Origin: Planctopirus limnophila DSM 3776
GTDB lineage: Bacteria; Planctomycetota; Planctomycetia; Planctomycetales; Planctomycetaceae
Length of the DNA: 32,000 nucleotides
Assembly (NCBI RefSeq): GCF_000092105.1
Contig: NC_014148.1
Coordinates: forward strand, 2,730,001-2,762,000
Direction of reading: 5' to 3'
Shown: one piece after another, positions 1 to 32,000 of the stretch
Numbering within the stretch: position 1 is the first letter of the stretch
Layout: each line of letters starts with the position of its first letter
Notes under the pieces: model-generated
What the model was told of the DNA's origin: nothing
Databases searched by the model: none
Seen by the model: the letters and a program-made list of their open reading frames with translations, nothing else
Position numbers and translations under genes: made by a program

Positions 1-339
1 AGGCATTGTGTGATTGAATTGGGCAAGTGGATCTTCGAGATCTGATGGCTTCAAATCTACAAGAAAAGTGCATACACGATTCGAGGACAGGCCCTTTGCC
101 AATGCACCAGACTCAAACAAAATCCAGGGGCGCTGACGATTTTCTTGGGTCAAGCAAACGATGCCAACTGACGTATCTTGCAGCTGGTCATGAATTTCGC
201 TGAACCACAAGGCACCACGATCGATGTCACGAGTGGAAAGCCATGGTCGGGTTGCCTGAAGGACACATTTGATCCAATCATTAAGAATCTCTGCGATTGC
301 TCGACTTCTCTCACCCGACCAACTGATAAACACCTTCAT
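1..339 (-). CDS. TIR-domain protein, N-terminal 113 codons only. The 3' end lies beyond the left window edge, so there is no stop in view and it is absent from the ORF track.
   Basis: Hand translation of the minus strand from ATG 339..337 gives MKVFISWSGERSRAIAEILNDWIKCVLQATRPWLSTRDIDRGALWFSEIHDQLQDTSVGIVCLTQENRQRPWILFESGALAKGLSSNRVCTFLVDLKPSDLEDPLAQFNHTMP, open through base 1. GGAG at 349..346 sits 6 nt before the ATG. The pattern FISWS..DI..G..W..I....GIVCLT.EN...PWI.FE.GA is the bacterial TIR/TIR-like signature, including the conserved Glu. Confidence 0.8.
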   Translation of the reverse strand, partial: MKVFISWSGERSRAIAEILNDWIKCVLQATRPWLSTRDIDRGALWFSEIHDQLQDTSVGIVCLTQENRQRPWILFESGALAKGLSSNRVCTFLVDLKPSDLEDPLAQFNHTMP

Positions 340-480
340 AGAATACTCCGAGATACTTCACATCCCCTAAACAGGGTTCACTACTGACATCAAAACCAAC
401 TCTAGTCTAGTCGCAATTAGCGCAGCGTTTCGCCACCTGAAACACCAACAAAGCACGAAGTTCACACCGCTTATCTATTC

Positions 481-927
481 TCAACGAGTGATACACTTCA
501 AAATCTTCTCGTTTACCTGAATCTTTTTCTCCTTCTGCCGACCTGTCAAAGCTCGCTTTCTACGAATATCATTATAGAACTTGTACTCCCAATCATTAAT
601 AAATCGCTGCTGGTGAGCGTATTCAATCATTGCGACATTGAAAGACCTTCCGGCATCCTCCCTCACATATCTAACCGACTTAAAAAGGTCATTTGACGCG
701 ATTTGAAGAAAGTTATTAACACATACATTTCCAACCTCTGTGGTGACGTTAGTAAACTGATTAACAATCACACATATCTCATTGATCGGATACTGTCCGC
801 ACGGGCATGTCAACGAAGTTTCCGAATGGTAGATCTGGTATAGACGCCACTCACTCCTCGCATGCTCCCAATCATCCGATTGACTGAGACATAAAATATG
901 TTCGTGAAGCTTCTGTTGGTTCGACAT
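481..927 (-). CDS. Hypothetical Cys/His-containing small protein of 148 aa from ATG 927. The ORF-track version 481..963 starts at a TTG.
   Basis: This is the only long ORF in the gap between the S8 peptidase stop (1035) and the TIR start (339), and it is on the same strand. It contains HEHILC and CPCGQYPINEIC...VGNVCVNNF, a possible metal-binding cluster, followed by a basic C-terminal helix. I do not recognise the family. Confidence 0.55.
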   Translation of the reverse strand: MSNQQKLHEHILCLSQSDDWEHARSEWRLYQIYHSETSLTCPCGQYPINEICVIVNQFTNVTTEVGNVCVNNFLQIASNDLFKSVRYVREDAGRSFNVAMIEYAHQQRFINDWEYKFYNDIRRKRALTGRQKEKKIQVNEKILKCITR

Positions 928-1034
928 TTCCAGACTCAGAAAGTTCTTCCCCAAAGAGTACAATTAGAAGCCCCCACAGCTTCCACGCCAATCGCGCAAA
1001 CGAAATTGAGACTCTCCAACACACATTTCACGCC

Positions 1035-3317
1035 TCACGAACGACGACGCACACGAATTCGAGATGCAAGTCTCAGATCCTGGGCCCCCCAAGACAGTTT
1101 CTCCATCTCAGTAACCATTTCATTGTATACATTTGCCTTCCCTTCCGGGTCCCGGATTGTAAGAAGCAAAACAAGCTTTTGGGGTTCCTTACACCTGAAA
1201 CCATCACGATTAAGAATCTCTAGATGAAGACGCCAGTTCTTACAAATAGGCCCTGCGGTAAAGGCCCGATAATAAAACTTCAGAGGAGACCACTTAAACC
1301 CCTCAGAGACCATACGAGCCTCACCACCCCGAGTTACGTCTTTTGGAGCGGGCCTGAGTTGAGGATTATATACTTCTTTCCCCGTTTCGTTATTCTTCAT
1401 TACTGTCCCTAAACTCGCCGTCAGGTTCGTACGACAGTACTCCATACCGAATCGCGCATCTGTAGGCGGATCGTAAGCTAAAGTCATGAAGACTTCCGCT
1501 CGCAATCCTTTATTGGGAATGACGAGAGAACTTGGCATGGGGAATTGATGCTTCTCAAAGAAATGGCGATCAGTCAATTCAGCATGAAAGATGACCGTAG
1601 CCGAGGACTGCGTGCAATTCAGAATTTCTGACACATCTCCCGGACTCCCAAAACCCTTATAACGAACATCCAGGGCATCTGGGCAGCCTGATCTAAGAAA
1701 TGCAGAATGGGCAATCAGTCCTTTGACATATGCCGGAGACAAATTGCCTTCTGGCTCAAGCTCGCGATATATGTTCGCGGCAATGTTTGAAATATGAGGA
1801 GCAGCAAAACTGGTACCAATATTCTCGGCCAGATTTCCGTGGCCATCTGTAGATACTACGCCGCATTGCAAGCAATCCCCAGTTTCATCACAGTTGCCAC
1901 CGTAGTGACTGACTTCTGGTTTAATGTAGAAATGTGGCGCGGGACCACGTCGCGAAAATCCCGAAGGTTCATCAATTCCAACACATGACGATTGATTACT
2001 GATGTGAGCGATCGATCCAACGGTCAATCCTCGAACGGAATCAGCAGGAGGACAGATTCGATCGTTCTCACCCAAGTTCTCTGGTGGCCAAGTGCGGAGT
2101 GGAGGTGTTTCATAGTTTCCTGCTGCAATTACAAACAGTACATTGCGCTTCTTTGCAATTGAGTCCAGCTTACAGGCCAGAAGCGAAAACCTCGCATCAG
2201 AACATGGTGTTGCTTGGCCTAGGGAAAGATTCCAAACTCTCACATCGGAGTGGTCGCGAACTGCATTCTCGATTACAGTAATTAAATCATACTCTGAGAT
2301 TTGACCACTAGCATCAATGGCAACCACGTCGACAACACGAGACTGCGCTCTTGGGAATCGATTATCTGCGCCATTTAGTGCCCGACTATTCGCGATTAGG
2401 CCAGCAACAAAACTTCCGTGATTGAAGTCGTGTTGCGTTTTGACCACCACATCACGTCTCGCCACGTATTCTTGAAGTCGCCTGTTGGTTGGATCTGTAC
2501 CACTGTCAATCACCCCAACAAGTCCATATTCCTTAGCTGGATCAAAACTTGGGAACCGCCTTTCGTCGAGTTTACCTACAATATTTGCCGCCGTACGAAC
2601 AAGGCGAAACTCAGGAAACAGTCCTATGCTTTGCGTACCCACGAAGGCTGCCAACGCTTTTATGGACTTCGTTGTCACGGATTTCACGGCGTAGACAGTT
2701 ACATCATCACCATAGTCAACCGCCTCAAGATCTGGCAACGCCTCTGATCTCGCAACAGCCTTAAACTCCTGCTCAATAAGCTTATCAACTGCGTCAACGC
2801 CGTGACGAAACAGGCGAATTCGAATGGGAGCGTTCTTCCTTTTTGCCGTTTTGGCTATATACTCTGGCGAATACCCTTCAAGTGCATCTTTTGCCTTAAA
2901 CGCAAGAAGGCGATTAAGTGTCGAAATGTTCGCTTGATGCTTTTTTGTTTGACCCTGCTCAATCTCATAAGCCAACGCCCTGAGCCCTTCGGAACTCACA
3001 CTTACCAACAACTCTGATGGACCTTCAACACCAATGATGGGGCAGGTTTCAGAATTAAACAAAGTGCCTGGCCGGTATGATTTGGCCCCTGCCTCAGGTT
3101 TCAGCAGGACTTTTGCTACGGCAGGGATTGTAGGATGTTCTGCGAACGAAGCCGAAAACTCCTTTCGCAGAGATGCAACTTCGCTTGAATACTTCTTGCG
3201 CAACTCTTGCGTGACAGGCTCAAAGATTTTTGTTTCGCCCCCAGCATTGGGATCGAGACGATAATCCAAGTCTTTACGGGCCAAAACCACCTTCATGGGT
3301 AAGAATATTTTAGGCAC
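1035..3317 (-). CDS. Subtilisin-like serine peptidase (MEROPS S8), IetS-like, with an N-terminal extension of about 260 aa and a C-terminal domain of about 200 aa
   Basis: The catalytic triad motifs appear in S8 order: Asp in GVIDSGTD, His in HGSFVAGLIA, Ser in GTSFAAPHISN. The oxyanion Asn lies in VIAAGNY. The start is GTG 3317..3315, preceded by AGGAG at 3329..3325 with 7-nt spacing. It overlaps the ATPase stop by 8 nt. An alternative ATG lies at 3296. Confidence 0.85.
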   Translation of the reverse strand: MPKIFLPMKVVLARKDLDYRLDPNAGGETKIFEPVTQELRKKYSSEVASLRKEFSASFAEHPTIPAVAKVLLKPEAGAKSYRPGTLFNSETCPIIGVEGPSELLVSVSSEGLRALAYEIEQGQTKKHQANISTLNRLLAFKAKDALEGYSPEYIAKTAKRKNAPIRIRLFRHGVDAVDKLIEQEFKAVARSEALPDLEAVDYGDDVTVYAVKSVTTKSIKALAAFVGTQSIGLFPEFRLVRTAANIVGKLDERRFPSFDPAKEYGLVGVIDSGTDPTNRRLQEYVARRDVVVKTQHDFNHGSFVAGLIANSRALNGADNRFPRAQSRVVDVVAIDASGQISEYDLITVIENAVRDHSDVRVWNLSLGQATPCSDARFSLLACKLDSIAKKRNVLFVIAAGNYETPPLRTWPPENLGENDRICPPADSVRGLTVGSIAHISNQSSCVGIDEPSGFSRRGPAPHFYIKPEVSHYGGNCDETGDCLQCGVVSTDGHGNLAENIGTSFAAPHISNIAANIYRELEPEGNLSPAYVKGLIAHSAFLRSGCPDALDVRYKGFGSPGDVSEILNCTQSSATVIFHAELTDRHFFEKHQFPMPSSLVIPNKGLRAEVFMTLAYDPPTDARFGMEYCRTNLTASLGTVMKNNETGKEVYNPQLRPAPKDVTRGGEARMVSEGFKWSPLKFYYRAFTAGPICKNWRLHLEILNRDGFRCKEPQKLVLLLTIRDPEGKANVYNEMVTEMEKLSWGAQDLRLASRIRVRRRS

Positions 3318-4413
3318 TAGCGGGCTCCTGATTCAAACGTTCTGATATATAGGACTGTGAAAGCCCGAAGAGCTCAGACAGCTTCTTCTGAGTGAACCGT
3401 TTCTTGTCAACCTTCCGAATCGCTCGAAGAATTGCAGCCACGTCGGATGTACCAGTAAAACGAGCACACATCTCAACTAAGTTGACTGATTGCTGATCGT
3501 TGACCACAGCCTCTCTTACCAGGTTTTCAGTAATGTCTTTAAGCTGTGCACCCGACATCCCCTCACTCAGGCACGCAGCGACCTCGACGTCCTGTGCTGT
3601 TGCAAACCGCCCCAGTACAAACCGTATCAGCTCCTGTCTCGCAGCCAGACCGGGAGTACTCATCTCGATTTTGTAGGCAAATCGACGCCAAACGGCAGGA
3701 TCAAGTAGGTGCGGATGATTGGTCGCCGCGAGAAGAACATGGTCCCGCCCCATTGCATCGATGTTTTGCATCAAACTAATCACAACTCGTTTCAACTCAC
3801 CTAATTCCCGATCGTCATCTCTCATCTTTGCCAACGCGTCGAACTCGTCAAGAAACAACACGCATGGACGTGATGCAGCGTGTTCGAAAAGTTGCCGTAT
3901 ATTCTTTGCAGTACTTCCTAGATAGGAAGAAATTAGTGCATCCGACCTAGCTGTGATGAGGGGATACTTCAGTTGTGCTGCAATATATCTAGCCAACTGA
4001 GTTTTCCCGACCCCTGGGGGACCATAAATAAGGAGAGATGGTGAGATACCGACACCGTTGGCAATCAGCCGATCAGCAGCCCTAAAATATAACAGGAATT
4101 GATCGACTACTTTCTGAACATCCTCCGAAAGGAAGACCGAAACATCGGCTTCAACTGGTCGCTCCTCGTCGGCAACTGGAATTCTTGATTCACCGTCCAC
4201 TGGCAGCAGTGCCTGGCCACCTTGTCGAGCTAGAGAGATGTTCGAAGCAGAACTCTTTCCGACAATCTGCCTCATACGCTTGGCAGCCGCCAACTCGCCG
4301 CCCGATTCGAGCCTGCGGGCAAGTGATTCCGAGTAGGCCAGCACTTTTTCGTGGTCGCCACTGGCAGCTCCCTCGATGATTTTATTGATGTCAAAAAGGT
4401 AGTCACGAATCAT
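3310..4413 (-). CDS. AAA+ ATPase (classic clade), IetA-like, with a C-terminal helix-turn-helix-like tail
   Basis: Walker A is GPPGVGKT and Walker B is VLFLDEFD. Sensor-1 is LLAATN and the Arg-finger region is VWRRF. The C-terminal KKLSELFGLSQSYISERL looks like an XRE-type HTH. The start is ATG 4413, with AAGGGG 7 nt upstream. Confidence 0.85.
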   Translation of the reverse strand: MIRDYLFDINKIIEGAASGDHEKVLAYSESLARRLESGGELAAAKRMRQIVGKSSASNISLARQGGQALLPVDGESRIPVADEERPVEADVSVFLSEDVQKVVDQFLLYFRAADRLIANGVGISPSLLIYGPPGVGKTQLARYIAAQLKYPLITARSDALISSYLGSTAKNIRQLFEHAASRPCVLFLDEFDALAKMRDDDRELGELKRVVISLMQNIDAMGRDHVLLAATNHPHLLDPAVWRRFAYKIEMSTPGLAARQELIRFVLGRFATAQDVEVAACLSEGMSGAQLKDITENLVREAVVNDQQSVNLVEMCARFTGTSDVAAILRAIRKVDKKRFTQKKLSELFGLSQSYISERLNQEPASA

Positions 4414-4460
4414 GCAGCGGCCCCTTGCGCGAATTTTCTCTGTTCACCAGCTCAAACGAC

Positions 4461-4489
4461 ATCGTATCGGCGATATTATCGTCAGTCAA
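4461..4489 (-). promoter_or_regulatory. Candidate sigma70-like promoter for the ATPase/S8 operon
   Basis: The minus strand reads TTGACT (4489..4484), a 17-nt spacer, then TACGAT (4466..4461), about 48 nt upstream of ATG 4413. The host sigma specificity is unknown. Confidence 0.3.
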
Positions 4490-4522
4490 TGCGATATTTT
4501 CGCAACAATTACCGATATTTTT
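4471..4522. promoter_or_regulatory. Three direct repeats of CGATATT(A/T)T(C/T) spaced exactly 21 bp apart; operator-like array
   Basis: The copies are CGATATTATC at 4471, CGATATTTTC at 4492 and CGATATTTTT at 4513. Copy 1 is the palindrome CGATA-T-TATCG (4471..4481). Copies 1 and 2 flank or overlap the candidate -35/spacer. A fourth copy, CGATATTATA, lies at 4805..4814. Confidence 0.45.
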
Positions 4523-4908
4523 GTCGGCTTTTTGGGCTTTCCGCTGCTGCTGTGTCTTCCTGGTTCTCCGCTAAGGTCAAAACCTGTCCTTTCTGACTTG
4601 AGTTTTGTTCGGATTAATTTGTTCGACCGAGACGACGTTTCGCAAAAATCCGATGCAGCCTCATTTTGAAGGAAGAGGGTTTCTCGGATTTTTGTCTTGC
4701 ACATCTCTCCAATTCATATTGGCACTCAAGTGCGACCAGCTTACCCGGTGGATTCTTGGTTCAATTTTGAACATGTAAGCGATTGTGATTGTACTCACGT
4801 ATTGCGATATTATAACTTGAGCATTCGCACCACCATATCAACAGCTCTCGAATAATACAGTTATAAGGAACCCATTCTCTTAATCGTCTCTATATATCAT
4901 TTTTAGCC

Positions 4909-5232
4909 TTAACTATTTGGCCCGTTAAATATTGTCGGCTTTGTGGGTGTCACTGCAATAACGGCTTCATACTTCACTCCAATTGCTATTGCCGCGATTT
5001 CAAGAACAAATAACGTTTTCGTGATAATATGCTGCTGAGTGAGGCTTTCAGGAAATGTTGCGACCCATGTCGTCGTAAGATTAGTTTTTTCCCACGGAGC
5101 AGATATATATTCATAGAATGTGTCTCTCTGAGTATCGCTTGCACTCTTGAGATCAATTGTTAGGATCGCGTTAATGATTTGAACCTTATAACTGAGGAGT
5201 TGATGTTCACGAGCGGGATTCCTTAGTTTCAC
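4909..5232 (-). CDS. Hypothetical protein, 107 aa, GTG start, AT-rich
   Basis: It is the only ORF in the AT-rich stretch immediately downstream (28 nt) of the glycosyltransferase stop. It has no ATG start, no clear SD and no recognisable motif. Confidence 0.3.
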   Translation of the reverse strand: MKLRNPAREHQLLSYKVQIINAILTIDLKSASDTQRDTFYEYISAPWEKTNLTTTWVATFPESLTQQHIITKTLFVLEIAAIAIGVKYEAVIAVTPTKPTIFNGPNS

Positions 5233-5259
5233 GCTTAGTAATGTATCAACCGGAGTGAA

Positions 5260-6885
5260 TCAGTCGCCAGATAGAACAAGCACCATGTCATGTACGTATT
5301 TCTCTGCATGAGTGATCAAGGATTTGTGAATTTCCCGCATTCGCTCGGGCGTGATGTAGTGGGCGGTCACCTGTTGGTTTTCGGGCTTGGGAGTGGTCTG
5401 TTGCCCCGCCTGAAACTGCCTGCTTTTGGTCAGGCTGATTCCGGCAGCGTGCAGCACCTGGGCGACGTGCACATCTTCCTGCCAATGCTGCTGGGGCTCG
5501 CTGGCTGCCACAATCGACACGGCTTTGGGGCTCAATAAATAACCGGCCCCGCCGCTGGCTGTCTCGAATGGCCTGCCCGCCGCCACACGCTGCGGGGTGG
5601 GAGCCCCGACGTAATCGGCGGTCATCCGGTCGCGGGCCAAGATTCGGGCCACATGCACATAGGTGTCATCGTCGCACTTCAGCACTCTGGCGAAATTTCG
5701 GCTTGATTGCAGCCACCGGCAAAACCAGATCGTTTTTTCGGTGAGATGCTGGTAATCGTCCGGGCAGGGGAGCAAAAGCATATCGCCCCGTTTGTCCGGC
5801 AGTTCAACCAGATCAGGACGGCCCACCAGAAACACCAGTTCCACATCGGCGGGCAAGTCTTTTCCCCAAGTCTGGCGAATGGCTTCCCGCTTCTCGCGAT
5901 ACCGGGCTTGCTCGTTGTCGGCTGACAGTACCCCAATGATCAGCCGTCGATAGTCGCTTTTTGGGATCGCTGCGGGCGCGGGTTGTAAAGTGGCAGAGGC
6001 TGGCATCTGCTGCAGCCGGTCGAGTGCCCCCACTTCGCGGGCAATCTCGTTGAATCGCTCGATCGAGAGCCGCCCGGGGGCTGTGTAGTTGGCCTGAATT
6101 TGCTGGAACGATGGGTAAGCGAGTTCGGCAAACCCCAGCAGATCATTCCGGGCTTTGACTGACCAGGCAAACCCCTTGTAGGGTGATCCGTCCGCATAGC
6201 CGTACAGATGAATCCAGCGAAGCCACGGCAGGCATTTCACAGAACGCCCGCCTTGCCGGTATTTTTCCGGGATGTAGGGCTCAATGCCACCATGGCCGCG
6301 AACGTCAGGATGAAAGCCCAGAAATGAATCCCGCTTGGCGACGAAACAGCCGGTTCCACAGGAATTGATTTCGAATGGGGCCGCGTGGGGGTTGTCGGCT
6401 GATGGGTGAGTCGCCCAGTCGCCCCAGTTGCCGTTGGATCCATATCTGGGCAGGTAATGCGTGCCGACGATCGCGGGTTTCCCATCTGCGTTGATCAGCC
6501 GCCGCCGCAAGTTCGGGCCGAAGTACAGCCCGTCGTCAATGGTCGCTGCGAACGCCACCAGCCGGACCAGAACACCCGTATCGAGGATCACATGGGAATC
6601 AATGCAGCAGACGGCATTGCCGGTCGCATGATCGAACACCGCTTGCTTGGCCGGGCCTGCTCCCGGAGGTTCGGGCAGGTGCAGATATCGAGCGTTCGCA
6701 ATGTCTGCAACATGTTCCCGTTCGGCTTTGATGTGGGTTTCCTTGGCCGATTGGGAAATGACCAGAATTTCCACCTGATCCGTCAGGCCCAGGTCGCGGC
6801 GCGTGCGTTGCAGATCAATCAACGTGAACCACAAAGCCCGCTGATCGTCACAAGTGGGAATGCCGATGGTGAGTGCTGGATTCAT
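5260..6885 (-). CDS. Two-domain glycosyltransferase: N-terminal GT-A/GT2-like domain fused to a C-terminal GT31 (beta-1,3-galactosyltransferase/Fringe-like) domain, 541 aa
   Basis: ATG 6885..6883 lies 2 nt after the fibre stop (6890..6888). The N-terminal domain has TIGIPTCDD, the CIDSHV (DxH) motif and GTGCFVAKRDSF. The C-terminal domain has IIGVLSADNEQARYREKREAIRQTWG, PDDYQHLTEKT and KCDDDTYV, matching the three classic GT31 motifs. Confidence 0.85.
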   Translation of the reverse strand: MNPALTIGIPTCDDQRALWFTLIDLQRTRRDLGLTDQVEILVISQSAKETHIKAEREHVADIANARYLHLPEPPGAGPAKQAVFDHATGNAVCCIDSHVILDTGVLVRLVAFAATIDDGLYFGPNLRRRLINADGKPAIVGTHYLPRYGSNGNWGDWATHPSADNPHAAPFEINSCGTGCFVAKRDSFLGFHPDVRGHGGIEPYIPEKYRQGGRSVKCLPWLRWIHLYGYADGSPYKGFAWSVKARNDLLGFAELAYPSFQQIQANYTAPGRLSIERFNEIAREVGALDRLQQMPASATLQPAPAAIPKSDYRRLIIGVLSADNEQARYREKREAIRQTWGKDLPADVELVFLVGRPDLVELPDKRGDMLLLPCPDDYQHLTEKTIWFCRWLQSSRNFARVLKCDDDTYVHVARILARDRMTADYVGAPTPQRVAAGRPFETASGGAGYLLSPKAVSIVAASEPQQHWQEDVHVAQVLHAAGISLTKSRQFQAGQQTTPKPENQQVTAHYITPERMREIHKSLITHAEKYVHDMVLVLSGD

Positions 6886-6887
6886 GG

Positions 6888-8174
6888 TTATGGTTCCTCG
6901 GGTGGCGGGCCTTCCGTTCCCGCTGATGTTCCTGTTCCGCCCCCTTCGCATGGGTAACTGGCTGTTGTTCCGCAAGGAACGGTCAAGGTGGCAGCAGTTC
7001 CAGGCACGACAAGTTGTGCCGGGCACGATCCACCCCCGGAGACACTGCAGGACGTGGCGAGGTTGTAGAGACTGTGAGTCACGCCACCGACCACACACCA
7101 GGCAGCGGCCGCCAGCGTGTAACTGCAAGTCCCTGTCGCAGCCGTCCCGGTTCCGCTCGTTGTCCCTGTCCCTGTTGGGGCCGTGGTGCCAGTGCCGCCG
7201 CTTGTTCCCGTTCCTGTGCCTGTGGGTGCCGTTGTCCCAGTGCCAGTGCTGGATGGATCGCCTGTGTTTGTCCCCTCGGTGGGTGGCGATGTTGGGCCGC
7301 TTGTCCCTGTCCCGCTGGTCGTTCCGGTGCCTGTGGGTGGAGTTGTTCCGGTTCCGGTCGTTGTCCCCGTTCCCGATGGCGTGCCTGTGCCACTCGAACA
7401 ATCGGCGGGGGCCGGGCCGCAAGGCGTGGTCACAATCTGACCGGGATATTCGCCCGGGTAATCAGGCGGGCAGGCTTCACAGCCATCTTGGCCGGAACAC
7501 ATGCCACCACTGCCGACAACCCAGGGGAACACACCCGTCCACTCCCAAGCCGTGGAGGCCAGGGGCGGACAGGTGGCTGTTGTCCCTGTGCCGGTATCTG
7601 TTCCCGTTCCGGTATCTGTGCCAGTGCCCGTTCCAGTGCTAGTGCTCGGCGTGCAATCGCCGCATGTGACCGGGACAAGCTCCAGTGTGGCTGGCCAGAG
7701 TGGTGTCATTTCATCAGGGGCCGGAGTCGCGGTCAGTGTGCGGGTGATCAAGCAATCCATGTCGTTCGTGCGGAAGGTGACGGTCTGACCCTGCAGGCTC
7801 AAGACAACCACCGGCGGCTCCGCCGATTCATTCATGCTGATCGACATGTAACGCAAGAGAGAGATGTCGGCAGAACTGGTTGTCCAGCCGCAATCACTCG
7901 ATCGGGAAAAGCATCGCGTTCCGTTGAACTGCTCCAGTTCGCCCCCAAAGCCGCTGGCCTCGATGCGGAAACACTCCGTTTCGCAATCAGTGCAGGGGGG
8001 CTCCTCATCCCATGGGCCGGTGAAGTCGATCGGGGGCCAGGGGCCGCCGACTGGGACGCCTTCGCCCTGGGGCCGTTGGAGTTTCCACAAACGCTCAATG
8101 TCCACGTCGTGGATGTTCCCCTTGCGCTCGAGGGCATTCAGTCGCTGCTCGAATGAACGGAAGTCTGCGGGCAT
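6888..8174 (-). CDS. Tail fibre / receptor-binding candidate with Thr-Gly repeat linkers and Cys-rich modules (428 aa from ATG 8174; alternative GTG at 8183)
   Basis: It is the last virion-type gene after the tape measure and tail-tip genes. AGGAG lies 8 nt upstream of ATG 8174. It has an N-terminal coiled segment, two (T-G)n tracts and at least 20 Cys. Confidence 0.7.
   Translation of the reverse strand: MPADFRSFEQRLNALERKGNIHDVDIERLWKLQRPQGEGVPVGGPWPPIDFTGPWDEEPPCTDCETECFRIEASGFGGELEQFNGTRCFSRSSDCGWTTSSADISLLRYMSISMNESAEPPVVVLSLQGQTVTFRTNDMDCLITRTLTATPAPDEMTPLWPATLELVPVTCGDCTPSTSTGTGTGTDTGTGTDTGTGTTATCPPLASTAWEWTGVFPWVVGSGGMCSGQDGCEACPPDYPGEYPGQIVTTPCGPAPADCSSGTGTPSGTGTTTGTGTTPPTGTGTTSGTGTSGPTSPPTEGTNTGDPSSTGTGTTAPTGTGTGTSGGTGTTAPTGTGTTSGTGTAATGTCSYTLAAAAWCVVGGVTHSLYNLATSCSVSGGGSCPAQLVVPGTAATLTVPCGTTASYPCEGGGTGTSAGTEGPPPEEP
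7128..7397 (-). repeat. Long degenerate (ACN GGN)n tract encoding about 90 aa of Thr-Gly(-Ser-Pro) low-complexity linker
   Basis: Residues 263-352 of the fibre read SGTGTPSGTGTTTGTGTTPPTGTGTTSGTGTSGP...TGTGTTAPTGTGTGTSGGTGTTAPTGTGTTSGTGTAATGT. Codons vary, so this is not an exact DNA tandem repeat. Confidence 0.85.
7575..7649 (-). repeat. Short Thr-Gly(-Asp) tract in the fibre gene
   Basis: Residues 179-203 read PSTSTGTGTGTDTGTGTDTGTGTTA. Confidence 0.8.
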
Positions 8175-8188
8175 GCCTGCCACTCCTG

Positions 8189-10087
8189 CTACTGTTCCAG
8201 CCCCGTTTCCTGATCCAGATAGGCAATGCGGTAGTTGTCCCGCACTCCCACCACCTGCTGCACGCTGTAGCCCTTGTAGGTCTTGAACAGACCAAAGAAG
8301 AGCGTCCGGCCCTGGTATAAGGTCACCTGTTCCAAGGCCTTGATTTTCAGCCGCTCCCGCAGCTCGGCGGGATCGAGGCCCAGCAGCTCCAGCCAGTCAC
8401 TCGAAAAGGTCAACGTCGTCAGCCGCTGGCTGATGTCGTATTCCACATCGGTGACAATGGCGTTGATGTCCTCCCACCCGATCGCGCTTGTGCCGCCCGC
8501 TCCATCACTGCTGGTAAATGACACCCGGCGATTGAGTCCGGCCCACTGGAAGTCGAGACCATCGAGAGTCAGGCCGCCCCCCCACACAATGTCCTTCCGC
8601 TCATCGAGGACAGACCGGGCATACTTGCGGAACTGCTCCCTGCGGGCCTCGGTGGTGACCGGTGTTCCCCACTCTTTGCCGGTCGCGAGAAACTCGCTGT
8701 ATTCCTCCAGCTCCTGCTCCAGACCGGCCACCGTGTAAGCCGTCCCCTCATAGCCTTCCTCGGGGACTCGCACCATCAGGGGGGCCGCATAGGGGGCCCA
8801 GATTAGCCGCACCGCCGTGGGGGCATAGGTTCTCTGCGTCGATCCGGGCCGGGCGGTGGGGTGGCGATAGTACGGGGCCGTCCCCTGAAAGGTGGCAATG
8901 CCATTGAGCCAATCAAACCACACGTTTTCGGCAGTCGTCCAAGTGGTGCCCCGGTCGTAGGAGATCTGCAACACAGGCCGCCTGCAGGGCATGAAGTTGT
9001 AGGCATTCATGGGAATGGTGATCCACTGGGGCAACATCTGAGCCCCGCGGCGTTTGATCGCCGGGACAATCTGCCACCGCTGCCATGTCTGCTCGGTCGT
9101 GAAGCCGGACGAATCGCCCCAGGTCTCGAGCTCGATCGGATCGCCCAGGGGTGCGAGCGTGTTCACGGGTGAGGGGTCGGCCTCTGTCGCTTTCGTCCAG
9201 CGGAATTCCTCCAGCGTGTTGGTCTCGGGCCCATACACCCTCATGGCCGTGTGACAATTCTCGATCGAGCTGTTCATGTTGAGGGACAACACCGGGAAAG
9301 GCACCTCGGGATCATTCAGCCGCAGTGTCACCACGCTGGAACTGTCGATTTTCACGAATCGCCACAGCCGCGTCCCGGGCTCGAAGATCAGCCGCATGCG
9401 GGGTTCGAACTGCCGCACACGTTCCACGCAGGAGCGAATCCCCTCACTTTGAAACACCAACTTCTGCTGCGGCTTGAAGTCAAAGGGCTCGAGATCAGCC
9501 GACACAAAGGGGAGTTCGGCGGCTTCGACCGTTCCATCTCCCGGGGCCGCATTTCGCCACACCAGCGGGTGATAGCTGTACTCCAGAATCCCCGCGAGAA
9601 TGTTGGCCACAGTCCCATCGTTTCCCACGGAATGGGCATAGTCTTCATCCGCCTCGTTCTTGCAGTTGTAGACGAGGCGGGGCAGGGCTCCCAGAGTCGG
9701 CTGAGGCCAGAGCAATTCGAACGGGTCGCCGGGCTCCCACGGAGCGTTGAACAGATTGACCTGTTTGTTGCAGCGGAAAGTGGGGTCGAAACATTCGTAA
9801 TCGACTCGATTGGCATCAGCAGGCTGAATCGGTTCCACAAACCCTTCGAAGAGTGGATTGGTGGCCGATTGAGCCGCCCCCCGCACGGTTTCCCCTTCGA
9901 TCCAGACGCGCAGAAACGCCCCATAGGGAATGGGTCGCGTGTGCTGCGGTTCCGCCACCGAAAAGCTGAGTCGGGCCGCATGCTCATAGGCAATCTGCAG
10001 CTTCATGTTGGAAATGGCGAGCTGCTCCACGTCCAATTCCGTGAAGGGGCCGAAGGGCTCGGTCTGCATCTCGATGTGTACCGTCAT
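8189..10087 (-). CDS. Tail-tip / distal tail-hub protein (by position), 632 aa
   Basis: ATG 10087 lies 10 nt after the tape-measure stop. It is the only gene between the tape measure and the fibre. I recognise no enzymatic motif. Confidence 0.55.
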   Translation of the reverse strand: MTVHIEMQTEPFGPFTELDVEQLAISNMKLQIAYEHAARLSFSVAEPQHTRPIPYGAFLRVWIEGETVRGAAQSATNPLFEGFVEPIQPADANRVDYECFDPTFRCNKQVNLFNAPWEPGDPFELLWPQPTLGALPRLVYNCKNEADEDYAHSVGNDGTVANILAGILEYSYHPLVWRNAAPGDGTVEAAELPFVSADLEPFDFKPQQKLVFQSEGIRSCVERVRQFEPRMRLIFEPGTRLWRFVKIDSSSVVTLRLNDPEVPFPVLSLNMNSSIENCHTAMRVYGPETNTLEEFRWTKATEADPSPVNTLAPLGDPIELETWGDSSGFTTEQTWQRWQIVPAIKRRGAQMLPQWITIPMNAYNFMPCRRPVLQISYDRGTTWTTAENVWFDWLNGIATFQGTAPYYRHPTARPGSTQRTYAPTAVRLIWAPYAAPLMVRVPEEGYEGTAYTVAGLEQELEEYSEFLATGKEWGTPVTTEARREQFRKYARSVLDERKDIVWGGGLTLDGLDFQWAGLNRRVSFTSSDGAGGTSAIGWEDINAIVTDVEYDISQRLTTLTFSSDWLELLGLDPAELRERLKIKALEQVTLYQGRTLFFGLFKTYKGYSVQQVVGVRDNYRIAYLDQETGLEQ

Positions 10088-10096
10088 GGCCTTCCC

Positions 10097-13069
10097 TTAC
10101 TTGATGCTGCCGCGTTGGGCCCGCTGCCGTTGGGCGGCGGCGTTCTGGCCGACAGCCTGCTGCTGGGCCTTCAGGTTGGCAATTTCCTGTTGCATGGCTT
10201 CCTGAGTGGAAAGAATGTCAGCCGTCTGTTTGACCTGTTCTTTTGCCGAATCGATCAAATCCTTTTGGTTCTGATTACCGGCTTTCAGTCCATCGAGGGT
10301 CTGAGTGGCAACATCCGCTTGAGCGGCTGCCAGTTCTCTCGGATCGACTTCACCCCTGGCAAATTGCCGACGCACTCGACGTTCTTCTTGCTCAATGGCC
10401 TGCTGCCGTTCGCGGTCGCGTTGCCGCAGCATGCGTGCCTTTTCCTTAGTTCCAGCATCCCGGAAAGCCTGCTGGTTTTCTGGATTGGCGTTGAAGTCGT
10501 CAACCGCCTTCTGCCCCGCCTGTTCGCCAGCCCGCTTCGCTAAGGCTGCTGCCACTTTGCGAGGGTCTTGATTCTGAATGAACTGCTGAGCATCGAATTT
10601 GGCGTGTCCGAGAGCGTTCTGAGCATTTTGTTTCCGCATTTCCCTCGCAGCAGCGGCTTTCTGCTCCAACTCTTCTTCTCTCGCCAATTTCCTTTCGGTT
10701 TCACTCAATTGAAAGTCGATAGTGGCCTGCGTCAGCTCCTTCTTTAACCGTGCTGTTTCTTCCGCAGCTTCACGTTCATCCTTTGCGGCCTTGATCAGTC
10801 GGTTGCCCTCTTCCTGAATCAACTGCAACCTACGTCGAAACACTTCCTCAGCGGTTCGATCTTCCTCGCGATGGCGAAGTTCATCAGTCTGCGCGAGTTT
10901 CGCACGTTTATTGCCTACTCTCTCAAGATTCTTGAGTTCTTCCTGAACAGAGGTGTTTCGAAGCATTGTTGACAGTTCGTTCTCTGACTCGATCTCCAAT
11001 TTACTGGCTTGAACTCGCACATTCGCGAGACGCGACTCTTCCGCAAAAACTCGCTGCTCTTGTTCAATTCGAAAATCTGCGTCACTTTTGGCCAGAGACT
11101 GACGCATATCGATGGTGGCCTTGAGCCGATCGGTCTCAATTTCCCTAAGTTTTTCGCTCAGGTTGTCGGTTTCTTCCCGTGTAAGACCTTCCCGCTTCAA
11201 CTGGGCCTTCAATCGATCTTCTTCCTGGTCGATCAGAGCCGATTTTTCTTCCCATTCAGCCTTTATCAACCTTTGCTTTTCAGCATGAACTTTTTGAGAA
11301 GAACTGATCCTCAAGCCGAGCAATTCGCGTTCAGTTGCTCCACTGGCCTCGGCAATTTCGATTTCGTGCCGGCCTCGGGATTCAACCAGCTCAAGTTCTT
11401 TTTCGAGCATTCCTCGCCTGGCAATCAGAGCCTCTTTAAGCACTCCTTCATTTGCGATTCGTGCCCGGTCAATTTTTTCATTAACCTTGGCCGTTTCGAT
11501 GGCCTCATCTTTTCCGGTGAGCGTGTTTTCTCTCGACTGCAATTGCGACAGGCGGCGTTCGTAGGTTGCGGTATCGATCCGCTCCTCGTTCAGTTTTTCC
11601 TGGGCACGACGGTTCTTATCTTTTTGCTCTGGCGTCAGGCTCGAATCTTGCGAGTCCAGATCAAGGCGTGCCTGTAACTCTGTCTGCTCGATCACCTTCT
11701 GCTTTAGCTTTTCTCTTTCACCAACAACATCAGAAACCGTTTTTAACTCCCCGATGCGCTTTGATTCCGAAGCCTCCTTTTTGTCTTTTTCAGCGTTCTC
11801 ATTGATCTGGCGAATTTCGTTGTAGGTCTCTCGGGTCAATTCCTTCAGTTTCGCCATGCGCTCCGTCATACGACCCATTTGATCGAGCCGCCGTTGTTCG
11901 GCGATGTATGCCTCGCCCCCACCCTCAGTGATGGTGGCATAAAGGGACTGATAGCCCCACAACCCCTCTTTCAGAAGGCGTTCCGACTCCTTGAGCCCTT
12001 CCACCTGATATCGAGCCCACTTGGTGGCTTCTTTGTTGATTCGCTCGTAAATCGGGGGAAGAGGATTCAATCCGGCCACAATGGCACCTGCCGCACTGCC
12101 GACACGGCCCAGCTCTTTTGTGGCAGTGTTTCCCAAATCCCGATATCCGGCTTTGATTCGGTCGAGGTTGCTTTCAACCTTAACTGCCAGATCATCTGCG
12201 AGGTCGATCCCCTTTTGCTTTGCAAGAGTATCCAGACTGACACCCAAATCTGCTGATTCACGTTTCAGGGCTTCAAACTGTCGGCGTTGTTCATCGGTGG
12301 CTCTGCTGGATTGCTCAAACGTCTTTCCAGTACGGGCCATTACAGCTCCGAGACCTTGAATCGTTGCCGTAAGTATCAAAGCAGCGGGCAGGGCTTTATC
12401 AACAACCTTTAGAGCGACACCAGCTCCTTTGCTAAGTGCCCCTGTGCTTACTCCGACTCTTCCCGCTATCTTTCCAGCAGCTCCTGCTGTTCTCGCTCCC
12501 ACACGGGCAGCGGCTCGACCAAATCGGGCAGTGTTGCTATTGCCAATGGCTCTGCTGGCAGCTCGGGCCCCACGTACGGCATTGATCGAGCTCGACCTTA
12601 ACGAAGCGCTGAGTTTGGCTCTCGCTTCAGTCAATTGAGCCGTTCGAGCAATCAACTTTCCCGTGCTCTCAGCGGCTTTTTCAGTTTGTAGGCCCCACCG
12701 CGTTAATCTCACGGTGTTTTCATCAAGCTGTGATCTTAAGCCCGTCCATGTCGTGAGCTGCCTGGCGTTTGCCGCGGTTAACTGCTCCGACACCTTGCGC
12801 TGTGCTGTGGCCGCTGCAGAATAAAGTTCGGCTGCATAGTAGGTCGTTCCCATAGCAGCGCCGGTTTCAGCAATGGCCCCGGCCCAGCTCCTTTGCCGGG
12901 GGGCGGCTTCTTCCATCTGTTTGGCCATGGCGGCCACACTGCGGGTCAGCTCCTGCTGCTCCTGTGTGGTCTGATGGGCCGTCTGGCCCACCTGCTCAAT
13001 CCGTTGGCCCATTTCAGCCAGACCGGGGCCCACCTCATCACGCACGCCAAACGAAAAAACTGCGGCCAT
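10097..13069 (-). CDS. Tail tape measure protein, 990 aa
   Basis: The protein is very long, with Ala/Gly-rich hydrophobic segments near the N-terminus and extensive Glu/Arg/Lys/Gln coiled-coil sequence. It lies directly downstream of the chaperone pair and upstream of the tail-tip gene. Confidence 0.85.
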   Translation of the reverse strand: MAAVFSFGVRDEVGPGLAEMGQRIEQVGQTAHQTTQEQQELTRSVAAMAKQMEEAAPRQRSWAGAIAETGAAMGTTYYAAELYSAAATAQRKVSEQLTAANARQLTTWTGLRSQLDENTVRLTRWGLQTEKAAESTGKLIARTAQLTEARAKLSASLRSSSINAVRGARAASRAIGNSNTARFGRAAARVGARTAGAAGKIAGRVGVSTGALSKGAGVALKVVDKALPAALILTATIQGLGAVMARTGKTFEQSSRATDEQRRQFEALKRESADLGVSLDTLAKQKGIDLADDLAVKVESNLDRIKAGYRDLGNTATKELGRVGSAAGAIVAGLNPLPPIYERINKEATKWARYQVEGLKESERLLKEGLWGYQSLYATITEGGGEAYIAEQRRLDQMGRMTERMAKLKELTRETYNEIRQINENAEKDKKEASESKRIGELKTVSDVVGEREKLKQKVIEQTELQARLDLDSQDSSLTPEQKDKNRRAQEKLNEERIDTATYERRLSQLQSRENTLTGKDEAIETAKVNEKIDRARIANEGVLKEALIARRGMLEKELELVESRGRHEIEIAEASGATERELLGLRISSSQKVHAEKQRLIKAEWEEKSALIDQEEDRLKAQLKREGLTREETDNLSEKLREIETDRLKATIDMRQSLAKSDADFRIEQEQRVFAEESRLANVRVQASKLEIESENELSTMLRNTSVQEELKNLERVGNKRAKLAQTDELRHREEDRTAEEVFRRRLQLIQEEGNRLIKAAKDEREAAEETARLKKELTQATIDFQLSETERKLAREEELEQKAAAAREMRKQNAQNALGHAKFDAQQFIQNQDPRKVAAALAKRAGEQAGQKAVDDFNANPENQQAFRDAGTKEKARMLRQRDRERQQAIEQEERRVRRQFARGEVDPRELAAAQADVATQTLDGLKAGNQNQKDLIDSAKEQVKQTADILSTQEAMQQEIANLKAQQQAVGQNAAAQRQRAQRGSIK

Positions 13070-13072
13070 GGG

Positions 13073-13264
13073 TTACTTCCTTTTCTTCGCTTTGCGGGCG
13101 GCCTCTTCCTGGATCAGCTCCCAACAGACCAGCCATTCCTCGGCGACATCGGCAGGGAGTGCATCGAACTCCACCAGCGACAGCCCCAGCCGCTTGCGCA
13201 GTGGGGCCGATCGCAGCAGATGAGCCATCACGTCGAGAGCCTCCGAGCGTCCCCGGCCTCTCAT
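13073..13264 (-). CDS. gpT-like tail assembly chaperone segment, in the -1 frame relative to the upstream ORF; possibly expressed as a frameshift fusion
   Basis: There is an ATGA overlap with the upstream stop (13264..13261). The -1 frame stays open 17 codons upstream of the ATG. It sits between the tube and tape-measure genes. Confidence 0.5.
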   Translation of the reverse strand: MRGRGRSEALDVMAHLLRSAPLRKRLGLSLVEFDALPADVAEEWLVCWELIQEEAARKAKKRK

Positions 13265-13629
13265 CCAGAGACGGGCACGCTTGCGGACTCCCCCAGCGGA
13301 GTCCCTGTCAGCAGCTCAATGGCTTTCTTGGTGATCTGCTGGAAAGCCGTGGGAGACTGCCAGACAACATTCTCCAACGCCTCCCGGCTGAAGGGCTGCA
13401 GCTCACCATTGGCCTGTTGGACGTTCCCCCAGTCTGTCACCAGCGACAGCCGCAATTGAGTGAGTCGGGCATACTGCTGGCCCGAGTCATCCCGGGGGAG
13501 CGATTCCCACAGGGCGTCGTGCTGCATCGCTTCCGCAAAGGTCGGTTTGCGAAAGCTGATCCAGAATTTTCCCTCGGCGGCATCGATATCGAGCACCACG
13601 GAACGTGTCACTTCTTTGAGCTGAAACAT
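13261..13629 (-). CDS. gpG-like tail assembly chaperone, 122 aa
   Basis: The call rests on position immediately before the tape measure. ATG 13629 has AAGGA upstream. The size is typical of this class. Confidence 0.55.
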   Translation of the reverse strand: MFQLKEVTRSVVLDIDAAEGKFWISFRKPTFAEAMQHDALWESLPRDDSGQQYARLTQLRLSLVTDWGNVQQANGELQPFSREALENVVWQSPTAFQQITKKAIELLTGTPLGESASVPVSG

Positions 13630-13638
13630 ACTTCTTCC

Positions 13639-14088
13639 TTAATCGATGAGCCCGGCTTGTCTCAATTTCTCTTCGAGACGCGCGAGCCGGGCTTCCATCA
13701 GTGCATTGATCTGGGCGGCCCACTCCTGGGGAATCCGCTGCGGTAGTAAACGTCGAAACTTGTCAAAGGCGGCGGCATAACTGGCCTGATAGACCAGTTG
13801 CACCTGGCCGAAATTGCGGCGGCCCTGCCGGGTGCGGGTCGTGAGACTGTTGGCCAGTCTGCGCGAGCGAATCCCGATCGTCTGCCGCACACCTCGCCGG
13901 GAATCCTCTGTGCTGGGCCATTGATCCCCGGCATGCGTCTGGCCCTGCGATAAGCGGGACAACCTTTCCCGCTGGAGACGAATCAGCAGTTGCTCCACCT
14001 CCCGGAGCAACTGCCGAAACTCCCTTTCCCACTCCTGCTGGAGCTGTTGCAGCCGCTGGGCGGCCTGCTCCACCGGGATATCAGCCAT
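13639..14088 (-). CDS. Hypothetical phage protein, 149 aa, coiled-coil-rich
   Basis: ATG 14088..14086 lies 2 nt after the tube-gene stop (14093..14091). The longer ORF-track version (to 14349) overlaps the tube gene. Confidence 0.55.
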   Translation of the reverse strand: MADIPVEQAAQRLQQLQQEWEREFRQLLREVEQLLIRLQRERLSRLSQGQTHAGDQWPSTEDSRRGVRQTIGIRSRRLANSLTTRTRQGRRNFGQVQLVYQASYAAAFDKFRRLLPQRIPQEWAAQINALMEARLARLEEKLRQAGLID

Positions 14089-14090
14089 TG

Positions 14091-15077
14091 TTAGGCCACG
14101 TCCGCAAAAGCCCAGGTAATCGCCGAGTTGTTGCTCATCGGCTTGAGCACCTTGAATTCCAGAGGCTGCTGGATGACTCCCTTCGAGCGAGCCGTATCGG
14201 CTTTCTGAATTGAGAGCCGGTTGAAGGTGGCTGTCACCTGCGTGAAGTTGGTGTCGACGGCCCCTGTCCCCATGTGTGGAATCTTCATGACCAGCGAAGC
14301 CGTGACTTCCTGTTCCATGTAATCCATCTTGCGGATGGTCTCGGCCCACACTTTGGAGGTCTTGGGCGGGTTCAATGTGAGACTCTGCACTGTTTGCCCG
14401 GAGGGCATGGTGCGGAGCAGTTTTCCCCCGAGATAATCGGGAATCAGTCCGTGCGTGGCCACCAGATTGAAGCCGGAGAAGGGAACACCATTCACCCCCG
14501 CCAGATTGAGTGTCACGTCGGTAAAATCACACTCAATCAGCTTGAAGCGGTCGTAAGGGACAGTGGGAGCATTGCCGACTTCCGGCCCTTCCTCTTCATC
14601 GGCCACCTGGGGGATGGTTTCCCGGCCCATCAGATCGAGATTGATCGTCACTGGCCCACCATCCTGACCGGCCAGCGTCCCCTGATTGACGCGCAGGCCC
14701 TGATAGCGGTTGTTGTCGAAGTTGACCCCCTCATAGTAGTTGATGCTTTTTGACGGGCGGAATTTGACTTCCGGACTGCCAAAAGCCCACTCAATGAGGT
14801 ACTGGGCCAGACTCATCTCGCCCTCGACGGGATGCCACCCAAAGAGTGGCAGCGACAAGGGGCCTTGCGGCATGCCACGCACGAAGCGGCTGTGGGTCTC
14901 CTGACGGAAGCCGGTGAACTGGTTGCCGGTGCGGACTTCGGTTTGATGCTTCACGTCAAACGTGTCGTAGGGGCAATGCCAGAGGACGGGGTCATTGGGA
15001 TAATCGCTCCAGGTCGATTCATCGACAATGGTGATGAACGACTCGAACCCGGTTTGAATTTGGACATCTTGCGGCAT
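14091..15077 (-). CDS. Major tail tube protein candidate, 328 aa
   Basis: ATG 15077 has AAGGAG 8 nt upstream. It is upstream of the chaperone pair and tape measure. The sequence is beta-rich, with the LIEWAFGS segment typical of tube proteins. Confidence 0.6.
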   Translation of the reverse strand: MPQDVQIQTGFESFITIVDESTWSDYPNDPVLWHCPYDTFDVKHQTEVRTGNQFTGFRQETHSRFVRGMPQGPLSLPLFGWHPVEGEMSLAQYLIEWAFGSPEVKFRPSKSINYYEGVNFDNNRYQGLRVNQGTLAGQDGGPVTINLDLMGRETIPQVADEEEGPEVGNAPTVPYDRFKLIECDFTDVTLNLAGVNGVPFSGFNLVATHGLIPDYLGGKLLRTMPSGQTVQSLTLNPPKTSKVWAETIRKMDYMEQEVTASLVMKIPHMGTGAVDTNFTQVTATFNRLSIQKADTARSKGVIQQPLEFKVLKPMSNNSAITWAFADVA

Positions 15078-15080
15078 GGC

Positions 15081-16046
15081 CTAAGCTCCTTGATGGTAGA
15101 GGTCAGTGCGAGAGAGGAGGCCTAAGACCACCTGCACTTGCAGACAGAGACGGCCACTCGGGCCGGGAAGTTCTTTCTCAGTGATCGAAACGGGGCCCAG
15201 GGGGCGGGGAACGTGTCCGATGACAGCCCGCACAAACGGCATGGCTCCATTGGTGGGAGCCGAGGAAATCACGGCCCGCATGAGCTGATCGGCCAGCACT
15301 TCGGCCAATGTCTGCCAGCCGACTGGCAACCACGCTTCGAGCACCAGCCGCAAAGGGAGGTCTTCGAGCCGGTTCATGGTTTCCTGCACCTGATAGACCT
15401 GCCAGCGGGCCGACAGGGCGGGCAGTTCATCGACAGCCGGGCCGCCACGTAACGCCAGCTCGGCGACGTCGGCGTCTGTCTCGAAGATGCGGCCCCATTC
15501 AAAGCCTTCCGGCCACTCCCAATGGTCAATGGCCTCCCAGACGGCTTGCCGTACACGTGAGACGATCGGCAAGGGATCGGGGAGCGTGATCTCGGGCAGC
15601 TCCACGCCCTCGATCGTGTAGAACTGCTGAAAGCTCACCAGAATGGTGGCCAGATAAATGCCCGGGGAACGGAGCAGGTCTGGCGAGACGAGCGGGGAGG
15701 GGAGCAGAGTCAGCAGGCGGCCCGAATCGAAGAGACTGCCGGGCAGAGAGTCTTTGAGCGACTCCACAAACTGGTCGAGGGCCTCAATGGTCAGTGAGTC
15801 GCGATTGGCTCCATTCACATTTCGGACAATCTGCAACTGCAGAACGCCTTCATCACATCGCTGATCCTCAGACATGGCCACCGTCTGCACCGAATCGCAC
15901 GAAATGAGGAGCAGTTTTGTGCCACGCAGCCGGGTGGCTTCGTCCTGGTCAAAATGACCGACGCGGATTTCGAGCTGCTGATCGGCAGCCAGTTCCAGTT
16001 CGAGGGCCGATTGCAACTCTTCGAGAAGTGCGTGATAGCGGGTCAT
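15081..16046 (-). CDS. Hypothetical neck / tail-completion protein, 321 aa
   Basis: ATG 16046..16044 overlaps the upstream stop in an ATGA arrangement. The function is inferred from position only. Confidence 0.5.
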   Translation of the reverse strand: MTRYHALLEELQSALELELAADQQLEIRVGHFDQDEATRLRGTKLLLISCDSVQTVAMSEDQRCDEGVLQLQIVRNVNGANRDSLTIEALDQFVESLKDSLPGSLFDSGRLLTLLPSPLVSPDLLRSPGIYLATILVSFQQFYTIEGVELPEITLPDPLPIVSRVRQAVWEAIDHWEWPEGFEWGRIFETDADVAELALRGGPAVDELPALSARWQVYQVQETMNRLEDLPLRLVLEAWLPVGWQTLAEVLADQLMRAVISSAPTNGAMPFVRAVIGHVPRPLGPVSITEKELPGPSGRLCLQVQVVLGLLSRTDLYHQGA

Positions 16047-16417
16047 GTGACACTCTGCAGAACGTTGTGAATGCGGGTGACGAGGCCTCGAAAATCTTCC
16101 CACTCGTAGGGCTGTTGAGCGGGGTTCAAGTGAGTGACGGCATAGACGCGGAGCTGGCCGTCAATCGTTTCTTCGATGGTGTCGCCACGGGTGGGCGTGA
16201 TGACTGTGCCGGCCAGTTCGAGTTCATCGCTGTGGAACGTCCATTCATGGCTTTGCCAGGTGATCTCCAGACCGTCTGCGTTGTAGCCTCGCTGCTTGCT
16301 TTGGCCTCGCACTCCCACGAGTTCGACCGACTGGTTGCCGCGTCGATAAATGACCGTGGCCCCGTTGATCAGCTTCATGGTGTGGAGAGCGGCAGAGATG
16401 GAATCGGACATATCCAT
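16043..16417 (-). CDS. Head-tail joining / head-closure-like protein, 124 aa
   Basis: ATG 16417 lies just after the upstream stop (16429). The sequence MDMSDSISAALHTMKLINGATVIYRRGNQSVELVGVRG... fits the small beta-barrel connector pattern. The ORF-track N-terminal extension overlaps the upstream gene. Confidence 0.5.
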   Translation of the reverse strand: MDMSDSISAALHTMKLINGATVIYRRGNQSVELVGVRGQSKQRGYNADGLEITWQSHEWTFHSDELELAGTVITPTRGDTIEETIDGQLRVYAVTHLNPAQQPYEWEDFRGLVTRIHNVLQSVT

Positions 16418-16428
16418 GGTGGCGGGCC

Positions 16429-17163
16429 TCACGGGCGGTGGAGACGGCTGAAGAGACGTTTGCGGGGTTTGCTGGGTGCGGGCTGGTAAGTCACGACATG
16501 CCGTGGAACATTCGCCAGAGTGACGGGCCGACATTGGCCCCCTTCGCAGATCACAGCCGGGGGCCGCAAGTGAGCCGTGGGGCTCCGTGCTGCCTGGGGC
16601 TTCTGCTGTGGTGTCGGTTGGGGCCTGGGCGCCTCGGCGGGAGTGGGCTGCGGCTTTTGCATCACGGCGGGAATGGCCGCTGGTGTCGGCATTCGCACTT
16701 TGACGGGTGAGGGCGGCAAATCCCAATTCAGCCGCGGGGCTTCGGGCGTCGAGATCGGGTCAGGGAATGGCACCAATGGCGTGAGAATTACCGGGGGCGT
16801 GAGCAGCTCCAGCGGCGTGAGATCGACCGGCGGGAGAGCATTGGCCGCACTCTCGAGCTGCTGGAGACAATCCTCGCACTCCTCGGGAGTCAAGACAGCG
16901 GGGGTCAACGGGTTGGGCGTCAACGGGGCAGGGCTCACGGGCGGAGCCGGTGGAGACTGCGGCACCTCATCGAGGAGCGACAGGAGCGAGAGATGGGCTT
17001 CAGCCACGGGACTCAAGACTTGGGCCGGGCGGCTGTCCGTGGCAGGAGCACTGGCCGCCAGCGGCAGCGCCTGCACGAAATGACTGAGACGGCAGGTGCT
17101 GACTCCCGCCAGCACACCAAAGCCGAATGCCCATAAAAATGCCAGAACTTTGAACGCACACAT
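16429..17163 (-). CDS. Secreted or membrane-anchored Pro-rich protein, 244 aa
   Basis: The N-terminal hydrophobic signal is MCAFKVLAFLWAFGFGVLAGVSTC. It is followed by extended Pro-rich sequence (PPAPPVSPAPLTPNPLTP...) and a short Cys pair, CEGGQC. The start is ATG 17163. Confidence 0.65.
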   Translation of the reverse strand: MCAFKVLAFLWAFGFGVLAGVSTCRLSHFVQALPLAASAPATDSRPAQVLSPVAEAHLSLLSLLDEVPQSPPAPPVSPAPLTPNPLTPAVLTPEECEDCLQQLESAANALPPVDLTPLELLTPPVILTPLVPFPDPISTPEAPRLNWDLPPSPVKVRMPTPAAIPAVMQKPQPTPAEAPRPQPTPQQKPQAARSPTAHLRPPAVICEGGQCRPVTLANVPRHVVTYQPAPSKPRKRLFSRLHRP

Positions 17164-17167
17164 TTGA

Positions 17168-18241
17168 TTACTCCTTCAGTCGGTCAAACAAAGACCAGTC
17201 GAGGTCATCGGCAGGAAAGCCGGTGGCGTCGTTGATCGCGTACAGGGTGGAGGAACGGCAGATTTTCTCGAACTCGGGCCATGTGACCCAAAACGAACCT
17301 TGCGGTTCATCGCCGAGCGGCTTTTTGTGGGCCTGGGCTCCGTGGCTGTTCCAGATCAGGAAATACTTGCGATCGAGGTTGTCGGAGACGGCACCATCGA
17401 AGCCGATCACCGCCATCTGATGAGCCCAGTTGCCGCCACGTCGGCAGACAATGCGGCCATCGATTTCCCGGCCTGCATCAGGCCGCCAATTGGTCGAGAG
17501 TGTGAGCGGGTAGCCATTGTCGAGAGCGGCGGCGGCCTCGGCAGCAGAGCGGATCGGGTAAGCATCGCCGGTGCGTTGTTTGCCCAGGGCAATCAGGCGG
17601 GCCGGTGGCCCGTTGCAGCCCCAGTCATCAGCGAGCCGCCCGGAATAAGGCACTCCCGCTTCTTCGGCTGTGACCACACCGAATTCGCGAAAGGCTTTGA
17701 TGGCGGATGAGGGATAAGCCCCGGCTCTGCGGCAGGGGAGTTTCGGCCCATCGACCAGTACCCGCGTGGCTCCATAGGTATAGGGCGGAAACGGATCAAT
17801 CACCCGTTGGGGTCTGCCACTGGCCACCTGCACCGAGAGCCGCAGCTTGTAGGCATTGCAGAAACCCTGGCTCACACAGTCCCCCGTCTCCTGGAACATC
17901 GCCGGAAACTGCTGGCCCACAGGCTTCGAGGCGGTCGAGACCTTCACGGCGGCCCGATAGAGCCGGGCATTGGCCGACTGGTGGCGCTCGAGGTTTTCGT
18001 CACCTTCCGCCGCGAAGGGCATGGGGAAGAGGGCATCATTGGTGGCGGCATCGACCTCGGCGAAGTCGTCGGGGAGGCCCAAGTTTTGATCGGGGCCAGC
18101 GTCCGGGCGAATCTCCACAGGGGGGCCTGGCTCGGCGGCTGGGCCTGCGGGATTGGGGGGCATGACGACCACGGCCACACAGAGCACACCGCAGATCGAG
18201 AGAATGGCGAGCAGCACTCGCAACCATAACTTCCACTGCAT
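17168..18241 (-). CDS. Membrane-anchored papain-like (clan CA, C1-like) cysteine peptidase, 357 aa
   Basis: The N-terminal TM helix is WLRVLLAILSICGVLCVAVVVM, followed by a Pro-rich linker. Catalytic motifs appear in papain order and spacing: Gln117/Cys122 in QETGDCVSQGF, His274 in NWAHQMAVIGF, Asn298 in LIWNSHG. Confidence 0.7.
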   Translation of the reverse strand: MQWKLWLRVLLAILSICGVLCVAVVVMPPNPAGPAAEPGPPVEIRPDAGPDQNLGLPDDFAEVDAATNDALFPMPFAAEGDENLERHQSANARLYRAAVKVSTASKPVGQQFPAMFQETGDCVSQGFCNAYKLRLSVQVASGRPQRVIDPFPPYTYGATRVLVDGPKLPCRRAGAYPSSAIKAFREFGVVTAEEAGVPYSGRLADDWGCNGPPARLIALGKQRTGDAYPIRSAAEAAAALDNGYPLTLSTNWRPDAGREIDGRIVCRRGGNWAHQMAVIGFDGAVSDNLDRKYFLIWNSHGAQAHKKPLGDEPQGSFWVTWPEFEKICRSSTLYAINDATGFPADDLDWSLFDRLKE

Positions 18242-18276
18242 GAATCACACTCCTTTGATGAGGGCGGCCTTCGGAC

Positions 18277-19200
18277 TTAGACGGCGGCCCGGAAAGCGGC
18301 GGCCACGGTGTCGCAGAAGTCGGCCCAATCGGTCATCGTCTTCAGCAGGCCGTCCATGTAGACCCGCTGAATCTCCGTCTTGGCGGCACTCTTGAGGGGT
18401 TGCCACTCGGCGGGGAGTGCGGCCAGCTCGCCCACCATGATCTGGAGCACTGCGTTAGGGGTGGTCAGTGTCCCCTTGCGAATCTTTTCGGCGACGTCTT
18501 CTGCCGATGTCGCCAGTTGGGGGCAGCGTGTGGCCCGCTCCTGGGGGTTCACCAGTCGAGCGGCGGCAGCCAGCTTGTCACGGATCGCAAATCGATCGGG
18601 TGGCAAGGGCTTGTCCGGTTCCGGTGGCGTGGGCCCGGGTGGCACGGGTGGAGGCTGTGGGCCTGCAGGCTTCACAGGATCGGGCTTGGCGGGCTGGGGG
18701 CCGACTGGCTGGGGGTTCACGTGGGGCCGGAGTTCCTCGAAGCGGATTGACCACTCGAAGAGCGTGTTGCCGGCCGCATCGCGGGTCGCTTTCACCTGGG
18801 CGGTTTCGGCTGGCTTCTCAATGTTCGTGCGGGCCTGCGACTCGGGGAGACAACCGGCCAGACAGCAGCTCATCACCAGAAACGGCAGCAGAGCGTAAAA
18901 GCCCTTCGTCGGTGGCTCTTTGGGGGGCTGTTCTGGAGAGTCGAGGGAGTCGAGAATCTCCTGTGATCCCTCCAGCCCCTGGGCCAGTTGATTGATGGTG
19001 CTGTTCGTGGTCAGGGCATGACGCAGCGAAGCGGCCACGCCCGCGAGTGCCGCCACATAGATGGCTTCTCTCCCTTCTGACGGGAGGAGCCCCAGCAGGT
19101 CGCACACGGCGAGAATGACCAGCAGCCCCGAAAGGGTGTAGGTCTTCTTGCCCGTGGATTTCTCAATCAAGGCGATGGCCAGTTGGACAATGTTATTCAC
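18277..19200 (-). CDS. Multi-pass membrane protein, 307 aa: holin-like two-TM N-terminus, an internal lipobox-like third hydrophobic segment, a Pro-rich linker and a helical C-terminal domain
   Basis: GTG 19200 has AGGGGA 7 nt upstream. TM1 is TLSGLLVILAVCDLLGLL and TM2 is AIYVAALAGVAASL. The third segment, FYALLPFLVMSCCLAGC, ends in the lipobox-like LAGC. Confidence 0.65.
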   Translation of the reverse strand: MNNIVQLAIALIEKSTGKKTYTLSGLLVILAVCDLLGLLPSEGREAIYVAALAGVAASLRHALTTNSTINQLAQGLEGSQEILDSLDSPEQPPKEPPTKGFYALLPFLVMSCCLAGCLPESQARTNIEKPAETAQVKATRDAAGNTLFEWSIRFEELRPHVNPQPVGPQPAKPDPVKPAGPQPPPVPPGPTPPEPDKPLPPDRFAIRDKLAAAARLVNPQERATRCPQLATSAEDVAEKIRKGTLTTPNAVLQIMVGELAALPAEWQPLKSAAKTEIQRVYMDGLLKTMTDWADFCDTVAAAFRAAV

Positions 19201-19237
19201 GAATCATTCCCCTAGCGGATTGAGTGAATGGGCCGAA

Positions 19238-19741
19238 TCAGCCAGCGAGTTCGATCGCTTCGAGACTGGAGGCCATGGCCGGGGTCGGCGTGGTGGCGTT
19301 CCAGAGTTGATTCAGCAGGAAATTCCCTGAGCTGGTGGCATTTCTGGCCAGTCTCACGGAGTAGGTTTGTTGTGCGGTTGAATTGGGTGCGTCAGTAAAC
19401 TGGAACACATCGGTTTCTGTGGAATAGGCCTGTCGCTGCAGACCAAAGACAGCAATGACTGTCGTTCCCCTAAGCACTGTCAGCAGGAAATACTTGTTCG
19501 ACGGCCCGTCATCGATATTGTTGCTGCTGCCGCTGATCTGGATTTGCAGCCGCACCAGGTTGGCCGCATTGGCCGGAGTAATGGTGCGACTGAGGACTTC
19601 CGTGCCGCTGGTATTGGTCGGCGTCGTGGACATGGTGGACGTGATCGTGGCGGTATCGGTTCGCGTGGTGACCACGCGCTGCAGCACCACACTGGCACCG
19701 CCGCCGCCACCTTCACCACTGTTGGCATTGCCGAATTTCAT
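19238..19741 (-). CDS. Hypothetical beta-rich virion-associated protein, 167 aa, with a poly-Gly and Thr/Ser-rich N-terminus
   Basis: ATG 19741..19739 lies 2 nt after the upstream stop (19746..19744). The N-terminus reads GEGGGGGAS followed by TTRTDTATITSTMSTTPTNTSGT. Confidence 0.55.
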   Translation of the reverse strand: MKFGNANSGEGGGGGASVVLQRVVTTRTDTATITSTMSTTPTNTSGTEVLSRTITPANAANLVRLQIQISGSSNNIDDGPSNKYFLLTVLRGTTVIAVFGLQRQAYSTETDVFQFTDAPNSTAQQTYSVRLARNATSSGNFLLNQLWNATTPTPAMASSLEAIELAG

Positions 19742-19743
19742 CG

Positions 19744-20004
19744 TTACTCGGCTCCCCACTCGATCGATTGATTGGCAGCACTGGCCTTAACAGCCAATTG
19801 TGAGGGCTGTGTTTTCAGGTCGGGGAGAAACTCCCCAGCCGCCAGCGTGATTCCATCGGCATCAGCATCGTTGACATCAATCACATTCACGGTGCCGGTG
19901 TTCCCGGGCATGGCCCGGATCAACGTGCGCAGGCCTGTGGTGGCCTTGTCATGAATGGGCACATGAGCCTCGGTGCTGATGTTGTTCATTCGTCGCGAAA
20001 GCAT
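19744..20004 (-). CDS. Hypothetical small phage protein, 86 aa
   Basis: ATG 20004 is preceded by GGGGAG at 9-nt spacing. The longer ORF-track start (20145) would overlap the upstream gene. Confidence 0.45.
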   Translation of the reverse strand: MLSRRMNNISTEAHVPIHDKATTGLRTLIRAMPGNTGTVNVIDVNDADADGITLAAGEFLPDLKTQPSQLAVKASAANQSIEWGAE

Positions 20005-20023
20005 GGAACATTTCTCCCCAACA

Positions 20024-20065
20024 AGTGCTGGCAGGCCATACGTCGCCGCATAACCTGCCAGCACT
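20024..20065 (-). other. Perfect 12-bp inverted repeat (AGTGCTGGCAGG / CCTGCCAGCACT) with an 18-nt loop in an intergenic gap
   Basis: Read directly: arms at 20024..20035 and 20054..20065. No U-tract follows on the transcribed strand. The 8-mer GCTGGCAG recurs at 20086..20093. Confidence 0.6.
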
Positions 20066-20104
20066 TCCACCCGTCCTGCACAGCGGCTGGCAGCCGCACG
20101 CGAG

Positions 20105-20512
20105 TTAGAAGACCAGGCTGAGTGTGGCACTGGCTCCCGAGGCATTGGCAGCCCCGGTTTTGGTCGCCTTCAGTCTCACCCAGGGCAGCACATCGGAAGG
20201 AAGCCGCACGCGATCCGAGGCAGCCAAAGCACCAGCTCCATCCGCTCCGGTCTGGGTGAAGAGCGTGCCGTGAAGTGGCACGGGCGAAGTGAAGGCTTCG
20301 TCGACCGATTGCTCCAGGGCGTAGGAAACGGTTTGAGTGTCGGGGAGCCGGGCGGTGGTCAAGGCGGGGGCCTCGATCAGCAGCTCCGTATTGGCGGTGA
20401 ACTCATAACCCACTGCATTCACCAGAATGGCGGCGGAAACTGTCGAGGCCGCACCGTTGGGCAAGGCGAACGACTTTTGCAGGGCGGCATCTTTGAGATT
20501 GGGCAGAGGCAT
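20105..20512 (-). CDS. Hypothetical head-associated protein (decoration or connector candidate), 135 aa
   Basis: ATG 20512 is preceded by AAAGG. It is the first gene downstream of the major capsid gene. I recognise no motif. Confidence 0.6.
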   Translation of the reverse strand: MPLPNLKDAALQKSFALPNGAASTVSAAILVNAVGYEFTANTELLIEAPALTTARLPDTQTVSYALEQSVDEAFTSPVPLHGTLFTQTGADGAGALAASDRVRLPSDVLPWVRLKATKTGAANASGASATLSLVF

Positions 20513-20531
20513 GGCAGAGGCCTTTCAGAAA

Positions 20532-20556
20532 AGTGGGCCGCGAGGGCCAGCCCACT
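20532..20556 (-). terminator. Candidate leaky intrinsic terminator / attenuator after the capsid gene
   Basis: A 7-bp GC-rich stem (AGTGGGC/GCCCACT) has an 11-nt loop. On the minus strand it is followed by TTTCT. It lies 58 nt downstream of the capsid stop. Confidence 0.3.
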
Positions 20557-20613
20557 GATGGGAAACAGAAGAAGGATCAACACGCACAGCACCGACAGAT
20601 CACCGAGAGCGGA

Positions 20614-21528
20614 TTAGGTCACCGCTGGCTCATTGTTCTTGAGCGCTTCCGTCAACATGATCGGGACGTTGCCCACTTCGGTGGGGATGGGTGCGGGAGT
20701 ACCGGTGTTGTTGGTCGCTGTGCGGCTCTTGCGGAGTTCGTTCAGCGAATTCGTGTTCATCAGGAACATGTCGGGCCGGACATCGGCAGGGAACTTGGCC
20801 AGCAGATCGAACATCAGGTCATCGTTCAGCGTGTGACCCGCTGTTCCATCGAGGTTCGCAATTCGGGCCGCACTGTGGCGAGAACCAAGCTGGAGACCCA
20901 CACGGGTGTTGATTTCCTGACAGATTCCCGTGTAGGGCTTGCCATTGGCATCGTAGAGCGTCTGCTCTCGTTCGGGAGTCACGACCAGGCCCGTTCCATC
21001 CTGAGCCCAGAGCCACTGGACATGCTGCGGGCCGAACTTCACCGCCCAGACGGAACGGCCACCAGCTCCTTCGGCGTCCAGTGTCATGCCGGTGAGATCG
21101 TATTGAGCAACGAGGCCTGGAAAGCCTTTGGCATCGTTGTTGACGCCATAATAAAACTGCATGGCCAGATGGATCATGGCTCCCAACATGATCCCCTGAG
21201 CCTCGCGAGCCATGGCCGCTGCCGGGCCGTCTTCATCGGCCATGGCGACCGCTTTGTCCATGGCCCACTGCGGGTTGAAAATCATCGCTTCAAACGTCTT
21301 GTTGACGTAATTGTTTTTCAATCGATCCGTACCTTCGTTGGCACTGCGGAAGCCACCTCTGGGGACTTCGTTTCGCACCAGCACAGGGTAGCTGATCCCT
21401 TTGATGGTGCGGGCCGCTCCCAGTTGCAGCTCCGGAGTGGCAACAACGGTTTCTTCAATCAGCCCGACTGTGCGGTCAGAGCCGTTTTTCTTGGCGATAT
21501 CCAAGAGAGTGATCATTCCCGTGGGCAT
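20614..21528 (-). CDS. Major capsid protein, 304 aa
   Basis: ATG 21528 has AAAGGA upstream. It follows the protease/scaffold gene. The N-terminus MPTGMITLLDIAKKNGSDRTVGLIEE and the overall length fit phage major capsid proteins. An HK97 fold is assumed, not verified. Confidence 0.75.
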   Translation of the reverse strand: MPTGMITLLDIAKKNGSDRTVGLIEETVVATPELQLGAARTIKGISYPVLVRNEVPRGGFRSANEGTDRLKNNYVNKTFEAMIFNPQWAMDKAVAMADEDGPAAAMAREAQGIMLGAMIHLAMQFYYGVNNDAKGFPGLVAQYDLTGMTLDAEGAGGRSVWAVKFGPQHVQWLWAQDGTGLVVTPEREQTLYDANGKPYTGICQEINTRVGLQLGSRHSAARIANLDGTAGHTLNDDLMFDLLAKFPADVRPDMFLMNTNSLNELRKSRTATNNTGTPAPIPTEVGNVPIMLTEALKNNEPAVT

Positions 21529-21624
21529 GGCGAAATCCTTTCTGGCCCACATGGGCCGACACTTGGCAAAACATCAAACGTGAACAACGGACTGACGGAA
21601 CACGGGTGGCGGAAAGCGTGCGGC

Positions 21625-22761
21625 CTAACTCTGCTGCGTTTGGCCAGGCATCTGGAACCCTGCCGCAAACCGCGACAGACCAGGGGGCAGTCGATCGGCG
21701 AATTCAGCAGCTTTGGCCGCCAACTTGTCTTTCTCGGGTTCTTTGGCTGGTGGAGCGGAAAAGCTGACGGGCTGTGCTCCTGCCACTCCCAGCCCCCGCA
21801 AAGCATCGAGCTTGCTCTGCAGTTGCTTGTTTTCTTCGCCCACATCGAGAGCGAATTGGGCGGCGGCCTGAGTGAGCGAGAGCCCCTTGGCGAAATACTT
21901 GGCCCCATGCGTTTCGCCGAAGGTCTTCATGTAAAACTCGCCGGATGGCTTTTCTTCGTCCTCTGGCTCCTCATCATCGGAGAGACCATCCTTCGCGGGC
22001 TCGGTAGCCTGCTCGTCATTGCTCAAACCGGCTGAGTCCTCCGTGACTCCTCCGTTGGCCTCCAGGGCCACCGAAGTGCCGGTGTCTGCACCATAGGGGC
22101 AGATGGCCAGCCCCAGCAGTTCCCACTCTCGGAAAATCACCACGGGGCCTTCGACAGTCTGGCCGTTGACTTGAGCACTCTGGCCCGCCCCCAATTCCTC
22201 AATGCGGTATTTCCGCAGGTTCATGAGAATCGAGGCCTGATAGGGAACACCCAGGGCTGACTTGTGCAACACCTCGGCGGCTCGATCCTGCCCGAACGGG
22301 GTCAACATCCCCTTGATGACCAGCATCAAGTCCGATGGCTCGAAGACATCGGCATACCCCAGCACCTCGCCGGGGTTGTGGCAGTAATCGATCGTGATGC
22401 GGGGCGGGGCAGTCATCCCCGCGAAGTCATGCACGCAGCGATCCCAGTACCAGTGGGAAGCCACGCCACCTGTGCGAGCGTTGACCGTGACGGCCACACT
22501 GTCCGCTAAGCCAGTGGCTTCCTGCGGCTTGCCGTCCTCTCCCATGCCCTCTTTCGTGGTTTCGGAAAGTCCCTCTTTGCTGGCCTCACTCTCGGGCTCC
22601 TCGGTGTCATCGGACAAGCCCTCTTTGGTCTTGTCTTCGGTCGAGGTTTCGGAGAAGGCCCCCTTCTTGTGCCGGGGGTCGATCGTCAGCGCTGCCGCAA
22701 AGCACATCGCTTTGGCGGTCGGCTTGGCGCGTGGGGCCAGTGGCTTCGTGAGACTAGGCAT
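21625..22761 (-). CDS. Prohead protease / scaffold fusion candidate, 378 aa
   Basis: ATG 22761..22759 lies 2 nt after the portal stop. The central domain with ITIDYCHNPGEVLGYAD resembles the His region of HK97-type (S78) prohead proteases. It is flanked by acidic repeat linkers and ends in a helical scaffold-like tail. Confidence 0.55.
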   Translation of the reverse strand: MPSLTKPLAPRAKPTAKAMCFAAALTIDPRHKKGAFSETSTEDKTKEGLSDDTEEPESEASKEGLSETTKEGMGEDGKPQEATGLADSVAVTVNARTGGVASHWYWDRCVHDFAGMTAPPRITIDYCHNPGEVLGYADVFEPSDLMLVIKGMLTPFGQDRAAEVLHKSALGVPYQASILMNLRKYRIEELGAGQSAQVNGQTVEGPVVIFREWELLGLAICPYGADTGTSVALEANGGVTEDSAGLSNDEQATEPAKDGLSDDEEPEDEEKPSGEFYMKTFGETHGAKYFAKGLSLTQAAAQFALDVGEENKQLQSKLDALRGLGVAGAQPVSFSAPPAKEPEKDKLAAKAAEFADRLPPGLSRFAAGFQMPGQTQQS

Positions 22762-24238
22762 TGTCCTCTCCCTCTCCATTTGGGGGCTGTGATGGCTCGG
22801 CAGCTTGGGCCAGCTCGGAGAGCGTCTTGTCGTCAATCTCGGAGACCGAGACGCTCTTCTTGCGCATGTAGTCTTCTTCGCGGGCCAGCTCATCGACGAT
22901 CTGGTAGAAGTCCGTTCCGCGAAGTCGGCAAATCTGAGTGCGGGAGGCCAGCCGCCCGCGAACAGCCGCCAGATCGGCTGTGATTTCTTTGAGTGGATCA
23001 ATCCACGGGAGGCCCGCATGTATCCAGCTCCAGCGCATCAGCTCGATCTTGACGCGGCTCGGAATCTGGTTGTTCAGCAGAGCGACAGCCAGCCGCCACT
23101 TGAGGAGATGGTTGCGCGTGCGAATGGGGAGCTTGCGGCTGTTATGGGCCGATTGCTCATACATCAGCAGTGCCTGACGGCTGCCGGAATAAGTGCTGAA
23201 GCTCTCGTTGTAAAACGAGTAGGGGATGTCGAACGTCTTCAGGGTCAAGGCCAGCATCTGCTGGAAGAAGGCGGCCGTATCGGCGGCAGGGGTGCGGCTT
23301 TCGAGAAACTCGGCCCGGTCGCCCACATCAAGGTCAAGAATCCTCTGACTGTTGAGGTTGATCTTGCTGTAGTCCTGGGCGTTTTCTTCGTCGTAGGTCT
23401 CCTGCGTTAAGCTGGCAGGATCACCACGAAAGAGCACCAGGCCAAAGAGCTGGGCCAGCTTGATCTTGCCCAGGGTGTAATCAAATCCTTCGTAGAGGTC
23501 TTTGAGCGGATTGAGGCCAGCCGCCAGTGGGCTGATGCCGCGCGTCTGGTCGAATCGCTCGAAGCTGGCATACAGCAGCATGTCCCGCACGGGCACCATG
23601 CGTTCAAACTGGAAATCGAGACCGATCTGGCCGTAATCGGTGGTCTTCGCCCGGCGGCAGACGGCATACGCCAGAGCTCGGCCCGCCTGGTTGACATCAG
23701 TCTGCACGCCATGGATCACTTGATCCTTGGGCACATCGTTGGGGAGCCCGTTGTAAGGCGTTCTGATGCGATCCCCTTCGATGGCCTGCAACTGGCCAGT
23801 CTCCAGCTTCAGCATCCCGCAATCGCCATCGATACACCGGCGGCCCTCGGCGACTCGCAAAAAGCCGTCCATATCCATGCGGTGCGCGGCGTCGAAGTTT
23901 TCGGGCTGGCTCCATTCGGCCACAAAGTCTTCGAGCCACTGATCCGTGTAATCGTCGCCGGACTTGGCATCGAACGAGAAGGTGGTCGTGTAGTCGAGAT
24001 GCTTGCGCACCATCCACCCCACAACACTGAAATTCTGCTCGATCGTGCGGCTGTCAGAGAGCAACCGGCGGCGGTCTTCAGCGTTCAGTTCCGCATCGGC
24101 ACTGCGGACAATTCCATCAGCCGGACGGCGGCGGCCATTGTTCTTGACCGCGTCATACGCGAATGCCCCTTCGAGTGATTTGGCAAAGGCCAGACCAGCT
24201 CGGCGGACAAACGGCGGCAGATAGGCACCGATGGGCAA
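22754..24238 (-). CDS. Portal protein, lambda gpB-like family, 494 aa
   Basis: It sits between the gpW-like and protease genes. The C-terminal WIHAGLPWIDPLKEITADLAAVRGRLASRTQICRLRGTDFYQIVDELAREE matches the lambda-family portal signature. The start is TTG 24238, 3 nt after the gpW-like stop. Confidence 0.8.
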   Translation of the reverse strand: MPIGAYLPPFVRRAGLAFAKSLEGAFAYDAVKNNGRRRPADGIVRSADAELNAEDRRRLLSDSRTIEQNFSVVGWMVRKHLDYTTTFSFDAKSGDDYTDQWLEDFVAEWSQPENFDAAHRMDMDGFLRVAEGRRCIDGDCGMLKLETGQLQAIEGDRIRTPYNGLPNDVPKDQVIHGVQTDVNQAGRALAYAVCRRAKTTDYGQIGLDFQFERMVPVRDMLLYASFERFDQTRGISPLAAGLNPLKDLYEGFDYTLGKIKLAQLFGLVLFRGDPASLTQETYDEENAQDYSKINLNSQRILDLDVGDRAEFLESRTPAADTAAFFQQMLALTLKTFDIPYSFYNESFSTYSGSRQALLMYEQSAHNSRKLPIRTRNHLLKWRLAVALLNNQIPSRVKIELMRWSWIHAGLPWIDPLKEITADLAAVRGRLASRTQICRLRGTDFYQIVDELAREEDYMRKKSVSVSEIDDKTLSELAQAAEPSQPPNGEGEDNA

Positions 24239-24241
24239 GAT

Positions 24242-24454
24242 TTAGAATCCGCTGAGGTCAACTCTCAGCACGCGATTCCGTTTGGCCTGCTCCTGGGCGA
24301 CTTCTCGCCGCCACTTGTTGCGCAGTTCAAACAGGTCTTCGTACTGCATGGTTTTCCCGTCCCATGTCACCACTTTCAGGCCAGCCGATTTGCGCAACAG
24401 GTCTTCCACCTTGGTGAGCATCTCTTCGGCGAATGTGGGGGTGGGTTCGGGCAT
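24242..24454 (-). CDS. gpW-like head-tail joining protein, 70 aa
   Basis: Its size and its position between terminase and portal match lambda W. The VVTWDGKTMQYEDLFELRNKWRRE pattern also fits the gpW family. Confidence 0.6.
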   Translation of the reverse strand: MPEPTPTFAEEMLTKVEDLLRKSAGLKVVTWDGKTMQYEDLFELRNKWRREVAQEQAKRNRVLRVDLSGF

Positions 24455-24525
24455 GCAGTCGATTCTGCTGCCAGCTTTTCAGATTCCTAGACCGGATAAA
24501 CAGGCCCTGCTTATCCCGTAAAAAT

Positions 24526-24804
24526 TTATTCCTTTTCTTGGGCTCGCCGCTGGCTGAACTCGCGATCAATCCGCACCTGGCCGCAGCCGGAGCATCTCAC
24601 CCGGCGACGAATGATGAAGTTGTACGGCTCACCATCGGGAGCAATCCCGGCAAACTGCTGCGATGTCGTCGACAGCACACTCCGTTCAGTGCTCCCACAC
24701 TTGGGGCAGCGGGAGAGCATGGTGGTGGTTTTCTGCGTCACGTTGGCCGCTCCCTTGGGTCGGCCTTTCTGGTTGTCTTTGTCTTTTGATGTGTCAGCCT
24801 TCAT
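24526..24804 (-). CDS. Zinc-ribbon protein, 92 aa (CPKCG...CSGCG)
   Basis: Two CxxC pairs lie 38 residues apart, with a basic N-terminus. The start is ATG 24804, with AAGGAAG upstream. Confidence 0.6.
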   Translation of the reverse strand: MKADTSKDKDNQKGRPKGAANVTQKTTTMLSRCPKCGSTERSVLSTTSQQFAGIAPDGEPYNFIIRRRVRCSGCGQVRIDREFSQRRAQEKE

Positions 24805-24814
24805 CGGTCTTCCT

Positions 24815-26926
24815 TTACCAGGTCATTTCATACGCCTTGGGTTCCCGCTTCTTGCGGCCCTTGGGCTTGGTGCTGGCCGCTTCCTCGCTGGCCAATGAAA
24901 GTTTGATTTTCCCAGTCGTCGAAGCCGCCACGCAGGCCATTTTCAGGCAGTCGGCGAAGTGGTTGTCACTGAGTCCAGGCCGCAAATCAAAGCGGTCGTG
25001 AATCTCGCCCGTCGTGGTGGTGAATGTGCCGGTCTTGATTTCGGCGTCGATGTGGTCGCCGAACATCTGGTGCGGGGAAGGGCGTTCTATCCAGAGTGTG
25101 AGGGCTCCCCGAGTCCCCACAGGGACGGTCAACCGGTCGCGGTGGAACTTGATCCAGAGATTGGAATCGAAGGTGCATTCCCGCACCTTCCGGCCCTTGG
25201 CCACTGGTGGAATGCACCAGCCGTTCCCCTGTTGATGCCTAACGTCATTGATGTACCGCAGCGGTTTCCCGCTTCCTTTGGCTGGCATGAGTTGCGACTT
25301 GAAGGGCGACTCCGCGCAGAACTTCCGCACGGTGTCGGTCTCAAAACCCATGTCAACAAAAGCCCGCTCAATGCGCAAGGTTTCCCCATCGGGTTTCTTC
25401 CATTCGCGGGATAACTTTTCAGTCATCAGTTGCGACAGGCCTTGATAAATGCGGCCCGGGCGGTCAGTTCCCCGGAACTTGCGAGAGAGTGTCCGGCGGG
25501 CATCGGCCAGCGAATAGTAGGCCCGTTCCTGATCCGGGAAAGAGCCGTAGTCAATCACCGCCCCCGAGAAGTTGGCCGCCCAGGCCACGATCACATAAAA
25601 GAGCAGTTCGCCTTGCACGTCGGTGCCCATGGTCAGCAGGACAGTTTCCGGCGGCACCACACCGCGAGCATATCCACTCAGCCGCTCTTTGATGGCATGA
25701 GCCGACAGGGCGGCATCATCTTCCTGAGCGGCGGCGGGGTCGTTCTGGTATTCGGCAAAGAAGACATAGCGGTCTTTGAAGAACAGGTGCATGGCCGATT
25801 GAATGGCACTGATTTCATCTTCTTCGAAGCGTTCCTCCCAGGCCGCCGTGAAACCTTCTTCCAACTCGGTCTGATGCTTCCGATAGAACGCATTCCGCAA
25901 CTGGCCCCCGTCGTTCAAGTGATGGCTCTGCACCATGACATCGGCATACTCCAGCCACCGTTGCCACTGCTCCCCCTCCAGCTTGGGCATGGCCAGCATG
26001 GCACACCGCTTGCCGTGCCACTCCGGGTGGAGCTTGTGATCGAGGAAGCGGTCAGAGAGGTCTTTGGGGGCAATCACTGTGCAGCACATGACGGCAGATA
26101 TCTTTTGCCCTGGGCCTGCCAGACCCAGCACAGCTCCGGAAATGAGACGCTCCCGTTTGTCGTTCTGGTCGGGGCTCACTGCTGATTTGTCCGTCTGCGG
26201 ATCATCGAGCAGCACAAAGCCCGGGCGGATTTTCTTCCCATCGGGGAGACGATGCTGCAGGCCTCGAATGCGGCCCGTCAGACCAGCCACGCCGATGATG
26301 GCTCCAGCGGCTTTGCTGCCCGGGATGTTGGGCAACACAATCCGGGTTTTCGTGAAGAGCATCCGCACGGGCTTTCCGGCGAATAACAATCTTCGCTGCG
26401 GCACTCCTTCCAGCCGGGCGATCGGGTAGCAGGTCTCGGGGTAATCGGCCAGGAGCAGCTCGTTGGTTTCCAACTCGTCTTTGATCCCGGCCAGCATCTC
26501 TTTGGCGGCCCCTTCCGTGGCACCGATCAACACAAAGAAATGTTCATAGCCGTGGAGGATGGCCCACAGGCAGACCCACAGAGCCAGTGAGGTCTTGCCA
26601 CTCCCTCGGGGCATGGCGAGACAATAGCAGCCTCCATCGGTAATGGTGCTCTGCATGGTCGCGAGCACTTCGCGGTGGTCGGGAGACCAGCCCAAGCAAA
26701 ACGTCTTGGCCCCATACGTTTCGCAGAAGAATTGCAGATCATGGGCGGCCCGCTCTCGGCGTGCCGGTTCGGCCACCTCGGGCATCTCCGGGGCGATGTC
26801 GCGAGCCTGGGCCGATTGCTCTCGCTGGCGTTGGCCTTCGCGGGCTTTCTTCTGCTCGTACCGCTCTTGCTTGTTCTTTGGATCAGGTGCTGGCGGCTCG
26901 GCATCCTTTCCAGCAAAGAAGCTCAA
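24815..26926 (-). CDS. Terminase large subunit, 703 aa
   Basis: Walker A is AMPRGSGKTS and Walker B is FVLLDDPQ. The C-terminal half is nuclease-like. It lies upstream of the gpW-like and portal genes. The start is TTG 26926, overlapping the upstream stop. Confidence 0.85.
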   Translation of the reverse strand: MSFFAGKDAEPPAPDPKNKQERYEQKKAREGQRQREQSAQARDIAPEMPEVAEPARRERAAHDLQFFCETYGAKTFCLGWSPDHREVLATMQSTITDGGCYCLAMPRGSGKTSLALWVCLWAILHGYEHFFVLIGATEGAAKEMLAGIKDELETNELLLADYPETCYPIARLEGVPQRRLLFAGKPVRMLFTKTRIVLPNIPGSKAAGAIIGVAGLTGRIRGLQHRLPDGKKIRPGFVLLDDPQTDKSAVSPDQNDKRERLISGAVLGLAGPGQKISAVMCCTVIAPKDLSDRFLDHKLHPEWHGKRCAMLAMPKLEGEQWQRWLEYADVMVQSHHLNDGGQLRNAFYRKHQTELEEGFTAAWEERFEEDEISAIQSAMHLFFKDRYVFFAEYQNDPAAAQEDDAALSAHAIKERLSGYARGVVPPETVLLTMGTDVQGELLFYVIVAWAANFSGAVIDYGSFPDQERAYYSLADARRTLSRKFRGTDRPGRIYQGLSQLMTEKLSREWKKPDGETLRIERAFVDMGFETDTVRKFCAESPFKSQLMPAKGSGKPLRYINDVRHQQGNGWCIPPVAKGRKVRECTFDSNLWIKFHRDRLTVPVGTRGALTLWIERPSPHQMFGDHIDAEIKTGTFTTTTGEIHDRFDLRPGLSDNHFADCLKMACVAASTTGKIKLSLASEEAASTKPKGRKKREPKAYEMTW

Positions 26927-27249
26927 GCTGCCAAGTCCGCAAGCTGTTTCAGGGCTCGGAGGGCTCCCGCGAAGTCCCCGATTTCCGTCATTCGCCGGTA
27001 GAGGTCGCGGGTGGCTTCAAAGCAGAATCCCCGCACGGCATCGCGTGAGAGCGTGGCCGACAGAGCGAAGCCGCCAATGGCCTCCTGCACCAGGGCCATG
27101 GGGTCAGCCTGCGGCCATGTCTTTTCGATCGCCTCCAGCACATCGCGATCTCGGGCACCCGTGAGAATCCACTTGGCCACTTGCTCCACCTGGGCGGCAT
27201 GGTCAAAGCTCGTGAGTGAAGAATTGTCGCTGCTCTCTTCCGCTGGCAT
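26923..27249 (-). CDS. Small terminase subunit candidate (by position only), 108 aa
   Basis: ATG 27249 has AAGGAG 8 nt upstream. Its stop overlaps the terminase large-subunit start. I recognise no motif. Confidence 0.4.
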   Translation of the reverse strand: MPAEESSDNSSLTSFDHAAQVEQVAKWILTGARDRDVLEAIEKTWPQADPMALVQEAIGGFALSATLSRDAVRGFCFEATRDLYRRMTEIGDFAGALRALKQLADLAA

Positions 27250-27898
27250 CGGCAAGACTCCTTTTTTGCCGTGTCCAGATGTCGTTCAACACGTCCCTCA
27301 AGAATGACGCAAGGGCGGGGTCATGCGCAAGTGTGAAATCCTCCAAGCGGGGGTTCATGTTCAAATTCATCGAAGTGCGGAGCACCAGTTCCCAGCCTTC
27401 GGCCTCAATGAGAGCAAATTTGCTGTGGTTCTGCGCCACTCGGATGGCATCGAGGCCGAACGTCTGGCGGATTTGGTGGGCGGCTTCCGGGTCGCGGCGG
27501 GCAAACGAGAAATCGATCAGCCAACGCATCGAGAGCAGCCGACCGGCTTTGACGTGGCGATCGAGCGTCTGGATTTCGTGCCGTGCTGCTGTCCAGGTCG
27601 AGAGTGAGACGCGGGCCGGGCCGGTGCGCTCGAGTATCGCTTCGAGCAGTTGCAGCAGACCGAATTGGCCTTTCGTGAATCCATAAATCTCGTGAACGTG
27701 GTCGAGGCCAGCGATGGCCTCGGCTGCGGTCTGCCTTCGCCTTAGGTCGCGCATGTCCCGCTTCGTTTCCCGCAATAGGTGTCGGTGAATCGTGGGGGCC
27801 TGCAGCTCGGCCACATCGACCGACTTCACCGCATGAGTGGCCAAAAGCGGATTGGCTGACAGTCGCAGTTGATTCCGCGTGGAATCAATTGGCAGCAT
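27203..27898 (-). CDS. PLD-superfamily (single HKD motif) nuclease-like protein, 231 aa from ATG 27898 (ORF-track TTG start at 27958)
   Basis: NHSKFALIEAEGWELVLRTSMNLN matches HxK(x)4D/E...(S/T)xN, with Glu in the acidic position. Its 3' end overlaps the next gene by 47 nt. Confidence 0.55.
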   Translation of the reverse strand: MLPIDSTRNQLRLSANPLLATHAVKSVDVAELQAPTIHRHLLRETKRDMRDLRRRQTAAEAIAGLDHVHEIYGFTKGQFGLLQLLEAILERTGPARVSLSTWTAARHEIQTLDRHVKAGRLLSMRWLIDFSFARRDPEAAHQIRQTFGLDAIRVAQNHSKFALIEAEGWELVLRTSMNLNMNPRLEDFTLAHDPALASFLRDVLNDIWTRQKRSLADASGREQRQFFTHEL

Positions 27899-28077
27899 TT
27901 CGGCGCCCCGGTCACTGAAAAGGCAGGCAAGAAAGTGTGTGAACTCTCTCGACCACAACGTAAGGAATCACGAAAAACTACCAAACTGGGACCCACAACG
28001 ACGTACTTGATCATAAAAAATATGTCATACACAACATGAAAAAAAATGCCAACAATGCTTAACTTCTCTCTAACTTT

Positions 28078-31038
28078 CTAATCGGGGATCATTCCAAAAA
28101 AACCCAACTGAACAGAAACCTTTATGTCGAGCGGAAGACCTAACAGCTGCCACTTTTTTTTATCGTTACTCTTCAAAACGACAGTTGGAAATCCATTTTC
28201 GTATGACCTTCTGCAATACCCCGATTTTCCTTTCTCTGGGACAACATTTCCTTCTCCATCAATTTGAAAACTCCCATCCCCTTGTGAGTTTAACTCAAAC
28301 ATTGCAGCACGATTAGCACCATTTGTATCAACCAGAAAAGCATGTCCAACGAACGATGAGATTGCTTTCATCTCATCTGACTGGCCATTACTTACAACCA
28401 ATGAATGCACTTCGTTAATAAACTTCATTCGAGCGAACTCCTTAGTGAATACACTTCGTACTTCTCTGCACATTTGACTGACTACATCTGAAACATCGCC
28501 TGGCCACATTTCTAAGATGAGATCAGATGCCATTCTCTTTCCGAAAACACTTGGTGACCCAGCCAGTATTCGCGCACAGAAGACAACGGCAGTTGCCCTC
28601 AAGAAATGGTCGGATTTCTTCGAGAGAAGCCTAAACTCCCCAAATACTCTTTTGAGAGTCTCCTCAGACAGGACATAAGGGCCAACATGGCAAAGCGCTC
28701 TGACGGAAGGAATACGAGTCTCATCATCAGTCAATAGTTGTGCAAGATCATCGACGCACTCGACAAACTCGCTTGGTGACTGGCAGCGTGCAATTGCGGA
28801 AGCTACGCCTCGCTTCACAGTAGTGCCTCCCGCTCGCAATTTCTCCACGGCATCCTTAACCGAAAGCCCAAAAAAATCTCGACCCTCCCATGGACGTTTG
28901 ACTTCAGGAACTAGCGGGGGTTCTGGTTGCTCGTCAAGGACTGTATCCCGGGAGGACGTTAGCACATCAATAAACTCCCTCGCAGTTCTCATAATCTGTG
29001 CAATAGGCTCTAGACCAAAAGTAGCATCCCTGAAGTCCCACTTGTTCGAATCGGACTGCTCACTAAGAAGTGAGCCATTCACACATTTATCCAAAAGCGA
29101 CCTTCGAACACCTTCCATCCAGGCTCGCGCTTCGCTTGCACGAGGGTGAGAATTGTTTTCCCTAAGTTCAGCTTCAAGAAGGGAGAGAATTCTAAAGTCC
29201 GTGGCTCCATCCGCTCTTCCTTCATAGCCTACCGAACCAACGACTCCAAAGGCCTTCGCATCCTTCTCATCCTGGAACGGTAGGGCAAAGCCATTACTCG
29301 GGAATGTCGATGTATCGGATCTAAAGGACTCCCACGTTAATGGCCTCAAGTGCGTGCTGTAGCACTTTCGCCGCTCGCCGTGCCTTGCTTCAGGTTTAGC
29401 TCCTGCAGGCAACGGATCTGGGGGAAGGTAGGTCGGACCGGTCGAATAGGCGTAAACGCGATTCCCCTTGAGACCCAGCGCCCATGTGTACACGCCGGAA
29501 TAGAATCGATTTGTCCGATAATTCGTAGATCGAAAAGCAAATGAGTAGGTCCATACCTCGACTCTCTGTCTCGCCGCCTCTGCCATCAATTCAGGCGAAA
29601 TTGAACCGGCGAGAACTTCCCAGACGCTGAAGAGATCCCCGAACGAAATGACTGCACCAATTCCCAATGGTGTTTCTGTTCGGAAATACTCCTGGCGACT
29701 CATAAGGATGAAAGCGCCTCCGATCTTGTCTTCGTCCGGCGTAAGCCATAAGGGCTCTTCGGCAGTTTTGAGAATTATCTCAGGCCAGTTTCGTTCCTTC
29801 CCTGCGCGATACAATGCCTCAACGGGAATGTGTTCATCACCGTCGTTTCCGACTCTTGAAACCATGTCAGTGGCGGTTGGAACGTCATTTAGCTGGCTAT
29901 CATTAGTCAATATTGGAATACCATTACAACCGAACTCAAAGCCTTTCGCATTGTCAATCATTGAATTTAGAATGTCATGTGGATATGCAATTGTCGCATT
30001 TTTGTATGGTGCTACGCGGTAGAGGGCATCAGCGTTCTCATTTTGAAGGTCATAATATGATTTTACTCCATCTCGATAGGGCGTTGCACCCTCACCAAAA
30101 TGGAGTAAGTGCTTTTCAGCATCGACCCAATCAGCAGGGCTTGCGAGGCTTTCGGGAAGTATCTTTCCATTTTGGAATGCTCGGAACGGAGCAGTCAGCT
30201 TGCCATCCTTCAGAGTTCCTTTAAAGAGCAATGGTGGCCAGATATCCAAGGACACGGTATTGCATTCGTGTTGTTGCATGTCCTCGTAGTATGCACTCAT
30301 ATGCGTTTCGGATAGGCCACCCTTTTGGACACATGGTCGGACTTGTGAAGTGTTGATTTTACTTGGTTCGAAAAAAAAGCCGAAGACCGCGTGGCATCTT
30401 GGGAGAGGCACTTTTCTGGTTGTGATCGTGAGGTTCACTTGCTCTCGGTAGGTCGTGCCGTCGGCAAGCGTCGCACAAATGGTGATGGTTGCGGAAAGTG
30501 ATGGTCGATAGATGGGAGTGTCGAGCTTGTTGAAGATGAACCATTTTCCGGTTGAGCGTCCAGCTTCCAGTGATTCGTTGACTGAGTTGGGAGCTACGCT
30601 GCACAGGTTGTCGCTGTAGACGAAGGTTGGTTGCCAAGTGCAATGTGTGTTTGGTATCGGAAGCTGACCGCGAGGAGTTATATAGAACAGGGAAAAGATG
30701 CCAGGCCCATTGATGTTATCATCAGCCCATTTGAAGGACTCAACCCAGACCCGGCGCACGGTCTTCCGTAAGAAGATGCCAATCTGGAATGAAGTCCGCT
30801 CATTTTGAAATCGCGTTAGCGAGATGGCTCCTCCGTTCAGCAACTCATCAGTTGTGGGAGTGTAATCTTGAAAGATCGGTTCATTGATTTTTGGGATGAA
30901 GAGTTGAAAGGGTTTGTTGCTGGAGGGGAGCGAGCCGAGACTGTTTTGAGGCGGGGCAATTGTGTCGAGCACTTTTTTATCCCAAAAGATTTTTACCGAC
31001 GAGCCTTGTTGCAACTCGTCCGAGTGTTCTATGTTCAC
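28078..31038 (-). CDS. Large AT-rich cargo protein, 986 aa: GH123/DUF4091-like N-terminal beta-sandwich and central domain, HEAT/ARM-like helical repeats, and a small C-terminal beta domain
   Basis: It is a single uninterrupted ORF in an island of about 40-45% GC. The N-terminal VKIFWDKKVLD...ISLTRFQNERTSFQIGIFL matches the characteristic start of GH123/DUF4091-type glycoside-hydrolase-like proteins. Residues around 740-870 look like HEAT repeats. It has a GTG start and no SD. Confidence 0.7.
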   Translation of the reverse strand: MNIEHSDELQQGSSVKIFWDKKVLDTIAPPQNSLGSLPSSNKPFQLFIPKINEPIFQDYTPTTDELLNGGAISLTRFQNERTSFQIGIFLRKTVRRVWVESFKWADDNINGPGIFSLFYITPRGQLPIPNTHCTWQPTFVYSDNLCSVAPNSVNESLEAGRSTGKWFIFNKLDTPIYRPSLSATITICATLADGTTYREQVNLTITTRKVPLPRCHAVFGFFFEPSKINTSQVRPCVQKGGLSETHMSAYYEDMQQHECNTVSLDIWPPLLFKGTLKDGKLTAPFRAFQNGKILPESLASPADWVDAEKHLLHFGEGATPYRDGVKSYYDLQNENADALYRVAPYKNATIAYPHDILNSMIDNAKGFEFGCNGIPILTNDSQLNDVPTATDMVSRVGNDGDEHIPVEALYRAGKERNWPEIILKTAEEPLWLTPDEDKIGGAFILMSRQEYFRTETPLGIGAVISFGDLFSVWEVLAGSISPELMAEAARQRVEVWTYSFAFRSTNYRTNRFYSGVYTWALGLKGNRVYAYSTGPTYLPPDPLPAGAKPEARHGERRKCYSTHLRPLTWESFRSDTSTFPSNGFALPFQDEKDAKAFGVVGSVGYEGRADGATDFRILSLLEAELRENNSHPRASEARAWMEGVRRSLLDKCVNGSLLSEQSDSNKWDFRDATFGLEPIAQIMRTAREFIDVLTSSRDTVLDEQPEPPLVPEVKRPWEGRDFFGLSVKDAVEKLRAGGTTVKRGVASAIARCQSPSEFVECVDDLAQLLTDDETRIPSVRALCHVGPYVLSEETLKRVFGEFRLLSKKSDHFLRATAVVFCARILAGSPSVFGKRMASDLILEMWPGDVSDVVSQMCREVRSVFTKEFARMKFINEVHSLVVSNGQSDEMKAISSFVGHAFLVDTNGANRAAMFELNSQGDGSFQIDGEGNVVPEKGKSGYCRRSYENGFPTVVLKSNDKKKWQLLGLPLDIKVSVQLGFFGMIPD

Positions 31039-31196
31039 CTAAGTTTATCAATGAGATAATTTCGTGTTTATAAGTTTTTCATATTATCACGACACATGCA
31101 TAACAACAACAATTAATAGCCAATACAATCTACATTCATACCTTAGATTTACTCGGCGATAAGGTGTGCGAAGTGCAATTGGATCAGTTGCATCTG

Positions 31197-32000
31197 TCAA
31201 TTTGAGCGACTAAGTTCCCAGGCCTCCAGAGCGATTCCACGCTCGAACGTGATGTCTCCAGCCGCCCGACGCTTCCATGCATCGGGACGGATGAAGCGGA
31301 GCCTGTCCGCCAGGGGATTGGCTCCGATCCTTTGGAGCAGCTCCTGCAGGGTCTGGCACTCATCCATTTCTGAGCCAAACTGCAATTCGAGCTGACGCCA
31401 TTTCTCATCCAGTGCGCGATTGCTGGCCTCTCGCTGGCGGCGTTCCTCGTCAAGGTTCACCCGCGTTCTGGTCTCTACGCTGGCCACTGGCTGCCGGTCT
31501 GGCGTGGGCCAGAGTCCGGCGGGGTCTTGCCCAGGTCGCAGGTTGATCAGCCGTCGCCGAATCTTTCCCGCGTTCCAGGCCTTGAGCTGGCTGGCGTGCC
31601 TGAGCACACCCAGCACCAACTCCACCGAGACGCCATGCTCACGGAATGAGGCGAAAGGCGTCTTGGTTTCCTGTATTCCCAATCTGAACATTTCCCCCTC
31701 CACCTCCGCCCAAACGTCTTTGGGGTGGGTGATGGGTGGGGATTGGGTTGGGTATATAGGTTGGTTCTCTTGTGGTTCTCTTGTGGTCTTCGAGCGGTCT
31801 TCGAGTGGTTCGCTTGTGGTTCTTTTTTCGTCCGAAAAAGAACCACTGAAAACCGGCTCGGGACTCGCCCAGGCCGGAAGTACCACTCGATACCAGTCAC
31901 CCTCTCGATTTCCTCCGCCTTCGATGCGTTCCAGCCAGCCCGCTTTCCGCAGCACCTCAATGGCGTTGCGAACTGGCGTTCTGTTCTTGGGGCTGTAGCC
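31197..32000 (-). CDS. Replication-initiator-like winged-helix DNA-binding protein; the 5' end is probably beyond the right window edge
   Basis: The frame stays open from 31955 to base 32000 (GYSPKNRTPVRNAIEVLRKAGWLERIEGGGNREGDWY, winged-helix-like). This is followed by a hydrophilic linker that carries the repeat array, then a helical C-terminal domain. Confidence 0.55.
   Translation of the reverse strand, partial: GYSPKNRTPVRNAIEVLRKAGWLERIEGGGNREGDWYRVVLPAWASPEPVFSGSFSDEKRTTSEPLEDRSKTTREPQENQPIYPTQSPPITHPKDVWAEVEGEMFRLGIQETKTPFASFREHGVSVELVLGVLRHASQLKAWNAGKIRRRLINLRPGQDPAGLWPTPDRQPVASVETRTRVNLDEERRQREASNRALDEKWRQLELQFGSEMDECQTLQELLQRIGANPLADRLRFIRPDAWKRRAAGDITFERGIALEAWELSRSN
31722..31752 (+). 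other. G-quadruplex-forming motif (six G3-4 runs, loops of 1-4 nt)
   Basis: Read directly: GGGG T GGG TGAT GGG T GGGG ATT GGG TT GGG on the plus strand. Confidence 0.5.
31763..31846. repeat. Iteron-like array of six contiguous 11-bp units plus a 12-bp perfect inverted repeat; candidate origin of replication
   Basis: The six units start at 31763: GGTTCTCTTGT x2, GGTCTTCGAGC, GGTCTTCGAGT, GGTTCGCTTGT, GGTTCTTTTTT. The inverted repeat is GTGGTTCTTTTT (31816..31827) / AAAAAGAACCAC (31835..31846) with a 7-nt spacer. Confidence 0.55.

Follow-up and report, generated by a model that had tools for sequence, protein, structure and literature searches.

IetAS has been described as a two-gene system that acts in toxin-antitoxin-like plasmid stabilisation and against phages, in which an AAA+ ATPase (IetA) curbs a toxic S8 serine protease (IetS), which is set free when the cell is infected or the element is lost. 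It is often prophage-borne and has been cloned as a two-gene unit for phage assays in E. coli, and a variant with an additional essential helicase gene is known as ietHAS. Synergy has been reported between ietAS and Zorya II; independently mobile systems can still synergise when they are co-resident. A second described system relevant here is Evangelion, a single-gene DUF4062/TIR-like defence of mobile elements with a conserved core and a diversified auxiliary region, for which NAD+ depletion and abortive infection have been proposed as the mechanism (bioRxiv 10.64898/2026.06.25.731849).

The locus compared with these systems lies in a window of 32,000 nucleotides (contig NC_014148.1, positions 2,730,001 to 2,762,000), within a prophage of Planctopirus limnophila DSM 3776, where ietA, ietS, a small four-cysteine gene and a TIR gene follow one another in that order on the minus strand. 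The features are as follows, in window coordinates.

4909..5232, minus strand: orf107, a doubtful open reading frame of 107 aa with 41% GC, where the low-GC islet has its upstream edge
4414..4908, minus strand: AT-rich region of 495 nt upstream of ietA, 43% GC
4413-3310, minus strand: ietA, AAA+ ATPase of 367 aa
3317-1035, minus strand: ietS, S8 subtilisin-like peptidase of 760 aa
928..1034, minus strand: spacer of 107 nt between ietS and the small gene
927-481, minus strand: small gene, putative zinc-binding protein of 148 aa from an ATG, with an alternative TTG at 963
340..480, minus strand: spacer of 141 nt between the small gene and the TIR gene
339-<1, minus strand: 5' part of the TIR gene (Plim_2105), with 113 of its 273 codons in the window

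The entire TIR gene, encoding 273 aa, was read from the same contig (L001:12979-13800).

Identity of the ATPase-protease pair and its prophage setting

The ATPase matched the PADLOC IetA model PDLC02196 at 4.2e-130 over residues 5-363 of 367, the NCBIfam model IteA_antiphage at 1.5e-126, and the Pfam families AAA (8.7e-31) and HTH_3 (6e-4), and it carries a Walker A motif (GPPGVGKT, 131-138), a Walker B motif (VLFLDE, 185-190) and a C-terminal HTH_3-like segment at residues 329-361. The peptidase matched the PADLOC IetS model PDLC02197 at 2.6e-251 over residues 5-756 of 760, the NCBIfam model IteS_antiphage at 6.5e-202 (673 bits, curated cut-off 900) and Pfam Peptidase_S8 at 8.4e-32, with an intact catalytic triad of D271 (IDSG), H300 (HGSFVAG) and S503 (GTSFAAP). 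Judged on these profile matches, the pair is assigned to the known IetAS system (gao_iet; IteA/IteS in NCBI nomenclature). Because its score of 422 bits falls under the curated cut-off of 510, IetA is treated as a diverged member of the family and not as an equivalog. The first-pass annotation had recognised the AAA, Peptidase_S8 and TIR domains, which the Pfam matches (TIR_2 in the last case) confirm, but it named no described system with the exact composition of the four-gene block and overlooked that the ATPase-protease pair is IetAS, which both model libraries and the literature contain.

The four genes lie in a low-GC islet of 5.7 kb that extends from approximately position 5260 to approximately 490 bp past the left edge of the window. 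Across the block, GC is 41-50% and GC3 0.37-0.49, against 59-63% and 0.64-0.77 in the flanking genes, and ietA and ietS overlap by 8 bp (3310-3317). The earlier description of four AT-rich, minus-strand genes separated by short gaps was thus accurate in placement, composition and spacing; for the small gene, the gene itself was confirmed but the TTG start at 963 gave way to the ATG of 927..481. Every called gene of the surrounding prophage lies on the same strand as the block, including those for the terminase, portal and head protease upstream, and the TIR gene is flanked by the small zinc-protein gene and a type II-like N6/N4 methyltransferase gene. The prophage is otherwise without annotation, and the roughly uniform low GC of the islet makes a single acquisition event conceivable. 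At the upstream edge, orf107 is called as a gene in L002 and not in L001, has one hydrophobic segment (Kyte-Doolittle maximum 1.87 at residue 74) and gave no family match in Pfam, PADLOC or PHROG.

On sequence features, the region 4414..4908 is a possible promoter/operator of ietAS, with a 20-nt imperfect inverted repeat (4694-4675 / 4662-4643) and two listed sigma-70-like matches (4489-4461 and 4406-4379), which are at chance level, as are promoter-like matches overall (9 found, 6.1 +/- 2.4 expected). The earlier view that the only obvious promoter lies upstream of the ATPase gains no support from these matches. There was no recognisable promoter in the spacer between ietS and the small gene, and no promoter-like site was found in the spacer between the small gene and the TIR gene. 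The terminator scan of both spacers (928..1034 and 340..480) was negative, and RNA folding was no better than in shuffled sequences (z = -0.06 and z = +1.08, respectively), in keeping with the earlier statement that neither gap holds a convincing terminator; an 8-bp hairpin lies 3' of ietS within 928..1034, with no U-tract. With gaps this short and terminators unrecognised, read-through co-transcription is possible.

Linkage of the modules in other loci

The three modules were followed through loci in other genomes and metagenomes, on plasmids and on viral contigs. The overlapping, co-directional arrangement of IetA and IetS, with ietA upstream, was kept in all 22 related loci, and neither the small gene (0/22) nor the TIR gene (0/22) accompanied the pair in any of these, the closest relatives (57-66% identity) included. 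The nearest relatives of the pair are metagenomic sequences (57-66% identical), with identities across the closest pairs of 57-66% for IetS and 63-73% for IetA. Four other contig sets supplied these closest pairs, together with a Dongshaea plasmid and 12 viral contigs; the sample of close contexts is small, with four distinct close relatives and 13 more distant ones, and within approximately 6 kb of the pairs there was no open reading frame of the small or TIR family, even with HMMs at E <= 1. Likewise, IetA, IetS or the small gene was present in 0 of 68 TIR-family loci, which come mostly from a viral-contig collection and are therefore biased towards prophage settings, and none of approximately 125 small-protein loci contained IetA, IetS or a TIR of the P. 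limnophila type. The survey of four-gene-order conservation, which the first-pass annotation had set beforehand as its refutation test, therefore found the TIR gene and the small gene linked to the ATPase/protease pair in none of these loci.

The block is very probably a stack of three independently mobile units, arranged head to tail in a low-GC, horizontally acquired cargo islet at the distal end of the prophage, which may itself be only a remnant. The first unit would be ietA-ietS, a putatively translationally coupled, toxin-antitoxin-like defence pair; the second an orphan 148-aa protein with predicted zinc binding; and the third a single-gene TIR protein whose N-terminal TIR core is conserved and whose C-terminal region of approximately 70 residues is variable. 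We infer that these units would operate in DSM 3776 with no functional coupling to one another. Of the earlier suggestions, that of adjacent systems in a defence island holds, with three units in place of two. The annotation now due to the locus is IetAS followed by two unrelated cargo genes.

A comparison of the spacers with related loci, meant to define borders of the presumed cassettes, gave matches at chance level only, with no conservation; the search for known RNAs returned one sub-threshold tfoR match only; and no tRNA was found that could mark an attachment site. A 17-nt pair with 15/17 identical positions was considered as direct repeats that bracket the islet, with one copy a short way upstream of ietA (L001 8706) and the other at the stop codon of the TIR gene (L001 13786). 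It was rejected, because chance alone would give approximately two pairs of this kind in 7.4 kb and there were eight similar families.

The TIR and four-cysteine protein families

The TIR protein matched Pfam TIR_2 at 1.8e-07, PADLOC 'TIR-TM' PDLC03016 at 3.9e-59 (residues 1-197) and phrog_13899 at 2e-88 (residues 1-199), and its core contains FISWSG and an invariant Glu76 (LFESGALA). It is conserved to approximately residue 195, while the last 70 or so residues, encoded beyond the window, are variable; the conserved helical extension typical of the family is present next to the N-terminal core. Among 26 aligned homologues, 79 positions, E76 included, are invariant, and 2,779 homologues were counted in all. 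In E. coli the gene, of which WFY01042.1 represents one prophage allele, was seen in 25/5,426 complete genomes; there it stands alone in lambdoid prophages, between antiterminator Q and the holin but with its strand opposite to theirs. No conserved same-strand partner was found in the 68 TIR loci. No transmembrane segment was predicted in the P. limnophila protein (maximum 19-residue Kyte-Doolittle mean 1.51, usual threshold 1.6) or in 25 relatives (maxima across the family 0.69-1.51). The AF2 model was poor (pLDDT 63, with the TIR core below 50) and gave only meaningless Foldseek matches (E >= 1.5), and the PDB sequence search with the family profiles of the TIR and small proteins found nothing. 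Literature searches turned up no experimental report on the phrog_13899 TIR family, and those on 'TIR-TM' and '2TM_1TM_TIR' yielded nothing usable on which system PDLC03016 represents. By analogy with bacterial TIR enzymes, from which the proposal is drawn, the protein most likely would degrade NAD+ on activation and abort infection, and its variable tail would determine specificity. The phrog_13899 family is flagged here as conserved, cross-phylum, single-gene TIR cargo of prophages.

The small protein has four cysteines that are invariant in the family alignment (C41, C43, C52 and C69) and a basic, helical C-terminal half (pI 10), with no match in Pfam, PADLOC, NCBIfam or PHROG; its family counts 2,545 clusters at 50% identity. 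Its AF2 model was confident (pLDDT 91.2, pTM 0.80) but matched no fold in the PDB (best E 0.2, TM 0.21) and gave only weak matches in BFVD, to uncharacterised viral proteins (TM <= 0.46). Its neighbours elsewhere include defence genes, namely HsdM/HsdS of type I restriction-modification, an HTH-helicase, CapP, GajA/GajB of Gabija and a PDC-S48-like exonuclease, as well as the non-defence genes DUF1553/DUF1501, Hsp90 and SecA. The protein, a predicted zinc-binding orphan, is a member of a very large family that usually trails a co-directional gene in varied operons, many of them for defence. It is a tentative and on balance doubtful extension of this that the family comprises widespread, portable add-on genes at the 3' sides of operons, those of IetAS here and of HTH-helicases, CapP, Gabija or type I R-M in other loci, acting in defence or counter-defence either alone or as modulators of the system that they trail. 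The family is the sole unexplored element of the islet, and, with no library model and a recurrent presence in defence operons, it is a cheap candidate for phage screens.

Two readings would give the small protein a partner within the block. In one, it forms a two-gene module with the TIR protein, as a zinc-containing sensor, regulator or antitoxin, beside an independent IetAS. The two genes share a strand and are 141 nt apart, the small-protein domain is fused elsewhere to effector-type domains (Abi_C in P0303 and, as a weak match, a nucleoside-deoxyribosyltransferase-like domain in P0341), and its closest homologues head a co-directional array of the small gene, a 173-aa protein, a DEDDh exonuclease and a 309-aa protein. 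However, no TIR was found near small homologues, either by the TIR-domain family HMM at E <= 10 (within 5 kb, 111 loci) or by tblastn with the TIR protein (approximately 125 loci), the small-family gene is absent from all 68 TIR loci, and TIR homologues at 62-69% identity are solitary, with their own upstream regions of 300-700 bp. In addition, a Rosetta-stone test, in which the domains fused to the small-protein domain were sought among the neighbours of small homologues, found neither Abi_C nor the C-terminal extensions of P0276, P0280, P0341 and P0343, and this module is accordingly considered very unlikely.

The other reading, which is equally improbable, adds the small gene to this IetAS variant as a third, accessory member that trails and modulates the protease, comparable to ietH in ietHAS. 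The small gene follows ietS by 107 nt, and elsewhere it trails a co-directional gene in 87/102 loci (39 of them with gaps of <= 50 bp), with GajB, HsdM and CapP among the genes trailed. Against this, all 22 IetAS loci lack it, those of the four closest relatives among them, and it also trails housekeeping genes, DUF1553 and Hsp90 for example, so that no functional tie can be read from its trailing position.

Weakest is the composite reading, which the first-pass annotation had favoured as a TIR-coupled, ATPase-controlled protease and in which a nucleotide signal made by the TIR protein, or its depletion of NAD+, would be read by IetA, which would then release IetS as effector, with the small protein as adaptor or regulator: the four genes do occupy one strand and a single contiguous low-GC islet, with short gaps and undetected terminators, and IetAS can gain an essential gene, as the helicase variant demonstrates, but this reading is scarcely credible given that no two modules occur together in the 22 IetAS, 68 TIR or approximately 125 small-protein loci, that IetAS is elsewhere cloned and assayed as two genes, that the TIR family is a solitary prophage gene and that the whole prophage is co-directional. 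Had this reading been right, the locus would have shown an immune architecture of a new kind, leading from signalling to a protease. As the entire prophage is co-directional, shared strand is uninformative on whether the genes form a unit, and inside a prophage the same strand and short gaps are poor evidence of a functional unit. The block is an ordinary stacked defence islet.

Comparison with described systems

Like Thoeris, the locus has, in a defence context, a TIR protein in which a putative catalytic glutamate is conserved. However, the Thoeris TIR (ThsB) pairs with ThsA, whereas the P. limnophila family occurs elsewhere as a lone gene; no gene for an effector of the ThsA type (SIR2/SLOG, Macro or TM) adjoins the TIR gene and no ThsA model was matched, and the ThsB1 model matched a stretch of only 28 residues, marginally (E = 4.1e-4 and 1.6e-3). 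The analogy with Thoeris drawn in the first-pass annotation was therefore not upheld. Assignment as a CBASS or Pycsar TIR effector was also rejected, with no cyclase at the locus and no SAVED or cNMP-binding domain found; the match to Pfam CAP12-PCTIR_TIR (0.0024) is below the cut-off of that model. Evangelion is alike in design, as a single gene with a conserved core and a variable region, but not in membership, as there was no DUF4062 match at E <= 0.01 and the P. limnophila core is Pfam TIR_2. For the TIR protein, the closest family is that of PDLC03016 and phrog_13899, which is prophage-borne and encodes proteins of approximately 270 aa, as here, although the 'TIR-TM' name implies a transmembrane segment, of which none is predicted in the P. 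limnophila protein.

In position, the islet resembles the moron and defence hotspots of prophages, such as the lambdoid Q-lysis junction and prophage ends, in that it lies 3' of the structural genes and has a foreign composition, and the E. coli TIR homologue itself sits at the Q-holin junction. The ATPase-protease pair corresponds to IetAS, with which it shares the ATPase-then-protease order, the overlapping stop and start, family models matched end to end by both proteins and, as is often the case for IetAS on mobile elements or prophages, a prophage location. The pair has diverged from the equivalogs curated by NCBIfam and represents a planctomycete branch, so that the range of IetAS now includes a planctomycete prophage.

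Gene organisation and prophage setting

Gene calls placed the four genes of the first-pass annotation where it had put them, all on the minus strand:

4413..3310, minus: AAA+ ATPase (IetA), 367 aa
3317..1035, minus: S8 peptidase (IetS), 760 aa; its first 8 bp are shared with the end of the ATPase gene
927..481 from ATG, minus: small Cys-containing protein, 148 aa; TTG further upstream at 963
339 to the window edge, by which it is cut, minus: TIR gene, 273 aa when completed from L001, the same contig extended past the left edge

Annotated P. limnophila DSM 3776 proteins match the small protein and the TIR (Plim_2105) at 100% identity. The gaps between successive genes are -8, 107 and 141 nt and a terminator scan of both spacers returned nothing, which bears out the earlier description. 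Folding of the 107-nt and 141-nt spacers was no better than that of shuffled sequence (z = -0.06 and +1.08, respectively), and promoter-like matches were at chance level (9 versus 6.1 +/- 2.4 expected); with these null results, the description says little either way about an operon.

The block forms a 5.7-kb islet whose composition is foreign (41-50% GC, GC3 0.37-0.49, against 59-63% GC and GC3 0.64-0.77 in the flanking genes), extending from immediately behind a glycosyltransferase-like gene, which stops at window 5260, to the TIR stop. All large ORFs from about window 5260 to 31955 lie on the minus strand, all called genes of L001 are co-directional, and PHROGs matches identified packaging and head genes upstream of the islet:

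24815-26926, minus: large terminase
22754-24238, minus: portal protein
21625-23019, minus: head (maturation) protease

Given these genes and the co-directionality of the whole of L001, the islet is cargo carried at the distal end of a prophage or of what remains of one, and the common strand of the four genes is simply the orientation of the entire element. Searches turned up no tRNA, no integrase and no meaningful flanking repeat. In L001, which comes from public assemblies, a 290-bp spacer separates the TIR gene from a downstream same-strand, high-GC N6/N4 DNA methyltransferase (L001:14091-14900, about 770-1580 bp past the window's left edge; PADLOC MTase_II, 7.5e-51), with no restriction gene visible beyond it up to the contig end.

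Several other genes of the element were recorded. A second low-GC segment (28078-31038, minus; 45-50% GC), just upstream of the terminase region, encodes a 986-aa protein without a Pfam, PHROG or PADLOC match, possibly a further orphan cargo gene. A 431-aa ORF (6888-8183, minus; 428 aa in the L001 call) contains extended low-complexity stretches rich in Thr-Gly/Gly-Thr and matches no family. It is flanked by unannotated proteins of 632 and 990 aa on one side and on the other by a glycosyltransferase with two domains (5260-6885, minus; Glycos_transf_2 and Galactosyl_T), all of which may be prophage tail-fibre or host-modification genes. At the islet's upstream edge, orf107 (4909-5232, minus; 107 aa, 41% GC) encodes one hydrophobic segment, has no family match, and counts as a gene in the calls of only one of two assemblies.

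The ATPase-protease pair and linkage of the modules elsewhere

Both proteins of the pair gave end-to-end PADLOC matches (IetA 4.2e-130, IetS 2.6e-251), while the NCBIfam scores (IteA 1.5e-126, IteS 6.5e-202) both fell under the curated equivalog cut-offs, and the pair is therefore a diverged member of IetAS. Walker A and Walker B of IetA and the Asp-His-Ser triad of IetS are intact. A 20-nt imperfect inverted repeat lies in the AT-rich stretch upstream of ietA (window 4643-4694, L001 8624-8675; 80% complementary, arms 12 nt apart), and together with a weak Pfam HTH_3 match at the IetA C-terminus it could form a candidate autoregulatory operator. ietAS is known as a plasmid-stabilisation, toxin-antitoxin-like pair in which the protease is the toxin and the ATPase the antitoxin, with reported anti-phage activity and a three-gene variant, ietHAS, that includes a helicase (PMC13069673); phage assays in E. 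coli used it as a two-gene clone, and prophages frequently carry it (10.1101/2022.08.21.504612). Taking the mechanism from this literature and the membership from the models, the pair here would be a protease toxin restrained by its ATPase.

The first-pass annotation had also proposed a composite system in which the TIR module is coupled to an ATPase-controlled protease. In each of the loci of the closest IetS relatives (66, 64, 57 and 57% identity), IetA lies immediately upstream and shows this overlap too, and the genes downstream are unrelated: short ORFs, an ABC1 kinase and PIN, or convergent genes. The same IetA-IetS pattern was seen on a Dongshaea plasmid with an annotated IteS (38% identity) and on 12 viral contigs (31-49% identity). 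Close IetAS contexts were few; across the 22 IetAS loci, HMMs for the TIR domain and the small family had no match at E <= 1 within about 6 kb. From the TIR side, no IetA, IetS, small homologue or conserved same-strand partner was present at 68 loci, a sample biased towards viral contigs (61 from IMG/VR, plus a Crateriforma chromosome, metagenomic contigs and E. coli). From the small-protein side, tblastn over all of about 125 loci found no IetA, IetS or this TIR, nor did a family-specific TIR-domain HMM (E <= 10) over the 111 genome and metagenome loci. Small-protein loci came from pattern scans (31 genome, 80 metagenome of 165 confirmed, and 9 viral) plus 5 places from exact look-ups; loci were retrieved with short peptide patterns, and the neighbouring genes of related loci were called as simple ORFs.

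Linkage is thus absent from all three sides in the gene-order survey that had been named beforehand as the refuting test, and a composite TIR-to-protease system is very improbable. The alternative suggestion of adjacent systems in a defence island is supported, with three units in place of the two suggested. Co-resident systems can synergise (10.1101/2022.08.21.504612), and by analogy functional cross-talk could occur in this strain; nothing in the sequence and comparative data calls for it.

The small-protein family

The small protein had no match in Pfam, PADLOC, NCBIfam, PHROGs or PDB sequences, and an exhaustive profile search gave 2,545 family clusters at 50% identity (398 below 1e-30). 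Four Cys (C41, C43, C52 and C69) are invariant in a three-stranded sheet region, and over its C-terminal half the protein is helical and basic (pI 10). A confident AF2 model (pLDDT 91.2, pTM 0.80) had no Foldseek neighbour in the PDB (best E 0.2); its only resemblances, all weak, were to uncharacterised iridovirus, pithovirus and poxvirus proteins and to those of a few phages.

Neighbouring genes are heterogeneous, including type I R-M operons in which the small gene is wedged between HsdM (upstream) and HsdS (downstream), an HTH-ResIII helicase, CapP, GajA and GajB of Gabija, RhuM, a DEDDh exonuclease resembling PDC-S48 (beside the closest homologues), and housekeeping genes (DUF1553/DUF1501, Hsp90, SecA, aminoacyl-tRNA synthetase). 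The upstream neighbour is co-directional at 87 of 102 loci, with a gap of <= 50 bp in 39 of those 87, and the downstream neighbour at 64 of 93; the small gene thus acts like a hitch-hiker, either trailing or embedded. In L117:2437-2883 a 59% identical copy is inserted between DUF1553 (PSD1) and DUF1501 (gaps of 25 and 76 bp by gene calls), suggesting that the gene moves by itself.

The closest homologues (61% identity), on planctomycete-like metagenome contigs (L114:8001-11236, L115 and L116), head a co-directional array of the small gene, a 173-aa unknown protein and a 369-aa DEDDh exonuclease (RNase_T; PADLOC PDC-S48, 1e-24), a possible separate system. In L115 and L116 it further includes a 309-aa unknown protein; at that position L114 carries a 367-aa gene in the reverse orientation. 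Among longer members of the family, the small domain is fused to Abi_C in P0303 (1.6e-18) and accompanied in P0341 by a weak nucleoside 2-deoxyribosyltransferase-like region (8e-5, below cut-off), and P0255 and P0256 carry a C-terminal WExxFY...LSxKQ...I motif in 3-4 tandem copies. Our best guess is that the small protein would be a Zn-dependent nucleic-acid- or protein-binding accessory enriched in defence neighbourhoods.

The TIR family and comparison with known systems

The TIR family (2,779 matches, several phyla) matches phrog_13899 (2e-88) and the PADLOC 'TIR-TM' model (3.9e-59); no transmembrane segment was predicted. Residues 1-195 are highly conserved, with 79 invariant positions including Glu76 in LFE[ATS]GALA, and the last ~70 are variable. 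Precomputed GerE / sigma-70 region 4 HTH matches beside TIR_2 in four members (P0047, P0062, P0096 and P0097) suggest that in some of the family this variable stretch may resemble an HTH. Across the TIR loci, antiterminator Q, DUF968 and lysis genes alone recur as neighbours. Of 5,426 complete E. coli genomes, 25 carry the gene, which stands by itself in lambdoid prophages, flanked by Q and the lambda-family holin and encoded on the other strand from them; this homologue (L126:8001-8816, L206:3001-3828), 67.5% identical over residues 1-194, is a ready experimental model.

Two families came out of the analysis in addition: an uncharacterised TIR family of single genes carried by prophages, and a large family of small proteins without a library model. 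The TIR protein was tried as a member of Evangelion, a single-gene DUF4062/TIR-like defence (bioRxiv 10.64898/2026.06.25.731849), and was rejected. The design is analogous: the TIR protein would be a single-gene sensor-effector whose conserved core with Glu76 degrades NAD+, as in established bacterial TIR biochemistry, and whose variable C-terminal region may, by analogy with Evangelion, set specificity. The block as a whole is IetAS plus two cargo genes, the small gene and the TIR gene, a planctomycete addition to already known kinds.

Follow-up and report, generated by a model that had tools for sequence, protein, structure and literature searches.

An AAA+ ATPase gene followed by a subtilase gene in a prophage of the planctomycete Planctopirus limnophila DSM 3776 raises the question of what the two genes do for the phage or its host, and how they are regulated. 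The locus was analyzed within a window of 32,000 nt (positions 2,730,001 to 2,762,000 of contig NC_014148.1), and the coordinates below are those of that window. By sequence comparison, the pair represents the known IetA/IetS module of anti-phage, toxin-antitoxin type in an ordinary, full-length form, and it is probably a self-contained, horizontally acquired IetAS module of the anti-phage clade, carried as prophage cargo and working in the manner proposed further below. The genes and the initiation signal of the second gene are as follows:

3310..4413, minus strand: ietA, 367 aa, ATG start, stop codon TAA at 3312-3310; classic-clade AAA+ ATPase, putative antitoxin and regulator
1035..3317, minus strand: ietS, 760 aa, GTG start at 3317-3315; cytoplasmic S8 subtilase, putative toxin and effector
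3325..3329, minus strand: ietS Shine-Dalgarno sequence AGGAG, with a 7-nt spacer to GTG 3317, within the 3′ end of ietA

Identity of the Gene Pair

In the list of open reading frames, ietA and ietS overlap by 8 nt (3310-3317), and the coordinates in a preliminary description of this DNA, which placed a 760-aa S8 peptidase across an 8-nt overlap and behind AGGAG at GTG 3317, hold. Similar overlaps of 8-11 nt are found in relatives. Because the ietS Shine-Dalgarno sequence lies inside ietA and the genes overlap by 8 nt, translational coupling of ietA and ietS is suggested.

The same description recognized an IetA/IetS-type pair, an assignment borne out by comparison with the profiles of both families, which the two proteins match end to end. 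IetA matched the PADLOC IetA profile PDLC02196 with an E-value of 4.2e-130 (profile positions 3-371 of 374), and IetS matched the PADLOC IetS profile PDLC02197 with an E-value of 2.6e-251 (positions 5-749 of 749). The top NCBIfam matches, IteA_antiphage for IetA and IteS_antiphage for IetS, were also aligned over their full length, although the scores missed the equivalog cut-offs (422.4 vs. 510 bits for IetA and 672.7 vs. 900 bits for IetS); by the NCBI criterion the pair is therefore a divergent member and no strict equivalog, and for this reason the names given by the NCBI pipeline would be limited to “ATP-binding protein” and “S8 family peptidase.” The concern that homologues of the two genes might not be co-conserved across genomes falls away: in 70 of the 73 related genome loci with sufficient downstream sequence, ietA is directly followed by a same-strand gene for full-length IetS, and the pairing is kept in 17/17 IMG/VR contigs encoding full-length IetA. 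By itself, the locus adds to a known defence family no more than one further copy, which is divergent, planctomycete-associated, and prophage-borne.

Relation to Known Systems

The IetAS anti-phage clade, reportedly that of Gao et al. 2020, is represented by the PADLOC and NCBIfam profiles and has the same gene order as here, with a ~370-aa AAA+ ATPase bearing a C-terminal helix-turn-helix (HTH) followed by a ~750-aa S8 peptidase. The N- and C-terminal protease domains are the same, the genes overlap, and carriage of ietAS on prophages has already been reported in E. coli; the pair is also present in a sequenced phage of E. coli, whose IetS is 29% identical to IetS here. More distant is the founding ietA/ietS pair of the Agrobacterium plasmid pTiC58, said to have been described by Yamamoto et al. 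2009, to whose architecture the locus had been likened in the preliminary description. The likeness stands for the pairing and fails for the clade. According to the pTiC58 sequence record, an AAA+ ATPase gene immediately precedes a gene for an S8 peptidase, as here, and both pairs share a toxin (protease)/antitoxin (ATPase) logic; however, pTiC58 IetA is 30% identical to IetA here over the AAA core only (E-value 2e-36), has 328 aa and, unlike IetA here, has neither an HTH tail nor an upstream repeat array. The 836-aa pTiC58 IetS is barely alignable with IetS here (BLASTP E-value 0.002 over 179 residues), and its best matches are other PADLOC IetS profiles. Judged by these alignments, the pTiC58 pair is of a different clade.

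Two further systems, the S026/S025 pair of SGI1 and the TA132/133 pair of Mycoplasma mycoides, can be likened to the locus by their description: they have the same AAA-ATPase/subtilase pairing with experimentally shown toxin-antitoxin behavior (PMC8562856 for TA132/133), and were studied as stability or persistence modules of a genomic island and a chromosome, respectively. The TA132/133 proteins (353 and 757 aa) are near in size to those here. The ietHAS system combines IetAS with an SNF2 helicase, IetH (NAR 2026, PMC13069673); its IetA and IetS components are shared with the pair here, whereas no helicase gene adjoins this pair, the flanking open reading frames (ORFs; 107 aa, 148 aa, and a TIR-TM gene) being unrelated. 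A third IetAS component among these three was rejected, since the 107-aa ORF (4909-5232), the 148-aa ORF (481-927), and the TIR-TM gene had no homologues beside IetAS in the other loci fetched; they are thus treated as independent cargo. In relatives, toxin and antitoxin roles were reported, defence needed protease activity, and mutated ietA could not be cloned (PMC13069673).

This kinship with stability modules raises an alternative, namely that the pair is mainly an addiction (post-segregational killing) module that stabilizes the prophage in the chromosome and contributes little or nothing against phages in this host. As cited in PMC13069673 and PMC8562856, the first description of the family was that of a toxin-antitoxin system for plasmid stability. 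Such stabilization is reported of pTiC58 by ietAS and of SGI1 by S026/S025; the pair here also lies on a mobile element, and antitoxin autorepression, as considered below for IetA, is typical of addiction modules. We nevertheless regard this alternative as unlikely: the clade found here, and not that of pTiC58, is the one that the “anti-phage” profiles of PADLOC and NCBIfam define, the neighbors of the pair include a candidate defence gene of TIR-TM type and a gene for a DNA methyltransferase, and relatives give an abortive-infection phenotype, with triggering by SPbeta YosG (bioRxiv 10.1101/2022.08.27.505566). Addiction and anti-phage roles are, moreover, not mutually exclusive.

Motifs and Predicted Structure of IetA and IetS

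The reading of IetA as a classic-clade AAA+ ATPase with Walker A, Walker B, sensor-1, and Arg finger motifs was correct in every element. In an alignment of 12 sequences, Walker A (GPPGVGKT, residues 131-138) is invariant, as are D189 and E190 of Walker B (LFLDEFD, residues 186-192), N232 of sensor-1 (AATN, residues 229-232), and R243 and R244 of the Arg fingers (WRRF, residues 242-245). The Pfam AAA domain was matched with an E-value of 8.7e-31, and the closest solved structures, those of Rix7, p97, FtsH, proteasomal Rpt subunits, and Vps4, back the assignment to the classic clade. Pore loop 1 ([YF]LG, residues 164-166) is a conserved motif, as in substrate-translocating AAA+ proteins, and is experimentally addressable. 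An AF2 model of IetA (mean pLDDT 83) predicts an N-terminal three-helix bundle (aa 3-56), a low-confidence linker (55-67), an AAA+ module (~97-304), and a C-terminal helical domain that ends in an HTH with helices at 342-349 and 353-361. The region encoding the latter is:

3328..3402, minus strand: coding region of the IetA C-terminal HTH, aa 338-362, KRFTQKKLSELFGLSQSYISERLNQ; two short helices in the AF2 model

Pfam HTH_3 matched residues 329-361 with 20.2 bits, under its gathering score of 23. The motif FTxxxLxxxFxxSxxxVSxxL is common to homologues, and the tail is kept across the 12 aligned homologues and lies within the PADLOC IetA profile. What had been taken for an addition of this copy is consequently a family-wide trait, and an addition only relative to pTiC58 IetA.

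IetS retains the catalytic Asp/His/Asn/Ser set noted earlier, as D271, H300, N401, and S503, which are invariant in 22 homologues, and it matches Pfam Peptidase_S8 with an E-value of 8.4e-32. Its AF2 model (pLDDT 89, pTM 0.91) comprises an N-terminal part with two beta-alpha-beta-beta-alpha-beta units (~66-139 and ~165-233), a catalytic core (~260-545), and a C-terminal beta-sandwich (~570-725). The long extensions of the protease are no peculiarity of this copy, as had been supposed, given that tblastn matches span residues ~6-747 in nearly all relatives. A PDB sequence search for a solved IetA or IetS returned generic AAA+ proteins and subtilases only. The top PDB fold matches of the IetS model were pro-subtilases in unprocessed form that carry beta domains at the C-terminus, namely ProN-Tk-SP, pro-Tk-subtilisin, and PCSK9. 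On its model, IetS looks like a zymogen-like subtilase with propeptide-like N-terminal domains.

Periodic Repeats at the ietA Promoter

Two features upstream of ietA bear on its regulation:

4471..4519, minus strand: three direct repeats AATATCG (4519-4513, 4498-4492, and 4477-4471) spaced at exactly 21 nt; candidate iterons, proposed as operators bound by the HTH of IetA
4461..4489, minus strand: sigma-70-like promoter candidate, TTGACT (4489-4484), 17 nt, TACGAT (4466-4461); from a consensus scan only

Repeat 2 stops 2 nt short of the -35 hexamer on its upstream side, and repeat 3 falls within the promoter spacer. The promoter candidate matches the consensus at 9 of 12 positions, with such sites being no commoner than in shuffled sequence and planctomycete promoters being poorly known. 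A palindromic operator was also considered and rejected; the inverted repeats found ahead of ietA are short and lack conservation, and the real signal is the direct 21-nt periodicity.

This periodicity extends across the family. Among 78 non-redundant regions upstream of ietA, identical 6-mers formed 188 pairs at a distance of 20-21 nt (~5 in controls), 124 pairs at 40-42 nt (~6 in controls), and 73 pairs at 60-63 nt (~7 in controls). Chains of at least three repeats were present in 47/78 regions, compared with 5/390 random windows and 14/390 shuffles, and chains of at least four in 23/78 regions, compared with 0/780 controls; about 40% of the loci had just two repeats by the detector used. 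Where chains are present, ietA promoters of the family carry 3-6 direct repeats with 20-21-nt spacing. The arrays are always located no more than about 130 nt from the start of ietA, where they overlap -35/-10-like boxes, the -35 boxes being of TTGAC type, and in some loci the repeats overlap the ATG as well.

The repeat word itself varies with the recognition helix of the HTH: SQSY is found with TATCGC, SQPY with TATAAC, SQ[SG]QVSK with TTATTCC, and S[LTV]G with TGTTCA, and the P. limnophila copy has AATATCG and SQSY. In a permutation test controlling for identity of the AAA core, this covariation was moderately significant (61/5000, p~0.01) and is partly confounded by shared ancestry. Tail-less 328-aa IetA genes are without such arrays (n = 2), and distant HTH-tailed plasmid homologues have them. 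Since the repeat word changes with the recognition helix, autoregulation in the style of antitoxins is predicted, whereby the IetA HTH tail would repress the ietA promoter via the evenly spaced repeats. Literature searches on ietAS or ietA in combination with a helix-turn-helix returned nothing relevant, and periodic promoter repeats that covary with the recognition helix may be a new result. Periodic iterons as the predicted operator, and a specificity code for them in the recognition helix, would be a handle on IetAS.

It is rather improbable that the repeats are instead sites of a host or phage regulator, or an element of promoter structure, with the HTH tail binding other DNA, e.g., incoming phage DNA as an infection sensor. 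The operon does lack a sensor gene of its own, six DNA-binding tails on an AAA+ hexamer could in principle allow foreign DNA to be recognized, and escape mutations in relatives map to replication proteins (bioRxiv 10.1101/2022.08.27.505566). However, the repeat word differs between lineages of different phyla and tracks the recognition helix, which is hard to reconcile with a shared host factor. The confinement of the arrays to the neighborhood of the ietA start, over promoter-like boxes, and the lack of arrays at both HTH-less homologues likewise argue for IetA operators.

A Proposed Mode of Action

Type II antitoxins autorepress their own operons, and DnaA and bacterial enhancer-binding proteins such as NtrC and PspF are AAA+ proteins whose C-terminal DNA-binding domains bind iterated sites. 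By analogy only, IetA resembles both groups in carrying a DNA-binding domain on the neutralizing or regulatory partner, and ietA in having repeated sites with helical-repeat spacing at or near the promoter. IetA differs in being of the classic clade (FtsH/Rpt/Vps4-like) and not of the DnaA or sigma-54-activator type, and its antitoxin activity is thought to require ATPase function and not binding alone.

In the scheme proposed here, IetS would be a cytoplasmic subtilase held latent, zymogen fashion, by the built-in propeptide-like domains seen in its model, and IetA an ATP-driven AAA+ machine with an intact pore loop that would neutralize IetS, in line with the antitoxin role shown genetically in relatives. 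The IetA HTH would bind the three AATATCG repeats, which lie two helical turns apart, flanking the -35 box and in the spacer, and the pair would thus be autorepressed in type II toxin-antitoxin style. When a second phage infects, and if the analogy to relatives applies, a phage protein would disturb IetA or the IetA-IetS complex and release IetS, which may then cleave essential proteins, so that the infection is aborted and the lysogen population protected; as a side effect, the pair could stabilize its carrier element. IetAS is still described as mechanistically unknown in papers up to 2026, and the comparison supplies three handles on it, i.e., the predicted operator, the pore loop, and the zymogen-like protease.

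A more specific version is offered tentatively, as a possibility that we would not favor at present: IetA could act as a promoter-bound AAA+ hexamer whose HTH tails sit on 3-6 lineage-specific iterons with a spacing of two helical turns, coupling operon repression and IetS restraint in one DNA-anchored complex, such that a phage trigger acting on the AAA+ pore or on the N-terminal bundle would simultaneously free IetS and lift the repression of the operon. IetA would then be more than a passive antitoxin. If true, a DNA-anchored IetA-IetS complex would provide a regulatory logic for the entire IetAS family; no description of it was found in the literature searched.

Genomic Setting

The window encodes a gpA-type terminase, a portal protein, a head protease, a GP7-type capsid protein, and a tail tube protein, and an exact protein match lies on a contig of 5,423,075 bp, in line with a prophage integrated in a ~5.4-Mb chromosome. 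A search of the GenBank phage collection for near-identical DNA gave no match. Neither Rfam nor tRNA scanning of the window yielded a hit, so no attachment-site tRNA is visible there. A 986-aa ORF in a second low-GC island had no match in PADLOC, Pfam, PHROGs, NCBIfam, or PDB.

The pair sits within an island of ~47% GC where the tail module of the prophage, which has ~60% GC, ends; GC content is 45-49% over positions 1-5000 vs. 54-65% in the structural module. The closest relatives, with IetA 73% and 64% identical, occur in unrelated, non-phage contexts. Because the pair directly follows tail, tail-fibre, and glycosyltransferase genes, a morphogenesis or lysis function, for instance that of a protease for tail-fibre maturation and a chaperone for it, could be proposed, but this is highly implausible given a GC content ~12-15 points under that of the structural module, homologues that lie mostly in chromosomal and plasmid contexts outside phages in many phyla, a candidate head-maturation protease of the phage's own, and specific matches to defence profiles. 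As prophage cargo, the locus is a further example of temperate phages that carry small defence islands, here IetAS, TIR-TM, and a methyltransferase, beside their tail genes.

Identity and conservation of the gene pair

The ORF list gives an 8-nt overlap between the ATPase and peptidase genes, and the GTG start of the latter lies behind an AGGAG, both as in the preliminary description. The main features are as follows.

3310-4413, minus strand: ietA, 367 aa, ATG start
1035-3317, minus strand: ietS, 760 aa, GTG start
3329-3325, minus strand: AGGAG, 7 nt before the ietS GTG
3312-3310, minus strand: ietA stop codon, TAA
IetA residues 131-138: Walker A, GPPGVGKT
IetA residues 164-166: pore-loop motif [YF]LG (aromatic-hydrophobic-Gly)
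IetA D189/E190: Walker B
IetA N232: sensor-1
IetA R243/R244: arginine pair

Every IetA motif listed is conserved in a 12-sequence alignment, which bears out the earlier call of an AAA+ ATPase with Walker A, Walker B, sensor-1 and arginine finger. Residues 127-251 match Pfam AAA (E 8.7e-31), and residues 329-361 score 20.2 bits against Pfam HTH_3, below the cut-off of 23. By sequence and fold, the nearest solved structures are Rix7, p97/Cdc48, FtsH, proteasomal Rpt subunits and Vps4; all are classic-clade AAA+ proteins, which supports the proposed classic-clade assignment of IetA. IetS matches Pfam Peptidase_S8 over residues 266-542 (E 8.4e-32), and its D271, H300, N401 and S503 do not vary among 22 homologues, so the Asp/His/Asn/Ser set described for the 760-aa peptidase is intact.

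The proposed IetAS-type architecture was likewise recovered, both proteins matching PADLOC profiles over nearly their whole length: IetA with PDLC02196 (E 4.2e-130, profile positions 3-371 of 374) and IetS with PDLC02197 (E 2.6e-251, positions 5-749 of 749). The top NCBIfam matches are the equivalogs "anti-phage ATPase IteA" (422 bits, curated cut-off 510) and "S8 family anti-phage peptidase IteS" (673 bits, cut-off 900). These alignments are full-length yet below cut-off, and the profile matches therefore mark the pair as a divergent member of the IetAS family.

Lack of co-conservation, which would have refuted the preliminary reading, was looked for in 80 fetched genome loci encoding IetA relatives (Planctomycetota, Verrucomicrobiota, Proteobacteria, Acidobacteriota, Cyanobacteria, Bacteroidota, Spirochaetia, Firmicutes and one archaeon), 73 of which have at least about 2.3 kb of downstream sequence. 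A full-length IetS homologue lies immediately 3′ of ietA, on the same strand, in 70 of these 73, and IetS directly follows ietA in 17/17 IMG/VR viral contigs encoding full-length IetA; the pair is thus co-conserved and the reading is not refuted. Two of the loci, L053 and L074, have 6 kb of downstream sequence and no IetS there, and the IetA homologue of L074 is itself truncated; in a third, L045, an 80-residue fragment is all that the 6 kb downstream retains of IetS. All three ietA copies may be orphans or in decay.

Previously regarded as additions of this copy, the HTH tail and the protease's long non-catalytic extensions are shared across the family. The tail motif FTxxxLxxxFxxSxxxVSxxL occurs in the aligned homologues and the tail is part of the PADLOC IetA profile; in almost every locus, tblastn matches to IetS reach from residue ~6 to residue ~747. 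The contrast holds solely against the founding pair of Agrobacterium pTiC58, which was located in the plasmid record. There, IetA has 328 aa, lacks the tail and shares 30% identity with the window IetA across the AAA core, whereas the 836-aa IetS is almost unalignable with its window counterpart (E 0.002) and favors other PADLOC IetS profiles. Judged by these comparisons, the window pair belongs to the anti-phage clade and lies outside the pTiC58 clade. It is an ordinary IetAS module, though a new, divergent and prophage-borne one.

Predicted structures and a proposed mechanism

The IetA model (pLDDT 83) and the IetS model (pLDDT 89, pTM 0.91) contain the following elements; a PDB search found no structure of either protein.

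IetA 3-56: N-terminal three-helix bundle
IetA 55-67: low-confidence linker, followed by the AAA+ module
IetA C-terminal helical domain: last two short helices, 342-349 and 353-361, form the HTH
IetS ~66-139 and ~165-233: two N-terminal beta-alpha-beta-beta-alpha-beta units
IetS S8 core: between these units and the beta-sandwich
IetS ~570-725: C-terminal beta-sandwich

The beta-alpha-beta-beta-alpha-beta fold is that of subtilase propeptides and inhibitors. Among PDB folds, IetS best matches unprocessed pro-subtilases, likewise with C-terminal beta domains: ProN-Tk-SP (E 1e-25, 611 aligned columns), KP-43, pro-Tk-subtilisin and PCSK9. Given these matches and the propeptide-type units, the modeled IetS resembles a zymogen, a cytoplasmic protease in latent form, a picture contributed by the present analysis.

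In relatives, IetS acts as toxin and IetA as antitoxin. Defense requires protease activity, and inactivation of ietA was unsuccessful (PMC13069673). The ietAS of B. cereus is an abortive-infection system that becomes toxic upon expression of SPbeta YosG, with escape mutations in replication-related genes (bioRxiv 10.1101/2022.08.27.505566), and an AAA/S8 pair of a mycoplasma works as a toxin-antitoxin system (PMC8562856). The mechanism is still described as unknown (PMC13069673). For the window pair, the most likely mechanism is that IetA, as an ATP-dependent AAA+ machine, holds latent IetS in check and that its HTH represses the operon at repeats upstream of ietA. An infecting-phage protein would perturb IetA, setting IetS free and raising its synthesis; freed IetS would then cleave essential proteins and abort the infection, to the benefit of the lysogen population. 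The data show the identity and integrity of the two genes, their co-conservation and context, and the periodicity and covariation of the repeats; DNA binding, the way IetS is restrained, the phage trigger, the protease substrates and the phenotype belong to the proposal. A pure addiction role, serving to maintain the prophage, would also fit the data but is rather improbable; addiction and defense need not exclude each other.

Upstream repeats and the IetA recognition helix

Upstream of ietA lie three copies of a heptamer at exactly 21-nt spacing, together with a promoter-like element.

4519-4513, 4498-4492 and 4477-4471, minus strand: AATATCG
4489-4461, minus strand: -35/-10-like pair, TTGACT-17-TACGAT

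The -35 hexamer is flanked by copies 2 and 3, the latter within the spacer. The same arrangement recurs across the family. In 78 non-redundant 120-nt regions upstream of ietA, identical 6-mers recur 188 times at 20-21 nt (about 5 in controls), 124 times at 40-42 nt (about 6) and 73 times at 60-63 nt (about 7). Chains of at least three 7-mers, one mismatch allowed, occur in 47/78 regions versus 5/390 windows drawn at random within these loci and 14/390 shuffles; chains of at least four occur in 23/78 versus 0/780 controls, and exact 6-mer chains of at least three in 27% of regions versus 0.12% of dinucleotide shuffles. Overlap of the repeats with TTGAC-type -35 boxes is common, and some loci have repeats overlapping the start codon. 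Three to four such repeats also accompany distant HTH-tailed AAA/S8 pairs on plasmids. The two IetA genes without a tail that were examined (328 aa; from pTiC58 and a P. aeruginosa plasmid) lack such arrays.

The repeat word is lineage-specific and tracks the recognition helix of the IetA HTH.

Helix SQSY: word TATCGC (window and comparison locus L006)
Helix SQPY: word TATAAC (comparison loci L007 and L042)
Helix SQ[SG]QVSK: word TTATTCC
Helix S[LTV]G after TYR: word TGTTCA (about 20 loci)
Helix SEPT[IL]SRR: word TTTCA[CT]
Helix SPGNVTH: word TGTTTA
Helix S[TE]STISRK: word [AC]TTGCA
Helix SQSNVSK: word AGTAAAT

Pairs of loci with the same word have more similar recognition helices after AAA-core identity is regressed out, a value reached in 61/5000 permutations. 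By analogy with type II antitoxins, the IetA HTH probably binds these repeats and represses its own operon. Binding by something other than IetA is unlikely, as words that differ between lineages in step with the HTH fit it poorly. Autoregulation through the IetA HTH and repeats has no mention in the searchable literature (which excludes Yamamoto 2009 and the main text of Gao 2020), and the combination of HTH and iterons offers a testable, family-wide hypothesis.

Prophage context and cargo

A phage structural module makes up the window. Besides the genes listed below, it encodes a tail tube, a portal, a candidate head protease and large proteins (990 and 632 aa) without a family match. Because the exact IetA sequence lies on a 5,423,075-bp contig, the module is a prophage. 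Its closest relatives in IetAS are from Planctomycetota assemblies.

24815-26926: gpA-type terminase
20614-21552: GP7-type major capsid protein
5260-6885, minus strand: two-domain glycosyltransferase, 541 aa (Glycos_transf_2 + Galactosyl_T), between tail-fiber-like genes and the IetAS island
6888-8174, minus strand: 428-aa protein with long Thr/Gly/Pro-rich runs (TGTGTG...)
481-927, minus strand: 148-aa Cys-containing ORF, directly 3′ of ietS with no obvious terminator between
339-1, minus strand: TIR-TM protein, 273 aa, running off the left end (full gene 14075-14896 of L002, a longer copy of the contig); PADLOC PDLC03016, E 3.9e-59
L002 15187-15996: type II-like DNA methyltransferase, following the TIR-TM gene just outside the window
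28078-31038, minus strand: 986-aa ORF

The structural genes have 54-65% GC and positions 1-5000 have 45-49%, so IetAS is part of a foreign cargo island. The TIR-TM gene, two genes 3′ of ietS on this island, is a second candidate defense gene. Searches of Pfam, PADLOC and NCBIfam gave no match for the 148-aa ORF. Neither it nor the TIR-TM and methyltransferase genes accompany IetAS in other fetched loci, and the closest relatives occupy unrelated, non-phage contexts with an 8-11-nt gene overlap retained, which makes the pair a self-contained mobile cassette. A function in phage morphogenesis is contradicted by the low-GC island and these non-phage contexts and is very improbable.

Prophage carriage of IetAS is not new; a co-occurrence study pointed to a possible prophage location in E. 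coli. Escherichia phage vB_EcoS-683R6 (ON470595.1, L001) carries the pair in the lambdoid region between replication genes and Q; GenBank labels its IetA homologue (L001 4779-5933; PADLOC IetA, E 8.9e-143) "cell division protein FtsH". On plasmids of A. vitis (L115), Bradyrhizobium (L116) and E. faecium (L117), distant AAA/S8 pairs adjoin other annotated defense genes. These encode a Shedu nuclease, an abortive-infection protein and TIR-domain proteins that flank the pair, the last echoing the TIR neighbor in the window.

Glycosyltransferase genes of the kind found here are used by temperate phages to modify surface glycans (lysogenic conversion). The 428-aa Thr/Gly/Pro-rich protein, whose gene lies in a high-GC stretch and gives rise to long spurious ORFs on both strands, is probably a fiber or adhesin-like tail component. 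The 986-aa ORF, without a match in Pfam, PADLOC, PHROGs, NCBIfam or PDB sequences, occupies a second low-GC stretch (~28000-31000; 45-50% GC) beside the terminase region and may be further foreign cargo.

What the first reader, a model, noticed from the sequence alone, without database searches (positions are those of the whole stretch)
5260..6885. Fused GT2-like + GT31 glycosyltransferase as the last gene of the tail module
The C-terminal half carries all three classic GT31 motifs (xIRxTWG, DxYxxLTxKT, KxDDDxxV). I believe this family is mostly eukaryotic and unusual in phages. The N-terminal half has GT-A features (PTCDD, DSH). The ATG is 2 nt from the fibre stop, implying co-expression with virion proteins. 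One possible role is O-glycosylation of the adjacent Thr-rich fibre. I recall reports of virion glycosylation by phage-encoded glycosyltransferases in mycobacteriophages. The other is modification of host surface glycans for superinfection exclusion, as with seroconverting phages.
Basis: partly seen in the sequence, partly recalled or inferred. Interest (0 to 1): 0.65.

Follow-up and report, generated by a model that had tools for sequence, protein, structure and literature searches.

The report
Phage mucin-type fibre glycosylation enzyme
A prophage of the water bacterium Planctopirus ends its tail operon with one enzyme that fuses relatives of the two animal enzymes that start and extend mucin-type sugar chains, placed right after a fibre protein with Thr-Gly linkers that it most likely decorates; the same enzyme-plus-Thr-rich-protein pairing recurs in many uncultured phages and I found no published description of it.

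Summary
Minus-strand ORF 5260-6885 encodes a 541-aa soluble protein with two GT-A domains. Its ATG lies 2 nt after the stop of a 431-aa protein that is 19% Thr.

The C-terminal half is a complete GT31 domain. The N-terminal half is more specific than "GT2-like". All top-50 PDB fold matches are polypeptide GalNAc-transferases (GT27), and the DxH, Gal/GalNAc-T and C-terminal His signatures align.

The gene belongs to the conserved tail operon. It is syntenic in every related prophage and shares the fibre's GC content. The genes downstream are variable low-GC defence cargo, IetAS in this window.

All eight distinct fused-GT loci with upstream sequence have a Ser/Thr-rich partner. The linkers differ (TG, SGSD, SSSSSP). 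In IMG/VR, 26 of 58 non-redundant phage loci with a stand-alone N-domain homologue have an extremely Thr/Ser-rich gene immediately upstream, against 1.8% of other ORFs. GT31-only loci show no such link.

Best reading (about 0.6): cytoplasmic two-step O-glycosylation of the fibre linkers. The N domain initiates on Thr and the GT31 domain extends the sugar. The sugars are unknown and nothing was tested biochemically. I rate it a new variant of a known kind.

The parts
5260..6885 (-). Bifunctional glycosyltransferase gene (541 aa), soluble, with no signal peptide or TM segment
   Evidence: ORF and translation. Pfam PF00535 and PF01762. AF2 model with mean pLDDT 85 shows two GT-A domains. dN/dS is 0.11-0.16 in both halves against three relatives, with no internal stops. 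The highest 19-aa hydropathy value is 1.7, in a segment of the GT-A domain just after the DxH motif, which I do not read as a membrane span.
5998..6885 (-). N-terminal domain (aa 1-296): GT27-like (polypeptide GalNAc-transferase-like) GT-A catalytic domain
   Evidence: The domain-only AF2 model has pLDDT 84 and pTM 0.85. All top-50 Foldseek PDB hits are ppGalNAc-Ts, with E from 7e-15 to 3e-10 and TMq 0.56-0.68. A profile of stand-alone homologues matches ppGalNAc-Ts over the whole domain, with E from 2e-6 to about 0.02. TarP and TarS match only the first ~125 residues.
6592..6600 (-). D96-S-H98: DxH metal-binding motif of the N domain
   Evidence: Read directly as GAT TCC CAT on the minus strand. 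D96 and H98 are invariant in 21 family members. The motif aligns to LDAHCE of TgGalNAc-T3 and GalNAc-T7.
6208..6210 (-). H226: C-terminal His of the N domain, candidate third metal ligand, in the CLPWLRWIH motif
   Evidence: Invariant in the family. It aligns to the His of GHVFR/GHIYR in ppGalNAc-Ts. The preceding GGxE segment (HGGIEPY, consensus FGGEEGY) aligns to WGGEN of the Gal/GalNAc-T motif.
5956..5997 (-). Inter-domain linker (aa ~297-310), predicted disordered
   Evidence: pLDDT is below 50 for aa 297-306. Paralogues P0004 and P0005 carry a ~100-aa Cys-rich insert at this position.
5311..5955 (-). C-terminal domain (aa 311-525): GT31 beta-1,3-glycosyltransferase-type GT-A domain
   Evidence: Pfam PF01762. 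The domain profile matches B3GalT6 (2e-20, full length), C1GalT1 T-synthase (2e-15), B3GalT5, B3GNT2, B3GLCT, CHSY3 and Manic Fringe. Foldseek finds B3GNT2, B3GalT5 and B3GalT6 at E about 1e-13 to 1e-14.
5665..5673 (-). D405-D406-D407: DxD motif of the GT31 domain (KCDDDTY)
   Evidence: Read directly as GAC GAT GAC on the minus strand. D405 and D407 are invariant and D406 nearly so. The motif aligns to KADDDTY of C1GalT1 and KADDDSF of B3GalT6.
6883..6899 (-). Fibre-GT junction: GAGGAA (6899-6894), fibre stop TAA (6890-6888), 2-nt spacer, GT start ATG (6885-6883)
   Evidence: Sequence read. The same 2-nt stop-to-ATG spacing is seen in L001, L006 and L223; L005 has a 6-nt gap. No promoter-like or terminator-like site lies between the two genes.
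6888..8183 (-). Probable acceptor: 431-aa modular, Cys-rich, Thr/Gly-rich protein (putative tail fibre or receptor-binding protein)
   Evidence: 19.3% Thr and 16% Gly. Architecture: N domain, TG linker, Cys module, TG linker, C domain. The C domain is swapped in L005 and an extra Cys module is present in L006 and L223. It is the last structural gene after the 990-aa and 632-aa proteins. The fibre role is positional inference only, because Pfam, PHROGs, NCBIfam and PDB give no hits.
7572..7652 (-). TG linker 1 (aa 178-204), candidate O-glycosylation region
   Evidence: TPSTSTGTGTGTDTGTGTDTGTGTTAT, 14 Thr in 27 residues. Its length varies among relatives. It is not a clean DNA tandem repeat.
7128..7397 (-). 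TG linker 2 (aa 263-352), candidate O-glycosylation region
   Evidence: 38 Thr and 10 Ser in 90 residues. Close relatives differ by insertions and deletions.

Best explanation
The gene encodes a soluble, cytoplasmic, bifunctional protein O-glycosyltransferase. It is made together with the last tail protein and builds a short O-glycan on the Thr-rich (T-G)n linkers of that protein.

Shown:
- Two intact GT-A domains under purifying selection.
- The N domain is closest in sequence profile and in fold to polypeptide GalNAc-transferases, and it keeps their DxH, GGxE and C-terminal His signature.
- The C domain is a complete GT31 domain with RxxW, DxD, GGAGY and ED motifs.
- The gene is coupled to the fibre gene and conserved with it, while the downstream cargo varies.
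- Homologues of the N domain sit directly downstream of Ser/Thr-rich genes far more often than chance.

Inferred:
1. The N domain uses Mn2+ (D96, H98, H226) and a nucleotide sugar to put the first sugar on Thr (or Ser) hydroxyls of the disordered linkers. This is the initiating, protein-directed step, as in ppGalNAc-Ts.
2. The tethered GT31 domain (DxD 405-407, ED 470-471) then adds a second, probably beta-1,3-linked sugar. All characterised GT31 enzymes that I know of extend an existing sugar rather than start on protein.
3. The product is a mucin-like 'bottle-brush' linker. It would stiffen, extend, solubilise or protease-protect the fibre, or alter what the fibre binds.

The identity of the sugars cannot be inferred; a core-1-like Gal-beta-1,3-GalNAc would be the animal analogy. 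That the 431-aa protein is a virion fibre is inferred from position only.
For: Domain identity.

Both halves are functional. dN/dS is 0.11-0.16 and there are no internal stops.

The gene is part of the operon, not the cargo:
- 2-nt spacing and an SD-like hexamer.
- No promoter-like or terminator-like site between the genes.
- GT GC of 0.59-0.60 matches the fibre, against 0.42-0.50 in the cargo.
- The fibre-GT pair is present in the window, L001/L007, L005, L006 and L223. The downstream genes differ: IetAS here, deaminase plus patatin, type I R-M, or small ORFs plus integrase.

The hydroxyl-rich partner is the conserved feature:
- L226 (GT 70% identical) has a fibre Cys module 72% identical (E=1e-23) followed by an (SGSD)n linker.
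- L227 (GT 46% identical) follows an ORF ending in a TG/S-rich tail.
- The chromosomal paralogue follows a protein with (SSSSSP)n linkers that ends TTTAGPTTTEGPDQP.

Independent phage evidence:
- 366 IMG/VR loci encode N-domain homologues.
- In 26 of 58 non-redundant loci, the immediately upstream same-strand ORF has a 30-aa window that is at least 57% Thr/Ser. This compares with 10 of 562 other ORFs and 0 of 56 downstream ORFs (Fisher p=5.6e-22).
- Counting the two Planctopirus loci as well, the 28 Thr/Ser-rich partners fall into 20 BLAST-distinct families of 113-1981 aa.
- The neighbouring genes are genuine phage genes.

Specificity controls: 1 of 45 GT31-only viral loci and 4 of 75 GT31-only genomic loci have such a neighbour.

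Gene-fusion logic: in L074/L101 an N-domain gene and a GT31 gene are adjacent and separate.

Precedent: mycobacteriophages glycosylate capsid and tail-tube proteins with their own GTs (PMC12363180, citing Freeman et al. 2023).
Against: - No biochemical data of any kind exist. Donor, acceptor and linkage are unknown.
- The 431-aa protein has no detectable homology to any known tail protein.
- In the Planctopirus phage clade, the family's near-invariant Asp of the 'VVDN' strand is Ser (VISQS, S44). From my own memory, the equivalent Asp is important in ppGalNAc-T1, so donor binding may be atypical.
- About half of the viral N-domain loci lack an immediately adjacent Thr-rich ORF. Some sit beside nucleotide-sugar epimerases or other GTs, so the family is not exclusively protein-directed.
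- The 58 loci are the most similar of the 366. Their GTs chain into one cluster at 50% identity, so they are not independent events.
- The Thr/Ser threshold (95th percentile) was set on the same data.
- GT27 enzymes are retaining and classical GT2 enzymes are inverting. The mechanism of this family cannot be read from sequence.
- The gene's position next to a cargo island is also where lysogenic-conversion genes usually lie.
Confidence: 0.6

Rival explanations
1. Lysogenic conversion. The enzyme is expressed from the prophage and modifies a host envelope glycan or surface glycoprotein, changing the receptor and blocking superinfection. This would resemble seroconverting phages or the prophage-encoded teichoic-acid glycosyltransferase TarP.
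For: - The gene is the last one before a variable defence and cargo island (IetAS).
- The best PDB sequence match for the first 125 residues of the N-domain profile is TarP. That TarP is prophage-encoded is my own knowledge.
- This GT31 subfamily is mostly chromosomal in Planctomycetota, Verrucomicrobiota and Acidobacteriota.
- A paralogue sits in a host chromosomal locus beside another GT and an RHS protein.
Against: - The gene is coupled to the fibre gene, with no promoter-like site of its own.
- Its composition matches the tail genes, not the cargo.
- It is conserved in every relative while the cargo turns over.
- It has no TM segment. None of the window genes scanned was named as a Gtr-type membrane partner.
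- The chromosomal paralogue also follows a Ser/Thr-rich protein. This points to a protein acceptor encoded next door rather than a generic envelope glycan.
- Many N-domain homologues lie beside primase/helicase genes, with no integrase detected in most of the loci sampled.
Confidence: 0.15
2. The enzyme glycosylates a different target. This could be other virion proteins (capsid, tube, or the 173-aa protein with a Thr/Ser-rich stretch at 19238-19759), host proteins during infection, or a free oligo- or polysaccharide. On this reading the adjacency to the Thr-rich protein reflects only that both are tail-end genes.
For: - In mycobacteriophages the known substrates are capsid and tail-tube subunits (PMC12363180).
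- ORF 19238-19759 has a Thr/Ser-rich stretch at aa 31-53.
- About half of the viral N-domain loci lack an adjacent Thr-rich ORF.
- In L226 an ATP-grasp TupA-like gene, a family I associate with polysaccharide synthesis, lies between the fibre and the GT.
Against: - The capsid and tube proteins in the window have no Ser/Thr-rich tails.
- The enrichment applies to the immediately upstream gene only: 26 of 58, against 0 of 56 downstream and 1.8% elsewhere.
- The partners are non-homologous and share only their composition.
- All GT31 enzymes matched in the PDB are enzymes I know to extend protein- or lipid-linked glycans.
Confidence: 0.15
3. The gene is a decaying or non-catalytic remnant, at least in its N half, because the conserved nucleotide-binding Asp is lost. 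It would be retained only as a scaffold.
For: S44 replaces the near-invariant Asp in all Planctopirus phage copies.
Against: - dN/dS is about 0.12 in the N half over dS up to 1.4.
- DxH, GGxE and H226 are all retained.
- The substitution is fixed and conserved across the clade rather than scattered.
Confidence: 0.05

Closest known systems
Animal and apicomplexan mucin-type O-glycosylation: polypeptide GalNAc-transferase (CAZy GT27) followed by core-1 beta-1,3-galactosyltransferase C1GalT1 (GT31)
   Same: The same two enzyme families appear in the same order of action. The N domain is closest in fold to ppGalNAc-Ts (all top-50 PDB hits), with aligned DxH, GGxE and His motifs. The C domain is GT31 and matches C1GalT1 at 2e-15, including the SGGAGY and EDV motifs. 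The presumed acceptor is a disordered Thr-rich, mucin-like segment.
   Different: - The two activities are fused in one soluble cytoplasmic polypeptide.
- There is no ricin-type lectin domain, membrane anchor or secretory pathway.
- Sequence similarity to GT27 is remote (profile E about 2e-6; 13-20% identity in the fold alignments).
- An Asp conserved across the family is Ser here.
- Donor sugars and anomeric outcome are unknown.
Mycobacteriophage virion glycosylation (Che8 gp110, Corndog gp38, Myrna; Freeman et al. 2023, as summarised in PMC12363180)
   Same: Phage-encoded glycosyltransferases that modify the phage's own structural proteins in the host cytoplasm.
   Different: - The substrates there are capsid and tail-tube subunits, not a tail-end fibre with internal linkers.
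- No similarity was found by tblastn of either domain against 50,697 GenBank phage records. I did not confirm that those three phages are among the records.
- The host here is a planctomycete, not an actinobacterium.
Seroconverting phage Gtr systems and the prophage-encoded TarP
   Same: A GT-A fold glycosyltransferase carried by a temperate phage, near the end of the tail region. TarP is the best PDB sequence match to the first ~125 residues of the N-domain profile.
   Different: - From my own knowledge, GtrB is membrane-bound and works with GtrA and GtrC. No such partners and no TM segment are seen here.
- TarP matches only the generic nucleotide-binding half. The second half of the N domain matches only ppGalNAc-Ts.
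Bacterial cytoplasmic O-glycosylation of serine-rich repeat adhesins (GtfA/GtfB plus accessory GTs). This comparison rests on my own knowledge.
   Same: Cytoplasmic, sequential glycosylation of long Ser/Thr-rich repeat regions by dedicated GTs encoded next to the substrate gene.
   Different: GtfA/B are GT-B fold (GT4) enzymes, whereas both domains here are GT-A. The substrate there is a secreted adhesin, not a phage protein. This comparison was not tested here.

Membership tests
CAZy GT31 / Pfam PF01762 Galactosyl_T (C-terminal domain) | Significant match to the family profile | tested here: met
   PF01762 gives E=1.2e-13 and 51.7 bits against a cut-off of 23. The domain profile matches B3GalT6 at 2e-20 over the full domain, C1GalT1 at 2e-15, and B3GalT5, B3GNT2, B3GLCT and Fringe.
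CAZy GT31 / Pfam PF01762 Galactosyl_T (C-terminal domain) | Conserved motifs: (I/L)RxxWG, DxD, GGAGY-type glycine loop, (E/D)D(V/A) with the catalytic base | tested here: met
   IRQTWG 336-341, DDD 405-407, SGGAGY 444-449 and EDV 470-472. These are invariant or nearly so in homologues and align to the same motifs of B3GalT6 and C1GalT1.
CAZy GT31 / Pfam PF01762 Galactosyl_T (C-terminal domain) | GT-A fold superposable on solved GT31 structures | tested here: met
   Foldseek finds B3GNT2, B3GalT5 and B3GalT6 at E 7.5e-15 to about 1e-12, with TM-score normalised by target of 0.53-0.61.
CAZy GT31 / Pfam PF01762 Galactosyl_T (C-terminal domain) | Inverting beta-1,3 transfer onto an existing sugar | not testable with these tools
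   This needs an enzyme assay and linkage analysis.
CAZy GT27 polypeptide GalNAc-transferases (N-terminal domain) | GT-A catalytic domain with a DxH motif and a C-terminal His as metal ligands | tested here: met
   D96-S-H98 and H226 are invariant in the family. They align to LDAHCE and GHVFR of TgGalNAc-T3 and GalNAc-T7.
CAZy GT27 polypeptide GalNAc-transferases (N-terminal domain) | Gal/GalNAc-T motif (WGGENxE...) | tested here: inconclusive
   The aligned segment is HGGIEPY in the window and FGGEEGY in the family consensus. GG and E are kept, but W and N are not.
CAZy GT27 polypeptide GalNAc-transferases (N-terminal domain) | Closest solved folds are family members | tested here: met
   All top-50 PDB hits of the domain-only model are ppGalNAc-Ts, with E from 7e-15 to 3e-10 and TMq 0.56-0.68.
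CAZy GT27 polypeptide GalNAc-transferases (N-terminal domain) | C-terminal ricin B-type lectin domain and type II membrane anchor, the architecture of the animal enzymes | tested here: not met
   No lectin-domain Pfam hit was found. The catalytic domain is followed by a helical region and the GT31 domain. There is no TM segment. I therefore do not file it as a canonical ppGalNAc-T, only as GT27-like.
CAZy GT27 polypeptide GalNAc-transferases (N-terminal domain) | CAZy/dbCAN family assignment; UDP-GalNAc donor; retaining alpha-linkage to Ser/Thr | not tested
   dbCAN models are not available here. Pfam assigns PF00535, which by my own knowledge also covers GT27 enzymes. Activity needs an assay.
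Mycobacteriophage virion-glycosylation GTs (Che8 gp110 / Corndog gp38 type) | Sequence homology to those GTs | tested here: not met
   tblastn of both domains against 50,697 GenBank phage records gave no match at E<=1e-5 to 1e-8. The presence of Che8, Corndog and Myrna in that collection was not checked separately.
Gtr-type seroconversion module | Membrane-bound GtrB with GtrA flippase and GtrC partners | tested here: not met
   The GT has no TM segment. The scanned window genes carry no Gtr-type name in Pfam or PHROGs. The downstream genes are IetA and IetS.

The most novel reading that the evidence does not exclude
Tailed phages widely make their own mucin-like glycoproteins. On this reading, a large family of GT27-like enzymes acts as a dedicated polypeptide O-glycosyltransferase for Thr/Ser-rich fibre or whisker proteins encoded immediately upstream. 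The family has 366 IMG/VR loci and no match in GenBank phage records. In Planctopirus phages this enzyme has fused to a T-synthase-like GT31 domain, giving a one-protein, cytoplasmic counterpart of the animal core-1 pathway. The family would then be the prokaryotic and viral sister of animal ppGalNAc-Ts, and possibly informative about their origin.
Probability: 0.35. Interest if true: 0.85.

Novelty: new variant of a known kind. Interest (0 to 1): 0.72.

Why it matters
As far as I know, self-glycosylation of phage virions by phage-encoded enzymes has been shown only for a few mycobacteriophages, where it affects antibody recognition (PMC12363180). If this reading is right, four things follow.
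- Glycosylated, mucin-like tail appendages would be a common and overlooked feature of environmental phages. That bears on host recognition, particle stability and adhesion.
- A compact, soluble, two-step O-glycosylation enzyme with its natural acceptor sequence would become available for glyco-engineering in bacteria.
- A prokaryotic and viral relative of the enzymes that start mucin-type O-glycosylation would be identified. This makes the origin of that pathway testable by phylogeny and structure.
- It would be an example of a host surface-protein cassette (Ser/Thr-rich modular protein plus GT) shared between a planctomycete chromosome and its temperate phages.

Tried and rejected
Searches that found nothing:
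- PHROGs, PADLOC and NCBIfam give no hit for the GT.
- Pfam, PHROGs, NCBIfam and PDB sequence searches give nothing for the 431-aa and 632-aa proteins. 'Fibre' therefore stays a positional inference.
- tblastn of the N domain, the C domain and a marine homologue against GenBank phages gave no match.
- A homologue search with the fibre N-terminal domain returned nothing, not even the known close relatives. I treat this as a limit of the word index.
- Fibre-profile scans of IMG/VR and metagenomes found only the same small Planctopirus clade. A presence/absence covariation test across distant fibre homologues was therefore not possible.
- Literature searches for GT31 or GT27 in phages, for Thr-rich or mucin-like phage proteins with GTs, and for Planctopirus prophages found no description of this module. 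The Freeman 2023 paper itself is not held.

Readings considered and rejected:
- DNA glucosylation as in T4. From my own knowledge those enzymes are GT-B fold, whereas both domains here are GT-A with protein- or glycan-directed relatives.
- A Gtr-type seroconversion module. There are no membrane partners.
- The longer 720-aa ORF call (5260-7422, TTG start). Homologues start at the ATG at 6885.
- The idea that the IMG/VR homologues come from eukaryotic giant viruses. Their neighbours match phage primase/helicase, tape-measure, tail-collar and integrase families.
- The idea that the TG linkers are recent slippage products. TRF finds only weak, imperfect repeats.
Full report
**1. What is in the sequence**

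The feature is a minus-strand ORF, 5260-6885, of 541 aa. Two further GT31 motifs, SGGAGY and EDV, are also there.

Pfam confirms two domains above their curated thresholds. Glycos_transf_2 covers aa 7-138 (E=5.9e-7). Galactosyl_T (GT31) covers aa 332-416 (E=1.2e-13).

The upstream ORF (6888-8183) ends with TAA two bases before the GT's ATG, and a GAGGAA hexamer lies 8 nt upstream. That upstream protein is 19.3% Thr and 16% Gly. It has two (T-G)n-type linkers, with 14 Thr in 27 residues and 38 Thr in 90. It is the only strongly Thr-rich protein in the window.

**2. Genomic setting**

The window is a prophage or phage of Planctopirus (Planctomycetota). The closest GT homologue, at 90% identity, is in P. 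hydrillae.

All genes of interest are on the minus strand, in this order:
- large terminase, 24815-26926
- lambda-type portal, 22754-24238
- major capsid protein, 20614-21552
- tail tube, 14091-15077
- tail chaperone-like protein, 13261-13629
- a 990-aa protein in the tape-measure position, 10097-13069
- a 632-aa protein
- the 431-aa Thr-rich protein
- the GT

Downstream of the GT lie a 107-aa ORF and an IetA/IetS defence pair. IetA scores E=4e-130 and IetS E=3e-251 against PADLOC.

GC content is 0.59-0.66 across the 632-aa gene, the fibre gene and the GT. It falls to 0.42-0.50 exactly after the GT stop codon. No promoter-like or terminator-like site separates the fibre gene from the GT.

In the related elements the fibre-GT pair is conserved. 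The stop-to-ATG spacing is the same 2 nt in L001, L006 and L223, and 6 nt in L005. The downstream content differs:
- L001/L007: dCMP-deaminase-like protein plus patatin.
- L006: type I R-M system with an AAA_13 protein.
- L005: small ORFs and an integrase.

The GT is therefore the last conserved gene of the tail operon, next to a defence-cargo hotspot.

**3. The C-terminal domain**

A profile built from stand-alone homologues matches solved GT31 enzymes over the whole domain:
- B3GalT6, 2e-20
- C1GalT1 T-synthase, 2e-15
- B3GalT5, B3GNT2, B3GLCT, CHSY3 and Manic Fringe

The DxD, GGAGY and EDV motifs align to the corresponding motifs of B3GalT6 and C1GalT1. The AF2 model (mean pLDDT 85) superposes on B3GNT2, B3GalT5 and B3GalT6. 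It is a member of GT31.

**4. The N-terminal domain**

The exhaustive search shows that the N domain belongs to a large family, mostly of stand-alone or differently fused proteins. There are 3,178 homologues at E<1e-3. Only 4 of the 150 best representatives carry both domains.

In an alignment of 21 members, D96, H98 and H226 are invariant. The profile's strongest PDB sequence matches are the generic GT2 enzymes TarP and TarS, but these cover only the first ~125 residues. Only polypeptide GalNAc-transferases match the whole domain, with E from 2e-6 to about 0.02. Three signatures align:
- DxH aligns to LDAHCE.
- The GGxE segment aligns to the WGGEN Gal/GalNAc-T motif.
- H226 aligns to the His of GHVFR.

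A domain-only AF2 model (pLDDT 84, pTM 0.85) gives ppGalNAc-Ts from human, mouse, Drosophila and Toxoplasma as all 50 top PDB hits. E runs from 7e-15 to 3e-10 and TMq from 0.56 to 0.68.

The lectin domain and membrane anchor of the animal enzymes are absent. I therefore call the domain GT27-like rather than a canonical member.

One oddity remains. The family's near-invariant Asp of the 'VVDN' strand is Ser (VISQS) in all Planctopirus phage copies.

**5. Is it functional?**

Against three relatives, dN/dS is 0.11-0.16 in each half, with dS up to 1.4 and no internal stops. There is no signal peptide or TM segment. The enzyme is therefore expected to be soluble and cytoplasmic, where tailed phages assemble.

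**6. What does it act on?**

Four lines of evidence point to the Ser/Thr-rich protein encoded upstream.

(a) Every fused-GT locus for which upstream sequence is available has such a partner. That is eight distinct loci.
- The five TG-type fibres are the window, L001/L007, L005, L006 and L223.
- In L226 the GT is 70% identical. The upstream protein carries a Cys module 72% identical to that of the window fibre (E=1e-23), followed by an (SGSD)n linker instead of (TG)n. An ATP-grasp gene is inserted before the GT.
- In L227 the GT is 46% identical. The upstream ORF ends in a TG/S-rich tail and the same EEPxPEEP terminus.
- The chromosomal paralogue of P. hydrillae and P. limnophila (GT about 45% identical) follows a 489-aa protein. 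That protein has three weakly related Cys modules separated by (SSSSSP)n and ends TTTAGPTTTEGPDQP.

The linker composition changes between loci, but it is always hydroxyl-rich.

(b) IMG/VR holds 366 loci with N-domain homologues, mostly stand-alone proteins of about 280 aa. Their neighbours match phage primase/helicase, tail-collar, tape-measure and integrase families.
- Among 58 non-redundant loci, the immediately upstream same-strand ORF contains a 30-aa window of at least 57% Thr/Ser in 26 cases. Several of these proteins are 35-44% Thr.
- The same is true of only 10 of 562 other ORFs and 0 of 56 downstream ORFs (Fisher p=5.6e-22).
- Counting the two Planctopirus loci as well, the 28 partners fall into 20 BLAST-distinct families of 113-1981 aa.

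(c) The controls are clean. Viral loci with only a GT31 domain show the pattern in 1 of 45 cases. Bacterial GT31-only loci show it in 4 of 75, against 3 of 3 for fused loci. The association follows the GT27-like domain. This fits that domain being the initiating, protein-directed enzyme and GT31 being the extender.

(d) In L074/L101 an N-domain gene and a GT31 gene are adjacent but separate. This is the unfused form of the same pair.

Caveats:
- The 58 loci are the most similar of the 366, and their GTs chain-link at 50% identity.
- The Thr/Ser threshold was set on the same data.
- ORFs were called mechanically.
- About half of the loci lack an adjacent Thr-rich gene.

**7. Mechanism proposed**

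Late in infection the fibre gene and the GT are probably transcribed together, and their close spacing suggests coupled translation. The proposed steps are as follows.
1. The N domain, with Mn2+ bound by D96, H98 and H226, transfers a first sugar from a nucleotide sugar to Thr hydroxyls of the disordered TG linkers.
2. The GT31 domain is tethered by a linker of about 14 residues predicted to be disordered. It adds a second sugar, probably beta-1,3-linked, using DxD 405-407 and the ED 470-471 base.

The dense short glycans would turn the linkers into extended, protease-resistant, mucin-like spacers between the Cys-rich modules and the swappable C-terminal domain. That domain is replaced in L005, as is typical of receptor-binding tips.

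Domain identities, operon membership, selection and the neighbourhood statistics are shown. The acceptor, the order of action, the sugars and the biological benefit are inferred.

**8. Rivals**

- Lysogenic conversion of host surface glycans. The position near cargo, the TarP-like N-terminal half and the host paralogue argue for it. The coupling to the fibre gene, the composition, the conservation, the missing membrane partners and the Ser/Thr-rich partner at the paralogue argue against it. I give it about 0.15.
- Another target, such as other virion proteins or a polysaccharide. I give it about 0.15.
- A non-catalytic remnant. I give it about 0.05, given the purifying selection.

**9. Comparison with what is known**

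Functionally the closest precedent is mycobacteriophage virion glycosylation (Che8, Corndog and Myrna; PMC12363180, citing Freeman et al. 2023). Neither domain matches any of 50,697 GenBank phage records, and the substrates there are capsid and tube proteins.

In enzyme families and logic, the closest system is the animal GT27-then-GT31 core-1 pathway. Here it is fused, soluble and without a lectin domain.

This subfamily is uncommon but present in Planctomycetota, Verrucomicrobiota (including Akkermansia) and Acidobacteriota, with 106 loci, and in 49 viral loci.

BFVD holds a 288-aa 'uncultured Caudovirales' protein as the best viral fold match (TM-score normalised by target 0.82). It is annotated only as a GT-A-type domain protein.

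I found no paper describing the Thr-rich protein plus GT27-like module in phages.

**10. Verdict**

Confidence in the fibre O-glycosylation mechanism is about 0.6. I rate it a new variant of a known kind (phage self-glycosylation), with a broader and possibly general phage module behind it. Interest is 0.72.

Noticed in passing
window 1035-4413 (IetS 1035-3317, IetA 3310-4413, minus strand): A complete IetA/IetS (Gao_Iet) anti-phage defence pair lies in a low-GC (0.42-0.50) cargo island directly downstream of the GT. PADLOC scores are E=4e-130 and E=3e-251. Related prophages carry different defence-type cargo at the same spot: a type I R-M system with an AAA_13 protein in L006, and a dCMP-deaminase-like protein plus patatin in L001. 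The spot looks like a defence hotspot.
   Followed up: partly
L024, L034, L040, L046, L060, L066, L071, L076, L079, L083, L084, L087 and others (ORF immediately upstream of the GT homologue): Many of the extremely Thr-rich partner proteins in marine-type phage contigs are otherwise unrelated and range from 113 to 1243 aa. They nevertheless end with the same short C-terminal motif, C-x3-4-C-[NK]-x-L-x-F (for example CLDNTCNKLGF). This may be a shared docking or assembly tag.
   Followed up: partly
L146 107-5612 (P. hydrillae contig47); L002-L004 (P. limnophila): There is a chromosomal paralogous cassette outside any obvious prophage. It contains a GT2-GT2-TPR protein (669 aa), a 489-aa protein with three Cys modules separated by (SSSSSP)n, and the fused GT27-like/GT31 enzyme (637 aa, with a Cys-rich insert between its domains). 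In P. limnophila (L002) this is followed by an RHS/YD-repeat protein. The phage fibre module and this host cassette appear to share ancestry.
   Followed up: partly
window 6754-6756 (S44 of the GT): All Planctopirus phage copies have Ser (VISQS) where the N-domain family has a near-invariant Asp (VVDN). This strand binds the nucleotide in GT-A enzymes. The change is conserved within the clade and remains unexplained. It may reflect a different donor.
   Followed up: partly
L226 1051-1734: In the relative whose GT is 70% identical, an ATP-grasp TupA-like gene is inserted between the Ser-rich fibre homologue and the GT, overlapping the GT start by 4 nt. It may add a further modification.
   Followed up: no
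window 19238-19759 (minus strand): A 173-aa ORF lies just downstream of the capsid gene in the direction of transcription, among the small genes that precede the tail genes. It has a Thr/Ser-rich stretch (TTRTDTATITSTMSTTPTNTSGT, aa 31-53) and could be a second acceptor.
   Followed up: no
L074 1453-3746 (same contig as L101): An N-domain GT gene (281 aa) is followed, with a 4-nt overlap, by a separate 483-aa gene carrying the GT31 domain. This is the unfused version of the window's enzyme, in a marine-type phage contig.
   Followed up: partly
window 4909-5232 (minus strand) and 4414-5259: An AT-rich spacer lies between the GT and IetA. It holds a 107-aa ORF with no family hit and promoter-like sites at 4489-4461 and 4406-4379, which could drive the Iet pair independently.
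   Followed up: no
L016, L035, L037, L026, L047, L055 (downstream of the GT homologue): A subset of viral N-domain loci lacks a Thr-rich neighbour. In the same scan, four neighbour proteins matched the nucleotide-sugar epimerase family phrog_540, but I did not map these to particular loci. Not all family members need be protein-directed.
   Followed up: no
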